Assembly: GCA_050084515.1 (NCBI GenBank)
Contig: CM114271.1
Span: 45,384,001 to 45,448,000 of the forward strand
Reading direction: 5' to 3'
Length of the DNA stretch: 64,000 bases
Source: Blasia pusilla
Taxonomy: Eukaryota
The notes under the pieces were generated by a model. The model was not told where the DNA came from and did no database searches. It was given only the letters and a program-made list of their open reading frames with translations. Below, piece by piece: positions 1 through 64,000 of this stretch (within the stretch, counting starts at the first letter, position 1; every line of letters starts with the position of its first letter). A program made the translations under genes and the position numbers.

Positions 1-695
1 ACGTGAACGTACCGTAAGTTTGCAGAAGCGTTTGCAATCCCGAAGCAAAGTCGCCAGATTCTTTTCTGCAGATCGCTCGACGACTTTTGACCTGGCGATT
101 ATCTGTACCTGTACTGACCAAAAGAGACGAGCCAATGGGACGAGGAAGTCAGAATAGAGCGCTATCGTGGGAGAGTCAACGCATACCAAAATTGGAATAT
201 TACGAGAATATAGTGATAACATCAGATGACCGCTCAACCCCAAAAGCAGCTTCTTGTGGGTTTCAGTTTCGTCTTAAGCATTCTTTTATGCTTACTTTTT
301 GGTAGCTTTATTCGTGCTCAGAAGGGTGATGTACACTTTCTCTTTACAGTCCTGTCCATGCTCTTCAAAATCCAGAACAAACTTCTAATCTTTGCCTAAT
401 TTAGCAAGTTAATGCCTATTCAAGAAACGATTCCTGACCTGTTTCATCCACACTGCTTCGTCACAATCGAGCTTATTATTCATCAATAGATCGATTTCAA
501 GAAAAATGTCAATACAAATTTCGGGGTTATTCTGAGGGGCTTTCGGAATTAGGACCCCACTCATCCAGCAGCGGAGATCATCCTCACCAATATGCAGGGT
601 CTCTATTGCTCCAAGAAGTTGGTCGTAAGGTAGAGAGCCGTACTACAAGCTCCTCGCCGAACACAACTCGAAGTTCATCGAAGCTGAAGCGTGGA

Positions 696-3600
696 TTACG
701 CAGACAGTGACTCGAAGGAAGTGATCGCCATTACCTTTTCTGGCGAAGAGTCGTTGACGTCTGCCACGCTTGAATCTTGGGCTTCCAAGAGTGTTCGCAG
801 GCCTTGTATCTCGTGAGTAAGCCGCCCTGCGACCTCCCCGAATGTCTTCATCTGACTCGCTATGAACTCTGAAGCCGTTTGAGTTTGAAGACGCAACTCC
901 GCGCACTCCCTGCATTTGCGAAACTGAGAACCGGTCTTCAGGATCCCTTTGGGAGACCGGACAACAGAAGGGGGGAATACGCGTCCTTCCCCGCTCGCAC
1001 AGATTTCACTTGGGAAGTTCCTTAGTTGGGATGGAATTGATTTAGAACTGGGTGACAGGGCCAGTGACAGTCTCACTCCTGCATCTTCAGTAGTCCTCGA
1101 GTTGAGTTCCTGGTCCTCACTGCTATCCGCTGTATCTTCGTCGGAAGAATTTGGTGCAAAGGAATTGACAACAATAGTTGGCTGAGTGCGTTCCACGTCC
1201 CTGGCATCCATACAACTCCAATCTCGCGTTGATTTGCTATTTAAGCCCGTGAATAATCCTCCGTGGTGTCCTGAGATGGACATTCGCATTGTTAGATATA
1301 CTTGAAACCGAACACTCCAAGAAGACAGAACGTTCAAATCTGAAGTATATAAGCGCTGCACTAAACTCCAGGAATACTCAGTTTCTTGGCGATTGAACAA
1401 AAGTAGATTTTCACTGTAGTGATATCTAAGCATCTCTCACGTAGCGGAAAAGTAGCACGCGCGCAAGAAAAACTTAATGCAGCCAAGTTTATTTGAAGAC
1501 GTTAAATCTTCACATTTGAAACTGCTCCACTTAATCAACGTCGGAACTGGACGTGTTGCAAATAAAGACGTGGGGTGTTCGTGAGAGGACGACTCGGTAC
1601 AGACTAGACGCTTACTTGCACGGCCAGACGGTAGCTTAAGTCGTATTGGAGGCAATCTCTGCGGTGAGCTGTTGGATTTAGATTTCCTCAGCAATTTCAG
1701 GGTGGAGAGAGGAGATATTGTCTGCAAGATCAAGGACTCGGTCAGTATCACGGGTGCTCTCGTCGCCTTCCGAAGAATTCTACACTTCTTGAAGATCACC
1801 TCTATGATAACTAAAGCACAGGCCATGGGTGTAAACACTGCATCGGAAAAAAAATCAAGAGTTACCTTTCGCATAGGCGGCAGTTTGGATGGTGGTTCAT
1901 ACTCCTCTACATCGTCCTCCTCCCCGAGTTTATCACAGGCCAACAAATCAATGCCAGCGGCATCAGAATCACTCGGTGTTTCTAGGCCTGCTCCAGAGTC
2001 ACAAGTCAAGTCTGATGCGTGTGAGACAGACGGCGGAAGAGGTTGTTGATCGACCAGGACAGGGTCAGGCACGGTAGGAAGCAGTAGGCCTTGACCGGGT
2101 TCTGTTTCAGAAGAATCTTCCGACATTGGCAGCGCCCAGATCACGGCGTCTACATGTTCTTGAACCAATCCTTCACCACAACTCTTATTTGCCGTCTGCT
2201 GTATCTCATCGGCAGAGCTCACATCTTCAGGTGATGCTTCGTGCACACCAAATAGAGCATCTTCACACTTTGGAGCTTCAGACACCTGTACCCCTTCCAC
2301 AATGACCCCATCATCTTGCACAGCTACTTTGCTTACGACAGAGCGAGATTCCTCGCAATTTGATTCATCAGGTATCTCTTTCCTTCCTTCATCTTGCCGG
2401 GACAGAGTATCAAAGGTGTGCTCTGCACTGGAAGCCCCATCATTAGATCCCACGACACTGTCATCATCTGCACAACTCCCTTCTGGTACTTCGCCGACCG
2501 TGCAGCGCCTGGCTCGCGAAGGGGCGATGCCGCAGCTGCTGGTGTCACACAAAGCTGCACGTTTCACTCTACCTCCGTCGTCTGCATCATGTGACTTCCT
2601 CTTCCGGGGACAGTGTCCCTCACCGTCCACTTCAAAATCCGACGCATCATTTTGCTCGAAGAATTTGGCAGCATCCGTCCAAACCTCCTGGAGTGAAGAA
2701 AATTCGAAATTCGCTTCGTCATGAGATGAGCATGCTTCCGTGGGAGAACGCTGGATCTTACATCCCAGTTCATCGTCATCGTCATTGTCCCAGTTACTGA
2801 GCCAACCCCGGACGGCACATTCTTCAGGTATCCCCCTGCCTTGGAAATCCGCCGAGTTTTTCAGACCGAGTGAATTACTTAAGCCGGCAGAGAGTTCCTT
2901 CACAGATTCGGCACTAGTTGAAACTAGAATATCTGATTCTACCCTACATTGTGAGCGTAACAATAATGCAGTTATTGCTGCGGGCTCATCGTTAAGAAGT
3001 TCTTCGTCGAGCGACAGAGAGGGGGGAGTCTTCCATGGAAAACTCTCTGCGAAACCGGGCATATCATCTTCAGTAGGATTTAAGGGACAAATTTTCGGCT
3101 TCACAGATCTCCCAGTCTCGACCTTGCCAAATCCTGCTGGCGTTTCTTCTTGGACAGAAATACAGGTACGTCCAAGCAACCCCGTTAAATATGATGACTT
3201 CACTTCACCGGCTGTTTCACTGCAGGACATTGAGCTCTGAGTCCGGGTGATTTTTTCACCACTGGTAACCGTCACGGAAGGCATACTGTCCATCCGATTC
3301 AACAGACTTAAGAGTCCCCCATCAGATGGCACCCCGTGAACTGAATGTTGTACTGGCATCAGATTTTCAAAGAGCTTACATTGTGAATCCTGTTCACCAA
3401 GAGCAATTTCAATTCCTCAGATACATGACTTCACTTGTTAGGTGAACGTTAGATGGATGAGACTGGGCTTTTACTTGGAAATCTCATACATTACATTGAG
3501 CATTACTGTCAACGTATTAAAACTAACAATCGCGGGCGATTACATATTGACTAGAGTTCAGAGGATCACCGAATTACCTCTGTGGGACGGGGAGTTGTCG

Positions 3601-6348
3601 CCTCCTTCATTTCTACACCTGCAGTATTCACCTTAACGTGACTAATTGAAGTTGTCGAGGTGCACTCGAAGTTTACATTCCAAGCACGCAGCTCCTTCAC
3701 ACCTTCGCTTACTTCCGATTGTTCAAGGACTTGCGTGGCAGAAGGCACGTTGTTGATACAACGTGGCGCAGGTGCCAGAGTCTCCAGATGCGTACAGTTC
3801 GGAACCTGTCGACCAGAACCAACTTCAAATTTCGGAAAGAAGAACTTCTTGCTGCCTGAGTTAGAAGAGAGTGATAACGTTGTCAAGTACTTCCGGACTA
3901 ACTACAGATAGAGCAAAATCATCACGTTACCTCTTTCAGACTCGGAATTGTTGATTCGTCCTCTCTGTTACCACCCATGGCCTTAACTTGAACACCGCTC
4001 AATACCGTCATCGATCCACACTGAGGGTTTGAACTACTTCCGCTGAGCATCTTCACATCGACACTGGCTTCCGCAGGCTCAACGGATCCAGGGGCGTAAG
4101 ACACGAAATCGTTCGAATTAGGCTCAGGAGCAAGAACTTCCACCTGCGTCCAATCTGAAACCTGCAAACCAGAACAAATTTCGAACTCTAAGTACTAGGA
4201 GGTCACGTACTATCACAGTAAGATGAGACCAAAATCCTGTTATGCTTCGTCAACTTTCCGTCTCCCAAGATGCGTAGTAAGTTGTCAAACGCTAAAATAC
4301 TACCAACGACGTGAGGTACTTTCTCACTGAAAAAGGACATCTGAAAATCGCGACTTTACCTCCTCGGGACTGGGAATTGTCGTGCCCTCCTCGATTAATC
4401 CATCCACAGTCGTCAGCTGCAAACGGTCGAGGACTGGCACTAATGACCTTTGGGAGCTTAAGCTGCGCGCGACTTGCATCATCTCGTTGCTTACGTTTGC
4501 CTTCCCTATGATCTTGGTTGAAGAAGAAGCTTTCGATTCAACAGGATTTGTGGGATGAGATCTCCTTGACTCAGAGGAATGTCCGAGTTCGAAAGCCTCG
4601 TCTACTGAAATCACGCTGTCCCGGGATTTTCCGAGGCCCTGAAGAGGAATTGAAACGCACGTGGAATCCAAAATTTCTTCTCCATCGATTGCAACCAGGA
4701 AAGAAGAGACCAACTTTGCCTCGGATTTCCCAGTGACTGTGTCCACAACAACAGAACCCAGTTCACAATCTGCAGAGTCAGCTGGTCGTCGATGCCCAAA
4801 GTCAGCATCCTGCCATGCTTCACTTACATCCAGGTAGTTAGGCTGCGAATTCGATGCGTCAGTGGATGTGCATGATTTACTGGAATCCTGTCGATCTTTC
4901 AAAAGCCCCACAACGGCTTCGGAAATGACGCACTTAGCCCCCTCACTTGAATCTGACGACGTTACAGCTCCACCCTCTTCCAACTCAACATCAACCACGT
5001 TACCACCATTGTCGAAAGCTTCATCGAGCTCACTTACCACACTCGATGTACAAAATTCACGATCTGCCACCGCATCAATCACCTCCTCTGAACCAGTGTC
5101 TACTTCGGGATCGTCCGCATCCACTCCGATGTGATGTAATTGAAGATGCCCCATTTCCAGAGAGTCCTCGGGTTTTGTTTCCGCTGGTATCTCTTCAGAG
5201 AGAAACAGGGCAACTCGGCCCCTGCTGGTGCTGGATGGGAAACTGGGTCGACTAGGACACTCAGACATCTGATCATAGGAAAAGGCGGAGCTTAACGTGC
5301 ACACACTCGCCTCTCCAGTATTTGGCATCAACAGCTTGCTCTCAGGACTTTCAGAGACAGAAAGATGGGCAGCAACCACGTCCCGTGATGATGCAGCTGA
5401 GTTCATATCCGCCTCGGGAGTTTTGCTTGATTGGACAGGGCAATGACCGACTACTGGAGAGTCCTTCATACGTAAAGCTTCTTTAACTTTTGTTCTAATG
5501 ACTCTCCTCAGTCTGCCCCTCACCATTTCCCCGTTCCTGCTCACAAAATAGCTGCCCATGATATCTTTGTACCAATACCTCAAATCCTCTTCACTCATCT
5601 TGTCTAAATTCCGGAGCACGTGCTTTTCCCTGCAAGTGTCTTGACAATTCTTTGCATCCCCGCATGTATGAAAACCTGAGAGTGGTAGAGAGAAGTCTTC
5701 CCACCCATCATTGACAACCTTCCTTGCAGACTCCCTCACATTTGACCGACTCCGCACTCCCCGTACAGCACTCGAGGGGACGGTGGATTGGTCGTAACTC
5801 ACTTCCACCTTTGCCGGAATCAAAGGATGGAGCTTGTTCTGGGAGCTGTAAGAAGCCTTCGAGGTTTCGACTTTCTCGGGGGTATTGCAAGCACTTGTCC
5901 TGTACGGCGTTTCTTTCCTTGCCGTATCGACGATTGAATTCGGAACCCGCCCTACTTTCGCTCTTCGTTTTCTATCTCCTCCACTTTCTTCCCCACCTGT
6001 CTCAGTACCAGTCTTCAACCACGTAACCGGCGCCACGACCGGTATTGAGGACTGCGGACTTCCATCTTGCGAACATGCCACCTGAGTGGAGTTATTAGAA
6101 TTTCTTGAAAGGATTTCTTTCAGGCCCTTGCGCTTCCTCTTCCGTTTACCTTGCCGGACTTGGGAAAGGTCGTCTTCCGAGGACAGCAAACTGGGATTCC
6201 TGCCTAGCCCAACAGGGTGCTTGCGGAACTTGCACATTATATCTTGGATAGTCGTCGAGTCATCATCTTCACTCACACCACACTCGTCTAAGTTGATGCA
6301 AGTCACATTCAGCTTCGTCATGTCCGCATGGCTACCTTTGGACTTCAT
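696..6348 (-). CDS. Large (~1487 aa) Ser/Asp/Glu-rich, mostly disordered protein of unknown function with C-terminal KGILK-CxxC-coiled-coil motif. Predicted exons: 6348-4495, 4161-3931, 3805-3632, 3389-1866, 1721-1616, 1270-696
   Basis: The ORFs 4324-6348, 3922-4167, 3566-3886, 1437-3359 and 696-1433 join in frame through GT-AG introns with matching phases. Donors: GTAAGC 4494, GTAACG 3930, GTGAAT 3631, GTAACT 1865, GTAAGC 1615. CAG acceptors at 4162, 3806, 3390, 1722 and 1271; the last two have CTGAC/CTAAC branch points. An in-frame stop lies upstream of ATG 6348, with a likely 5'UTR acceptor at 6500. Confidence 0.8.
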
Positions 6349-8001
6349 GGTCAGAACTTTCCCGATTCCGCAGAAAGCTTATGAATCACCAGAACCTGAC
6401 ACACTCATGGCTCTCTCCATCACGCTTTACATTGGACGGGGTCGCCTAATTTTCGCGATTGGAATCCAACTGGCAATCGTCCTCAGTTAAAATGGAACCC
6501 TGCAATCAAAACCAGGATGACACATGAGGAATCATATCAACCCACTATGAGGAAGATTCGAGTAATCAGTAGTCTGACTGACCGAAGTTTCACAACTACT
6601 TCCTTGTTCATCCGTGAGTCACACGGGGACAAGAAATCACTTATTCGTTCATGCAATCCATCAAGCGATATCATTAATACACATAGTAGGCCTAATTAGA
6701 TCGAAAAGCGATTTTGACACAAGTCACCTCCACTGTTCTTTCTTGAAGTAAGAAGGGGGATTTTTCACTGGAGAAAGGGACAACCCTCTGCGTAGACATT
6801 CTAGTTCAGGAATGCTTGGCGATGAAAGGCGTTACCTTTCATTTGCATTCATCGTGACATCATTAGACTCGAGTTCCTTCGCTTCGAGGAAGCTACCCTC
6901 AGTTTCACTCATTCCATAGCTACTCGCACAAGTTCGGACTGCTAAATTCTTACATCTATGTGTGATAGCTAAGGACCACTGCCTGGGACAATTGATTTCG
7001 TAAGACCTTTACTTTGGCTGCGGTTTTGTACAGATCAAATATTGCAAACTTTCTACATGAAAGTCCCATATCACCAGTAGGTCTTCGTGGACAACAAGAA
7101 CAATCCTTTCATTCATCTACCCTCACTTCTGTCCACCGTCGCACCGCCAAAGGCTACAACAAGCAGTAAATATTGAGTATTATTGAGAGTATTGATGGGT
7201 CTAATGCAGACAGTCGCGGTCTGGTCACTCATGCGGAAATTGCGCCACAGAGCCTACGCCAAAATCCCATGCGCTACCGGAGCTGCGGGTTTCGTCTAGT
7301 AAACTACAATCGCCACCCAGTCCCTGCTAGGTAGATAAATACTGTCGTGAAGAGTTTCTTGGTTCATACCTGGAAACTCCACGACAAAAAACTCGGTGGG
7401 TTAAGCTAAGCAGGCACGCTACAGAAGGGCCACTTAGGTCCTATCTTCACATGTTCCCCACTCCAATCCCATCCTAGTCTTTAGCGCTGTCGTCGGCCTG
7501 TAATCGAAGAGAGCTCTCTCTCTCTCGACAGAGTCTCTAGCGCTGTCATCGTTGCGCAAGAAACTGCGCAACTTGCATCAACTCCACCGCCTGACACAGT
7601 GAAACTCCGACTCCTTATAAGCCTCTACACTCGACATGCGCCGCAACGAAGGCTCTCTAGGTTCCGAGTACAAGTGCATGAAGGTCAAGGCAGTGCGAGC
7701 GCACCTAGAAGCGACCCCGCCAAAACCTAGTGAGCTCTAGATCCACGTTCACATCTCAAACTCCAGCAAAATCAAAGGCAACGCAAACACACCTTCAATT
7801 GAGTTGAAAATTGTTTATCTTCGCGACGCTTTCCCGGGTGGAATCGTCGCAGACCTCCGCATCGGACCTTGGATGTGGTGCTTGTCGAGCACCAGAAACA
7901 AAAGTTCGCGTGCGCTCCTCTCACTGCGTAGAGCACAGAGTGAGAGAGGCCGTGCGCGAGGCGAGTTCGAAATTGTTGCGAAGTCATGGAGCGCACCACA
8001 A

Positions 8002-8022
8002 TCGCGCCAAAATTTGGCGCGA
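8002..8022. promoter_or_regulatory. Palindromic pair of E2F-type sites (TTTGGCGC) in the GC-rich upstream region of the minus-strand gene
   Basis: TCGCGCCAAA-A-TTTGGCGCGA is a perfect 10-bp inverted repeat. Each arm matches the plant E2F consensus WTTSSCSS. Confidence 0.6.
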
Positions 8023-10889
8023 ACCAGTTCTCCCGCCCTGCCCCCGCCGGACCGGGCCTCTTACCCATGGAGCGGCCCGATGTCTCCCGCGCTTCCTCCG
8101 TCCACCTGTCACCGCCCAGTCCGTTTATGTTTATCGCTCATGGCCCTAACCTCCTAACGTGCGATGAACGGATGAGACCTTAATTTAACAATTAGCTCTT
8201 AATTGTTACTTCATGTTAAATCCGCCGCATGAAATGTTTAAAATGCACATGTCATGCGGAAGAAACCTTCTTTAAATCCCATACTCTTTTAGTAGTATAG
8301 ATTGTTTTTATAGAGTGCCTTTAATATGCAAATGCCTCTTTGTTTGCTTGACACATGCTAATAGAGCGAAAGCCATAGATAGCCGCAGAGTAGGCCACAT
8401 AGAGTAGGCCTTAGGGCGGGTCCCCATGGAGACTTTTTTGGGTCGCGGGAACTTGGCGATTGAAAATCTACAGTTGATATTGTAAGTACTAGGAAATGGT
8501 CCTTGGTCCTTGCACGTCGTGAAATTTACGACGCGAAATCGCAAGGACGATCCTAAGGTCCTTGGAAGTACTTCAACCGGTTTCTAATTGTCACGTTATA
8601 GCTTGTAGTCGGTAACTTTCCAATCATATTTGTCGTCTCCGTCCAAAGGACACTCTCGGCAGAAAACAAAGTCTACTCACGCTATGGTTTAGGTGTGCGA
8701 AGCAAGTTAGAAGTGATGAATTTTTTTTTAAATGTTTGAAGTGCCGTTTTCTTCATATGGCCACACGCAAAATTCGAGCGCCCAATTTGAAACGCATGCC
8801 TCTCCTTCAAACTTTATGTCCTTACAAGACCTCTGTACATTTAAGTGCCCATGTCTTCTACCATTCGATGTGAGAAAGTACTGGGAGTTAGAGTGGCGAT
8901 TTTGAGAGCTCATCCTTGGTAGATCAGTTACAGTACTACCTACGTTCAGGATTGTCAAAAGCTCGCCTACTTTTGAATTCGACGCTCAAATCTCATATTG
9001 TCAAAGCCCTTTGCGCAAGTGATGAAACGTCAAAATTATGCCACCTAGGAATCCGGAGAAGTAATAGTGATTTGAGGATTGCCTCTTCTCTCCAAACCGT
9101 GTGATTGATTATTCCATTATTTTTTCCACCACACAAATTCTTTGCGTCATGCTTGTTTCCTATTTCTTCTTCTGGTTCGGGCACTTGCTTCTTATGGTAG
9201 AGATCAAAATGGGACAGAGCCCAATTTGATCTTTGAGATCGAGTTTGATTGAACTCGAGGTGCCCAAATCGCTTGCAGCTATTGCAACACAGTGTGGCCG
9301 CACCACTAATTGCTTCGTGAGAATTTCCCCATAATCCTTCGTGATCTCTTTGGAGTTGGGGCTTTGTCAATCGTCAATATCGTTCCCTTTCTGATTATTA
9401 TCTCATTGTCATCATCATTGTTGCAATTGTAGCAGCAAAATAAGAGAATTAGTTGATGATGGTCGTCACGACTTGCCCTTTACCCACTCCATAAGACCAA
9501 GGGATGCCCGTTTCCCAGATTATGACGCAAGCACACAAGCGCAAGGTGGCAATTTCAATTTCTCGGAGAAGATGCTACCAACTTCAATTTTGCAGCTACA
9601 ATTTTAGACCCCAAGATATCTATCATCCTATTGCAGGTTTAGCATTGTGAAAAGTATATCAATTTTGAGGCTTTCCTCCAATGGGCGTTCGGCAGTTGTG
9701 GCCAACCAATACAAGTATACTCTCAAGGAACAAAAATTGTAGGTATCCTGTTGGTAGCCAGTTGTCTACCCTATTTCCCAATAAGTCGGCAGGATCTGAG
9801 TGTATCGTTTGAGGTAGTAAGGGACTCAGTATGTTCCTTGGCAACTATAAAAGGTAGCGGTTGTGTCGGAATGAGTGTGAATATGTGCAAACTTCCCACC
9901 CAAGACTTATTCATGAAAGAATTCGGACTCCCTTTGAAGATGATTCCTAGTACGTATATTTGCACTATTTCCAATAAGTAGTGATTAGAAAATACACTTC
10001 ATAACAACGTGCTCTGCTCTGAATTAATGAGATGCGACCAACTTCAATCTCCTCATAAGAAATCTATGAGCCGGCATATGAAACTATTCAGAGTCACTCG
10101 AGAAGTGACGAATGCCAATAACCATAATGATTTGCGCCATCCAGAGAGAGAGAGAGACCATGGAGTTCAAGATTTCTTGGGGGTGCTCAACATCTACTTT
10201 CATGTCTGCATTTGGCCATGGAGTGCAGTCGGTTCAAGTTGTTTCAATGTTGGAGCTTGAGGCTTACAATAATATATGTTAGTTGGTTCCCCTGGGTCCA
10301 TGCGTCCCAGGGGAAGGTGGACACATTGTGGGCTAAAGGCAATGATATTAGAAGACATATACAGAGACTCCTCCGAGAAAAATGAAGGCAACCATAATCT
10401 GTCTTTCTAGCTTCAAGAGAAGGTTACCTACATAGGTAATCACAAGAGCAAAGTACGTGAAAGAATGTGGGTGAAGACCTCAACCAAAGCAACAGACATG
10501 CAGATCCCCCACCGTGCTAGCCACTCCCAACCATGCCAAAGTCATCCTACTTGAGTAAAAGCCATGAGAAATCTGGTTGCTCGTGTCCACAACATCAGCT
10601 TCCTCCGTAGTATCACCTCAAACTAAACTAAACTAAACTCGACCCACGGAGACGGATCCACATCTACGCGAGACGGAGGGCCAAGTTTCAAAATTTGATC
10701 CGTTTGTATTCTCCACTTTGATGCTTTGTGGCAAAGGACCGCACAAACTTCACTCTTCTATGAAATTCAACAGCCCTACACTTTCCAAGGGATCACATGT
10801 ACATACTGTAAAAATTATTCTCGTTAGTGCTTCCTTCAATACATGATGCCTCCCTAAACTTAACTTGATGACTTCTTCTTTTCATGCAG

Positions 10890-12300
10890 GACCCGAAGAA
10901 AGTGGTGGTGGTGATTGGCAGTTGCAGTAGGCAAGGCAAGGGAAATGCTTCCACTAGTGGACCAAACTCTCCTAATGATACCGGATTCCCAAATATCCAC
11001 TCTTCAAGGAGATGTTACTCAAGATGTGATGGAAATTTCCAAAGATAAGTTCCCTCCATGGTCCTCAACCCACATCAAAATTTTGATTGTGGCCACAAAA
11101 TGTGAGATGGAAACCATGGAATTGCATGGGAGTAAACATTCTTGCATGTCTTCAGGAAAGTTAAAGTGGAATAAAGTGGCTACTTTTTGCTTAAGTAATG
11201 GGGTCGATAACCCCGTTTGAGATGGAAACCAATGTAAGAAAAAATGGTCGTCCATTCTTAAGGACTTAAAAAAGGTATATAATTGGGAGAGGAGGCAAGG
11301 TGGGTTACTACGACATGGATCGTTATAGTCGTAAGAAAAATGATTTATCTATTAACTTCAATGAGGATTTCTATAAAGACATGGAGTCTTGGCTTCCTAG
11401 ACGTCAAGATGTGAATCCAAAGGCTGGTGGTGTATATCCATTCGATACCGGACTCCTCCCACCTGCAAACGAAGTCATCAATTGATTTGACGAGCCAAGT
11501 ACGCGAGTAAATAATGATATTATGCATTTTTTATTACAATATGTTATTATCTTCTATCCTTCAATATTTTATTTTATTCAATGGTAGAGTAAATAATGAT
11601 ATTATGCACTTGTGATTACTATAATATATGTTATTATCTTATCTCCTTTAATATTCTCTTTTATTCGATGGTAGAGAAATATGGATATCATGAAGAAGGA
11701 AGTCCAACATGTGAAACCAAAGAAGTTCAATGAGAAACCAAAGAAGATCGACCACACCATGGAAGCACCGCTCCATGTGTGTATTAACCTATCCTTCCTC
11801 TAGTTCTTGTGTTGTAATTCTAGCACATATACCTATTTTCTTACTATAAGTGTATCCTTGCAGATGCATCAAATTATGGTGCTTAAGGAGAAGCTTACAA
11901 TGAAGAGCCACATCAAACAAGTTCACTCACGAGTGGTGAGTGAATTTTCAAAATTTTCAATGCACATATTTGTACATTGGGAACAAACAAACATAAAATT
12001 ATATTTTGTTTACATGTTTTAAAGCCTTTTGCATGCAATCAAGCCTTTCGTCTGTATGTTGCTAAGAAGTTGCTATATTATGACTGAAGGAGTTTGGTCA
12101 GATTCCCCTCTTGAAACAGTTTGAAAAAGGTTCGAAAGCCTTGGTTGTGGAATTAAGGGCAAGAAACGAAAGTGCTCAACAAGTGAAATTCACCAAGATT
12201 CATCACAAAGGACTTGATCCAAGTCATAAAGGAGGGACAAGAAAAACAAGCCAAGAGTATGAAAGCACTTGTAGAAGTATTTGCAATATATCTTCTAAAT
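10890..12300 (+). pseudogene. Harbinger Myb/SANT (trihelix-like) DNA-binding protein, disrupted
   Basis: Reads PPWSSTHIKILI...KWNKVATFC...PV*DGNQCKKKWSSILKDLKKVYNWE, then YYDMDRYSRKKNDLSINFNEDFYKDMESWL. Contains a premature TGA and a frameshift. Acceptor TTCATGCAG at ~10889. Confidence 0.8.
11505..11676. repeat. 82-bp tandem duplication in an AT-rich (intronic) part of the Harbinger Myb gene
   Basis: GAGTAAATAATGATATTATGCA...ATGGTAGA occurs at 11505 and again at 11587. Confidence 0.85.
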
Positions 12301-12479
12301 AAGAAATCTTGAATGATGAAAGTAGGAAAAAATGAATAGTATTTACATCTGAATAAATTTTTTTATTGATTTCCAAAATTTTAACTACACTCACAAAATG
12401 AGTTATATCAAAGAAGTCATCGATTACATCAAAGAAGTCATCTAGCTACTCTACTTGTGGCACTATATGGTTGAGAAGA

Positions 12480-13300
12480 GCATCTCAGTTTGCTCTTCCA
12501 TCAGATGTGGCTATGTTGCTTGGTACAAAACTTTGAAATCCATGTGGATGAGGTCTTGCAATCCTAAAAACTGTATATGGAGTATGATTTTGTCTTTCAA
12601 TCAAGATATTGTGCAAGATACAACAAGCAACTATCATCTTTGGTAATCGCTCCAAGTTTGGATGATAGATATGTCGATTTAGTACGCGCCATGTTCCCTT
12701 CAATTGTCCCCAATCCCTCTCCACACACATATGCATGAAAAAATGGAGATAATTCCATGCCTCTTTTCGACCACTTGATCTTGGATAAGGACTAATAGCC
12801 AAGGTAATAGCGGATATCCTGCATCACCAATGATATACTCTCAAATGCTCTTGTTATATCTCAATGGAATTGAAGGACCAATCAAATACCTTGAATTGCT
12901 TTCTTGTACAATTCAAAGTTTTGGAGGAGTTGTGTGTCATGAGCATAAGGTGGGTATTTTGCAAACACATCTAAGAATCGGAGCTCTGAATCCACGACAG
13001 CTTGCATAGCACATGCATAAGATTTACTCTTATGATTATACCATGACATGGCATTTGTACCTGATGGTAAGTCAATGAGAAAATGAGTGGCATGTATTGT
13101 ACCACAAGAATTAAAAAATCCATGTTGTGCTTGAAAACCAGCTTTGACTCTTTCTAATCGTGCTCTAATAGGCCAAGTGACAACTCCACGAGCCACGTCC
13201 ACAAGGGCGTCACCTCCCATTTTTTAAGTTGGAGACGTTATCCATAAAGAAAATCGCCTCCCAAGTTTTTTTGCTCATCTCTTGTTCTTTAGTGCGTTGA
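12480..13300 (-). pseudogene. Harbinger/HARBI1-type DDE transposase (DDE_Tnp_4), disrupted
   Basis: Motifs CGTIHATH (canonical GAIDGTH, so the first Asp is lost), MQAVVDSELRFLDV, HDTQLLQN, IGDAGYPLLPWL, VERDWGQLKGTWRVL and IVACCILHNIL. Frameshifts and stops are present. Confidence 0.9.
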
Positions 13301-13914
13301 ATCTATCCTGAACATCGGGAGTCAAACATTTTATTTGGACACACTTCGCATACCTCCAATTTTAGAGATGGAGGCGAGCTCTTGTTTCTCAGTTCGTTGG
13401 AGTCATAATTTTGAATCGTTGGGCCTCTAGAATCGTGTTTGGATACAAGCTATATGTGCAAAGTTCATAGAATTTTTTTATTGTGCTTGATGACGGGAAG
13501 TTGCATCGACGAGCATCACATGTTTGTTTACGACATTGTGTTGGCGTGAATCTGAAGTATTCAGTCCATAAATGCAACGCAATTTCAAGGGTAAGCAATC
13601 GATTGAACTGCATTGAAATTGAAAATGGTCTGCATTTGTGAAGTGAAGGATGGTGGATTGAAAGTTTTAAAGGAACAACATCTGAATCACCTCTTGCTGT
13701 AGCACTTCATCTCAATCGTTTAGCCATTATCGTCTCGACTTGAGGAGAAAGGCCACCATCTCCAAAGAATATTTGAATCACAAACATTTGTGAAATCATT
13801 GATTGGGAGTGATCTAATTGAATAGGAATCTTAGCCATTATATTTGGAAGAATATACCTCCCAACGTCATAACACCCGAAGCATAAAATAAAGGAGCGCG
13901 TACACAACGGTGGC

Positions 13915-16900
13915 CGCCCCCAATAACATGCTCAACACATGCCCATCCTAAGCATTAGCAATAGGAGTCGTCGCACTCACTTCTCCCATCGCCCTCCGTG
14001 CCTGCACACCAACAACATCACCAACTCTCCAGGAACTCTGATCAGGAGCCATCAATGGGATCCTCATAGCCTTGGACAACGTGAAAGACTGAGGAAGCAT
14101 GGTCTATTTCTTGGCTTTCCCTCATTGTGGATCCAACTCTCCGGTTGCTCCACACGTCACAACTACAACGGCCTTCATCTAGGCAACCTTGCACATCCAA
14201 CTAGGATCCTCCCTATCTCTGTCTGTTCCATATGATGTCGATGCCACAGATCCGTCATTGGATTACCTCAATGTCATAGTGGCAATCTGCTCCTGTAGCT
14301 GTTGTATGTGAGCAGCCATCCCAGCCTCATGCCTGGCATCTCCCTTAATGAGTCTAGGTGGTGGGACTCTACCTCCTCCATGGGTAGCTCCAGCTCCTCG
14401 TCCCCCAACAGGACCACCAAGTGCATGATCTCTAGGCCCACCCTGACTGGCTACTCGCTCTGGTGCCCTCTCTCGCCCTCAGTCCGGACATAACTTAGGA
14501 TGTAAATTGAAACACCAGGCGCGCGTGTGACTATACCTTTGACAATAGTCACACTGATAAGCTCATGGTGCAACACCATCTCCTCCTCCATGCTGAGGCA
14601 CACGTCCATGACCCTGACGAGTTCAATCACGATGATGATGGGCTCCACCACATGACCAACAAGTAATTATAAGCGGTTGTTGTTGAGCTGCATATGAAGG
14701 CGGATGTCTCTGTGGCACCACCTCCCGCTATGCTCCCTGAGCTTCGTGGTGCCACTATTGACCTATTTCGGAGTCCACGTTGTTGCACTGGTGGTGCAGG
14801 CAATCGTGACTGCTCTCGCCCAGAACCCATGGTGGCTACGCTCTCCTCCGTCATGTTGTGCTCAATATTCTAAGCGGTCCTAAGAACATCTCTTAACGTA
14901 GGGGAGGTGTTCATAAGAAGCATCCCCTCTCGCACCCGTGTCCGCAGGGTCTGGTCCACCATCGCGTACCATGATTGGATAGCCTGAGCCTATGTCACCC
15001 CTTGAGTTATGTTGATCAACCGGTGCAATCGAGTGTAAGCCTCATGCAAACTCTTACCCGGGCGCCTGCAGAAGTCGTGGATGCTCCGCAACTTCTCCGT
15101 CAGTACCCCCTGGTAGCTCCCCCTCAACTCAGCAAAGAACTCAACCATGGGGTTAAACCTGGGACTAACCCGACTAGATGGTGCAACTGCTCCAGTGCGA
15201 GTGATCCCTCCTAAAACATCACTAGTGGAAGAGGAAGTAGCTCTCCTGACTCTTCCTCCTCATCTGGGAACGGCTCCGTCCATGACACATAGTGTGGGTC
15301 ATAGTAGAGTCGTCATGCCTCAATCTCCTTTGCATATATTTGGGAGAACTCATGGTAATCGTCCATGGGCGCCCCCTCTAAATGCTAGAACATACCATTC
15401 CATGTTGTAAACGGGTTGAACTCTCTAGAGTTCCTAGCCCACTGTGAGTCACACCAACTCGTAAACTACGCAATGAAGTCATGTAGCTCTAAAGTGCCTA
15501 CAACACCCGAAAACCTACGTGATCCTCTACCCTAGTCGTCAATCTCATATGCCCGAGTGGTAGGACCACTCAATGTATATGGTGGATCACTAACACACTC
15601 CTCTATACGCTCCTCCTCGTCTGAAGACGACACAGAAGGAGATCGAGATGGTCTCTCACGTGGAGACCCTTGAAACCTTGCACCACTCCAAGTAAACCCT
15701 CTAGAGCTACTCTCAAGTCCACTACCTTGCCTCTCAAAATCATGAAAGGGCGCCGTGATGGCCCTCGTGCCCCTCTCACACGATCACTCTGAATCTCGCA
15801 AGTTATCCCTCAATCACTCAAACTAAACATGCAACACTCAATCTACACTATCTCATTGAGACGTGTGCTATGCGGCAAGAAGCAAGGTGGTGCGGAAAAT
15901 CAACTGATCTATCGTATCATCGACAAACCAACCTCAACTTTGGACATCCCACACGGGTCTATGTTCCCTAAATCAATAATTCATTGATCCTCCTAGCATC
16001 AGCACAAAACCCAATATCCCAAATAACTTCCCAATACCCAAAAATCCCTCACACGTGCAAGGTAAGAGACCATAATGGATAACCAAACAATAATGTCGAT
16101 GTCGCTCCTTGGAAACTGCAAATCTCGACCCCAACTTGCTCGTGAAGACAACTCCTCCTCAATATGCGGTGGAGGTCCAGCGGTCCAGTGCAGCACTGGC
16201 GACACGACACGACACGGCACGAGGGAATGGGGAGCGGCACTCGACGGTATACCCTCCTAAATCATCAATTCACATGCTCCGCTCCTTAGTGAAAGAGCGG
16301 CTCCATGATCGAGACGATGCGGTGCGGCCACGAGCGGCACGACGCGTTGCGGCTACGGGCGTCACGGCACAGTACTCGATCGTTGTTGCACGGATACCAA
16401 TCATAACCTAGCAGCATGAAATGAAAACTCAAATACCATAACCCGAGGTCACTTGCCATCTCTAGTTGATGACCACACTGCGATGATGGTGGTGGCCAAA
16501 ACAAAGTACATAGTGGCAGCAGAAGTCAAAGAATCAACGGTCGTCGTGGAAGACCCTCCACTTCGTAATGGCAACCAAGACTGGACAACAGCCAAACGCG
16601 GCTCTGAGCAGCGTTGTCATATAGTTAAATCATCCGTTGTGTAAACTCCTCTATCATTAAGTGTTAGAGATTTTTATTAGTATTAAGTAAATTAGCCTAC
16701 GAAAATAAAATTTGCATGTTTAAACCTCTTTAGGGTGACTCATTTGTGCAGGCCAAACTTTAGGAAAAAAAAGAAAATAAATAAAAGATGGGATTAGAAA
16801 AGTAAAGTAGTAAGTTGGTGCTTTAATAAAACAAAAGCAAAATTAGTCTTGGTTAGTAGGGTAGTTTGGAAGATATGAAGGAGTAAAAGAGGATATTTTG

Positions 16901-19049
16901 GAAGAGATAAGAGGTAATCTACTTGTGTCAAAATGTGATTGTCTAAACCTTGAGAGGAAGCCATGTGGCACAAGATAAGATTAGCCTTATTTCGTACTCT
17001 TGTGGATCCTTGTGAGTTTATAAAGAGGAGGGACCTTCAAGGGTTCATCACCTTCTACTTCACATCTTAATCCTCTCGTGTCATTCTTGAATGTATGGCT
17101 TTAGTATTGTTGGCTCTTCCAATGAGAGTGGATTCCAGTCTTGCGAGAATAACTTGACCTTGGTCAATTCTTGAGAGGTTTCTAGAGTGTGATATATGTG
17201 GAGATGAAAGATTTATCACCTTAGATGATTTTAGTCGTACTAGAAATAGAGGATAGTTTGGCTTGTTATTTTTGCAATGAGAGTGAATTACCCTTCTTGG
17301 GAGAGCAACTCCGCCAAATCCCATTCTAGAGGAGAGTAGAGGATGTTTGTCAAGTAGGGTTAGGGATGGAGCACCATTTGTGCCAAATTTTCCTTTCCTT
17401 AACCTGTACCACGTTAAGATTCTCTTTGTAGATAGGCACTGGTTCACTCGCTATCTAGTTTATTACTTTGGGGACGCGTTCATGAACCAAGTCCTGCAAT
17501 CTCTAACTTCCGTGATTCTTCTTATAGTCACGTACGGAAGGACATGGGATTGCACTTTGTATGTCCTTATATAGCTATCCATGGACGTTAATAGGCCTAC
17601 TTGAGTAAGGTTTAACACAAGTTATGCTATTTTCCTTGTGTACAAACGTAAAGTATTTTTACAGGGATTTCAAGGTTAAGAATTTTCAGGTTCCATGGTC
17701 TGAAGAAGTGATCACCTCGGCACTACCATTCGTAATTCCTATCGTGAGAGAATGAAGAGTTTACATAATAATTCTATAATAAAAAAGGAGAAATTCTTAT
17801 AGAGTTAAACTTGCATCAACCACGTCTGTTGTAGCTAGAAGGTCCGCCCTTATTCGAAGAAAGACTCTCGACACGACAACGTTAGGCGCCAGAGGCGGCC
17901 AACGGTGGACACTAGATCCTTGACGGTTACGATTGACCATTAATGATGACGACGGACCCTTGATGGTGAGGGTTGACCACTGATCGTTGATGGCGGACTG
18001 TTGACGATGGCTGGTTTAGGGTTTGAACAATTTAACCCAAAAAATTCACCTAGAAAGGCACTTTTGCAAGATTGACCATACTTTTTTTCTCACGACTCTA
18101 AATTATGCACCGTCTATTGCACAGCGTGCACAACTTCATGAACTACGACGGCATCAAAAAATATGTTAAATCAAATATTCCAATAAAAATTGATAGGGAT
18201 TGTCGTAAAGCCCAACGTCTCTTTCTCCTTCATAAAAATTGGCAGCGCTTCCACGTTCATTTCTCCCCAAAAAAATGTGAAACGTGTGAGAACACAAATG
18301 AGCAAGGTACATTGTGCTCCCAAGAGCACCGGCATGGAGGAATCCGCCCCCATACTCAATTCCTATAAAAAATTTGGGCTGAGCTTCTGCGTGCCACTCT
18401 CCCATACACAAAATTAGCAAAGCAAAACAGCAAACTCACACGGCTCTTGCTCGGTGAGCACTCCCATGAGCCATGAAGCGGGAAACATGATCCCCAACAT
18501 GCACCAAACATCGAGCAACCAACGAGCTCCCCCATAAAGGTCTCTCACTCACTCATTCTCTCTTTGTAAAATAAGATCCAATCTCTCTCATGTCTCTCTC
18601 AATGTCAAACCAAACCCACTATCCTAATCAAAGGCTTGGGTTACACACACAAGGCAAGCAAGACCATACCTCCGCCGCCTTATGCCAAAAGGTTCAACAA
18701 AGAGAGAATGAGCTCTAAAGCTCTCTCTCCTTGAGGTATACCCCTCCCATCTCCCAAGCTTTCTCCATGGTAACCTATGCTCCCAAGTCACCTTCTTGGC
18801 TCTTGACGTGATGTAGGAGGTGAAGGGCCACTTACCAAAAATATAAATTTGATCATATACTCAAAATGGTACTTACCTATAATAGCAAGTTCCTCAATAT
18901 GACTCCAAATGAACCCAAACGAAGGGGAAACCTGCTCTCTCAGGTTTACCATGTCGTCAATAGGTCATCCTCAACCTCTTGAGTCTGTCCTCCACTACTC
19001 CCGAAGGCGCTCTACTAGATCTCATCAATCTATCCTAAAAGACATGACA
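13915..19049 (-). mobile_element. Ty3/gypsy element copy 1 (family 1): complete 5' repeat A (18565-19049), 5' internal region and gag with zinc knuckle; pol and 3' end deleted
   Basis: 18100-19049 is homologous to 48950-49789 and 43496-44022. 15370-16420 is homologous to 47150-48300. The minus strand at ~14490-14560 reads CDYCQRYSHTRAWC (CCHC knuckle). The terminus is CATGACA at 19049. Confidence 0.8.
16640..17765 (+). mobile_element. Unrelated ~1.1-kb LTR-like segment inserted in gypsy copy 1
   Basis: Ends TGTAAACTC...GAGTTTACA form a perfect 9-bp terminal inverted repeat (TG..CA). There is an internal TATAAA at ~17018. No TSD is visible. Confidence 0.55.
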
Positions 19050-19639
19050 GTCGCGTTCCTCCACTTCTTTGCTGTTTGGTTGGTGGATAGGCAACAACCA
19101 TTTTGATGGGATGTCAATTTAGAGACTAGAAACAACAAGTAGTCTCTTGAAGTATTAGATGGCATGCGATGAGTGCATCGGCATGCTTGATTCATCAACG
19201 AAGAGTACTTCCTCCCTCGATTCAAGTATAATTACCGGATTTGGAAAGAAGGCAATAAATCATTGATATTAGCAAAAATGAGGAGAAAGTGACACGTATG
19301 TATGTGGATGGAGTTGGCTGTAGCCATACGGATGTTGTGTATGGGGTACAATATTGTCCTTCCATTTCGGTCATTGAATTATCCCTCTCCATTGAAATTG
19401 CGCCAAGTTGGTACATTGTGTGCATGGTATCTACTCTTGTGTATTTCATATCATTGGAATCTCTGTGTACATGTGTGAAGGGAGGTGTGGATATTGAGAT
19501 TGTGGACTTTGGTGATTCACACTTTGTAGAAGATGGTCATCGGACTCCAATATCCACTGGAACATCCAGGATGGAGGCAAGGTTGGTTAGGCATGATGTA
19601 GAGATTGTATAATCAGATGATACGAGTAGCCAATCGACT

Positions 19640-20590
19640 TTATGATGGAGCGCCCACGCAATCAAAGACATACCTCTAGATCCAGTAGGCCCATTATGGA
19701 CAAATCTTCTAGGGTCACACGGGATATAAGGAAATCTTCTCGCCTTCATCCTCTATTATCCAGTGCAGGCCAAGGATCCTGTGGATACCGTAAGTCACCT
19801 AGCCCCGAAAAAGGCGTTCAGAGCCTTGACCTTGCATGCGGAAATCATGACGGTCCGTAGAAAGGTCGCCCAGGGACTATCCCGGACTGATTGGAAGGAC
19901 CCCAAGTACGCACGCGTATTTTACGTTCAATATGCGGGCACCTCCTAGGTATTTCCGGACCCAGGGAACTGGTGGTCACAGTCAAGAGTAGCATTGTGCA
20001 GTTCGTTAATTTGGAGCTGCACCCGGAACTCACTCGAGGTGATATATACCATAAAAGCGTTGAAAGCATTAAATTTTTGGAATGGAGATAAAAGTTATGC
20101 CCTCCTCAAAACTTTGAAGGAGATTCGGCAAGGCCATGGAGAAGCGACGTTGGGTTAGGAACTATATCTTAACCCTAAAAGTACAAAAATGGAAATGCCA
20201 AGACTCCTTGGTCCACGATGCCTTGGTTAGGGCGTTGGGTAAATTGTCAAGGAAGCATAACTCTGCGGGGCTGGAAAAACTCCTAAGTCCCAAATCCTTG
20301 GAAATGGCGGAGTTAGCTAAAGCCTTGTTAAGAGAGATGCGAACCGATTACAATCTAGTAATCGATATTCGAGACTCGCAGAAGAACTTCCACTTGGCTT
20401 TAACAAGTAGGCTAGACTTTGCTCCGGATGAGGCACGGGAAGCCATGGATAACCTTGAGAGAAAACTCGACAAGTGGTGCGATGAGTGTGAATTCCGAAA
20501 CCCTTTGGATACAGATAGGGGAAAGGCTCGACTAAAGCACGTGGGAAGATACGAGGCACTACCTCTCCAATTTTTGGCTACAGGCTGAGC
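19640..20590 (+). other. Unidentified coding-like insert (frameshifted ORFs including a 150-aa ORF at 20136-20588) interrupting the MULE remnant
   Basis: Consecutive plus-strand ORFs 19763-19948, 19891-20091 and 20136-20588 have natural-looking helical composition and run opposite to the flanking transposase. No family recognised. Confidence 0.35.
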
Positions 20591-20599
20591 CTATTGTGA

Positions 20600-22870
20600 G
20601 GTCCGAGTATCCTATGGGGAAAACCTTTTCACCAGTGAGCATTTGCACAAGCCATATCAATTTTCTTGATGGCTTGGTGGGCATGTTGGACGCTAGGTGC
20701 ATCTTCAGAGTGTGGTGTCACCTTTCGATGGCAACATTCATATCTTGGTTGGACCTTGCATGCTTACGGTATCCCTTGGCCAAGTTCAAGAATTTTGGAT
20801 GCTAGTAGCTTCCATAGTACTTCACAAAGTGTGGTTCTGATCCAACCCACTTGTGCATGAATAGATAGGAGGCCTCGATGGGATCTCCAATGGCATATGC
20901 AAATTATTTATTATTCACTAAACCGTATGTGGGGGGAAAATCAAGGAAAGAGAAAAAAATGTAAGTGTACTATGAGTTTGATTGATGATATACCTTCATC
21001 ACGTGAGTACATTACACCACCCACGTCTCTGTTTATGCCCGCTTTTGTAATTGGACAACGCACTCATTGATGCAAATTCTTTAACCAATTCTTTCGAACA
21101 TGCCATAGGCAGAGGTCAAAAGGGACACCTGGAAACACATTTCGGATAGAAAATTGTTCCTCTTTCGAATCGTCCACAATGAAGCATGAAGGCTTCCATT
21201 CGGTTGCCTCTGAATCTTGCATGCTTGCGTGTATATTCCTCTATGCCAAGTCCTTGATTTGGGACAAGGTCTCCACCTGATCTTTGTGTTGTTGTTGTTG
21301 GAGGATTGCCCATGCCAATGGCAGGCCATTATGGAACTTATCAAAACCCATAAATGTGAATACTTGATATTGTGAACACAGATAACATAATGTTTATAAT
21401 AGAAGATAACTAAAAATAGGCATCATGGTGTATGTAAGAAAAATCCCACAAACTAGAATGCTTAGTGATAAAGATGCAGCATTGACTCACCTGTAATGTT
21501 CATTAAAAGTAGTGGAAAACACATATGTGAATTATGTATTATGAACACACTATATATTAAGTTCAAAATGTCAAACATTTCAAACAATCCTTAAGTAGGA
21601 GAATTTATGGTTCCCTACTCTATGGCTCTATCAATTCTACAACCTCATACGTGTTTGTAACCAAACTACAAGGCCAACTAACCTCATGAGTGTTTGTGCC
21701 ATAGGTTGTGTCCATGAAGATGGCTCCACCTTTCCCTATCTCTAAGAGATTCTAGAGTATCCAAGGTGTGGAAAGTACAAGGCAAAAGGATTGGTCCAAC
21801 TTGGAAATAGCCTCCCTGTAGTAAATTACATTCTCAGGATGTGTTTTTACCCAATGTTGAATTGCAGTAGCGTCATCGGTTTCATCATATCCCCCTTCTT
21901 GTCTTCCCATAGAATGCTTAATATTTAGAATGTCTGTATGCTTAAGCATGGCGTCCCTACCCCACGCATGATTTCTGATCTATGCTCTTTCATGATATTC
22001 TTGGGGCTTACATTTTATTCGTAACAAGCGCTCTACAAAATCCCTACAATGCAAACTAAGTTTTGGGGCAAAAATAGCACTTGCAATATCTGTTGTCTTA
22101 TCTAAGTCACCATGGCATATCCGACCTCCTTGTCCACATGGTTTGAATGAAGATGCCTTAACATGTAGAAACCACCATGATCTACTGGATAGATCACGGC
22201 GAAGTGAAATTGGCATCCACGTCCTTGAGATAGCCCAAAGTGTCTACTTTGGTTTTTTGGCCTGCTACCCTTTCCCCCTATGCGACAAATGTTATGGTCA
22301 AAGATCTCATTGGGCAAAGAGGTATAAACCGACCTATAATCACGCAGTCCATATGCGCACCAATATCAAATGGTAAGATTCTTGTGTCCTGATTTATCAA
22401 TCTTACAAATTCAAAAAGTAGTCTGAAAATGCGGTCTATGTTCTTCACCGCGGATTAATTCATGTACCCTTTCAGCATGAATCCATGCCTCTTTTGGTCA
22501 CCATACCAAACCAAGTGTTCTATTAAAAAAAGGCCTAAGTAGTGGGTTATGGATAGTATCCCATTCTAATGTAGTGGAATATTTTATGTATTTCACCATG
22601 ATGACATAGAAGATAAAGACTTTCGAGGGCTTTGAGAAGCTGCCAAGCACAAGAAGAAAACAATAACATAATAAGCTATGTGTTCAGACCAACAAATTTA
22701 CTCCAAATTACCATTAACACACGGAGGATGGGGATTACTTATTATCATTCATATATCATTGATATCTTGGGTACCCTACCGGTGAGGTACACCATGATTT
22801 CAAATACATCAACTCAGGTCCAGGAGAAGACTTCATCTGATCAAACGATGAAGAGCAGAATGAAAAACCA
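20600..22870 (-). pseudogene. MULE-type DDE transposase remnant with introns, resembling the plant SWIM/MULE-derived At4g13970/At1g60560-like family (assignment from memory)
   Basis: Minus-strand pieces read GCQFHF...HVDK..CHG..AIFAPKLS, DDATAIQHWVKTHPENVIYY, FMDTTYGTN, GFDKFHNGLPLAW, WKPSCFIVDDSKEEQFSIRNVFPG..LCLWHVRKNW and SNQDMNVAIER*HHTLK. These give the D, D, CxxH and E catalytic signature. Stops and frameshifts are present. Confidence 0.8.
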
Positions 22871-25456
22871 ACTTCTACTCCCACTACAAGAAAAAAAAAG
22901 TTGAGAGATAGAGATACATATCTTGCAAATCACAATATAAACCGTAGTCAGGTAGAAGCTGAGCTCATTTTCTCGGCGCACAGAACGGAGCCATCTTTAT
23001 TTGAATGTGTTACTTTATCTTTTGCATCTAGCTAATCCAAACACGCATTTCCAAATTCCCGAACGTCCTATCCCACGCCACACGCTCTGATCGAAGGCTC
23101 TTCTTAATCCGCACTAATCGGGAAGTTATCCTTACTAATCCAACCTCCCTCACTAATCCAATCTTCCTGGACGCATATAGAAGGCTACAGTACCGGTAGC
23201 GGTTATGACACATACTCCATTTTCATTTGCGCGTTTCCCTCGATTACGCTAATACATATGGTAAACCCGTCCTAACACGGACACAACACTATGTTTGTTC
23301 ATTCAAAATGGGACGGCAAGAGAGCGTAATGCGATGAGGTCCAAAACTAGCACGTGCGACGTTCCTCCATGAAATAGAAATTGAGACGGACGAAGTGCGA
23401 TACGGAACGGAAACCTAAACGGACGGAATGCATCTTTCAAAGACGGGATGGAAAGAATCCGATACGAAACGCAAATTGGGTCTGTCCCGTCATATCAAAT
23501 GGCATAATAGACGATCGGATATCCAGGATATCAAGAATAGGTATTCTATAGTTCATGGTTATTACCGTGCCTAAAGCGCTCCCCGAACTGCTTGAGCTTG
23601 AGGCCTACTCTACGCGGCCTTAAACACAAGGCCGCAACTATCTTTGGCTTTCGTAATCGAGCAGGTGTCAACTCTTCAACGGGAAACCAATGTGTTGCTA
23701 TTGGAGAAGAGAAGAATTAACACATACTAGTAAGGTGCTTGTGCCATGCACGGGAAATAAAAAAGTGTTTCAGGGCTAGAATATAATTCGTGAAGGAAGA
23801 GGTGAAGGAGAGAGATTAATGATGTTGCACACAATTTCTTTGATTTTTTTATTGCTTGTACAATGTGAACTATTTTCTTGTTGCCCAATTGCCACATGTC
23901 AAGCAAAGATATGTTTGCAAATCCAAAAGGCACTCTCCCAAAATAGTATAGATGTGCATTGGACACGTGGATAGTTTAGATGGCGAGGAAAACAAAACAA
24001 CTAGCACTTGTAGAGGCAATAGCAAGAAAAAAATATTTTGCGTTCAACAAGATTAATCCCTTCACTCGCGAGCATGGCAAAGGTTGCCCACTAGTAATCA
24101 TAAAGCGAGTGGATCTGTGAATTACATAGACTGAGTGTCAACTACTATCTCATAATTTCAAATTCAGATATGTGTTATTTTCCATTTGAGATTGATATTA
24201 TGTTCTTAATAATATAATGTAAACTCGGGTGTAAGTTAACCATTAGAGTTATATTTTTTAATAATATCATAAATATAATATCCAATTTATCTTATTCGTT
24301 CAAACAAAATTTTGGGAAAAAATACCGAGTGTTGAAAGTATAAGTGTTTGCAAAATGAAATGGCACTACAACAATATAGATGGATTAGTTAGCATGTCCG
24401 TGCTTGAGTGCCAAAATAAGTTTTTTTATAATTATATTTCTCATTCTAGTATTTAAATATAGTTATTCTTTTTAAATCTGAAAAAGCAAACTCTTCTAAA
24501 TAATTGTACTCTTCAATTAAAATAACACTCCACTCTCTTAAAATTATTTCCACCTTTCCATAAAATTTAAAGACTACTTATTTCTCCCCTCTACTCTTGC
24601 CATCAAAATAGCACACATGAATTAGTCAATAGTTACTTTTAATTATTGGAATCGTTTCCCTCTTCCATTTATTTTCCCTTCCCAAGATATTAAGTGTGAA
24701 ATAATAAGAAAAAATAGCAAAAAACATCCAGTGTCATTGAATTCACACTTAATATCTTGGGAGAGGAATATAGATGGAGGGAAAAAGAGTGAATAAGACA
24801 AAAATTATTTTTGCTATTTTGTTTTATTATGAAAATAGGGTTGCCATCTATATTGTAGATTATTTTATGAGAACATTTGTTGATTGATATTGGGGCCAAA
24901 AACAAATCAAGCTACTAAAACAATAAATTCTAAAGGGCATTAAAAACTTCTTTGAAACATAAATAATCTCGTGCAAGTCATAAACTCTACTATAGTTTTC
25001 TTTATCATCAATCGAGTATTCTTTTGAATCATGTATGTTTCTTGTTAAAATCAGTGGAGTATTGATTTTCAAGGTTAAACGAACTAGAGGCTAATGGGAT
25101 GGTTATTACACCCTCAAAAACTCATTTGGATAAATTCTACTCATTCCATCATCATCTCAAGGAAGTAGACTCCTCCATTTGCACATACCAAAACAACTTA
25201 GTTAATGAAAGGTATGTCATAATGATGTAGTTTTGAACTCATTGAACAAAGTGAGTAATTCATTCTTACCTCATCAATGCGTCACAACATTACTTCCGAT
25301 TTGATTTCAACCACATTTTTTCTTTTTGGAGCTAGAGTAGTTACATGTCTTAAGAAAGCAATGTTTTAAACCTTCTTGTATTAACCCCATATATAGTGTC
25401 CCATCATAGTTGGCCGAAAAGTATAATTCTACTATATAATTTAACAATGTAGGGAG

Positions 25457-25720
25457 CACTAGAAGAAAGAAATGGTTGTATGACTAAATTTTAAATGACT
25501 CGCCGCAATGATGACTCAAGATAGGACCTAAATGGTTCAATCATTCATTTTATGGTTATGCTACTCACGCAATCATCTTCTTATGACATGGATAGTTAGT
25601 AATACCCTTTACTCATAAACAAGTAATACCTTTTCACTTATCTACTTTTTGCGAGTCATAAACAATGACTCTATTTTTAATGAGTTCATGCTTCAATCAT
25701 GTCATGTTCTCCTTTATTTA
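25457..25720 (+). mobile_element. CACTA (En/Spm) terminus with subterminal ATGACTC/GAGTCAT repeats
   Basis: CACTAGAAGAAAG at 25457 is followed by several direct and inverted TGACT(C) motifs. Similar motifs recur at 30250-30700. Confidence 0.55.
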
Positions 25721-26579
25721 TGGATATAACTCGTTTTGACCATTCCATTAGAGGGAAGTATTACGGAATTATTTTACAAAGATGTGAACTGGTTTGTACA
25801 TAAACTATCCATACATGGCTACGTCTAGATCTGGGATAATGCACCGGTGATATTCAACACAACTTGAAATTCCCATTTACAATTTCCATGTACATGTAAA
25901 CTTATAATTATAATATTTGTTGTCCATTTACCAATCCTTTGGTAAGGGAACGCCCACATTTCGCATTCATTGTTTACCTTCTTCTTGAAGCATATAAGAA
26001 CTTTTGCATTAATCATGTCATCTACCTAGTATGAGTGGAGGATCAACAAACGGGGAAGGAAAAGGAAGAGAAGGCTTTTAAGAATCATTATTATAAGTAT
26101 TATTTGGATTTTCATAATTTTTGTTAAGTATCTTTACTTCCCACCCTTGGATTGAGTTGAAAACTTGGGGGAGTTAGGGCTTGGAAGGCCCTCTTACCCT
26201 TGAATGGTTTAGATCTCCTACAATATACTCCGTACTAAAACTAGAATTGGGAGACCATTTGTAGGGTTTCTGATTTTTAATTCCTTGTGTGGGAGGGCAT
26301 TTGAAGAGTTTCTTTTTGTTCTAGGGTTTTGACAGTTAATTGCATGTTGTGACAAAGATTCACGATTTACGTAGGATTTCCAAATCAACAAGTGTGAAAA
26401 AGGTAGAGTATACTTTTTTCCAATTATCTAGCTTCAATATGCTCAACCCTAAATTCAATGAGTGGGAAAGGAAATTGTTTGATATTGTGTTTAGTGCATC
26501 TTCTAGAATTATCGCCAATATAGACTTCATGCGTTACCCTCCAAGTTATTCTCTTATAAAGTTATCCTTTAAAGAATTC

Positions 26580-26975
26580 CCTTTGATCATAGTTCAACAG
26601 TGTCTCGTTTGGCATATGTTGGATGTCATGGATGTAGAGAAAGGCATTGTTGAGAATATGATAAAGACGTTATTTGGTGTGAAGGATATTATGAGAGTGT
26701 GGTGAGATATAGAAGCTCACGGAATCCAACCTCATTTGTGGCTATGACCCCATCCTAGTAGACCCCATGGACTTGTGAAACCTTTAGCTGCTTATTATTT
26801 GTCACCAAGTGAGTTTAAAATAATTTAGAATAGAATTGAATAATTGAAAGTTCCTACTAGGTATCATGAAGAATTATGCATACATATGGTGAAACAAAAC
26901 CTATGAAACATAAAATCCCATGACTACCATGTCATGTTACAACAAGTCTTGCCTTATGTTGTTCAAGGAATTTTA
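26580..26975 (+). pseudogene. CACTA/En-Spm transposase fragment (TnpD, Transposase_21-DUF4218 region)
   Basis: Reads WHMLDVMDVEKGIVENMIKTLFG...LSPSEF...LKVPTRY...KSHDYHVMLQQVLP, matching the En/Spm motifs HNLDVMHIEKN and KSHDxHVxMQ. Multiple stops. Confidence 0.85.
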
Positions 26976-29514
26976 ATTTCATGCGCCTACTTCTCTCAAT
27001 CTCTAGTATTGTCAAAGTGTACGTTCAGTAGATCATGCTCTCCTTACAAATCCTTACCCAAACACACTCTTGTTACCCATTGTTTGGGTCAACTATCCGT
27101 GCGTCTCCTTGAGTTCTCAACTATGGCTATCTAGCAAGCTTAATAGTTCCTACCCCCTCACTTCCAACATGGGCTAGTGTTCCTAGAGTTAGGATAGACT
27201 TCCTAGATAGTCTAGACACCTAAAATAGTGCTCGCGCGCCTGGTGGTTCCAGCTATCCAATGAACCAAAAATGAGTCTCTATCCCAAACCCAAGGATTAA
27301 GTCACAATTGGGTTAACATATGGAATTTTGTCCCTCACACTTGGCATAGTGTCTATACCATGAAGCCAACCTCCCAATCCATTTCGTATCCTTGATTTGT
27401 CCCGCGGTGCCCAAAAGTACAGTTCAAGTCCCAAGCATCCTTTAAAGACGATTCCCCTTATATATAATTAGAGAGATCTCCACCCCCTTCCCACCTTTAG
27501 GATCCTCTTGGACCGCTCATTCTGGCCCTTGACCCAAGTACCAATGTGATAGTTTATGGGCAAGTTCTATGTGTGTAGTAATGTGCGTAGTCGTTTATAT
27601 AGAGTTTCTTGTTTGGCATTGTGTTTTTTAAAGTACTTACTAACAAGTTTATTCACAATTGTAACTTAAGTTTCGTGCCTCCATCTATTTCACAAACTCC
27701 CCATCATCCATATCCCCCTCCATCATGGTCACCAAACTAGAAGCAATGATGACTTCCCATTATGATACAATCTCCAATGGGATACCAAACTCAATTTCAA
27801 CCTCCTTAGCCTCATATTGGGTAAACATCTTAACAACCACCATGGGTAAGTTTACAATTGAGTTACTTGTGATTAACGAATCTTTTTGTGAGAGAGGGAA
27901 CATTACTATGTGAAAGGTGTGTATTTTCCCTCATACAAGGGAGGAGTTATTCCCATCCTCTCCACCTTCATTGGTTCCAGGAAATTGAGTTGGTAATGTA
28001 GACGTGCATCTTAGAAGGACATAATCATGTGCAACATCAAGGTTGATCAAAGATATCACCCCACGAGAAGTTGCAGCAACAAGTATCCTTCCCAACTTAT
28101 AAAATAAATGTTACCAATCCTTATTATTCATGCACACATATGTTCTTTTTTATCTTTAACATATTTTAAACTTTAACACAATCATGGATTTGTTGGGTCG
28201 GTTTGACTTTAAAAGGGAGAAAGGAGAAGTTCTATGAAACGAGATTTGTAGATACATGATGGACATGCTGAAAGAGAGCATAATTTAAAGCCTTCTTTCG
28301 ATTTGTTTCCGAATGGCCATCCATATACGAAGGTTAAAGGTTATGAGCTTTGACTCTTAAAGGAGGGCAAAATGAAAGCAAACAAGTTGGTTTGGGCAAG
28401 GTCCAAGGCTGAAATTTCAATTACAATGGTGCGTAGAGCAAGTCTAGATGGGCTTCATATAATTCACCTTGTTATCTCGCCGATTCAGTCATACATATCT
28501 AAGATTCACAAATGCTTTTACAATAGGGTTTGCTCTTCTGTTCTATATACGTAGGATATAATCTCGATGAAACTTGAGGATGTATTACAAGTGTCTGAGG
28601 TTGCTCTAAGGGTTATACAGCCTTGTAGTAGGATTGAAGGAGGTTAAAATCTTTCTTCGATACAATGTTTCCCCTATCTTTGATTTCATTGATGTCCGTC
28701 TCTAAGTCATTTCCTCTCACCTCATGAACATCTTGGGTACAATATAATTAGTTAGTATCGGCTTTGCACGAAGCATTGATCTTATATATTTTTTGACTCA
28801 AATAAGCATGTTTAGGGAGTTAAGGGCCACTAAATAAGAGATATAAGACAAACAATAACGATTGTAGAGGGTCTTGAGACTATATATTTTCCAAATGATG
28901 AATGGTTTAAACAGCTCCTTCCTTCCACTTATGCAAATGCATGTAGACATTAGTGAGTAGTTATCATGTACAACCATGCTCCCAAAAAAGAAAGCTTACA
29001 TTGCACATAATAGCCATAACCATTCTCGAGAGTTGTTATTTCAATAAGATGGTGCAAAAAAGTAAGGTAGCATCATGGTTACATATATGTTTTCCAATTT
29101 AGAATTCAAATGGAGAATAGTGCAAATCCAAGCCTCGCAAAAATCTAAGCTCTCAAATGTCCTTATTCTTTGTAACATGCGATTGTATGGGTTGCTCGCT
29201 TTTCCGTCTTATTGCGATTATTCTAGCTTATAACACTCTTCCTTAACCTTACGCTTTATTGAGTTAACTTTTGGTGTCACTCATAGAGTAGCTCTCATAT
29301 TAACAACATGAGATAATCTTACACCTCACTAGCCCACTTCTTTAAAATCTTCATCTTCATTTTCTCAAAGTATTATATTTTATGAAATTTCAACATGAGG
29401 ATTGATATTGACATGACTTACGTGTTCTACAAGACAAATTTCTTAGTCTAGTCATTGTTTATTATGTCGTGTCATTGCAAGAGAACTAGGTTAGTGGTTG
29501 GTATAATAAAAGGT

Positions 29515-29937
29515 TGTCATGTCTTTTAGGATAGTTCAAAGAGATTTAGAAGAGGGCATTGGAGATAGTGTAACATAGCCTCATGAGGTCGAAGATGAAC
29601 TGTTGAGGCCACGGATAACCTAAAAGAGCTTGTTTCCCTTTTGTTTCGGCTTATATGTAGCCATATATAGAAACTTACTATTTCAAGTATGTTCCCTTTT
29701 GGAATATAGTTGACTTTGTACTTTGGGAAGTGGCCATTGACCCCCTACAAGAGGTCAAGAGCCAAGGAGGTGACCTTCAAGCAAAGGTTACCGTGGAGAG
29801 GGAAGGGGTATACCTCCAACAGAGATAGCTCATTCTCTCGTTGTTGAACTTCTTGGAATGAGGCGGAAAAACTATGGTCCTCTTTGCCTTGTGTGTGTAA
29901 CCCAAGTCTCTCATTATGAGAGTGGGTTTGGTTTGAC

Positions 29938-30011
<74 letters not shown>

Positions 30012-30178
30012 GTGCACACCGTGTGAGACCTCGTTGTTGTGAGAGATTTTATTCAAGATATTTTGATACTTCTCGTCTCATTGTCTGGATGCCATGAGTT
30101 AGCATGCATTCATGTGTATTTATGTGTATCTTTGGTGACAACGATGTATGTTGTGTAGCGATGTGTGTACGCACGATA
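29515..30178 (+). mobile_element. Solo A-B terminal unit of gypsy family 1 with 4-bp TSD (AGGT)
   Basis: Reverse complement of 43369-44022. Begins TGTCATG and ends CACGATA. Flanked by AGGT at 29511-29514 and 30179-30182. Confidence 0.85.
29941..30008. repeat. (AG)n microsatellite, ~34 units, inside the solo unit
   Basis: Direct reading. Sister copies carry only a few CT units at this position. Confidence 0.97.
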
Positions 30179-33100
30179 AGGTAGACCATGTGGAAAATTT
30201 GGAAAATAATTGAATCACTATATGATATTCTTACCAACATGAAATATCAATATGCTAAGTATCACTACACTAGTCATTCGTAAGATTCCAATTCATAAAT
30301 ATTTTGAATGACTCACAATGACTTTGTGAGTATTGATTTAACAACTACCAATAAGTAGGAGAGCTTTCTTGCACGTACTAACGATGGCTCTTGGAGTTGG
30401 ATGATCATATTTTATATTTATCAATAACGAAACGAGTTAAGTCATTGAAATTTGACAAAAATATTGTGTACTATGTAAGCGACTACATGAGTTGCCATGT
30501 GTAGCATGTAAGTAACTACCTTAGTTTTGATATGGAGGGAATAATTAGAATACTCATTCCCACGCGTATTTATGAGTCAAAATTAATCGATTGTCAAAGT
30601 TGATTGACTACGAGAGTCATTATTTAATGTTTAATAGAGTAATACTGAATTGGTTACTTTTTCATTGATTTACTTATAGTATATGACTTGGCATGTTGTT
30701 ATTGTACAACTAAAGTAGTTATTAGTTTTAGGAAACTCAAGGTTATTATCCATTCATTTGATGGGTAAGAATGTGGCTAATAGATATAGCCACCTTTGCT
30801 TGTCAAGTTGGATATGCAGCATGAGTCAAACATGTACAAGTTTGTTGTTAACATTGAAAACGATGCTAGATTAGGCCTTACAGTATTAAGCATTGTAACA
30901 AGATAACATCGAATACTACATCATAAGACTATCATTTTCTATAAAATTGAACATAGAAAATAGTTTGTTCACTAACACAAACAAGTACTTGGTTCCATTC
31001 ATTTCCAAAAATACATGGAGAATTAAAAGAACTCGTTGTATACAAACAAATATTAAACAAAGTTCTTTAGTAAAGCCAAATAAGCATCCTTTGGAACCTG
31101 AGAATATTGGTAAAAAAAAATGGCATGATGCTAGAACGCGAGTGGTTGCGCAAAGAAAAGCGAAGGCGAGAATGATCTAAATGGTGGTCAAGATATCCAC
31201 TTTGTAACGATCTAGGTTCTTGACATGGAAGGTCTGTCTGACATGGTCTGCTTCAAATTTCTTCCAACTTTTATGGCCTTGAAGATTTCTCGAGAGCAAT
31301 ACACACCGATCATCCAAGGGCGAGGATGATCCAACCTTGTAAGGGAGAGTGCAAGGCTAAGTAAGGATGAGCATTAACTAGGTCGAGATGGGCGCAGTTG
31401 AGATGAGCTCACAAGGAATAAGTACGCTCTGGAAATGAGCGCTACTAGGAAGTATGAGCGCGAGTGCTTTATTTTTCTTGATTTTTTCCTACCTATTTTT
31501 TTCTACTTCACTCACATTTAAAACATCAATTTGACCTCTTCTCTTGTTTTCTCCCTCTACTTCATCTTTTATATTAATTTTCTTTTTTTAACCCTTATTT
31601 TCCCATTATACTTGGTGTTAGTTTTAAAAATATTGAAATTTTAATATAGAGTATAATAATTCATTTTGGGAAAAGGTCTCCATCTACTCAACTTATTTCA
31701 TTGATTATTTCAATTCATCCCATTGTTTATTTGTAACCTTGTGTGCTAATATCTCTACCACATTAGTCTATATTTATGTCAACAACATGATTAGGAGGAT
31801 GGATAATCTTGCACTTCGTGATATCAACAATTTTCTAATTACATTTTGATATGTTGAAGTAACCAATACGCAATCGTTACAATATTCCAACATTTGGTTA
31901 CATTTCATGTATTATCTTTGTTTTTATGTGCATTATTGCTCTTCCCAATGGGTCGAATTATTTCATATGTAGAATTTCCGCTTTTTATTTTATTTTTACT
32001 TCCTCTTATAGGATTAGTGCGATTATGAAAAATTACTCCAGGCCGAGTGCCCAAAAAAGAGGAGATGAAAGAAATCAACAATCCGTGTGACTCATTCAAT
32101 CGTCTTCTATCCATGGGCCGTATCTTATTACCATGGTAATCTTTAGTATGCATATTCTGAGGTTTTTTATACAACCTTCTTTTAACCAATCTTCAAACTT
32201 CGCATACTTTTTATTCCATAATTCTAACTTCTATTCGTGATTTTTGAAATAGATTGCATGGGGATATAAAAATGAAGATGACATATTTTTGCAAAGACTT
32301 TAGTACTCAAAAAATATAAATCAACGATCTATCCTAGAGAGCATAATAGAAAAAAATCAAGCCTACCTACAAGGAAGAGGTGGTGTTTCTCCTTTATTTA
32401 TTGAGGCCATATGTGATGCTCCATTTACCATCATCAAATATCTATTGAAATCCATGATTCATAATCTTTTAAGATATACTCATTTAATGCATCGAATTGT
32501 TGAGCAAGCCTCTTTATTAGTCATGGATTAAATGTCTCTTTCGAGATTGCTCATTTATTAATTCTGATTTTTGTTGAGAGAGTTATACAAGTCTCTAATC
32601 CGATAATTCAATCTTACACAAATTTGCAACTTTTGGGAGAGAGATATTCAATTATTAAGATTATGAGGAAGTATCGACCATGTCATCTATTGTTATACTA
32701 TTAGCTCTATGTTATAAACATGCCCTTTGTGCTATTCCCTGCATTGGAAGTATGAAAAGTTGGGTACAAGGTTTCATAACTTATCCTTTGATATGTATTG
32801 TGATCTTATTAGTATTCTCTAATTAATCGAAAATAAAATTACCTATGTAGGACATATCGTATAATAGGGTTATCAAATAAAACTTAACGTAGATATTTTC
32901 TTCAATGAAAAAATGGATGACAAGTCTATGATAGTCAAAGGAACAAGATCTAGCATAATGTTCAGATCGATAAGAAGATTTTATGGTATAAATTCAAACA
33001 TCGATATATAGTGAAACTGGCGAATAAGTCATAAATCTCAATGAGTAACATAAGAAATATGGGAATATGAACTTGCAAAGGCAACAAAGTCTTTCCTTAT

Positions 33101-33304
33101 CTAATATAGTAATAAGACTTCATAAATTATCAAGTCTTACTAGAACAAATATATGCCTAATTTTCCAAACTGGAAAACAAAATTCATTCCGAACGCAAGA
33201 AAAAAAGAGCATCCAATATGTTGGAATTGATTGACAATTATATGTGGACAACATCATAGCATACCCTTAGTGGCTACCAATATTTTGTTTCATTTAATTT
33301 ATGA

Positions 33305-33327
33305 ATATATATATATATATATATATA
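33305..33327. repeat. (AT)n microsatellite
   Basis: Direct reading. Confidence 0.9.
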
Positions 33328-33499
33328 CAATTTATGAAATATGTGTATTATAAATATTTATAATTATAAAAGACAAGTATATTAACTTGCATATTCTTAC
33401 ATTATGTTATGATGGAGTTGTATAGCATTTATCAATAAAATTTGACGACTACTTGTAGTATAATGACATCTAATGACTAGTTACCTTCCATTATCATTC

Positions 33500-34534
33500 A
33501 CGTAAAAATATAATGTTTGAGCAAAAGAGCAGACATATTGTTGTGACGATATATGTTAAGCTGAATAAGAAATAAGAACACTTATAAGGTGTATTGGGCA
33601 GAGTTTGCAACATAAACTATGAGAATAATAGTTTAAGTTGCAGCGAGTAAAAAGTGAAAATTACATCAAATAAATGTTAATAATTCCTTCTTAAATAGAG
33701 CTTTGTATGAGGAGGTATACATGACTTAACCACATTAATACTAGCATCTGTAATTTCCATTATGTATACATATATTAAAGAAAGATTTATACCAGTTTGA
33801 GAAAACTCCAAGAGTTTGATATAAAAATATTACATATTTTATATGAGAGGTTGGCTTTAGGGTCTGTGATCATTGTTCCTCACTATATGTTGTAGGACGA
33901 CTAGACCATACAATTATTATTGCATTGTATGTTGATGATCTATTGATTAGTATGAGTATTGAGATCCAACAAATAAAGGTAAATTTACTATCAAAATTTA
34001 ATATGAAAGACACAAGGGAATTGAAGTAATTCGTTAGTATTCAATATATCAAGGTTTGAGAGATCATATGGTTATTGCAAATATAATATACTTTTCACAT
34101 GCTTTCAAAAATATTGTATGACAACTTGTAAGCCAACATCTGCGTCATTAAATTAGGGTGTGAAATTAAGAATGAATGAAGGAGAGTTGTTTATAGATTT
34201 CAATATGTATGTACACATGGTTGGAAGTTTGATTTATTTGACTAAAACTAGGCAAGACTTGAGCTACGTAGTTGGTTACTGAGCGAGTTTACATGAGCAC
34301 CTCGGAAACCTCACCTTGATGTTGTGAGAAGGATTTTTCCATGTGTGAAATTAATATTATGTTTGGGCTTCCATTTGAACCTTGTTGAAGTTTATAGTGA
34401 CTAATTGGGCACGAAGAGTGTTTGATAGAGACTCTACATCTACTAATTCCTTTAACTTGGTAAGCACAATTATAAATTCGAGTTTAGAGAAGCAGTCTAC
34501 ATTTGCTTTATTTTTAGAAAAGGTTGAATATAGA
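33500..34534 (+). pseudogene. Ty1/copia reverse transcriptase and N-terminal RNase H, heavily decayed
   Basis: Remnants read ALY, IIALYVDDLLI, KFNMKD, CKPT, MVGSLIYLTKTRQDLSYVVG, PRKPHLDVVRRI and KQSTFALFLEKVEYR (canonical KQxxVALSSTEAEY). Confidence 0.85.
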
Positions 34535-37500
34535 TGTTGTGCGCATACACATCGCTACAAAACCCACATCGCTGGTCACATCTACACACCACACAACACC
34601 GATCTTCCCAACCATAAGTCGATCAATCCATAAACCAAACAACTCAATCATATACATCGAGACCCCACACAAAATACATGAGTATGAAAAACGGCTCACG
34701 TGCCGTAAAACTCCACTCATGAATCTACATTGACATATCGAGCCACATCCACCCTCCGTTATGAGGAAATCTGGATGCTAGCACCCTAGCTGCTACACAC
34801 CCACACACACATACACATGCAAGAAAGGTGCTCTTAAGGCTCAACATGAGAAAGATGGCATGAGAAAGCCATCTCCCTCGCTCTTATACCCTTGGGAAGA
34901 GCCTTTTGGCTCTTCCCCCCAAAATAGCCCTCCCAATGGTAACCTACGTGCATAGGTTATCGGGTGACTGTTGACTTGGTCATCGGGTTATCTGACGAAC
35001 TGAAACCAAAATAGAAAAATTTCCATAAACAACGTCCCTAACACAATAGACCTATTTCTAACCTCATCCGACATCTAGGGATGAAGTTACTCTCACGACA
35101 GTCCGCTGGCTCTCTATGCCGTCACCACAATAGATCTCTATCTATCGACTACTAAGATGTGACAATTATCGTGCGTATACACATCACTACATAACCCACA
35201 TAGCTAGTCACATCTACACAACACACAATACCAATCTTCTCAATACATCGGTCGATCAATCCATAAACCAAATAACTCACACATATATATCGAGACTCCA
35301 CAACCGCCCCCTAGTTGGCAGTTGGGTGCTCCTAACTCTAGATAGTAAACATCTATGTATCTGACATGATCTACTATTCTATACATATATAGCACCATCG
35401 ATGCCATCGTCCCCGCAACACTGCCACACTACAGCAATCCGCCGTGTTGATCCGTCCGAAAACACTCTCGTACCCTACGCCAAACGCTACCACATGACGC
35501 ATGTGGTACCCGCATACATGAAATCTCTACCCTAAGAGCACGATTGTCACCCGACTCCATCTGCTCCAAGACATAAGCACGGCTCCACGCTTGCCTCTTA
35601 AGCTCATCTACAATCCATGTAACTCACCGCTCATCTCCAAGAACAATAAAGAAGCTTTGCACCATAGGAAGAGACACCCACCCTGACATGTCTCTCTATG
35701 GGACTATCCGCTACAGAAATATCCTATGCATGTATGCTCCTCTCTCCAAATTATCTGCTCAGCTAACACCGCATGTGAATGCTGCCAACGTGGTCACTGT
35801 ATCCTCGGGTGGCGGACCACCACTACCTCCTGCAAGTTGCACTGGTAGATGGCTCACTCGTCCATCACTTGATCGCCATCCTCGCCGATAAGAAATTTTC
35901 TCCTCTCAAAAATCCATAATGATCCTAAGGGAATACAACACCATACTCCCTACCAACATACAACTCTATCGGTGTCATAATCGCATGAGTGCGCGCGATC
36001 GCACTATCTGTCTCATGCTCTGGCTGGAGTCTAAACACTAACTCATGTCAAGTCATGTAGTGCATGGATGAAACGCCCCCAATAGAGGGTTGTATCTGAA
36101 AGGAACAATGCTTGATGTTTCCTTTCCGTAAACCCAATGCCAAACACGCTGCATTCTCTAACATCAAGGGATGCACTCCCAAATCAAGTAGGATACGTTG
36201 CGGGTGATACACCGTACTTGTGGGACTAACCAAGCAAAACACTCTAGCTCGGATATCCAACAACACCACATGGTGTGATCATGTCTCACTCTATTGTTGG
36301 CCTAGCTTGCATATCTACCAACTTCGCTGCCGCAACATGCCATGACTTTGTGGAAGACGTCCCGAGCACGTGCTCCGAGGGCAAGTCCACCACCTCCTCA
36401 ACTACCTCTGAACGAGAGGCAATCATCTCTCCGCGCTCACACAATGTAGCAACCAGCCAAAACACCTCCGTTGGTCTCACTCCCATCGTCGCCAACTCCA
36501 TGGTGGAAAACAACAAAGTCAAGCTCATCCTAGTGGCCACCTCCAAAAACGTGGTCCACACTAGCTCCACCTGAGTTGGCATAGAACTCGTGTCTCCAAC
36601 TCTTCATGAAGTGGATGCACCTGCCTTACCCATGGGTACTACTGGTCATTAAGGCATCATAAATGGTGTACGCATTGCCTGCAACAACGTGAACGACTGG
36701 GGAACCCTTACCTGGCACCCATCAATCTCCTTATGTGGGTCAATCTCAACCCCATCTCTCGATGGCTCAATTACTCTTGTAGCACCTCGAGTCACCATCA
36801 TAGCAGCTCAACTTGAGCCGCACTACACATAAATCCCATACCAGCAGAATCCTCACAAGTATCGTGGTAAGATGTGGAGGCAAGTGCCACACTAGCTACT
36901 CTCGGCTCCGTGCCTGCCCTTAGCTGCATCATTATCATGGCAGCAATCCTCTGCTCCAACTGATCGATGCGAGTAAGGAGCGCTGCATCAGGTGCACGTC
37001 CTCCATCCCTTGTGACTGGTGATGGAACTCTACCACCACGATCATCCACTACTTGATCTCCACCAACCCTCTTGCAACCAAGTCCTCTACCTACCTCAGG
37101 ACATACCTCTCGGAGAAGATGAAAATACCTATCCCTAGTGTGAACGGATCGATGACAATGATCACACTACAACTATGGTGAGGCCATCCTAGGTGGCTCT
37201 TGAGCAATTAGATGCGCCCTCAGCCCTTTACTATGATGTGGGTAGTCCCTCCACCTATGTGGTCCATCACACGTCCAACAAGCCCACCCTAGTCCTTGCA
37301 AGGTAACATATATCGGTACGGTTGTTGCCTTATTGGCTCACGATATCCGCCCTGCTCTCTAGGCCCATCGGCCCGCTCCGGTGGTACGGGTGCATGGAGG
37401 ACCACCTGTGGCTCTACTCCTACTCGTGGACCCCTTGAATCTCAAAAAAATCGTGTGGTCACAACCTGCTCCCAGATCATGTTGAGCTCTATCCACTCAG

Positions 37501-39985
37501 ACAACTCGATGATCACCTTCAATGTGGGAGCACACTGTGTGAAGCAACATCACATCCTGAACTCTCCTCTACAACTCCTGGTCCAGCACCCCGTACCAAA
37601 ATTGTACTAATTGTGCCTTATTCATCCCATATGTTGCAATGATCAGCCGTTGCATGCGCATGAACGCCTCCTTCAAACTCTCACCCGATCTTCGCTCAAA
37701 ATCCTATAGACTCTTCAGCTTGTCGGTCCGCACGCTTTGGTAGCTCCTCCCCAACTGTCAGAAGAACTCCATTGTAGGACTGAAACTCAGTGGAACTCTA
37801 CCATGAGAGGTTTGTGCCATCTCACCACTCTCATTGCCATCCTCTCCATCTAGTCCCCGAGCTAATGGCGTAGGCCTCTCCCCTCTCACTATCCCATCAT
37901 ACACCTCATGGCCGCTAGTGGACACATACCCTGGACACATACCTTCAAGCATCAATCTCTAATGAGTGTAAAGATAAAAAATCCATGTAGTCATCCATAG
38001 GAGGACCCTCTAAATATTTGAACAGACTCTTCCACGCCATGAAAGGGTTGAACCACGCAGGGGCGCGTATATCCTGGTAGTCGCACCATATGTAAAACTC
38101 CTAGAAAAAGTCATCTACATCTATGGTGCCTACCGCACCCAAGAAACAACTCATGCCCTGATGGCCCATGTCATCCATCTCTCTCAACGTATCATTGTCC
38201 CCGTCCGTGATCTCGTCACCAAACCCCTTGTCTAGTGATGATGATCCAGCCACGGATGAGAGTTGGCGCGGGGTGGTTCCTCACTAGAAACCCCTCAATA
38301 CCTCACACCACTCCATGTCACTCCACTACCACTGCTTGCACTACCCCTTTCTTCTAAACCCTGGAAGAACGTCGTGATGACAACCATGTCTCACCCGCTC
38401 AAGCACTTAGACTTACCAATAGTCTCACACTCCTCACTAGCTCACCTATGCTAATGGTAATCCCGTGACAACATACCCAAACTCACGCACCCTCAACACT
38501 TGGGCTCACCATGAGCCTCCCAAACAAACTCACCTAGACTACCGACACTGTCAGGTCATACACACGAACCCTACTAGGCAATCGCCGTATATTTACAAAC
38601 ATGCTATACATGCATGGAGACTACACTCGTCACCATTGCTACATCCATCTAGCACCAATGACTACCCGACACCCATCACTCTCTATGACATGAGACAAGT
38701 GCGGGAAAAGGGACTCGAATGGGTAACCTCAATATGCCAACCAATCTACTACATGTCAACCCTAACTCCTCCATGTGGTAGAGCAACCTCCGCAACACAA
38801 CCATCTTCTTGCACAACACGTCAATCCTCCATCAAAACCCTCTTACCCACAGTGGATGAAGGACAACTACGGCGACCCCCACGCAACTTGCAACTACGGA
38901 AAAACTCCCGTCGTGGATCCCATCCGCGCTCGCGGTACACCAAGTCCCCAAAAACTCTCTCCCACTACATGACCCAACTCAACCACGTTCAACTCCCTCA
39001 ACCCGATAATGTGAATCAACCACGTCCAACTCCTTGCTCTACCATGTTGACCTGTTCACCAACCACGTCTCCTCAAAGGACCACGTCCGCCCTACCAATC
39101 ACGTCCAACATGCCCTCCAACATCCGGCTTGCCTACCACGTCTGCACTCAATCACGTCTGCCCTAAGGGGTCTAAATGGGGGGAAGTGGAAGTAAATTCG
39201 TGGGGGGGGGGAAGGCCCGCAACCCTATGGGCCTTAATTGTTGGGGGAGGAGGGGGATAGGGGGCGCGATACCCTATGCGCGGCCCCTACCAAACTTCTC
39301 TCTCAACCCACCTTCCACCTCCTTAGCTGTAGCTTCGGCCTGTCCGCATGCCTCCCTATGAAACCGCGACCCTCGTAGCCAGACTCCTACTCTACGCATA
39401 TCCATGTGGCTCAAAGTGACCTAAAACAACTCTACAACCAAGCGGCCGTGACCTAGCTTGGCCGCCCTCACGGCGGCTATGGCGACTTGATCTAACATGC
39501 TTATCTTCCCGCTTGTTCAATATGCGCCGCTCTCTCGACGTTGCTACCTACACGCTACAAACGAGCACTCCTTTTCCATTATCCTTCGTCAACCCGCACT
39601 AGCAAGAAATGAGAAAAATGGACAAGGCTTCTGCTCACAATCTCCCGAATGTAAAAATGATAACAAAATGCCAACCAGCGTCTCCAAGGGCTCCCCAACT
39701 GAGGCAACTCGCTTGCCTTCCTGCAACCAATGAATTCCCTGCCCCCTTGTATCTTTCTCATGTAAAATTTGAGTTGTAAAAATGGCTCATCCGGCCTAAA
39801 CTTCACTCATGAATCTACATTGGCATGTTGAGCCACATCTACCCTCTGCTATGAGGGAATCTGGACGCCAACACCCTAGCTCCTATACACACACACACAT
39901 ACACACACACATGGAAGAAATATGCTCCTTATGCTCAACATGAGAAAGATGTCTTGAGAAAGCCATCTCCCTCACTCTTATACCC
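34535..39985 (-). mobile_element. Ty3/gypsy element copy 2 (family 2): split repeats B 34535-34669, A 34670-35164, B' 35167-35302 and truncated 5' A 39761-39985; gag and protease remnants, most of pol deleted
   Basis: The repeats are directly visible. PPT-like AGGGGGCGG lies on the minus strand at ~35304-35313. Protease-like ILLDLGVHPLML is in ORF 36048-36269. A knuckle remnant CDHCHRSVH is at ~37140-37170. Gag 37940-38230 resembles 15370-15620 and 47150-47450. Confidence 0.85.
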
Positions 39986-40049
39986 ATCTGTGTATAAGAG
40001 TGAAGGAGAATGCTACATCACTTGAGGTACCCTAAGACATTAGGGTACT

Positions 40050-40260
40050 TTAAGTGGTGTACCATTAAGCTTAAGAATACTCATTTATTTCAAGCTCGAA
40101 CTAACATCCAGAAATGCACTCGCTTAATTAGAGAGAAAGTGATTGCAAAAGAAATTGGTCTTGTTTATATAGATATAGATCAACAACTTTTTGATAGATT
40201 TATAAAGATATAGCATAGAAATCAATTTGAGATGTTTAGAAATATTTTTGGTATGAGAGA
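40050..40260 (+). pseudogene. Continuation of the same copia RNase H after the gypsy insertion
   Basis: TIKLKNTHLFQARTN...LIREKVIAKEIGLVYIDIDQQLFDRFIK matches canonical AIxLAKNPVFHARTKHI..FIREKV..GEI...Q.ADIFTK. Confidence 0.8.
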
Positions 40261-40416
40261 TATTGATATGAGCTCGAGGAGGAGTATTGAAGATTGAATT
40301 ACATTCAAACTCATTAGACATAAACTACTATATTTTCTACTTACATGAAGTAGGAAAAACTTAATCTTTGGTTAAGTATTTAAGCATGATTGTCTTAACT
40401 AGGTTTAGTTAATCGT

Positions 40417-43368
40417 TTCATCTTGTCCAACCTTCCCATCTTGAGCTGAAATTTGGCCCACATGGTTTCCAAGGTGTATCTAATCCTCTTGCCAAGTTTC
40501 AAGCAAAATGGAGTTGAGACCACAAGCTCAAAAATCGATAAGTCTTTTTTGGACTTATCGATTACAAACCATCTGACCTTCCAAAGAAATAAGGTTTTCT
40601 CTTTTTTCATCTTGTCCAACTTTCCCATCTTGCGCTGAAATTTGGCCCACGGGATCTCTAAGGTGCATCTAACCCTCTTGCCAAGTTTCAACGAAAATGG
40701 AGCTGAGACAACAAGCTCCAAAATTGGTAAGTTTGTTTGTGACCCACACCATCAATCCTTCTATCAAATTAACCCATAATTTCCATTCTTCATATTGTCA
40801 AACTTTCCCATCTAGAGTTTAAATTTGGCCCACATTGTCCACTAGGTACATGTTCCACTATTGCCAAGTTTCAAGCAAAATGGAGTCGTGAGCAAAACAT
40901 CACAAATTAATAATTCCTTTTTGGACGCGAACCATCAAATCTTGAATGAAAAGAAGGTCTTTTTATTTTTCATCTTCTCCAACTTTCCCATCTTGAGCAA
41001 TATTGGAACGTGCACCTTGGGGACCGTGTGGGCCAAATTTCAGCTCAAGACTAAAAAGTCCACTTTGACTACGTTTCAAGCAAAATGGAATTATGAGCAA
41101 AAGCTCACAAATTAATAACTTATTTTTGGACCCGAATCGACAGACCTTCTATCAAAATATTTTTTTCATTTTTCATCTTGTTCAACTTTCCCATCTTAAG
41201 GTGAAATTTGGACCTGAACCATCAGACCTTGTATCAAATTAAGGTTTTTTCATTTTTCATCTTTGTCCAACTTTCCCATCTTGAGGTGAAATTTGTGACC
41301 CACATAGTCCCCAAAGTGCATGTTCCACTCTTGCCAAGTTTTAAGTAAAACGGAGTTTTGAGCAAAACCTCACCAATTAACAACTCCTTTTTGGACCCGT
41401 ACCATCACATCTTCCATAGAAATAAGATTTTATCATTTTTCATCTTGTCCAAATTTCCCATCTTGAGCTGAAATTTGGCCCACATGGTCCCCAAGGTGCA
41501 TGTTTAATCCCTGCCAAGTTTCAAGAAGAATGGATTTATGAGCAAAACCTCACAAATTAATACCAACTTTTTGGACTCGAACCATCAGACCTTCTATCAA
41601 AATAAGGATTTTTCATTTTTTATCTTTTCAAAATTTTCCATTTTGAGCTAAATTTTGACAAACATGGTCCTTAAGATGCATGTTCCACTCTTGCCAAATT
41701 TCAAGCAAAATGGAGTTCTCACGAAAACCTCGAAAATTAATATTTCCTTTTTGGACCCATACCATCAAACCTTGAATGATAAGAAGGTCTTTTCATTTTT
41801 CATCTTGTCCAACTTTACCATCTTGAGTTTAAATTTCTTCAACATGATCACCGAGATGCATGTTAAATGTTTGCCAAGTTTCAAGCAAAATGGAGTTGTG
41901 CGCACAAGCTCAAGTTTTGGTAAGTCCTTTTTCTAACCCGAATCAACAGACCTTTTATCAAATTAAGGTTTTTTCATTTTTCATGTTGTGAAAATTTCCC
42001 ATTTTGAGCTGAAATTTGGCATACATTGTCCCCAAGGTGCATGTTCAGCTCTTGCCAATTTTCAAGCATAATGGATTTTTTAGCAAACCCTTAAAAATTA
42101 ATAATTATTTTTTGGACCCAAACCATGAGACCCTCTATCAAAATAAGGTTTTTTATTGTCCAACTTTTCCATCTTGAGCTTAAATTTGGCCCATAGGTTA
42201 TCCAAGGTGCATCTAACCCTTTTATCAAGTTTCAAGCAAAATGTTGAACGCAAGCTCAAAAATTGGTAACTTGTTTTTTGACTTTGCCTTCTATCAAAAT
42301 AAGAATGTACTATTTTTCATCTTGTCCAACTTTCCCATCTAGAACTCCAATTTGGCCCATAGTTTTGCAAGGTGCATATAGCATTCTTTCCAAGTTTCAA
42401 GAAAAATGGAGTTGTGGCCAAAACCTCAAAAATTCTTTTGTGGACCTGAACCATAAGACACTTTATCAAAAGAAATTTTTTTTTTTTCATTTTTCATCTT
42501 GTCCAACTTTCTCATCTTGAGCTGAAATTGGGCCCACATTCTCCTTAAGGAACATGTTCCACTCTTTCAAATTTTCAAGTAAAATGGAACTATGACCAAA
42601 ACCTCACAAATTAATTACTCCTTTTTGGACCCGAACCATCAAACCTTCTATCAAAATAAGGATTTATTATTTTTCATCTTGTCCAAATTTTCCATCTTGA
42701 GCTGAAATTTGGCCCACATGGTCTCCAAGGTGCATGTAGCACTATTGCCAAGTTTCAAGAAAAATGGAGTTGGGACCACAAGCTCAAAAATTAATAAGTC
42801 CTTTTTGGACTTATCGATTACGAACCATCTGACCTTCCAAAGAAATAAGGTTATCTCATTTTTCATCTTGTCTAACTTTCCCATCTAGAGCTTAAATAGG
42901 CCCACATGGTCCCCAAGGTACATGTTCCACTCTCGCCAAGTTTCAACCAAAATGGAGTTGTGAGTAAAAGCTCACAAATTAAGAACTGCTTTTTGGAACT
43001 GAAGCATCAAACCTTGAATGAAAGAAGGTCTTTTCATTTTTCATCTTGTCCAACTTTCCCATTTTTAGCTGAAATTTGTCCCACATAGTCCCTAAGGTGC
43101 ATGTTCAACTATTACAAAGTTTCAAGCATAATGGAATTGTGAGAAAAACCTCCAAAATTAATAATTCCTTTTTGGACCCAAACCATGGGACTTTCTATCA
43201 AAATAAAGTTTTACCATTTTTTATCTTGTCCAACTTTCCCCATATTGAGCTGAAATTTTTCCCACATGGTCTCCAAGGTGCATCTAACCCTCTTGCCAAG
43301 TTTAAAGCAAAATAAAGTTGTGAGCACAAGTTCAAAAATTGGTAAGTCTTTTTTTGATTCGAACCATC
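40417..43368. repeat. 180-bp tandem satellite, array 1 (~16 diverged monomers)
   Basis: The unit TTCATCTTGTCCAACTTTCCCATCTTGAGCTGAAATTTGGCCCACATGG...GCCAAGTTTCAAGCAAAATGGAG...GAACCATCAGACCTTCTATCAAAATAAGG recurs every ~180 bp (e.g. 40789, 40969). Confidence 0.97.
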
Positions 43369-46300
43369 TATCGTGCGCATACACATCGCTACATAAGATA
43401 TATCGGTGTCACCGAACATACACACAAACACACACAATCCGATGCTAGCTCATGACATCCAAACAACGAGACGAGAAATACCAAAATATATCCAATTTAA
43501 ATCAATGAAATCTCTCATCACATCTCACACCAAGCTCTCAATGGTGTGCACTCTCTCTAATGTCAAACCAAACCCACTCTCCTAATGAGAGACTAGGGTT
43601 GCACACATAGCCTCCTAATGAGAGGCTAGGGTTACACCATAGCTCCACCGCCTCATGCCAAGAGGTTCAACAATGAGAGAATGAGCTCTCAAACTCTCTC
43701 TCTTGGAGGTATATCCCCTTTTCCTCTCCCAAGTCCTCTCCATGGTAACCTATGCTCGCAGGTCACCTCCTTTGATCTTGACTTGTTGTAGCGGATCAAG
43801 GGTCACTTACCAAAGTGGAAAGTTAACTATATCAAATACAATAAAATACCTAAAATATCAAGTTTCTAAATATGGCTCCAAATAAGCCAAAACGAAGGGA
43901 AAACCTGCTCTCCCAAGTTATCCGTGGCCTCAGTAGGTCATCCTCGACCTCTTGAGGCTGTCCTCCAGTATCTCCAAAGGCGTGCTACTAGATCTTGTCG
44001 ATATTTTCTAAAAGTTGTGACAATTGTCGTGCACATACACATTGCCACACAACATACATCATTGTCATCGAACATACATACAAACATGCATGATTCGATG
44101 CTAACTTATAGCATCCAAAGAACAAGATGAGAAGTACCAAAATATCTCTAATCGTCCCCCTAGTTGGTGGTTAGGTTCCTCTAACTCCATACAACCATCT
44201 ATCCCTACCTACCATGACATACATCTCTCAGACGCTAAGAGCAAAAATGTCGGGTGCTCATGTGGCCCCATCGTTAGTAGTCTTTCTGTCATCCATCTCA
44301 CAGACATGAGTCGGAATCTATCACTACCTACTCTATGTACATTTGGGACACATCCATTATCCCCGAGGAACCCTAGTGAGAGGTGGCGTCAAACATGCCA
44401 TATGCCATCATCTCAAACATCCATCATAGACTAGCATAGTAATTTCACCAATGGCGGAACCACACAACATACATCGCAAGCCTGCAGGAACTACTACTAA
44501 GCTCAGATTGACTGTACCGTCAATGTTAGGAAGATGATATGACGTACAATTACACACTTGGTCCTTCCAAACCATACCATCACGTCCCTCCAATAAGACA
44601 ACACTATATGGCAAAATCCCATGCACTCTCAAGATGGTGTGCCCTATAGTCACATCCAACGTCGTGGGTGTCATTTGCTGCAAGTAGACATAGTCTCCCT
44701 CATGAAACCTCCAGATAGTAGGTTGATAACCACCTTCATGACTAGTCGCATACCTCAATGTATCCCGATGTTGCGCAGTCGCCAAGTTCTCAAACGCCAT
44801 GGGCATCACTCTCCTAAATAACTCAACCCTTCGAGAACATGCTCGCATCCATACATCACGGTCATCAAGGTTCAACACCTCACCAATGGCAACAAGTAAA
44901 TGGGGCTCTCGGCTACAAAGTAGAAAGTACGGTGAGATATACGCTAAAGATGTTTGCCTGCTGAATCTGTATCCCATCGCCAACCATGACAACTGGAGGT
45001 TCCAATCTCTTAGGTGATCTCTCTACAAGCCATACTTGCTCAATCCTCTCTTCACCGTCTACACAACCCTCTCCGCTAGTCCATCCGCCTCAGGATGATC
45101 TCGCAAAGTGGTGCGTTGGTCGATCAACGCCTAATCACACTAGGCTTGAAACTCCCCGCGAAACTCTGTATCATGGTCTGTCAACACCTCAATTAATGCA
45201 CTGTAATGACTTAACACCCCAATCTAGGAAGGCATACGCTACTCCCTCAATCGCTTTGTCGGGAAATGCAACCAACTCTATCCAATTCGAGAAGTGGTCG
45301 ACCATCACCAACACATAACGAATATGGCACTTCGTCAAAGGTAAAGGTCTTGCAAAATCCAAACTCCATCTATAACTTAAACCCATGATAAGAAGTGGAT
45401 ACAACTATGGAGTCAGAGCATTGAACGATGCTCGGACCCTATCACACACCATGCATTGGCAACAAACTGCTGAACATCACTGTGCATACCTCGCCACCAA
45501 TATTGTATCTGGAGCAAGCTGTACGTCCGCTTCACTCCAAAATGACCCGAATCCTCGTGGGCATGATGCACTAGACGTGCTCTCTGTGAAGGATGGGGCA
45601 CTACACGCACTATATCCTCCTCCCAAACGTGCAACACATGTGTCCCCTCCCACCGGAACCGTCTGGCTTGCTATACGATCTGATCCCGCTCTCTAGCAAC
45701 CACTATGCTCGCGACGTTGCCTTTTTGCTGGTACTCCAAGACAACTCCATCGTCGTGAATATCACGGCCACCTGTCGTATCCTCACCCACCTTTGGACCT
45801 AAAGACTCTCCATCAGACCTTGCCATCGAAGTCTCAGCAATCTGGCTCTCCATAGCCAAAAAGCCCAAATAGGCTAACCTGTGCCATCTTGGCACCAACT
45901 CCTCATCACTCTTACCATGCCAACGAGCTTCAATCGCGTCTCATTGACTCAAGCATGAGTTATGACTCAAACCACATGTATCCTAACGAGCATCCTAATT
46001 GAGCATCCTAAGCCTATGCACCATTTGGAAATCATACTCCTACAACAACAGAGCCCACCTCGCAAGCTTCCCTGTAAGCTTGTCGGACTCCATCAACCAC
46101 TTAAGTGGCTGATGATCAGTAATAATGATAAAGGGGTGAGCATGGCTCCAAGCCCCAACATGCTCCAATCGGTAAGCAATTGGAAAGGACGCCCTGTGAT
46201 GGGTCTCCTTACTATGGGCACGGACGTCAATCAGTCCTTGAGCGGCTAAAATGCTCTTTCTTGGTCATCCCCCTAGTGCCACTTCTGATCCACCTTCCTA

Positions 46301-49300
46301 AGTTGGGTGAGCAGCTTCGCAATCGAAGCAAAACCCTTGAGGTACTATCGATAGAAGTTTGCCAATCCCATGAATGCACGAACTCGACTCACATCTGTAG
46401 GATATGGAATGCGTGAAATAGCCTTTATCTTTGTCTGGTATACACCAAGGCCCCTTGGATATATGGTATGACCTTGGTACTCAATCAGGTTGTAGAAGAA
46501 CTTGAATTTTCCTGGATGTAGCTTCGGCCCATATAACTGCAACCGTCGAAACGCTTCCTCTAGATGTCACTCATGCTCCTCAACCGTGACGCTAAATACT
46601 ACGATGTCATCAAGATAACATCTAGCAAAATCCAGACCTGCCAAGATCCTATCTTTGACCCTCTAAAAACTGAACGGGGGCGTTCTTTAACCCAAAAGGT
46701 AAGAACCACCATTGGTACAAATAATCCTTCCCATGAGGATCGATGCCCCAAAATGCCGTCTTCTGCGTATCTTCCAAATTGATAGGCAATTGATGGTACC
46801 TGGCTCAAAGATCTAGCAAATTGAAGACCTTTGCATGCCAAATAACATCAAAGATCTCCTCAGGCGTGAGCAAGGCATGTATACCTATCGGACTTTGTCT
46901 ATCGATTGATAGGTCGGTAATCTCCACACAACCGCCTATCCGTCCAATTGCCATGCACATCCTTCTTGGTGGGCATGATAATGGCAGATGCATACTCTCC
47001 ATGTGACATTTCCACTATTCTGCTCCAACCAAGTCATGGATCCTACTCTAAATCAGAGCCCTCTCAATGTCACTGTACCTGAAGGATCGTCGGAAGATCA
47101 GCGTGTCGCTCGAAAACTCAATGCAGAGTAGAGTTGCCATGCCTCAATCTCTTGGGCATATCTATGGGACAACTCATGGTAGTTGTCCATGTGTGCCCTC
47201 TCTAAATATTGGAATATACCGTTCCATGTTATGAATGGGTTGAACTCTCTAGAGTTCCTAGCCCGCTGTGAGTCACATCAACTCCTAAACTCCGCAATGA
47301 AGTCATGTAACTCTATAGTGCCTATAGCACCCGAGAACCTACGCAATCCTCTATCCCGATTGTCCATCTCCTACGCCCAACTGGTAGGACCATTCAATGT
47401 GTGCAATGAATCACTAACACACTCCTCTACACTCTCCCCCTCATCTGAAGACGACATATAAGGAGGTCAAGGCGGTCCCTCACGTGGAGGTCCTCAAAAA
47501 CCTCGCGCCACTCCGCGTAAACCACTATGGCTACTCTTAAGTCCACCATCTCGCCTCTCAAAGTCTCGGAAGGACGCCATGATGACCCTCGTGCCCCTTT
47601 CACACAATCACTCTCAATCCAGTGAGTAATCACTCAATCATTCAAACTAAACATACGGCACTTAATCTACACTCTCGTACTGAGACGTGTGTTGTGCGCG
47701 GCGTGATGCCAAAAATCGGCTGATCTAACTTCTCATCGACAAACCATACCCTTAACTGTGGATATCTTACACAAGTTTATGTCCCCTAAACCCATACATC
47801 AATGATGCTCTCATCATCCACACAAAACCTAATATCCCCAAATAACTACCCAATACTCGGAAATCCCTAACACGTGCAGGGCAAAATACCAGAATGGATA
47901 ACCTGAACAAATATCGATTCTCCTCTACAACTGCAAACCTTGATCCCAACTCGACCGTGAAGAAAAACTCCTCCAAATAGCACGTCGTACTCTCCTGATA
48001 CTGACAGTGATCAAATCTCCTCGATGTGCATTGCGGGTCCAACAATGCAGTATGGCATTGGCGGCACGGAACGGCTACAACCAGCACGACACTCGGGCAT
48101 GGAATGCGGCACTCAACGGCATACCCTCCTCCAGAAAAAAAAACATAATGTGCTCCCCAAGAATGGTGCGACTCCGCGATCAAGACGGTGCGGTGCGGCT
48201 ACGAGCGGCAGGACGTGGCAATCGGCCTAGCGTTCCGGCTATAGGCAACACGGCACGGTACTCGATCGTCGTCGAGCATTTACCACCTCAAGACATAGCA
48301 AGGCTAGAAGAGAAATGCGGCCCTAACAATCCAAAAAAAGAAACTGTCCAATCAACAAAGGTGACAAATGCCATCAACGACGATCAACGGACGGAGCAAG
48401 GATGGACCAATATCCGGGAAAAACGGTAGAAATAATTTCGATTCAGTTTGCTACCGGCCAAAAAAGGGAGGGATGGTCTGTTTGCGATTGGAATCGAAAA
48501 CTTGAAAATTTGCCGCTCGGTTTTGTAGAGACCGGAAATGTACCGGTTGTCACGAAAAAACTCCCCGGACCCTGGGATGGACTGAATGGACGGTGAAAGT
48601 CAATACTAATTACAATATCTTTCATGTGGATAAATATGGTTCTTTTTTAACCTTATTCAAAAAGTTAAAGTTTTTTTGTTTTTCCCCACTCTACTAACTC
48701 CTTCAACTAAGGGTCAACTCACTAAAATTATTCACATTTGGTTTATACTCCACTAAGCCCCATAAATATTGGATCAACATCCACAAAATAAAATTTTCAT
48801 TCACTTTAACCTCAAGATCATAAGTTTCATTTGTCCTTTCTCCAATAATAAAATATTTTTATTTTTTCTACCTCAACTAAGAAGTTACCAAGAATTTCAA
48901 AAATTGCTCCTTCTTCACGCGGTGGGTATGGTAGCTCCACAAAAATGATCATAACTTCTTACTCACATGTTTAAATTACGCATCATTTCTTCCATAATGT
49001 GCATAGCCTTTGGATCTATGACCGCGTTCATTTTTTTTCCATTCAACATTCCAAACAAAACTAACGGGGAATGTCATGCAACCCTTCAATCTGCACTCTT
49101 ACGAAAAAATCGCCAACAATTCCGCGCTAATTTCTCCCAACAAAGAGTTCAAACCTATAAAATCATAAATCAGAAAGGTACATTATGCTCCCAAGAGCAC
49201 CGGCATGGGGAAATCCTCCCCCATACTCAATTCCTACAAAATTTGGGCAGCGCTTCCGTGCGCCACTCTTCCACACGAAAACTCGGCAAAGAAAACAACA

Positions 49301-49789
49301 AAATCAAACGGCTCTTGCTTCGGTGAGCACTCCCATGAGCTGTTGAATGGGAAACACAGTCTCGACCTGCACCAACAGCGAGTGACCAACGAGCTCCTCC
49401 ATTGAAACTCCCTTACTCTCTCATTCTCTCTTTGTAAATCAATGAAATCTCTCATCACATCTCACACCAAGCTCTCCATTGTGTGCACTCTCTCCCTCTC
49501 TCGTGTCAAACCAAACCCACTCTCCTAATCAGAGGTTTGGGTTATACACACAAGGCAAGGAGGACCATAGTTCCGTCGCCTCATGCCAAGAGGTTCAACA
49601 ATGAGAGAATGAGCTGTCAAGCTCTCTCTCTTGGAGGTATTCCCCCTTTCCTCTTCCAAGCCCTCTCCACGGTAACCTATGCTCGCAGGTCACTTCCTTG
49701 GATCTTGACCTACTGTAGCGGGTCAATGACACTTCCCAAAGTAGAAATTCAACTATACACAAAATGGAAACTTACCCAAACTAGTAAGG
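43369..49789 (-). mobile_element. Ty3/gypsy element copy 3 (family 1) inside the satellite: B 43369-43494, A 43496-44022, B' 44025-44150, pol, gag, truncated 5' A 49434-49789
   Basis: The repeats are directly visible. PPT AGGGGGACGA lies on the minus strand at ~44152-44162. RT, RNaseH, integrase and PHD remnants lie inside in gypsy order. Confidence 0.92.
44335..47080 (-). pseudogene. Gypsy pol: RT - RNase H - integrase (HHCC, rve core) - PHD finger; frameshifted
   Basis: RT reads KKDVHGNWTDRRLCGDYR, TPEEIFD, LLDL, FGLKNAP, CYLDDI, KLHPGK and VRAFMGLANFYR. Integrase reads HAHEDSGHFGVKRT..YWWRGM and WSLDFARPLP..LVMVDHFSNWIE. The C-terminus reads CMLCGS..MLVYDGCLR*WHMACLTPPLTRVPRG*WMCPKC. Confidence 0.92.
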
Positions 49790-51866
49790 TCCACATTTTC
49801 CCCAAGGTGTATGTTGCACTCTTCCAAAGTTTCAAGCAAAATGGAGTTGTGAGCAAAACCGCACAAATTAACAACTCCTTTGGAGATCCGAACGATCAAA
49901 CCTTGATTGAAAAGAAGGTTTTTCCATTCTTCATCTTGTCCAACTTTCTCATCTTGAGCTAAAATTTGGCTTGCACCCTCTCTAAGGTGCATCCAACTCT
50001 CTTGCCAAGTTTCCACGAAAATAGAGTTGGGAGCACAAGCTCAAAAATTAATAATTCGTTTTTGGACCCAAACCAGCAGACCTTCTATCAAAATAAGGTT
50101 TTTTCATTTTTCATCTTGTCCAAATTTTCCATCTTGAGCTGAAATTTGGCCCACAAGGTCTCCAAGGTGCATCTTACCCTCTTGCCAAGTTTCAAGGAAA
50201 GTAGAGTTGGGAGCACAAGCTCAAAAATTAATAATTTCTTTTTGGACCCGAACCATCAGACCTTCTATCAAAATAAGGTTTTTTCCTTTTTTATCTTGTC
50301 CAACTTTATCATCTTGAGTTGAACTTTGGCCCACCAAGTCTCCTAGGTGCATCTAACCCTCTTGCCAAGTTTCAAGCATAATTTATTGGGAGCACAAGCT
50401 CGAAAATTGGTAAGTCCTTTTTTGACCCGAACCATGAGACCTTCTATCAAATTAAGGTTTTTTCATTTTTCATCTTGTCCAAATTTCCCATCTTGAACTA
50501 AAATTTGGAATTTTCCCCAAGATTCGTATTCCACTCTTGTCAAGTTTCAAGAAAAATGGAGTTGTGACCAAAACCTGAAAAATTAGTAATTCCTTTTTGG
50601 ACGCGAACTATCAAACCTTGAATGAAAAGAAGGTCCTTTCATTTTTCATCATGTCCAACTTTCCCATCTTGACCTAAAATTTGGCTCACATGGTACCCAA
50701 GATGCATGTTCAATTTTTGCCGCAAAATGGAGTTGTGAGCAAAACCTTACAAGTTAATAATTCCTTTTTGGACTCGAACCATTAGACCTTCTATTAAAAT
50801 AAGGATTTTTCAATTTTCATTTTGTCCAACTTTCCTATCTTGAGCTGCACTTTTGCCCACATGGTCTCCAATTTGCAAGTAGCTATCTTGCCAAGTTTCA
50901 AGCAAAATGGAGTTGGGACGACAAGCTCAAAAACTGGTAAGTCATTTTTTTACTTGAATCTTCAAACCTTCCCAAGAAAATAAGGTTTTCTCATTTTTCA
51001 TCTTCTCCAACTTTCCCATCTGAGTTGAGTTGAAATTTGGCCCACATTGTCTTCAAGGTGCATGTTCCACTCCTGTGAAGTTTCAAGAAAAATGGGGTTG
51101 TGAGCAAAACTTCACAATTTAATAACTCCTTTTTGGACTGAACCATCAAACCTTCCATAGAAATTAGATTTTTTCATTTTTCATCTTGTCTAATTTTCTC
51201 ATCTTGAGATGAAATTTGGCCCACATAGTCTCCAAGTTGTATTTTCTACTCTGGCCAAGTTTGAAGCAAAATGGAGTTGTGAGAAAAACCTCATAAATTA
51301 ATAACTCATTTTTGACCCGAACCATCAGACCTTCCATAGAAATAAGGTTTTCTCATTTTTCATCTTGTCCAAATTTCCCAATTGAGTTGAAATTTTGCCC
51401 ATATGGTCCCAAAAGTGCATGTTCAACTCTTGCCAAGTTTCAAGCAAAATGGTATTGGGACCACAAGCTCACAAATTTGCAAGTCCTTTTTGGACCCGAA
51501 CCAAGAATCCTTCTATCAAAATAAGGTTTTTTCATTTTTCATCTTGTCCAAAATTTTCATTTTGAGTTTAAATTTGGCTCACATGGTCCTCGAGGTGCAT
51601 GTTACACTTTAGGAAAGTTTCAAGGAAAATGGAGTTGTGAGAAAAACCTAAAAAATTAATAACTCCTTTTTGGACCTGAACCATCAGACCTTCTATAGAA
51701 ATATGGATTTCTCATTTTTCATCTCATCCAAATTTTGTCTATTGAGCTGAAATGAGGCCCACATGGTATCCAAGGTACATCTAGCACTCTTGCCAAGTTT
51801 CAAGCAAAATGGAGTTGGGACCACAAGCTCAAGAATTGGTAAGTCCTTTCTTGACCTGAACCATCA
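49790..51866. repeat. 180-bp tandem satellite, array 2 (~11.5 monomers), same orientation as array 1
   Basis: Same monomer, registered at 49930, 50110, 50290, 50469 and onward. Confidence 0.97.
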
Positions 51867-51990
51867 TGTCACATCTGAGTAGCCGTTAGGTAGGGATCTA
51901 TCGCGGAAACGTCACAGAGATCCAACAGACTATCATGAGTATAACTTCATCTTCAGGTGTGGGATGGGGTTGAGGATAGTTCCGTTGTGT
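51867..51990 (+). mobile_element. Terminal fragment (start of repeat A) of gypsy family 2
   Basis: TGTCACATCTGAGTAGCCGTTAGGTAGGGATCTAT...TAACTTCATC aligns with the reverse complement of 35050-35164. Confidence 0.8.
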
Positions 51991-52774
51991 AAAGACTGTC
52001 GTTTTTACAACTTTCATTTCGTGTTCTTTCACAAAGTGTGTTTGGAGGAAAAGTCATGATATTCGGTGGTAATTTTGGTGAAGTCTTGTATTCTATTCGT
52101 CATGGGGATCGTCCCCAAATTACATATCCAAGCCACTCTAAATTAAGAGAGAATCATTACGGTTGTCTATAAATATGATGAAATTGACCAAAAACATAAG
52201 AGTTCAAAGGTTGGAAGATAAAATGCGCGTTTAACAATAAGAATTCCTCGATTGGTTATTGGCGGTGAGAGAGGGTCGTTTACCTTGCACCTTCATTTTA
52301 GAGATGATTTTATATAGTTGCCATCTGATATGGTTACTAAGAGCAATAAGAGAAGTGATATTATTGATACTATTTATGGGAATACTCAATGTTATTTCAT
52401 AACATCGACGTCTTGAGAGATACAACTTTTTGACGTCAAGAAATAGAGATGTGGACGAGAGAAACGCGCAAGTCATGGCTTAATTTTATGGAGAAGTAAT
52501 GATCATCTATTTAGTTCTTTAATTTCCAAGTCTTTGCATGTATGTAGGCTCGCCAACAAATCTTCTCGCTAATGAATACAATTTTGTGTATAAGCGCATA
52601 TTTACCTTAATGTTGACCTTATTCCGAATGGGGGAATGAGTCATATCTGTCCAACCGAATTCTTAAACACGATGCTTACCTTATGGGCTACTTCCACATA
52701 ATTTGTGTTTGAAGATTAGTGCATTGAAACGTCCATATGAAATATCGACGGATTAGATAAGTTGTTCTTACTTA

Positions 52775-53062
52775 GAGCCCGTCCCCATGGAGTCGCGGCG
52801 GCACTTCCCTCTCGACCGAGGCCGACGGTCCTACCAGTTTCCTGGTAGGTAGGGTCACAAACGGTTTCCGACGCTTGACCATGAAGGAGTTAAGAAAATA
52901 ACGGATACAATACTTTAATTTCCCAAGGATCGCCTCAAATCTCCGTGTCATAAATTTCACGGTGCATAAAGACCAACGACCCATGTATGTTGTGTGAAAT
53001 GATAATCATCGATTTAACATCGGAAGGAGCCCACCACCATGGAATTCTACATGGGGACCTCC
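52775..53062. mobile_element. ~290-bp Tourist-like MITE related to the Harbinger terminus at 8414
   Basis: Imperfect TIRs GAGCCCGTCCCCATG / CATGGGGACCTCCC follow a TTA. The reverse complement of 52915-53062 is collinear with 8414-8575 (e.g. GTGAAATTTA[T/C]GAC). Confidence 0.6.
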
Positions 53063-53319
53063 CGTTGATGGAATCATTTCCCTCTTCTACTCCATTTAAT
53101 GTCACTTCCCAAAATTTAGGGACAAAATTATAAACTTATTACCGTTTTATTTTAATTTGCATACGGGATATGGTATATGCCCTTTGGCCACATAGACAAA
53201 AGAGGTGTCGAAAATGAAAGGATGGGGCCATAAGGAGTGTTCCCACACACGACGAAGCTCCCTATTGGCTGCCACGGCGATTGCAGTGACGTGTACGTGG
53301 TTTACATCCCTTGGCTGCG

Positions 53320-53385
53320 ATGGAAGGATGCATGGATGGACGGTCGTTGCTTGCATCACGATGGGGATGGATGGATGGATGGATA
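53320..53385. repeat. (GATG)n-rich simple repeat in the upstream region of the TEX2-like gene
   Basis: GGATGCATGGATGGA...GGGGATGGATGGATGGATGGAT. Confidence 0.7.
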
Positions 53386-54097
53386 CCTTGAACCATCCCG
53401 CTTCGCGTTTCGAACCCAAGCTCGGGGGCCCCACCGGCCCGAACCTCCAGCAAACCCTTGGACGCGGTATTGCGCCCTTTGGCCATTTTGGGCTCTGCCT
53501 TCCTCTCGTCCTCCGCTTCCGATTCGTGAACTTTCACGCCAGCGCACTCGCAGAGGCGTCTGGTCAATCCCGCCCCTCTAGAAGTCATCGGCTGCGTGGT
53601 CTCCCGGAAGAACGCCGTGCGGATCGCTGCAGTTCCCGAATGGTATATTGTCAAAGTTGTGCGATGTGAAAGACCGATCCAAGACGCGCATCATGTCGGT
53701 GGATGACGCGAGACTTTGAGAGCGGAATGCCGGAGAATTGGCAAAATTTGTGTCATCGGGATCGGGGTCGGGCTGTCGTAGGGAATGGTTCCGGAGTCGA
53801 TTCTCTAGATTGTGTAGCGGTGTATTTGATTTCGAGTGCGCGTTGATTCGCCTGGGAAATTGAGGGCAGGGGCAGGGTGCAATTGAGTTCCTGACCGTTA
53901 TGGGGATTGGCTGACTTTCGTTTCGTAAGAGGGTTTCCCTCCAGGGCGGAGAGCTTCTTCACGAAGAATTACCAGTTTACGATTTATGTTCCTGTTCACC
54001 GATCCCGCCGTGCAGGGTAATAACTCTGGGCGGGAGATGGTGTGGACAGTCGCAAACGACACTGTACTTTGGCAGGAAAGAGATTCACAGAATTAAC

Positions 54098-57000
54098 ATG
54101 CCATCTGTTTCTCGGATTGCCGATGCGACCGCGGACCCGGTGATCACATTGCCTGAGTACTTCGTGAGATACAAGTGGCCAACCATGTTCGGGTGCGGGT
54201 CAGCTTTTGTAAGTGGAGTGCTGGTAATTCTGTTGATAGAAGCTCTACTTCTGATGTTCCTGGTCTCACGATCAATGGAGAAGAAGCAGAGGCCTGTCAC
54301 GCCCCATTCGTCATCCGTTTCTGTTATTGCGCCGGATGATTCTTTCGTTTTCACACTCCAGGTACTTTCCGTTGCTTCCTCTTGCCATTCACCAGCGCTT
54401 CTACATCATCTTTCCCATTGCAAGCCTCCTCGTAAACTCTCGTAACCCTCTAAATGGAAGCTTGTCCGACGAGGGTTTGGTCGAAGAGTATTTCCTGTTG
54501 CGAGAGTTTCGAACATTCTGACGCTCGAGTGACCGCGGCTTTCACTTTGATCGCGTTTTCTCTGAGCGTGGCAATTGTAAGCGTCGTTTTCAGCTGGCTT
54601 GGCGCGGTTTGGATTTCAACGAACGTCGTCATACTACAGATGAGCAGCTCATTGGTGGTTGAATGAAGTTTACACGAATATTCATTTTGCTCATCGGTGA
54701 AGCCACATTAATGCACGCGTTTACTCCCTGAATATGTTTATTGTAATTCTTGTAGTCGAGCTCGACCTTCGGTTGATATATTAGAGGTGCGGAGTTTGTA
54801 ATAGAGGCCTACAGCGGTGTAGGGCTATGCCATGTTCTGCAGTGAACGAAGCACTGATTTGTTCATCTTCACTGTTAAGAACAATTCCGTTTCCATGGAA
54901 AGGAACCGAGTGCCGTCCTACATGTTCTGGGCTCGGGAGTTGGGGGCCATTTAATCAGTAGGTCTCTCAAGTTGTTCTTACCGCGTTTCGCACTACTTGA
55001 AGTTCCCCTTCTTGGATTGGCCAAGAAGGCGAATGTCTTGGACGTTTAAGTCGTCGAGATGTTAACAGTACTCTTGCTGGAATCCTACTTGTGTTGTTTA
55101 TATTAATGAGGTATATGTGTTCCCTCAAAAAATTTCCTATCCGATTGTACTCGGCAACTCCAATTCTTCTTACCCGGTGGAGACTACCTGCTGTGTCGTG
55201 TCCGCTGCTGGACATGTCTTTTGTACCACAAGTGCTGGCTATCAGTCCACATCATCACGGTCGCATCAGACTTGTGACATTCACGTCGAAATTGAATCTA
55301 GTAATCATTGTCTTTTGAGTGCAGGGTGGCGTATGGATCACACCTTTGCCTCCCGGCGACATAAAAAAAATGTACACAAGACGTGAAAAAGCTCTGCGGG
55401 AGAAGGCTGCCAAGGACGATAAGAATGACCAGGATAAGGGTTCGAAAGATTCGAAATCCAAGCGTGACATTTTGAAGGATTATGTTCAGATAACTCCTGT
55501 TTGGAGGCACGCCAGGCTGCATGGGAGAATACTGCATCTTAGTGCTGCGGGGATCAAGGAAAGCATCCTTCTGCAAGGTTGTGAAATACTTGCCGTTTCT
55601 GGAGCCTCAGAGTCTACCCGCAAATGGTGAATGCAGGTTTACCCTATGCACCACACTGCATTCTGTTTCTACAATACAGAGAACATGGAGAACCCCATAC
55701 TAGCAATTTAGTAGTGGTAACTCTGATTTTCAAATTTTGACTGGCAGGTTTATGTAGGAGATGAATTTTTTGAAGAAATAGACCCGGCAGTGAGTCTGGT
55801 TGTGCTGTTAGGATCTTTCCAAAGTCTTTTTTAGACAATTTACTTGAGAAGTCACATAGCGTAAGGCCTGTTCAGAGTTCACTCTGTGTAGAGGAAACAA
55901 ACAAAAACTTTTTTCTCGAGATGAATTTAAATGGAAATATCTAGCAGTGCATGTGGTATGAAGTGGCTAAACTAAAATGTGGAAGATGAGCTGATAGCTT
56001 CTTGTGGTTTCCTAACTTGATTATAGGGCCAAAAAATACCCTATTAAGATTCATCACCGGAGCCGGGTGATATATGGAGGATCTTATGACTGCCTATTAT
56101 ACTTGGACACAGGTTGGGAAAAAGAGGCATGGTGTGAAGTTCTTCGGGGGGCTGTGAAATGGCAGGACGATACTACAGACTCATATTTTAAGTTGAAGAA
56201 AGAATTCAAGGAATATATCCTTCGTGTAGAGGCTCAGTTTCCTTTTCTTAATCGAATCAACTCTGGTAGGGTTTCTTGCACAGTTGATGAAAATAAAGTG
56301 AGGATACCAAAGGCAGAGGTTAACACTTCCACTACAAAAAGGCGTCTGCTCTGGAAAAGACTCACACGTCGCAACCTTAAAAGCAATCGGGACAGCAAAT
56401 CTGGAGATTTTCAAGAAGATGTTAAGAAGGCTTCTGATGATGTAGTCACGGCAGAGGAGGGTAGCAGCAGAGGGACAAGCAGCATAACAGCGAGTGCTGG
56501 TGATCCAGTCCTTGTTGGTAGTGCCAGCGCTGATGACCTAATTGGTGCAAGACCACTGATACAAGAGGGATCTAGTGTCAGAGCTGAGAGTCTAAGAGTG
56601 GCATCGGTTACATCAAGAGCTCTTAACGACAGCTCTTCAGCCCCATTGGAAAGAGACACTCAGCCACAGCTTCACCAGGGGGAGACTATGGAACCAACAC
56701 TTCTTTGTGTAAATTCACTATTTTCAAGGCTATTTTTTGACCTGTACCACAGTTCAGCAGTTGTAAACCGTATACGTGCACTTCTTCAGGCAGGACTCCA
56801 ATCTCATTTCTCTCTTGATTTAGCTTTGGCGTTGTGATGTGTTTCTGGTAGTTTAATAGTGTACTTCTGTAGGAATTTCTCCTAGATGTTACTCCTTGTG
56901 ACCATAGCATTGTGCTCTTCCACTGTTATACCCTCTACAGTCTCATGTCTGTTAGCAGTCTTGTACTACTTCAAGAGAATGAATTTCATTAAGAGAATGT

Positions 57001-59698
57001 GATTGACAGGGGGAGCAATTTTCGGATAGGTTGATTGACTAGAAGCGTACGCTTAGTAAAGATTCTGGACCCTGATGGTGGTTGTAGATTTAACCTGATT
57101 TTTACATTTCTTTGAGATCCAGTAGTTGCTAAGGGAGAACATACTCGGTGCCTATGTGACAAAATATTGTTTACTGGTTGGGTTCTCAGAGACAACTATC
57201 GAAGGTGCCTACTCCAAGTTATATTGGGAAAGTGAACTGTACTCATCTGGATCTGGGCAATTCTCCACCACTAGCGCGGAATATGTCTTTCCTCCCTGTT
57301 GATTCCGAGGGTGCTTGGGGTTTAGAGGCAGATTTGGAGTATTACGGAGGTGCAATTCTTACTATTGAAACTCGAATAGATGTTCGTGACTCGAGCTCAC
57401 GGGAGAAGGTTGTGGCTCAAGGCCTTGAACAGAGTCTAGCTGGAGCAGCTACGGCAGATCTTCTGACCAAGGGTTTGGAAAGCCTAAACGATGATTTCGG
57501 TATTGCTGTGGATGAGGGGATAAGTTCAGCTGAGCAGAGAAATGCAGGTGGCACATCAAGTAGCAGCAGGCCAGGTAATATTCTCGTGGGTTATGTTGTT
57601 ATGCTTTGGAAATCCATTTCTTGATAATCATGGATTTTGGATGGCTACACATGTAGCAAGAATGTGTCAACCTCTCGAGTACAGAAGGAAATAACAGGTG
57701 GAGGGGGGTTATGTGTGGGCGGTCCCAGTATATTCAGACCCTACCACCTAACGACCACAGTTTTTATTTCTGATAGGGTGGTCCAATTTCTAATAGCTGT
57801 ATGAGCATTGGGAGTCGCTTATTGCTACGGCAGGATTTCTTATATCTTCAAATCAAATCAATAAGCTGGTCTAATGCCTTCCTGCGTGCTTGCATCTGAT
57901 GTTCTTAGGGGGATGTAGTGAGCAGAATGAAGAGCCATGGTATAAAGAGTACTGAATGCTAGCAGGTATTGCCCATTGTGTGTTTCAATGAGCTGAGTAA
58001 AGTCTAGAGTTAGGTGATTGCTGTCAGGCTGAGTCTGCAGGTCTCTGAGCTGAATTCGGTCAGAGATTCAAACTTAAGTGGGATAGTAATCAAGAAAAGC
58101 CCGGAATTGTCATTGTGTGATTTGTCTTGGCAGCTGATATCAGAAGTTCAGAAGAAGGTAGTCGTAAGGGCTGGATGCAGTCATCAATTACCAATGTAAA
58201 AGCTATGATGTCACGAGTTGCAGAGCAGGTTTCTCTCTTTCTCTCTCCTTTTTTTTCAGTTCAGTTATGTGAAGTTGCTTCAGGAAAAGACGACCACACC
58301 ATGTCATCCCAGAGGACAGAGGACTTCCATCTATTTTGTCTATCATCTTTCAGCTTGGCAAAAGCACTTTCTTGTTACGCCAGGTTGGTGTGTGGAATTC
58401 AGTTACCTAAGAATGAGGTGAGTAGTCATCGAGAGAATATTTTGAACTCATTGTAAAGAACTTACTAAATTGTAGCGGGTTTGTGTTCGAGCAGGAAAGT
58501 GTAGGCAGTGCTCTATGGTTTGCCCTTTCTGATAAAGGACTTTCTTGCTTAAATATTAGTTGCTGAAGTTTAGTTTTCTTTGTGGTAATTTGTCTCTGAT
58601 TCTCAATGTTGCTATTCTCAGGTGCCTCTGGCGTTAACAATAAAAGTAGTGCAGGTGAAGGGCACACTTCAAGTTAGGATAAAACCACCACCATCAGATC
58701 GTGTGTGGTTCAGTTTTACGAAAATGCCCACACTGGAGCTGGTACCAGAGCCTTGTATTGGAGAGCACAAAATCAATAGCGGTCCTCTTGGTGCATTTAT
58801 TGTCAACCAAATTAAGGTTCATACTCTTGCTCTTATAAATTAGTGAGTAAATCTTAAGTTTCACATGGAAGAGTGCCACACGAATCTCAAATGACCACAT
58901 CAGAGCTGCTATTCTTCTCAGTTGTATATACTGCTCATGAACGGATGGTTCAATTATGAACTAACTTGTTTCTGTGCTGACATATTTTTATTCTAAGGGA
59001 TCATTGTCTCATGGATGCAGATTCTCCTGCGTGAAACCATGGTATTTCCACAATTTGAAGATCTATCATACAAGTGGATGATCTCAGAAGCTGACAACTG
59101 GCTTCCCAGAGATGCAGTTCCATTGGCGTTTGTTCCCGAGCAAGTACCATCTGATCAAAGTAATCAAAATGATTGGCGGGAAAGCCAGTTGAGAAGAGAA
59201 GGTAGTGTAGACATCATCCGTGTTGAGACACAAGATGCGGGTGTGGGTCCTTCTAAGAGCCTTCCAGGTATTCACTCCCAATACAGTCCGGAAACGTTTA
59301 CTCCTCCTATGTCACCCTCCAGAGGATCATGTATGCCGAGTACTCTATCTGCAATACCTGCAAGCAAAGAATCTTCCGCCGATCTGACAAAGCCCCTACT
59401 AGACTATGAAGCAATGTCTGTGGAAGGTCTCTATAGAGAATCTGAAGCCCTGTCCGAAACTCCCCAGATTATGAGCATTCTACAGCCTGGACGAACATCA
59501 ACCTCTGACAGTGAGACTGGAAACTTCAAGCCTGAAACAAGGGATCTGTCGGAGAAGCAAGCTGCAAAGAATTCTAAGCGTGCCAAAGTACTTACATTTG
59601 GGAAGAAGATGGGCACTAAGCTCGAGGAGAAGAGGAGGAGCGTCCTAGATAAGATGAGAGATCGGTCGCAACAGGACTCAGAGCATTCAAATGAATGA
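54098..59698 (+). CDS. TEX2/Nvj2-like membrane-contact-site lipid-transfer protein (N-terminal TM helix, PH-like domain, SMP/MMM1 domain), ~893 aa. Exons: 54098-54361, 55325-55626, 56027-56789, 57190-57574, 58134-58228, 58622-58816, 59021-59698
   Basis: The exons join in frame (2682 nt). TM segment AFVSGVLVILLIEALLLMFLV. Family motifs LQGCEILAVS..RKWAKKYPIK, LDTGWEKEAWC, NSLFSRLFFD, LSKVPTPSYIGKV..LDLGNSPP, LEYYGGAILTIETRIDV, KGTLQVRIKPPPSDRVWFSFTKMP and LRETMVFP are present. Confidence 0.92.
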
Positions 59699-61176
59699 TG
59701 GGAGCATGGCCATTCCGATCCATCTAGTGCTGGGATTTGACTCAACTGCATGAGTATCGTGTCCATGTGTTCCTCTCAAACAGTCATGGTCTCATGGTTA
59801 TTCCAGGTGTTCCTGGAGAATGGCAGTTTCAGCATGATACTAAAGCAAAAAGGTGGCGTTTAGGGTTGAGTTCGTGATTGAGTTGTCTCCTGTGTTGGTG
59901 GTTGTGCAGGCAAGTCCAAAGCTCTGTGAAACTACCAGACCACTTCTGGTGAGAACTTACGACTTGAAGGATGTTCTAACATCATTTTCGAGTTTTCCAA
60001 CTCGAGTGTCTTATTTGGGGTGGTTACTATTTGTCGCTTGATCCACTCCAAGCTCGAGAACCTTTCGTGAATATGCTAAAGCTTGTGAAGACAACACGAT
60101 GAATCAAACGTCTGGGCCAAAGTGGACATGCTCCAAGAAGGTATATGGTGGATTAATTTTTACACACCAGCCCTTGGTTGGATGCGCATTACGCAACCGA
60201 CATCTGGACGTGATAGTGGATTGGGGAGATTTTTTGGAATACCATCAGGGGTGACACTCTATAGTCTTCTGGAGTCTCAGGGGGCGTAGACCGGGCGCTG
60301 TGTGAGGGGCAGTGTCAGTAATTGTTTAGAGATGCCTGGAGTGGAACTGTAAGTTCCTAGTTGTCCTCTCTGGGCATCGCTTGAGAAGGTTGGAAAATCT
60401 CATGAAGACGCCGAAATGCTATAGGCTGGTTGGAAACTAGAAGAGCAGAGTTCTGACAGTTCTGTGACAGTTGGGGGAAATTCAATTTTCTGACATTGGG
60501 AGACGAAGCCTGATCCGGTCATCATTGGATAGGTCTTTGTACAGCAGCAGTCTCTCAATGTGTTGGACATATTTCATGTTGCCATCCGTCCATGTGGTCT
60601 GGGCAGGTGAATTCATATATTACCCAAGTTAACCTGTGAAATAGACAGCACAATTTTTGGAAGACTTAGGCCACTAGGTGGGTGGCAATATTAGCAGTAC
60701 TGAACTGCAAAGGTTGCTGGAGCAAAAATTCGATGCGACACATTAAGTATTTGTTCGAGGGGCAATGTATATACGACTCCATAGACTGGTTTGGAAATCC
60801 TTAACGGGATGCGCCATGTGGGAGGGGTAGAGAGAGAATGATTGTAGCTAAGTAGGACTTTCCAGCGCCCGGCCACTTGACGAGGAGTGCCTTGGATGTC
60901 CTCGGAAAGTCCTCCGTGCCGAATATTCTCATGGCACCTCGAGTCGTAAGAAATAAATGTGGGGAAAGCGAACTTACTGGGTGAAAACCCGAATTGGAAG
61001 AGGATATTTTTTGCACAACCCCTTGGTCCTCGTGGAACTATGTCTTTTAGTGAAAACTAATAGAATTTAGGTCTAGAGAGGACATGTTAGTGAGAATTGT
61101 ATGTCGGATTGTAGAAACAGATGTCATTTTGGGATACGGCAGCGGGTGATATGGCTTCTAGACTTTAGTTCTTAAT

Positions 61177-61432
61177 AGGGGGTGTCATAATATTGCCTGT
61201 CGGGAATCGTCCGGGTGAGGGGGTTGGCCCGGATAGTCACTGGGGGGGCAGTTTTGTGCTGGCCCGTGTATGTCAGCTGCCAGCCTTAAATCCACGAATA
61301 CCCGAGAAGAACTGCAAATGGGACGGGAGCGATTCTTCCAAGGAGCGCCAAAACGTTTGCCTGAGCTACCCGTTTGGGATCCTTGGATAGAGAGACACTA
61401 AAATCCCGGATAGGGGTATTATGACACCCCCT
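61177..61432. mobile_element. 256-bp MITE (Tourist/Harbinger-like) with 3-bp TSD AAT
   Basis: Perfect 16-bp TIRs AGGGGGTGTCATAATA / TATTATGACACCCCCT extend imperfectly to ~30 bp. AAT flanks both sides. Confidence 0.85.
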
Positions 61433-64000
61433 AATGTCTCCTATTATCTTCGTGTGTGGAACTCCCATGACATGAGGACTCCTATGTCGCATGAATAGGC
61501 AGTTACACTGGTTTTACTTTCTATACGAAAATTGGCCGTAGAAGTGTGGTTGTACTTGCGAACGATGCTTTGACAAGGACTGTAGTCGCCAGTCAGGGAG
61601 GTTTTGTCACACGGGACACCACTTCAACAGTCTAATGAGCCACTGGTGATATCGTACTAAGTGCATATATAGTTGCAGCTAAAATTCAAGCGATAGGATC
61701 TCCACTTTTGTAAGAAATTCAGAAATGGGATTAATCATAACCTATGGAATAACGATGCAGCGTGTGACGAATCTGGACGTCTTTGACTTCGAAAGTGATG
61801 TCTGTTCCCCACATGTGTTTGTACCTTTGAACTCGAAGAATGAAACACCACGTCCATTTCTGCCATTAGCTTTTAGTCCCCAATAGTCATGCTACTGCTC
61901 TCTTTCCTACAAAATCATCGCCTTCAATTTCGAAGAAGATAGCGCCCACCGCTGTTTGTGGTCTTCCACGGATCGTGTTAGTCACTTGGATGATACTTGG
62001 AGCTAATCAGATGTTCAATCGCAAATGTAAGGCAGGTAACAGTGGTTATTTGTTTCACTGCATACTCAAACTTCTCTTTGCGGAACGACCAAGTTAGTTG
62101 TAAATTGATGAATGACTCGGTGCTTTACATTGCTTTCAAGTTCGTTGTGGTTAGATTTTGTGGATGTGCCCATTTGGTGACATGAACATTTGTACATTGT
62201 AGATCTTGTGCAAACATCTTTATAATTATTGAAGGATAACGTTTTGTTAGTTTATCACTTCCCATGACTAGTAATACTTTGGGCAGCAAGAAGCCAAAAC
62301 ATATTTATCATGAACATAAAATATTTAGATAAGAAGATATATTTTGGCACAAGAAGCAAAGAAAATGTTCAGATTATTATTTTTTTGCTGCTGAATCTAT
62401 ATTATTATTGGAGAATGTTTGGTCATTTTACAAATTCCGCTCCTCTTGACATTTGGCTCGTCGTGTTGGCCAATAGGATTGTTTGAAATTAATTTAAAAT
62501 GACATTTTCCAACTTTTTGAGTTAATTTTGGGAGGTAATTCAAATCTAGTAGGAATATAATACAATATGACCCAATAACACTTCCTGCTTGACATACGAC
62601 ATATATTAGTGTTATATTACAAGATGACATCTTCTTGATGTTTGAGTGGATCATTATGCACCATAGGTATGTGTATGCCGCATCTCAAAAAATAAAATGA
62701 TTAAATTGAAGGGTAACAAAATAAAATTCTTATGCCGGTTTCAAATTGTTGTATTGATTTCAATTAAAAAAATTGGCTTGAAACAACTAGAAAATAACAT
62801 TCAATGAATGCTTGTAGATGTATGGAAACTATGATACATTATGAAATATCTAATCATATGGGACGATCGAAATTTTATTCCATGTATTCTATTGATTTTT
62901 TCGCACTCATCTTTTTTTTTGGAATAAATTTCAATTCATTATCCATAGGTCTATTGCCAAGATTATTAATAAGTCTCAATGTCACATGTACTTACTTTAT
63001 AAGATACAATTTACTTGCTTGTGTATGCATCTCGTTATCAATTTTTGTGTGTTGCATTGTCTATTCTAGACTTTGAGTTTTGATTTTATCTTGGAAGGCA
63101 AATGACCACATCTACTAAGAAAGAGGAGGAGGGTCTCACCATAAGCTATTCCTCTAACTTTCAATCAGATTCAATGGTGGAAATAGATTTTGGCATGAGA
63201 TGAGTGTGAGAATTCAAAAAAAGCAAATTGATGTGTATCTAAGCTCCTCTTGATCTTCTTTCAAGTTCCTTTCATGAGCTATTTTTTCAAGTACTTTATC
63301 ATAAATCATGAAAGTTAGCCACAACATGCTCCCACGCCTTAAGAACCCAAAGAAAAAACAGATCTCGAATCGCTCACTTGTGCATTGAATTAAGAATGAG
63401 TCTATCAGACTCTATCTAGCCATTTACATCCTCTTCTTCTTTCAATTTCCTTTTCAATGGCTTTTTTTAAATTATAATTTCAATATAAATCATGAAAGTT
63501 TGTCACAACATGCCTCCAAGTCTTAAGAACTTAAGAAAAAAAATCCTAAAATTTCCCACCTATATATTGAATTAAAAAATGAGAAATCCTAGATTTAAAA
63601 TTTGAGTTTGGGTTTTATCTTGGAAGGTAAATTGCCAGGATAGGCCCTTTTGAAAGATATATGAAGGCTTTGTCTATTGCCTCATGGAGGGGATTCCTAA
63701 GTTACTTTTGGTACATTATCTTATTTTGTTTTGTTTTGTTCCTTCCACTTCTAAGTTCTTAATCATTTTTTTTCTTTTGACACTTCTATCATGGCCATTT
63801 TCATGACTTTTATGGAGGTTTCCGAGATTACATTGAGGCCTATAAGGATCTTGTTAGATAGTCATACCTATCTATTACTTTGGAAGTGATCTATGTGTAT
63901 AGATCTCCCTTGTCTTTAGGAGTGGCATTCTTGGATATGTGCTACTTGTCATATGTTTTACTAGTGGGCAACCTGTGCTATGCACAAGAGTGAATGGACT

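Follow-up and report, generated by a model that had tools for sequence, protein, structure and literature searches.

A solo A-B repeat in Blasia pusilla and the termini of a Gypsy retrotransposon family with a permuted repeat plan, likely integrated by cleavage at an internal palindrome

Introduction

The closest described system is KnitGypsy-Dnmt3 of Klebsormidium nitens (de Mendoza et al. 2018, PMC5890265), for which the legend of Fig. 4c gives DIRS-type repeats together with Gypsy domains, and of which few copies were reported (PMC5890265). The repeat architecture with Gypsy domains is thus already known in print, by that figure legend only; in the text covered here, the paper describes neither a mechanism nor a target duplication, polypurine tract (PPT), primer site, palindrome or solo unit for the element. 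A solo A-B unit as such has a counterpart in SIRE of Trypanosoma cruzi, described as the A2-B2 of VIPER (PMC6681497, PMC8969392). Among PHD-bearing algal Gypsy elements, the legend for Gypsy-7a_cRei lists LTR subparts and a left LTR that stops short of the final 8 bp present in the right LTR (PMC9940879), a difference that could represent a short B. Here we analyze a window of 64,000 nucleotides from Blasia pusilla (contig CM114271.1), which contains a solo A-B unit and several partial relatives. REM1 is another PHD-bearing algal Gypsy element. In retroviruses, the integration of circular or internally cut cDNA is an old question and at most a side route.

The solo unit and its target-site duplication

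The solo A-B unit occupies 664 bp of the forward strand (29515-30178) and is bounded on both sides by copies of AGGT (29511-29514 and 30179-30182). It starts with TGTCATG at 29515 and closes with CACGATA at 30178, thereby reading TG...TA where the family has TG...CA. Repeat A (about 29515-30050; 85% identity to its best family match and 81% on average) includes the predicted self-primer sequence in decayed form, one change away from that of young copies (29829-29843), and an expanded (GA)34.5 microsatellite (29940-30008); an A|B joint of the single-A type connects it to repeat B (about 30051-30178).

A single 4-bp match at one solo is weak evidence taken alone; mismatched-pair controls yielded an exact match in 0.0-0.6% of pairs. 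The flanks of the unit belong to a low-copy repeat, with 14 and 10 matches for the two sides, and eight aligned paralogous loci correspond to seven places (L214 and L217 being one place). The insert is absent from all seven, with the flank sequence continuous across the site, and the 4-mer is present once in the four loci aligned up to the site on both sides. These empty sites and the fit of 4 bp across the family (below) support the AGGT duplication, and a solo unit with a 4-bp duplication at 29511-30182 is confirmed. In itself the unit is unremarkable and in all likelihood left over from recombination; its value lies in confirming the termini of the element.

Termini across the family

The family has thousands of candidate matches in the genome and follows the plan A-int-B-NN-A-B; the samples below are the best 30-40 matches per search. 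Both ends were recovered for 19 of the 25 whole elements tried, the places without a 5' A being L036, L047 and four of five extra ones. Among these best-match whole elements, the A-start and B-end are flanked by an exact 4-bp duplication in 15 of 19 cases and by one within a single mismatch in 18. The corresponding figures for the best-match solos are 5 and 12 of 19, and the remaining seven, two of which have a short B remnant upstream, show at least two mismatches. Only k=4 fits as the duplication length across whole elements and solos, and no exact 5- or 6-bp duplication occurs among the 19 sampled of either kind. The original prediction had allowed 5 bp (AAGGT) as an alternative to 4 bp; its 4 bp stands, while AAGGT holds in just one of 19 solos, the present one, and in 3 of 19 whole elements, and is rejected because the extra A is the last base of the element (family end CACGACA). 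Target sites show no NCGN preference of the kind reported for Phygy (PMC6317226).

The count of solo A-B against solo B-AT-A units, proposed with the prediction as a check, gave 19 of the former in the best-match sample, and none of the 89 B-to-A junctions in that sample was a solo B-NN-A: 86 follow the internal 3' end, two follow internal sequence with the start of B deleted and one lies in a tandem. Of 87 junction-type A starts, 85 have an additional B ahead of A2, and the 5' ends examined run from A directly into the primer site with no B between. Together with the 4-bp duplications and the empty paralogous sites, these counts support A-start and B-end as the true integration termini, as had been predicted. 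The supposedly fixed AT spacer, on the other hand, is variable (AC 34, AT 17, GC 16, GT 11 and other 7 of 85). It is GC in distant relatives. In IS3-family circles the spacer is taken from flanking DNA; we reject such an origin here because 78 of the 85 are GC or purine-pyrimidine changes of it, a pattern that would fit C-to-T decay of CAGCTG on either strand.

Further copies in the window lie on the reverse strand. A decayed member between 180-bp tandem arrays (43369-49795) extends from an A1 remnant to B2 in the order A1 remnant, primer site, gag remnant, RT-RH-INT-PHD, PPT, B1, AT, A2 and B2; its A1 is without the first ~153 bp, and its gag remnant is fused by deletion to RT-RH-INT-PHD. In this copy, the self-priming site lies directly after A1 (49420-49434), the PPT (44153-44161) directly precedes B1 (44025-44152), the internal palindromic junction CGACA-AT-TGTCA (44018-44029) represents an uncut copy of the predicted integrase site, and A2-B2 (43369-44022) is the equivalent of the solo unit. 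The 5' part of another member (13860-19049) has A1 (19049-18567), primer site, interrupted leader and gag, and no 3' end. A sister family is represented by a 3' end (34535-35312) with the plan PPT-B-AT-A-B and different A and B sequences; its B1 ends at 35167, its A starts at 35164 and its B2 ends at 34535.

Domain content and class

The family encodes PR (a motif identified by eye only), a Dnmt3-like DNMT, RT, RH, a DDE integrase and a PHD domain, and profile matches give the Pol order RVT_1, RT_RNaseH, Integrase_H2C2, rve and PHD. The integrase D, D and E are invariant or nearly so in 15 homologs and can also be read in the L041 ORF. The DNMT matches PF00145 at E=0.002, under the cut-off; its best match among solved structures is DNMT3A (E=9e-4), and tblastn with the DNMT region of P0010 gave E values of 1e-12 to 1e-21 in four of four copies. 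Pfam has no match in 11 of the 13 ORFs of the window, no chromodomain was matched in the ORFs scanned, and PF00589, the tyrosine recombinase profile, has no match in the genome, which is a weak negative. As predicted, the duplications speak for staggered cutting by a DDE enzyme.

The family has the PR-RT-RH-INT order with a DDE integrase, a target duplication within the 4-6 bp typical of Ty3/Gypsy and TG...CA ends, and departs from Ty3/Gypsy in having no two complete LTRs around the internal region: it does have a primer site and a PPT, but the unit that they delimit is B-GC-A, which lacks its B at the 5' end and gains one at the 3' end. With KnitGypsy-Dnmt3 it has in common a Dnmt3-like DNMT inside Pol and A-coding-B-A-B repeats. 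The split direct repeats A1-B1-A2-B2 are those of Ngaro, PAT and VIPER (DIRS order), from which it differs in having rve and a target duplication and in the absence of PF00589. In a 23-row integrase tree with a midpoint root, the family and the K. nitens protein P0099, the latter on a long branch, fall on the same side of a 100/99 split from the chlorophyte rows. Judged from sequence, the family is a Gypsy retrotransposon with a permuted repeat plan.

Repeat borders, the internal palindrome and the A|B joint

The PPT adjoins B1 and a 15-16-nt self-primer site adjoins A1, with both borders fixed across copies. The latter site is complementary to A at position ~338; the match is the longest of 580 start positions tested, and the pairing forms in the predicted RNA fold. 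Among 17 elements, nine have all 15 nt matched, six have a match of 8-14 nt and two have none. Because the PPT abuts B1 and the self-primer site abuts A1, we infer that the reverse-transcribed LTR would be B-GC-A, the genomic form being its circular permutation. The intact internal palindrome, which is the predicted integrase site, reads GACAGCTGTC.

The palindrome GACA-GC-TGTC also occurs in two distant relatives. One of these, L205, has a Pol of ~65% DNA identity and unrelated repeats, with the plan PPT-B-GC-A-B, the same palindrome and B1 identical to B2 over 106 bp. In L206 the palindrome is perfect over 16 bp, and L204 has a 13-nt self-primer match; as these two look like collapsed repeats, B-A-B is shown by L205 only. 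The three belong to seven loci in prokaryote genomes, the others stopping short (L207-L208) or being only remotely related (L209-L210); metagenome contigs contributed two loci, both without 3' ends, and viral contigs no relatives with flanks.

The A|B joint could be parsed in 72 of 92 cases, with one A in 54, two in 17 and none in one. Both the one-A and the two-A form are present in each of the five commonest A-end types, and one joint retains two primer-site bases; the joint looks as if it is remade in each cycle. B1 and B2 of the same element have 49 rare alleles in common, against 8.9 +/- 3.0 in 2000 shuffles (69 units), although gene conversion could be an alternative source of these. B2 copies B1, though it is poorly covered by RNA. 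No RNA run among the indexed ones was listed as containing the sequence. Reads from three raw runs of one study under the same species label map to the family, which is transcribed; they are 88-99% like the reference, that is, they come from other copies. Sense depth is 123-345 in mid A2, 99-197 in B1 and 18-34 in B2, a drop that microsatellite variation near the A end may deepen; neither an RNA start site nor a poly(A) site was found in these runs.

Route of integration

We consider it probable that the solo is the end repeat of an A-int-B-NN-A-B Gypsy element with 4-bp duplications, likely a remnant of A x A recombination, and that the family likely integrates through a cut at the internal palindrome. 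Tf1 self-primes reverse transcription; similarly, the RNA of this family would start near A position 338, self-prime and end in A2, and reverse transcription would produce a linear B-GC-A-int-B-GC-A. The ends of this cDNA would be without integrase sites and its right end would be ragged, the primer being cut one or two bases apart; for these reasons they would be blunt-joined, giving the A|B joint. In the left GACA-GC-TGTC palindrome, the integrase would cleave each strand behind its CA and so produce the usual 2-nt overhangs. Insertion with a 4-bp stagger would give a genomic form that differs from the cDNA by a permutation of one B length. End joining would either precede the cut, as a 2-LTR circle, or follow insertion of both halves. 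Later A1 x A2 recombination would leave A-B with the duplication intact. The intermediate is predicted to carry two identical palindromes, only one of which is apparently used: cleavage of the second would yield A|B-NN-A-int-B, a form seen in 0 of 54 5' ends, and this bias counts against the model.

The origin by A x A recombination, as predicted, is likely, but the solo alone does not prove it, as a double cut of the intermediate would yield an identical unit and seven of the 19 sampled solos differ at two or more positions of the 4-mer. Both palindromes of the joined intermediate would be cut and the freed A|B inserted as such with a 4-bp duplication. The geometry permits this, the 12 of 19 solos with near-exact duplications are compatible with it, and in the best-match sample 7 of 93 B1 ends have flank directly after them, as expected of a partner A-int-B. 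However, B1 x B2 recombination also yields A-int-B, and among four candidate A-int-B places only L195 has both ends, and it lacks a duplication; the other three are truncated or rearranged. The right palindrome apparently never being cut, and the seven solos without a 4-mer match, which suggest recombination between different copies, further make this alternative unlikely.

Somewhat less probable still is an RNA that spans A1 to the end of B2, with an inherited A|B joint and reverse transcription directly yielding TG...CA linear DNA, as proposed for split-repeat elements; the PPT and primer site would then be relics. This would account for the single permutation, and some sense RNA does cover B2. 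Against it, the PPT and self-primer site are conserved and, in two unrelated repeat sets, mark precisely where B starts and A ends; moreover, both joint forms are found again in all five A-end types, B2 tracks the B1 of its own element, and RNA falls several-fold before B2. A tyrosine-recombinase element of the Ngaro/PAT/VIPER kind has the A1-int-B1-A2-B2 plan in its favor (PMC8969392, PMC6681497), but the D-D-E integrase and the variable 4-bp duplications, against none in DIRS elements as described (PMC8969392), largely refute it, with the missing PF00589 match adding little, and leave it very improbable. Equally remote is A-B as an ordinary LTR whose 5' copy lost B by chance beside a coincidental AGGT pair: A-B does read TG...CA like any LTR, and one 4-mer match has a chance of ~1 in 200, but the 5' ends without B, the junction counts, the duplications across the family and the empty sites refute it.

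Beyond the locus, and with rather less assurance than for the route itself, we favor the view that an algal/early land-plant Gypsy clade abandoned cDNA-end integration. Such elements would self-prime, join ragged ends and have their own DDE integrase open a conserved internal palindrome, with some mark deciding between the two identical sites, be it end loading, an RNA primer that stays in place or methylation by their own Dnmt3-like enzyme. If true, unbroken DNA would be what such a retrotransposon normally has cleaved, which would make it the DDE equivalent of the split-repeat tyrosine-recombinase elements and a member of a class missed by LTR finders. All sampled copies of a family with thousands of matches bear the mark of the internal-cut route, and since the family is transcribed, the question of the integration substrate is directly testable. 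The A-int-B-A-B plan is not diagnostic for tyrosine-recombinase elements. The REXdb search required two TG...CA LTRs with a duplication (PMC6317226), and tools with such a requirement would miss or mis-bound the clade.

Comparison with known systems

No published mechanism for this permuted integration was found in the full-text literature searched, including bioRxiv 10.64898/2026.05.21.726589, a body with few subscription papers and theses and without Repbase. The family resembles KnitGypsy-Dnmt3, as its legend presents it, in Gypsy domains, a Dnmt3-like DNMT in Pol and a DIRS-like repeat structure (PMC5890265), whereas the few copies reported there compare with thousands of candidates in B. 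pusilla. The INT-PHD ORF of the family and P0099 show 44% identity; with no DNMT match on record and a long branch, P0099 may be a protein other than that of KnitGypsy-Dnmt3. Ngaro, PAT and VIPER share the A1-int-B1-A2-B2 plan but, as described, have a tyrosine recombinase and generally no duplication (PMC6681497, PMC8969392), in contrast to the DDE integrase, PPT, self-primer site and 4-bp duplications seen here. Gypsy-7a_cRei of Chlamydomonas reinhardtii, compared by description only, has PHD before INT in the list of its legend (PMC9940879), while the family has it after INT. Tf1/Sushi and Tcn1 are reported to self-prime, with no tRNA site and a primer site complementary to the 5' repeat, as in the family, but have an ordinary LTR-int-LTR plan and a chromodomain in place of PHD and DNMT (PMC6317226). 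The proposed route finds its nearest enzymatic parallel in foamy virus, where a retroviral-type integrase is reported to cut an unbroken palindrome to give processed ends (PMC1180852). There the palindrome is the 2-LTR junction of the cDNA ends and the provirus is collinear, whereas in the family the palindrome would lie inside the LTR, the end junction would be kept and the element would be permuted.

Target-site duplications and the integration termini

The solo A-B unit at 29515-30178 (664 bp, from a TGTCATG start to a CACGATA end) is directly preceded by AGGT at 29511-29514 and directly followed by a second AGGT, confirming what had been read from the window. Within the window it is matched by the 3' terminus of a decayed family member (43369-49795, reverse strand) and, at 19049, by another family copy's 5' repeat. 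Its flanks are a low-copy repeat; the insert is absent from all seven aligned paralogous places, and at those where the alignment of both flanks extends to the site, the 4-mer is single. This AT-rich target repeat (29381-29514 and 30179-30400; 10-14 matches) is perhaps an old non-autonomous element.

Both ends were recovered in 19 of the 25 whole elements tried, which are built as A-int-B-NN-A-B (A1, B1, A2 and B2, with NN a 2-nt spacer). An exact 4-bp duplication at A-start/B-end is seen in 15 of these and, allowing one mismatch, in 18; the corresponding figures for 19 solo A-B units are five and 12, and for mismatched-pair controls 0.0-0.6% and 4-5%. Seven solos have no good 4-mer match: two of them have a short B remnant upstream, and the others may be of old age or have arisen by recombination between copies. 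Exact duplications of 5 or 6 bp are absent from the 19 whole elements and 19 solos, and the alternative 5-bp AAGGT reading, which counts the element's last A, fits only 4/38 and was rejected. The duplication counts, controls and empty sites therefore establish the termini of the original prediction, A-start and B-end, with a duplication of 4 bp.

Family content and arrangements

Whole copies are ~10.2 kb and contain ORF fragments specifying a gag-like sequence, a DNMT piece, RT, RH, an integrase retaining the D-D-E triad and a C-terminal PHD finger, together with a protease-like motif read by eye. In Pfam the DNMT piece scores weakly (E=0.002); its best solved match is DNMT3A, and it aligns with the DNMT of a homologous protein (P0010) in 4/4 copies. 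The named homologs belong to Pleodorina, Tetrabaena, Haematococcus, Chlamydomonas eustigma and Klebsormidium; a search of the genome for a tyrosine recombinase found none. The family is a Gypsy that carries a DNMT and a PHD finger.

The 390-Mb assembly was searched with A, with the 3' end and with the B-A junction; each query had >5000 candidates at first look, and the best 40 were scored. All family counts come from best-match samples of this kind. Among 141 distinct A starts (loci L001-L160), 85 are preceded by the internal 3' end and B, two by B in rearranged places, and 20 by flank, these running on into the internal 5' region; solo A-B units account for 19, and 15 were left unclassed within the locus. 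A comes next in 89 of 209 distinct B ends: 86 times after the internal 3' end, twice after internal sequence with a deletion and once in tandem. None of these 89 is a solo B-NN-A. The 13 "other" B ends include foreign ones similar to those of a sister family, which lies on the reverse strand at 34535-36400 with a partial match at 39770-39985; its plan, read at 34535-35312, is PPT-B-AT-A-B (PPT, polypurine tract) with different A and B sequences.

The decayed member ends with the internal region followed by B, AT, A and B, and lies between ~180-bp tandem-repeat arrays at 40416-43368 and 49788-51866 (72-76% matches, about 12 copies each, with a stretch at 40417-41214 in inverted orientation). 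The arrays on the two sides differ in phase, and A1 of the decayed member is without the first ~153 bp; therefore, it was probably inserted into the satellite and a deletion followed. Elsewhere in the window, stop-free frames of 245, 659 and 684 aa (696-6378, reverse strand) have no Pfam match, and 56016-56834 (forward strand), whose first 46 residues match PH_SMPa (E=6e-13), probably belongs to a host SMP-domain gene as one of its exons.

A probable permutation of the cDNA

In LTR reverse transcription, the LTR is delimited by the PPT and the primer site. Here the PPT end is the exact B1 start. Directly after A1 there is no tRNA primer site and instead a sequence complementary to A position ~338, which in 17 elements is perfect over 15 nt in nine, 8-14 nt long in six and absent in two. 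The match reaches 16 nt if the border shifts by one base, is the longest among 580 positions tested and is present as a pairing in the predicted fold. From these positions, the reverse-transcribed repeat would be B-NN-A and the cDNA B-A-int-B-A; judged from sequence, the genomic form is likely this cDNA permuted by the length of B. Of the 5' A repeats examined (54 distinct ones, 27 + 27 new), one, at L175, is preceded by internal-B-AC; it is a chimera in which the B-A repeat lies unpermuted between the PPT and the primer site.

Rare alleles are common to B1 and B2 of one element 49 times, versus 8.9 +/- 3.0 for shuffled partners. Sense RNA depth in three runs of one study is 123-345 in mid A2, 99-197 in B1 and 18-34 in B2, from reads 88-99% like the reference that come from other copies; no RNA start or poly(A) site was seen in these runs. 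Since B1 and B2 share alleles while RNA falls over B2, the simplest reading is that B2 was copied from B1 at the DNA level.

At the B-A junction the sequence is GACA-NN-TGTC (NN in 85 cases: AC 34, AT 17, GC 16, GT 11, other 7), and the element begins and ends with its two half-sites. Cleavage after CA on both strands would leave integrase ends of the usual processed kind. The A2|B2 seam joins A-end to B-start, and the 72 joints parsed of 92 have one A (54), two (17) or none (1). The five most frequent A-end types each have both one-A and two-A joints; one joint has two extra primer-site bases, and a few have small deletions. Blunt joining of a right end varying with the primer cut would produce such seams. 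The intermediate would have two identical palindromes, the left one alone serving as terminus: the product of a cut at the other, with an A|B unit joined in front of the 5' A repeat, was found in 0/54. As guesses, loading at the end near the PPT, retention of a primer or methylation by the element's own DNMT could determine the choice. End joining may come before the cut or after insertion, both orders fitting the data. Rearranged ends at L125/L199, L071, L175, L029 and L026 (e.g., B-GC-B, internal-B-internal-B-A-B and internal-B-AC-A-primer site-B) are possible traces of abnormal joins or strand transfers, from which the order of the steps might be worked out.

The solo unit is most likely an ordinary remnant. 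Alternatively, the solo A-B could have been inserted directly after a double cut of the intermediate, but none of four places tried showed the partner product, an A-int-B flanked by a duplication.

Relatives and known systems

The distant relative L205 has a Pol ~65% identical in DNA and repeats unrelated to the family's, and shares its plan (PPT-B-GC-A-B), with B1 = B2 over 106 bp and a CACGACA-GC-TGTCACG junction. L204 has a 13-nt self-primer match, and L206 (46% protein identity to the query) a perfect 16-bp palindrome in the same kind of place. The L205 contig is filed under a cyanobacterial metagenome bin and is probably misbinned. L204 and L205 (CADCWO01) and L206-L208 (PUMO01, PWFW01) are eukaryotic Gypsy contigs in bins labelled cyanobacterium, Mollicutes and Halanaerobiaceae, which are likely contaminated by such contigs.

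The A-int-B-NN-A-B architecture is already known, though unexplained. A figure legend of de Mendoza et al. 2018 (PMC5890265) describes the repeats of KnitGypsy-Dnmt3 as arranged as in DIRS elements; going by that legend, both it and our family are Gypsy elements with a Dnmt3-like DNMT and DIRS-style repeats. The accessible portion of that paper gives no duplication, primer site or mechanism, and the name "KnitGypsy" was found in no further paper of the full-text literature searched. Searches of this literature, outside which most subscription papers and theses fall, turned up no account of a mechanism for this clade, and the proposed integration route is likely undescribed. Split repeats are otherwise taken, in the available part of PMC8969392, as characteristic of duplication-free YR elements, whereas our family combines them with 4-bp duplications. 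Excerpts of other papers describe SIRE as the A2-B2 part of VIPER (PMC6681497) and foamy virus integrase as cutting a 2-LTR junction palindrome (PMC1180852). According to a legend (PMC9940879 Fig. 6A), the LTRs of Gypsy-7a_cRei, an active Chlamydomonas element, have subparts, and the left one is 8 bp shorter than its right counterpart; on that description the element could be a case of the same permutation in a tractable host.

Follow-up and report, generated by a model that had tools for sequence, protein, structure and literature searches.

Reverse transcription is seldom started by self-priming. Tf1 of fission yeast self-primes with the first ~11 nt of its own mRNA, which are annealed to the primer-binding site, and the site is copied from the primer at each cycle of replication. 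Where a tRNA is the primer, its CCA end pairs with a TGG. Self-priming has been established for the Tf1/sushi group, and in plants the Tcn1 and TAR clades are predicted to use it; the Tcn1 clade, found in mosses and club-mosses, is itself part of the Tf1/sushi group (PMC6317226).

A second group of elements is defined by its terminal repeats. Ngaro, PAT and some DIRS-order elements carry split direct repeats in the order A1-internal-B1-A2-B2, and insertion by a tyrosine recombinase is not expected to leave target duplications. TOC1 of Chlamydomonas displays an unusual arrangement of terminal repeats. The order "A-coding region-B-A-B" is given as typical of DIRS (PMC5890265), and the same paper depicts one element, KnitGypsy-Dnmt3 of Klebsormidium nitens, in which DIRS-type repeats are combined with gypsy domains (de Mendoza et al. 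2018, PMC5890265, Fig. 4c). The portions of that paper compared here are silent on priming, on a G-run, on a palindromic B|A junction and on target duplications, and a literature search with the name KnitGypsy-Dnmt3 returned no second paper. The retrotransposon REM1 of Chlamydomonas is reported to encode a PHD finger (PMC6673714).

The elements described below share features with both groups. Self-priming itself is known, and a gypsy element with DIRS-like repeats has been noted once, in Klebsormidium, in the portions of the literature considered here. A search for work on priming in a gypsy lineage with a PHD finger and split repeats, extending to portions of PMC6317226 and PMC5890265, found none.

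Retroelements of the window and their lineage

Self-BLAST and reading of the repeat ends mapped four related, decayed retroelements in the window, by which we mean the whole 64-kb stretch of Blasia pusilla DNA that was analysed. Open frames resembling host genes lie at about 1-8000 and 53000-61000, with repeats in between.

The family 2 element lies on the minus strand. Its repeat A1 (39764..39985) is 5'-truncated and retains the last ~220 nt of A. The internal region (35317..39750) ends at a G-run (35305..35316), which resembles a polypurine tract and is the putative plus-strand primer site. Repeat B1 (35167..35304) follows directly. A full-length A2 (34671..35164) has its TG start two bases past the end of B1, across a palindromic B1|A2 junction, and B2 (34535..34670) closes the element on the right. 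Boundaries were read around self-BLAST matches of 39770-39985 with 34679-34891 for A (84%) and of 35171-35302 with 34539-34669 for B (86%).

Copy 2 of family 1, also on the minus strand, has a repeat A1 at 49436..49790 (outer end approximate) that is 5'-truncated at the start of a 180-bp satellite; arrays of this satellite flank the copy on both sides. A decayed pol (44336..47122) precedes a 3' block (43369..44165) composed of a G-run (44165-44156), B1 (~44154-44025), A2 (44022 to ~43498) and B2 (~43497-43369), the three repeats having been located by self-BLAST and their ends read. The split-repeat layout that had been claimed for these elements takes the form A1-internal-B1-A2-B2 in two elements of the window. 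Copy 1 of family 1 (minus strand) retains a full A1 with a TG start (19049-18568), which together with the adjoining primer site spans 18552..19049, and is 3'-truncated near 15300. The fourth element is a solo A-B unit of family 1 on the plus strand (29511..30182). A 4-bp direct repeat lies on either side of the unit proper (29515-30178), its two copies occupying 29511-29514 and 30179-30182.

The pol of family 1 copy 2 is interrupted by stops and frameshifts. When translated with X at the stops, it matches the Pfam families RVT_1, RT_RNaseH and Integrase_H2C2 and carries a C-terminal PHD finger; the integrase consists of a zinc-binding domain and a DDE core, the latter recognised by eye. Among proteins of solved structure, Ty3 Gag-Pol is the best match (1e-105), and PFV integrase resembles the integrase portion (7e-23). 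Features of Ty3/gypsy elements found here are the order RT, RNase H, DDE integrase in pol, the TG..CA ends and the short target duplications. These features place the decayed elements in a Ty3/gypsy-type lineage that encodes a DDE integrase. A tyrosine-recombinase element, which the repeat layout had suggested, is ruled out by the integrase domains and the target duplications, and no tyrosine recombinase family of Pfam was matched in pol.

A protein search with the window pol gave 93 hits, of which the best 74 are P0003-P0076. Nearly all of these 74 closest relatives contain RT, RNase H, integrase and a PHD finger (PF00628) within ~1030-1100 residues. Named relatives among the hits number two, from Klebsormidium nitens and Marchantia polymorpha. 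A scan of viral contigs for relatives produced 30 pattern matches and no true relative.

With the intact relative P0004 as query, tblastn detects pol in the window only at 47122-44336, at 46-55% identity. The internal region of family 2 yielded no Pfam domain in any of six frames and no tblastn match to the pol proteins P0004 and P0022; its tblastx similarity to family 1 is limited to 37627-39025, the gag region. Since family 2 lacks pol and resembles family 1 in the gag region only, it is regarded as a non-autonomous family. It is present in high copy number, with 2494 contigs of run X1 matching the element (two DNA runs of one sample).

Complementarity between the predicted transcript start and the putative primer site

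The preliminary description had reported that a segment near the predicted 5' end of the transcript is complementary to the putative primer-binding site at the inner edge of repeat A, and this duplex is real. In family 2 the 5' arm (39950-39938, minus strand), predicted to form the first 13 nt of the transcript and proposed here as the self-primer, pairs perfectly (13/13) with 39763-39751, exactly in letters and coordinates as had been described; the arm recurs within A2 at 34856-34844. The corresponding segments of family 1, likewise on the minus strand, are 18712-18697 and 18567-18552 in copy 1, paired at 16/16 positions, and 49613-49598 and 49435-49420 in copy 2, paired at 15/16. The spacing from the TATA motif also agrees with the earlier account. 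In family 2 the motif (39982-39976) lies within A1, 32 nt upstream of the arm, and in family 1 a TATA-like motif starting at 18740 precedes the arm by 28 nt. The family 1 motif is weak, and it is mutated in the A1 of copy 2. The position at the inner edge of A1 is equally exact. In family 2 the last base of A1 is 39764, and the site opens at 39763, the first base past the A1/A2 similarity; in all three window elements the downstream arm begins precisely where the likeness of A1 to A2 stops.

To assess the significance of these matches, the 40 nt after A were searched for their longest perfect complement in the 220 nt before it, both in the real sequence and in 2000 dinucleotide shuffles of each element. 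The observed length was reached in 0/2000 shuffles for family 2, 0/2000 for family 1 copy 1 and 3/2000 for copy 2, where the longest perfect stretch, on which the test is based, is 11. Both the minimum-energy and the centroid fold of the predicted leader are closed by the helix between arm and site. For family 2 the z-score of the whole fold is no better than -1.8, and 7 of 200 shuffles fold equally well.

Related loci came from metagenomes scanned with an alignment built from 22 intact relatives; 487 of 597 candidate stretches were confirmed, and the best 80 were kept. Repeats were located in these loci by whole-locus self-BLAST and with cross-locus libraries of A and B. Repeat A1 lies 4.2-6.4 kb upstream of pol, and 20 such upstream A sites were found; L022 is a near-duplicate of L021 and was dropped, leaving 19. 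The complementarity is conserved among these relatives. Twelve of the 19 A1 ends (L005, L006, L010, L011, L012, L013, L030, L033, L035, L064, L044 and L066) carry, at the equivalent position, a duplex 12-22 bp long that contains one mismatch or none. A further duplex (16/16), additional to these twelve, is present in L001, which represents a third metagenome family. In L019 the duplex is partial, with 10/12 pairs and one G-U pair. A convincing duplex is absent at six of the 19 ends (L021, L024, L036, L060, L065 and L073); a deletion in an arm or site was seen where such ends were inspected, and decay or deletion probably accounts for all six.

The geometry is as constant as the pairing. In well-preserved copies the TATA motif is 26-34 nt from the arm, and the helix has its inner end 0-3 nt from the end of A, a point set independently by the A2|B2 join. 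For L033, L035 and L066, 0/300 or 0/500 shuffles gave a perfect match of the observed length; for L005, L010, L011, L013, L044 and L064 the figure was 0-6 of 300. The leader folds of L066 and L035 are again closed by the helix, with z-scores of -2.7 and -5.0, respectively.

Complementarity that persists despite changes in sequence had been taken as a sign of function, and comparison across families favors that reading. Six different arm sequences are found, and pairing persists in the two window families as well as in three from the metagenomes. Because a MAFFT alignment of 16 leaders placed gaps inside the arms, pairs were counted with our own script in the 16 usable elements, anchored at the inner end of the helix, instead of with a covariance model. 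Arms pair with their own sites at 12-13 of 13 positions by Watson-Crick rules in five of six representatives (10 in the decayed L019), versus 4-8 of 13 when an arm is set against the site of another family. Family M2 displays compensatory changes at two adjacent pairs between L044 and L066 and at two pairs between L019 and L066. Position specificity, pairing across families and compensatory double changes form the pattern expected of self-priming as in Tf1, and they support a functional role for the preserved pairing.

It might be supposed that the inverted repeats are chance matches in decayed sequence and have no function. A background scan of ~900 kb of the loci bears on this point. Perfect inverted repeats of at least 12 nt, 90-260 nt apart and with a TATA 18-40 nt upstream, occur 12 times; six are the expected sites and six are AT-rich 12-13-mers elsewhere, so that a 13-mer alone is not unique. 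These similarly spaced off-site matches, together with the weak whole-fold score of family 2, count in favor of chance. All hits of 15 nt or more, however, are expected sites, the position-specific shuffles rarely or never reproduce the observed lengths in the window or in L033, L035 and L066, and pairing recurs at the same place with six sequences and compensatory changes. Chance is, in our view, refuted by this recurrence and is hardly credible as an explanation.

The second part of the original claim, that a TGG-type primer site is missing, agrees with the sequences as well. In none of the three window elements does a TGG occur in the first ~30 nt past A1. No motif common to the families emerged from comparison of their post-A1 leaders, the putative primer site begins with A and not TGG in 16/16 elements, and a search of the window and 50 loci for tRNA genes found none. 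The missing adjacent TGG and the lack of a common motif are the two features that speak against a match to a tRNA. The primer might still be a separate host RNA, either a tRNA fragment or other small RNA with a 3' end equal to the arm, or a tRNA pairing further downstream. Family M2 does have a conserved TGG-containing stretch ~20 nt past the site, the comparison was confined to adjacent TGG and shared motifs, and priming by half-tRNAs is on record for copia clades of plants (PMC6317226). If the families shared a host primer, one site should persist across them, whereas there are six different sites, each of which matches its own arm only; in addition, neither the first bases of the site nor any downstream motif common to the families points to a tRNA. 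A host RNA primer is therefore considered very improbable. The purine-rich sites of the window were also considered as polypurine tracts, an assignment that was rejected: the sites of M1-M3 are not purine-rich, and a conserved G-run is present before B1.

Proposed priming and a possible origin of the split repeats

Minus-strand DNA synthesis in this lineage probably starts by self-priming of the Tf1 type, the simplest explanation for a covarying helix that joins the predicted RNA start to the bases just past the 5' repeat, and a reading to which we assign a probability of roughly 0.7 from the sequence comparisons. Transcription would start ~30 nt after the TATA-like motif in repeat A, as judged from the TATA spacing. 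The first 13-22 nt of the RNA would then fold back onto the complementary site directly after A1, and the RNA would be cut, its new 3'-OH priming the copying of the A end as in Tf1. Because the inner end of the helix coincides with the end of A to within 0-3 nt, it lies where minus-strand DNA is expected to begin.

Conceivably the helix closes the 5' leader as a conserved element of RNA structure and serves instead in packaging, dimerisation, translation control or the positioning of strand transfer, with something else acting as the primer. Covariation and folds demonstrate pairing, not priming, and the odd repeat layout suggests a path of replication unlike that of Tf1. On the other hand, the helix always starts at the first base past the end of A, the place required for the 3' end of a primer, and no other candidate primer site is conserved across families. 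Adjacent double changes without intermediates, as seen in one family, also fit a site that is copied from its primer at each cycle. A purely structural role thus seems unlikely, and self-priming is retained as the working model in what follows.

The split-repeat layout of the preliminary description proves general in the lineage. Among the best 80 loci, 53 could be assessed for layout and the other 27 could not; B1-A2-B2 directly follows pol in 33 of the 53. The remaining 20 have a single B with at least 700 nt beyond it and no A2, and this A-internal-B form could be a product of recombination between B1 and B2, a direct product of replication, or in part an artefact of assembly. A1, B1, A2 and B2 are found together in one contig in eight loci. 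Repeat A starts with TG and repeat B ends with CA, and the B1|A2 junction is near-palindromic. Of 16 complete elements in the related loci, nine show by eye a perfect 4-bp target duplication at precisely these ends, and one more probably does; the solo unit of the window has such a duplication as well. All elements encountered are decayed, with A1 and A2 81-92% identical.

A second primer site is suggested by the G-run, at which the plus strand would initiate. This run precedes B1 in families 1 and 2 of the window and is seen there in 23 of 31 related loci. Repeat B starts 0-4 nt from the G-run in 23 of these 31 loci and no more than 11 nt from it in 27; in the other four the BLAST edge falls inside a microsatellite. 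The A2|B2 join consists of the end of A fused to the start of B.

With one primer site after A and the other before B1, the repeat unit of the cDNA should be B+A. A plain Tf1-like pathway would then yield B-A...B-A and not A1...B1-A2-B2, so that at least one step of replication must differ from that of Tf1. From the G-run before B1 and the A2|B2 join, the genomic form can be interpreted as a circularly permuted LTR element with LTR B+A. The genomic A1...B1-A2-B2 would represent B-A...B-A in permuted form, opened at a B|A junction that bears ends of the integrase type.

The route to this arrangement that we favor, though tentatively and with more doubt than confidence, is that the DDE integrase acts on a circularly permuted cDNA in which the ends of B-A...B-A have been joined and which is reopened at the palindromic B|A junction. 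Joining the end of A to the start of B would generate the observed A2|B2 junction, and the integrase would cut one palindromic B|A junction within the repeat unit; in this way the A1-internal-B1-A2-B2 layout might be regenerated. Retroviral integrases are described as able to cut palindromic LTR-LTR junctions (PMC1180852, PMC1905944). Repeat B directly follows the upstream A at 0 of 20 sites, which excludes a random choice between the two junctions of the circle; the cut would thus have to be directed.

The precision of the A2|B2 join, evident from the close spacing of B start and G-run, invites a different view of the complementarity. It could act in DNA, as a hairpin or as a guide for strand transfer in strong-stop DNA that helps to join the A end to the B start, a join which the standard pathway leaves unexplained. 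Both arms would be present on plus-strand strong-stop DNA. Fold-back priming by DNA would, however, be expected to give inverted and not direct copies, none of the inverted kind is seen, and no specific model of this kind reproduces the layout. A role in DNA is accordingly judged improbable, and the proposal of priming by the transcript itself is the one compared with known systems below.

Relation to other retroelements

Self-priming would here operate in a separate gypsy lineage, represented in streptophyte algae, in bryophytes and in many metagenome sequences, in which a PHD finger has been exchanged for the chromodomain and the repeats are split in the manner of DIRS. The larger question is how split repeats regenerate. 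With both primer sites placed to the base, the repeat layout becomes readable as that of a permuted LTR element, and the old question of split direct repeats is turned into a concrete prediction about replication intermediates. If the permutation reading is true, a circle-junction or concatemer intermediate would be obligatory for a retroelement that bears an integrase. The reading would also provide the first sequence-level account of the origin of split direct repeats and would bear on a standing problem, the replication of DIRS, Ngaro and PAT elements. Programs that recognise LTR elements by a tRNA site and a pair of identical LTRs will probably overlook elements of this kind or misplace their bounds, even where, as in family 2, the copy number in the host is high.

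The likeness to Tf1 and Tf2 of fission yeast and to the Tf1/sushi group as a whole lies in the apparent lack of a tRNA-type site, in a site after the 5' repeat that complements the start of the element's own transcript (as predicted here), and in a pol with the gypsy order RT, RNase H, integrase. The duplex of 13-22 bp is longer than the 11 nt of Tf1. In contrast to the Tf1/sushi chromoviruses, the present elements have a PHD finger instead of a chromodomain at the C-terminus of the integrase, and split repeats (A1...B1-A2-B2) instead of two identical LTRs. Chromodomain-bearing gypsy proteins match at E values of only ~1e-8, versus 1e-176 to 1e-48 within the lineage. The elements would work like Tf1/sushi members but are not chromoviruses, being set apart by domains and repeats.

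In the order of their repeats, A1-internal-B1-A2-B2, the elements resemble Ngaro, PAT and DIRS-order elements, from which they differ in having a DDE integrase and no tyrosine recombinase and in their TG..CA ends and 4-bp target duplications. A PHD finger is shared with REM1 and an unusual arrangement of terminal repeats with TOC1, these comparisons being by description only. Of the systems described in the portions of the literature compared, KnitGypsy-Dnmt3 is the closest. It likewise combines gypsy domains with DIRS-like repeats, and a K. nitens protein, P0042, is related to the window pol (E 1.3e-79). A cytosine methylase domain (PF00145) is found in several relatives of the window pol, among the more distant ones, as it is in KnitGypsy-Dnmt3; the pol of the window copy and of its closest relatives, unlike that of KnitGypsy-Dnmt3, is without this domain.

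Loci of A-internal-B form and the arrangement in L001

Among the 53 related metagenome loci that could be assessed, 20 consist of A-internal-B only, without A2-B2 (L005, L006, L009, L012, L017, L019, L024, L025, L028 and L043; L044, L052, L054, L055, L057, L065, L069, L073, L076 and L077). Eight of the loci of this form are complete, and 4-bp target duplications are retained in five or six of them. Such a form could have originated by recombination between B1 and B2, could be a direct product of integration, or could reflect collapse during assembly. In L001, which belongs to a third metagenome family, the order across positions 8560-9040 is pol, G-run (the polypurine-tract-like site), B, A, primer site and leader, and no B2 follows A. 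This segment looks like either two elements in tandem or a circle that the assembly rendered in linear form.

Sequence features near the primer site

In metagenome family M1, the primer site is followed after about 20 nt by a hairpin whose stem spans about 9 bp and whose 8-nt loop is conserved (L013, about 4722-4750, and the equivalent place in L011, L033, L035 and L064); the stem shows some changes between copies. Family M2 carries a stretch of about 12 nt, containing TGG, that is directly repeated after the arm, the predicted first bases of the transcript, and after the primer site (L066, 1870-1890 and 2035-2050; also L044 and L024).

Element copies and their surroundings in the window

Two arrays of a satellite of about 180 bp lie on either side of family 1 copy 2, at window positions 40400-43368 and 49788-51900. 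The upstream array starts where the first ~230 nt of the A1 of this copy would be expected; therefore, either the element lies within the satellite or the satellite has overwritten its 5' end. The A1 of family 2 is truncated only 3 nt ahead of the TATA motif, and the sequence directly upstream (39986-40400) is AT-rich and unrelated to the first ~270 nt of A2. The solo A-B unit of family 1 contains a long, expanded GA microsatellite (29960-30050) between the arm region and the end of A.

Three frames in the window resemble host genes. The two long open frames on the minus strand (1437-3416 and 4324-6378) are rich in serine and acidic residues and match no Pfam family; the third, on the plus strand (56016-56837), has a match to PF23065 (5.7e-13), the SMP-associated PH domain.

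Distant pol relatives

The PHD finger is absent from a few of the more distant pol relatives found by protein search. In many of the more distant relatives, which are about 1500-2400 residues long, pol includes a cytosine-5 DNA methylase domain (P0010, P0024, P0025, P0028, P0030 and others), an arrangement already described from Klebsormidium.

Follow-up and report, generated by a model that had tools for sequence, protein, structure and literature searches.

The window analysed here is a 64,000-nucleotide stretch of DNA from Blasia pusilla (GenBank assembly GCA_050084515.1, contig CM114271.1, positions 45,384,001 to 45,448,000 of the forward strand). It contains two retrotransposons, E2 (43369-49789) and E1 (34535-39985), whose terminal repeats are split into two blocks, A and B. 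In E2, for which the minus strand is the coding strand, the order is A, gag-pol, polypurine tract, B, AT, A, B; E1 has the identical order with an A sequence unrelated to that of E2. The features of the two elements are listed below.

43369..43494, minus strand: E2 terminal B (B2), 80% identical to 44025-44150, from reading of the sequence
43496..44022, minus strand: E2 3' A, full length, begins TGTCACA, from sequence comparison
44023..44024, minus strand: E2 spacer AT, two bases, separating the B end (...CGACA) from the A start (TGTCAC...)
44025..44150, minus strand: E2 inner B (B1), immediately downstream of the polypurine tract
44151..44166, minus strand: E2 polypurine tract, CCAACTAGGGGGACGA on the coding strand; E1 has the same motif
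44167..49419, minus strand: E2 internal region, decayed gag-pol interrupted by numerous stops and frame shifts
49420..49430, minus strand: E2 primer binding site, self-priming type, GAGAGAATGAG, begins 3 nt past the 5' A
49434..49789, minus strand: E2 5' A copy, first ~171 bp absent, cut off at 49789 along with satellite DNA
34535..34669, minus strand: E1 terminal B, from repeat comparison
34670..35164, minus strand: E1 3' A, unrelated to the E2 A apart from the first bases
35165..35166, minus strand: E1 spacer AT, two bases, from reading of the sequence
35167..35303, minus strand: E1 inner B, whose plus-strand neighbour is the polypurine tract (35304-35318)
39765..39985, minus strand: E1 5' A copy, truncated at 39985, where there is a short inverted repeat

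The B pair of E2 (43369-43494 and 44025-44150) shares 80% identity (E 6e-28) and its A pair (43498-43831 and 49435-49757) 83% (E 3e-97). The corresponding values for E1 are 86% for B (34539-34669 and 35171-35302, E 2e-40) and 82% for A (34679-34891 and 39770-39985, E 3e-58). On the plus strand the junction between the inner B and the 3' A reads TGTGACA-AT-TGTCGTG in E2 (44016-44031) and TGTGACA-AT-TATCGTG in E1 (35158-35173), and the AT spacer of E2 is the centre of a 10-bp palindrome. The inner B of both elements is adjoined by a G-run polypurine tract. The B2 of E2 finishes with ...CACGATA, which is the genomic 3' end of the element and adjoins satellite DNA, and the 3' A contains a TATA-like box and a site complementary to the primer site. 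The internal region of E2 encodes reverse transcriptase (RT), RNase H, an H2C2 zinc domain, a DDE core and a C-terminal PHD finger.

The first-pass annotation of this locus had claimed an A-internal-B-AT-A-B layout for E2 and E1, and this held, with the repeats and junction strings at the positions given above. It had also taken 49789 and 39985 to be the genomic 5' ends, and this part failed. The 5' A is truncated in both E2 (356 of 527 bp) and E1 (about 216 of about 495 bp), and neither position is therefore a natural element end. Across the E2 insertion the surrounding 180-bp satellite loses its phase, the left flank stopping at unit position 17 and the right restarting at 91, which points to a deletion on the 5' side. 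Natural 5' ends, starting TGTCA... and without B upstream, are found at 19049, 29515 and 51867, in the following copies.

15300..19049, minus strand: E3, third copy of the E2 family, 3' half missing
29515..30178, plus strand: solo A-B of the E2 family, TGTCATG...CGCACGATA
51867..52020, plus strand: E1-family A fragment, starts TGTCACATC, immediately after satellite DNA, without upstream B

The 5' A of E3 is full length (18590-19049) and starts TGTCATG at 19049, with an unrelated flank that has no upstream B. The solo A-B is bordered by AGGT on both flanks (29511-29514 and 30179-30182). From these three 5' ends in the window, the natural termini of the elements start TGTCA... and finish ...CGA(C/T)A. 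The 5' truncation of E1 and the fragment at 51867 might each represent one half of a single inversion, but this was rejected, as the homology ends after about 150 nt and not at the predicted break.

The elements are Ty3/gypsy LTR retrotransposons of the bryophyte type, with gag, protease, RT, RNase H and a DD35E integrase carrying a C-terminal PHD finger. The Pfam domains RVT_1, RT_RNaseH(_2), Integrase_H2C2, rve and PHD were identified in 3/3 full-length relatives, and pieces of E2 matched RT_RNaseH, Integrase_H2C2 and rve. An alignment of 21 proteins gives a consensus with the DD35E spacing (...LDF..., ...TDQG... and, 35 residues on, an E), and these motifs can also be read in the broken frames of E2. 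The best PDB match, and the closest solved relative, is the Ty3 Gag-Pol (7q5b, E 4e-101). Liverwort and moss genomes contain the most similar proteins, and one relative, P0010, was derived from a transcriptome. The C-terminal domain of the integrase is a PHD finger (PF00628) in all three full-length relatives, with no chromodomain, and the integrase tail falls in PHD clusters of the Protein Atlas; the long reading frame 4327-6378 had no Protein Atlas match. A tyrosine recombinase reading frame, proposed as a check by the first-pass annotation, was not found: Pfam scans of the E2 pieces, the reading frames of a related metagenome locus (L069) and the three full-length relatives revealed no such domain, and a DD35E integrase with a PHD finger was present instead. 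Rfam searches of E2, E1, L069 and a second metagenome locus, L005, gave nothing useful, and B is not a known small-RNA gene.

The 5' A is not followed by the TGG of a tRNA-type primer site. In 10 of 12 elements the bases after the 5' A are exactly complementary, over 9-16 nt, to a site in A, which in six of these elements lies 24-33 nt past a TATA-like box. The words vary by family, and 8 of the 10 were reached by no more than 10 of 1000 shuffles. The primer site of E2 complements 49603-49613 exactly over 11 nt, a match that 2 of 1000 shuffles also reached, and the 5' A of E1 contains a 13-nt complement to its primer site. The complementarity covaries between families; this rests on sequence only, the RNA start being predicted and not measured.

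The comparison set comprised 80 related metagenome loci, which were reduced to 49 distinct insertion sites by collapsing those with the same 3' flank. The loci were drawn from few metagenome series, some of them being one locus assembled twice, and few host species are sampled. The 3' end is B-A-B in 34 of the 80 loci and a single B in 24; for the distinct sites the numbers are 28 (B-NN-A-B) and 21 (single B). The B-NN-A-B order spans at least three sequence-unrelated families and the complete arrangement, A-int-B-NN-A-B, is present in five loci. The claim that the permuted layout is general therefore held, as it recurs at 28 distinct sites, while the frequent single-B form, A-int-B, had not been foreseen.

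In these loci the 5' A begins TGTCATG and the last B finishes CACGACA. If the elements start at A and end at B, a target duplication should lie at those ends, and the evidence is in favour: a perfect 4-bp duplication was found outside the A start and B end at 7 of 10 tested sites (L069, L076, L079, L002, L062, L066 and the solo A-B of the window), with an imperfect one at L080 (3/4 bases) and none at L050 and L018. Single-B copies have their own 4-bp duplications at three of the four sites tested. The other permutation, A-B-NN-A-int-B, was not seen in any of the 15 loci with a 5' A or at the three 5' ends in the window.

Two observations would have refuted the layout and neither was made. The first, two equal LTRs with target duplications outside B-NN-A, is not met, as B was absent upstream of the 5' A in all 15 loci showing a 5' A, and no copy with two equal B-NN-A repeats (the canonical form) was found among those examined. 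The second was nested solo LTRs with variable junctions. The spacer between B and A is exactly 2 nt in 30/30 loci, and the blocks are therefore not independent nested solo LTRs. The G-run adjoins B1 in all 30 loci, and CA-NN-TG shows zero length change in 17/17.

The joint between the 3' A and B2 is located exactly where the U5 end meets the tract end, and its length is variable. Among 14 distinct copies, the commonest form occurs in six, length or base variants in seven and a large deletion in one; six of the seven variants differ by -2 to +3 nt or more, and some include the first bases of the primer site. Close relatives have differing A/B joints, in a tree of 13 repeat sequences that is mostly unresolved. 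Later slippage in the AT-rich stretch may explain part of the length variation.

Within copies, identities are 82-89% for A-A and 80-94% for B-B, from which it follows that both repeat pairs date from insertion. All the copies examined are old, with B-B identity no higher than 96% and, in the window copies, L069 and L002, with disrupted reading frames. Comparison of four sequencing runs with E2 revealed that the family is very abundant in the organism of the window. The joints derived from the runs include swaps between two A or two B copies and repeats of the joint of A end to B start, the latter in at least two contigs in X1 and at least two in X4. Of sampled words from the window, 5-14% were present in five sequencing runs of one organism.

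The best reading of these data, and one that we consider more likely than not, is that the cDNA is joined end to end and that integrase cuts an internal palindrome. It is inferred from integrated copies alone, free DNA in circular or end-joined form not having been seen. The ends recognised by integrase (TGTCA... and ...CGACA) would sit back to back inside the reverse-transcribed repeat, as a ...CA-NN-TG... palindrome. Based on sequence signals, transcription is predicted to start about 30 nt past the TATA box in the 5' A and to end in the 3' A, the start and the poly(A) site both being predictions. The 5' end of the RNA would prime its own reverse transcription just downstream of the 5' A, and plus-strand synthesis would begin at the G-run tract immediately upstream of B. 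As the tract adjoins B and the self-priming site follows the 5' A, the cDNA should be (B-NN-A)-int-(B-NN-A). Its tips, A end to B start, would then be joined as in a 2-LTR circle, and integrase would cut one internal CA-NN-TG palindrome and insert the opened molecule with a 4-bp target duplication; neither of these two steps has been shown. The predicted product, A-int-tract-B-NN-A-B, would be the sole form that can again be transcribed into terminally redundant RNA. Single-B copies may come from 1-LTR circles, from double palindrome cutting of linear cDNA or from later B-B recombination, and solo A-B units from A-A recombination.

The first-pass annotation had inferred both that B-NN-A is the reverse-transcribed repeat, which is supported by the position of the tract and the self-priming site, and that a circle is opened at the internal CA/AT/TG, which is supported with the qualification that the circle is inferred, not seen. 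Its symmetric circle does not account for the presence of only one of the two permutations. This is an argument against a circle route: a symmetric 2-LTR circle would have two identical palindromes and should also give A-B-NN-A-int-B, which was not seen at any of the 5' ends examined.

The alternative that survives best, although we consider it unlikely, is that reverse transcription itself yields a linear cDNA tipped by the A start and the B end, without a circle or host ligation. One way would be for reverse transcription to leave its template at the U5 end and resume at the U3 start, either on that molecule or on one packaged with it; integrase would then use the DNA tips as usual. This would explain the single permutation, the other being absent from every one of the 15 loci in which a 5' A is visible. 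The ends are of the canonical TG...CA type with a 4-bp duplication, and a template switch could also make an A/B joint lying exactly at the U5 end and U3 start. However, the tract adjoins B1, so the left tip would still be the B start and an internal NN/TG cut would be required regardless. In addition, the A end and B start have no homology to guide a switch, and the variable length of the joint suits end joining at least equally well.

A second alternative, which has little to recommend it, is that the primary insertion is always A-int-B, excised at the palindromes from linear cDNA or a 1-LTR circle, with NN-A-B added separately. In its favour, single-B copies are common (21/49 distinct sites) and have their own 4-bp duplications (3/4 sites tested). 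Against it, A-int-B lacks a 3' copy of R, without which the inferred mechanism could not copy it; the spacer never departs from 2 nt, and the first base of B2 is in every case the one set by the tract. Furthermore, the B1-B2 and A5-A3 identities within copies are similar, which is not expected from a second, independent event.

The two remaining alternatives can be almost entirely ruled out. Integration by a tyrosine recombinase, as in DIRS/Ngaro/PAT-like elements, would match the repeat order A1-int-B1-A2-B2, but no recombinase domain was found in the E2 pieces, the L069 reading frames or the three full-length relatives, and the elements encode a DD35E integrase and have 4-bp target duplications, a polypurine tract and a primer site. 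Accidental later rearrangement (solo LTRs nested beside normal elements, or duplications arising locally in an old region rich in repeats) would suit the age and damage of the window copies, with the 5' ends of E1 and E2 truncated and E3 lacking its 3' half, but the order is repeated at 28 distinct sites and in three or more families that have no sequence relationship, the spacer and borders are invariant, and target duplications enclose the entire A...B unit.

The elements share features with several known systems. The DIRS-order elements (PAT-like, Ngaro and TOC1) have the same A1-int-B1-A2-B2 order, that of a two-repeat circle opened inside the repeat. They have a gypsy-related RT and RNase H, carry a tyrosine recombinase gene and insert without duplicating the target. 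The present elements differ from them in having a DD35E integrase with a PHD finger, 4-bp duplications, TG...CA ends, a polypurine tract and a primer site of predicted self-priming type. With canonical Ty3/gypsy elements (Metaviridae) they have in common the order of RT, RNase H and integrase, the TG...CA ends, the 4-bp duplication, the tract and a primer site. Unlike these, the integrated copies lack a pair of equal LTRs, the 5' end being A alone and the 3' end B-NN-A-B or B, and the integration ends lie inside the reverse-transcribed repeat, such that the copy is a circular permutation. Sequence complementarity between the predicted RNA 5' end and a site just past the 5' repeat resembles that of Tf1/sushi and plant Tcn1 elements, and self-priming has been described for the Tcn1 elements of mosses and club-mosses (PMC6317226). 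Those elements, however, have a chromodomain and ordinary LTRs in place of a PHD finger and split repeats. REM1, a PHD-bearing gypsy element of Chlamydomonas, is reported to have an unusual layout.

The integrases of foamy virus and HIV-1 cleave the palindromic LTR-LTR junction of 2-LTR circles (PMC1180852, PMC1905944, PMC4372172). The inferred reaction of the present elements is similar, in that a DDE integrase would act at an internal CA...TG palindrome of abutted ends. Retroviruses use this only as a side route, at a junction that arises solely on circularisation, whereas here the palindrome is built into U3 and is apparently the regular integration site. Bacterial insertion sequences of the IS3, IS30 and IS256 families move by copy-out and paste-in via a circle junction. 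Abutted ends with a short spacer are likewise the substrate of their DDE enzyme, but theirs is a prokaryotic DNA-to-DNA movement without reverse transcription.

A bolder reading, which we could as readily accept as reject, is that this clade has relocated its integration sites from the cDNA tips to a built-in circle-junction palindrome inside U3. A DDE integrase would then regularly integrate end-joined or circular cDNA, which would make this the equivalent, in a eukaryotic retrotransposon, of the copy-out and paste-in movement of bacterial elements. In that case, split direct repeats either evolved separately alongside a DDE integrase or represent an intermediate on the path from gypsy-like elements to DIRS-like ones, and the one-sided permutation would reflect an ordered step, such as the first double-stranded repeat being the one cut.

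No description of split or permuted repeats in an LTR element with a DDE integrase was found in the literature searched. Split direct repeats serve as a hallmark of tyrosine-recombinase elements; as they occur here alongside target duplications in a gypsy lineage with a DDE integrase, they cannot be taken as diagnostic. Integration through a circle junction was dropped as an idea for retroviruses decades ago and persists only as a side reaction. Under the end-joining reading, the layout would be natural evidence that an integrase can take an internal, circle-junction-like site as its regular substrate, and the palindrome, the self-priming site and the variable A/B joint provide experimental handles. 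LTR finders would choose A...A as the LTR pair, miss the duplication and misplace both borders, and since the family is very abundant in the organism of the window, the annotation of bryophyte repeats and the dating of their insertions are affected.

Both gypsy elements with split permuted repeats in the window, E1 and E2, are read from the minus strand and have the order A-int-B-NN-A-B, in which A and B are the two repeat parts, int is the internal region and NN is a 2-nt spacer. The first-pass annotation had proposed this order, as that of a 2-LTR circle opened inside the LTR, and the junction strings that it quoted are present letter for letter in both elements. The 5' ends that it assigned failed, both 5' copies of A (A5) being incomplete and not natural ends. 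The parts of E2 (A3, 3' copy of A; B1 and B2, inner and terminal B) and the related features are as follows.

Repeat elements and their parts in the window.
49789-49434, minus strand: A5 of E2, 356 of 527 bp of A
between A5 and the tract, minus strand: gag-pol of E2, degenerate
44166-44151, minus strand: polypurine tract of E2, G-run
44150-44025, minus strand: B1 of E2
between B1 and A3, minus strand: AT spacer of E2
44022-43496, minus strand: A3 of E2
43494-43369, minus strand: B2 of E2
34535-39985: E1, order as in E2
15300-19049, minus strand: E3, a third copy, of the E2 family; full-length 5' A with TGTCATG start at 19049
29515-30178, plus strand: solo A-B unit, TGTCATG to CGCACGATA, flanked on both sides by AGGT
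from 51867: E1-family A fragment, beginning TGTCACATC and directly adjoining satellite DNA

The repeats of E2 are 80% (B1/B2, E 6e-28) and 83% (A5/A3, E 3e-97) identical and those of E1 86% (B/B) and 82% (A/A), while likeness between the A parts of the two elements is limited to the first bases. Stops and frame shifts are numerous in both elements. Pfam scanning of E2 pieces picked up Integrase_H2C2, rve and RT_RNaseH, and a PHD finger can be made out at the C-terminal end of the pol.

The locale is rich in repeats, with a 180-bp satellite spanning 40417-43368 and 49791-51866. The satellite phase breaks across E2, the last unit position being 17 in the left flank and the first 91 in the right, so the start of A5 and satellite DNA were lost in a deletion. 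E1 retains about 216 of about 495 bp of A5. No B lies upstream of the 5' A of E3, where the flank is unrelated. Where the E1 A5 is truncated (39965-40010), about 20 nt of A is inverted-repeated across a 4-nt gap, resembling a small hairpin-type scar; a large inversion joining this scar to 51867 was tested and ruled out. The A part of the solo unit contains about 70 bp of (GA)n microsatellite at 29938-30008, its counterpart in other copies being a short GAGAGAG stretch. E2 (inverted, 43368/43369) and the E1-family fragment (direct, 51866/51867) both lie immediately right of the satellite word GAACCATC(A), their insertion points within 1 bp of the same unit phase; the satellite might hold a preferred target position, a hint from these two cases only.

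Elsewhere in the window, two long minus-strand open frames, 1440-3416 (659 aa) and 4327-6378 (684 aa), match nothing in Pfam. The second, serine-rich and disordered in appearance, has no usable match in the protein Atlas and is likely to be part of a host gene, though otherwise unexplained. At 56016-56834 on the plus strand, a reading frame hits the SMP-associated PH domain (PF23065, E 6e-13), suggesting an ordinary host gene right of the repeat cluster.

Scanning of metagenome contigs with an integrase-PHD alignment yielded 80 related loci (L0xx), all of which were classified. The integrase is followed by B-A-B in 34 and by one B with 500 bp or more of sequence beyond it in 24; three have a B with too little sequence beyond, one has B-A cut by the contig end, and no B was found in 18 (15 with at most 1202 bp downstream; L030, L044 and L048 with more than 9 kb). 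When shared 3' flanks are collapsed there are 49 distinct sites, 28 with B-A-B and 21 with a single B. By eye, the single-B locus L041 continues into a truncated A, and L007 is irregular, with A-B after the integrase. The complete A-int-B-NN-A-B is present in five loci with enough upstream sequence (L050, L069, L076, L079 and L080), where within-copy identity is 84-89% for A5/A3 and 88-94% for B1/B2; both repeat pairs are therefore as old as the insertion. None of the 15 loci with A upstream of the integrase (about 13 distinct, estimated without a flank check) has a B before or after that A, and these loci thus offer no instance of either the canonical form, [B-NN-A]-int-[B-NN-A], or the opposite permutation, A-B-NN-A-int-B. 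In L061 and L074, one site assembled twice, the 3' A is just 75 bp, the deletion having taken A from around position 75 up to the B2 start, apparently across a short shared word; the B-A-B block is thus prone to internal deletion.

Every family has a 5' A that starts with TGTCA, which reads TATCA or TGTTA where the copy is decayed, and a last B with CACGACA, or a decayed form of it, at its end. A perfect 4-bp target duplication lies outside these ends at seven of ten tested sites: in the complete form in L069 (ATGT), L076 (ACCT) and L079 (ACAA), in the A-int-B form in L002 (ACTA), L062 (TTTT) and L066 (GTAT), and at the window solo A-B (AGGT). Three of the four bases agree in L080, and the duplication is absent at L050 and L018. 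The inner joint is invariably the B end, two bases and the A start; the loci have GC, AC, GT, AT or AA as spacer and the two window elements have AT, with GC or AT giving a perfect palindrome, GACA-NN-TGTC.

B2 directly follows A3 in integrated copies, with the end of U5 meeting the first base past the tract, which is the joint expected from ligated cDNA tips, as in a 2-LTR circle. This joint was compared in 17 loci of the larger clade, 14 of them distinct. It reads ...TTC-AAT/ATACATG in six distinct copies, varies in length or base in seven (2 nt missing in two; AATTC, with which the primer site starts, AATTCA, AATA, AAG and loss of the first five bases of B in one each) and has a large deletion in A in one. 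The CA-NN-TG joint is constant in length in the same 17 loci. In a mostly unresolved repeat-sequence tree, near relatives are unlike at the A/B joint. This fits a fresh joint per insertion, some later slippage allowed.

A run of 5-10 G directly adjoins B1 in 30 loci and both window elements. TGG is absent after the 5' A. Ten of the 12 elements tested show exact complementarity of 9-16 nt between bases no more than about 10 nt past A5 and a site in A, which lies 24-33 nt past a TATA-like box in L002, L050, L069, L076, L080 and E3. The words, which are not alike between families, include CTCATTCTCTC (E2 and E3), ATCTTTCTCATGT (E1), ACTTTTGGTGATT (L018) and AGTTTTTCTAGAATT (L050 and L080). For eight of the ten, 10 or fewer of 1000 shuffles did as well (31 for L002, 57 for L079); L062 and L066 have no complementary word of at least 8 nt. 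Self-priming is on record for Tf1/sushi elements and for the Tcn1 elements of mosses and club-mosses (PMC6317226), and the words appear, on sequence evidence only, to be its signature. Because of the TATA-spaced complementary site, and of AATAAA downstream of the predicted start in the A of L069, A looks like U3-R-U5. The transcript would read R-U5-primer site-int-tract-B-NN-U3-R and, by the standard LTR-element scheme and with no RNA end measured, reverse transcription would produce B-NN-A as the repeat.

Relatives of the 204-aa integrase tail of E2, used as protein query, share 52-67% identity and include liverwort (Marchantia, Calypogeia) and moss (Sphagnum) records, named as in the source records, together with one reading frame from a transcriptome. 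The domains precomputed for them are RVT_1, RT_RNaseH, Integrase_H2C2, rve and PHD; scans of three full-length relatives gave these again and no recombinase domain. Among solved structures the closest is Ty3 Gag-Pol (7q5b, E 4e-101), and the alignment consensus keeps the integrase D, D and E residues with 35-residue spacing. Contig pieces of the family (at least 80% identity) number 9,558 to 86,275 per sequencing run, indicating that it is very abundant in the sequenced organism. In L069, which belongs to the larger related clade and is complete, a frame between protease and RT (6274-6834, plus strand) matches C-5 cytosine DNA methylase (PF00145, E 1.5e-6, score 28.4 bits, cut-off 22); a DNA methyltransferase may thus be present in these 9.3-kb elements, a possibility resting on the single locus scanned. 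Retrotransposon-borne methyltransferases have been reported from other algae.

The layout, ends, duplications, enzyme type and positions of the tract and complementary site are shown; the cDNA form, tip joining and single palindrome cut are inferred. In the proposed mechanism, cDNA of the form [B-NN-A]-int-[B-NN-A] would be made, its tips would be joined, and integrase would make one cut at the internal palindrome, giving A-int-B-NN-A-B, putatively the sole form with R at both transcript ends. Integrase cleavage of palindromic LTR-LTR junctions is described for foamy virus and HIV-1 (PMC1180852, PMC1905944, PMC4372172). Three origins, indistinguishable here, are possible for single-B copies: 1-LTR circles, linear cDNA cut at its two palindromes, and recombination between B copies. 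A symmetric circle predicts both permutations whereas one is observed, a one-sidedness that the circle model does not explain. Speculatively, the left repeat could be the earlier of the two to become double-stranded, and already be cut by the time the right one is made. A one-sided permutation would likewise result under the rival explanation, in which reverse transcription switches template.

PAT-like, Ngaro and TOC1 elements have a repeat order identical to that of the Blasia pusilla window elements, but they possess a tyrosine recombinase and no target duplication, and the window elements and their relatives fail membership on the features tested. No description of the split-repeat layout in a DDE-integrase element was found in the full-text literature searched, although a prior mention is not excluded. 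On the tested features, the window elements and their relatives meet membership of gypsy, the equal-LTR rule excepted.
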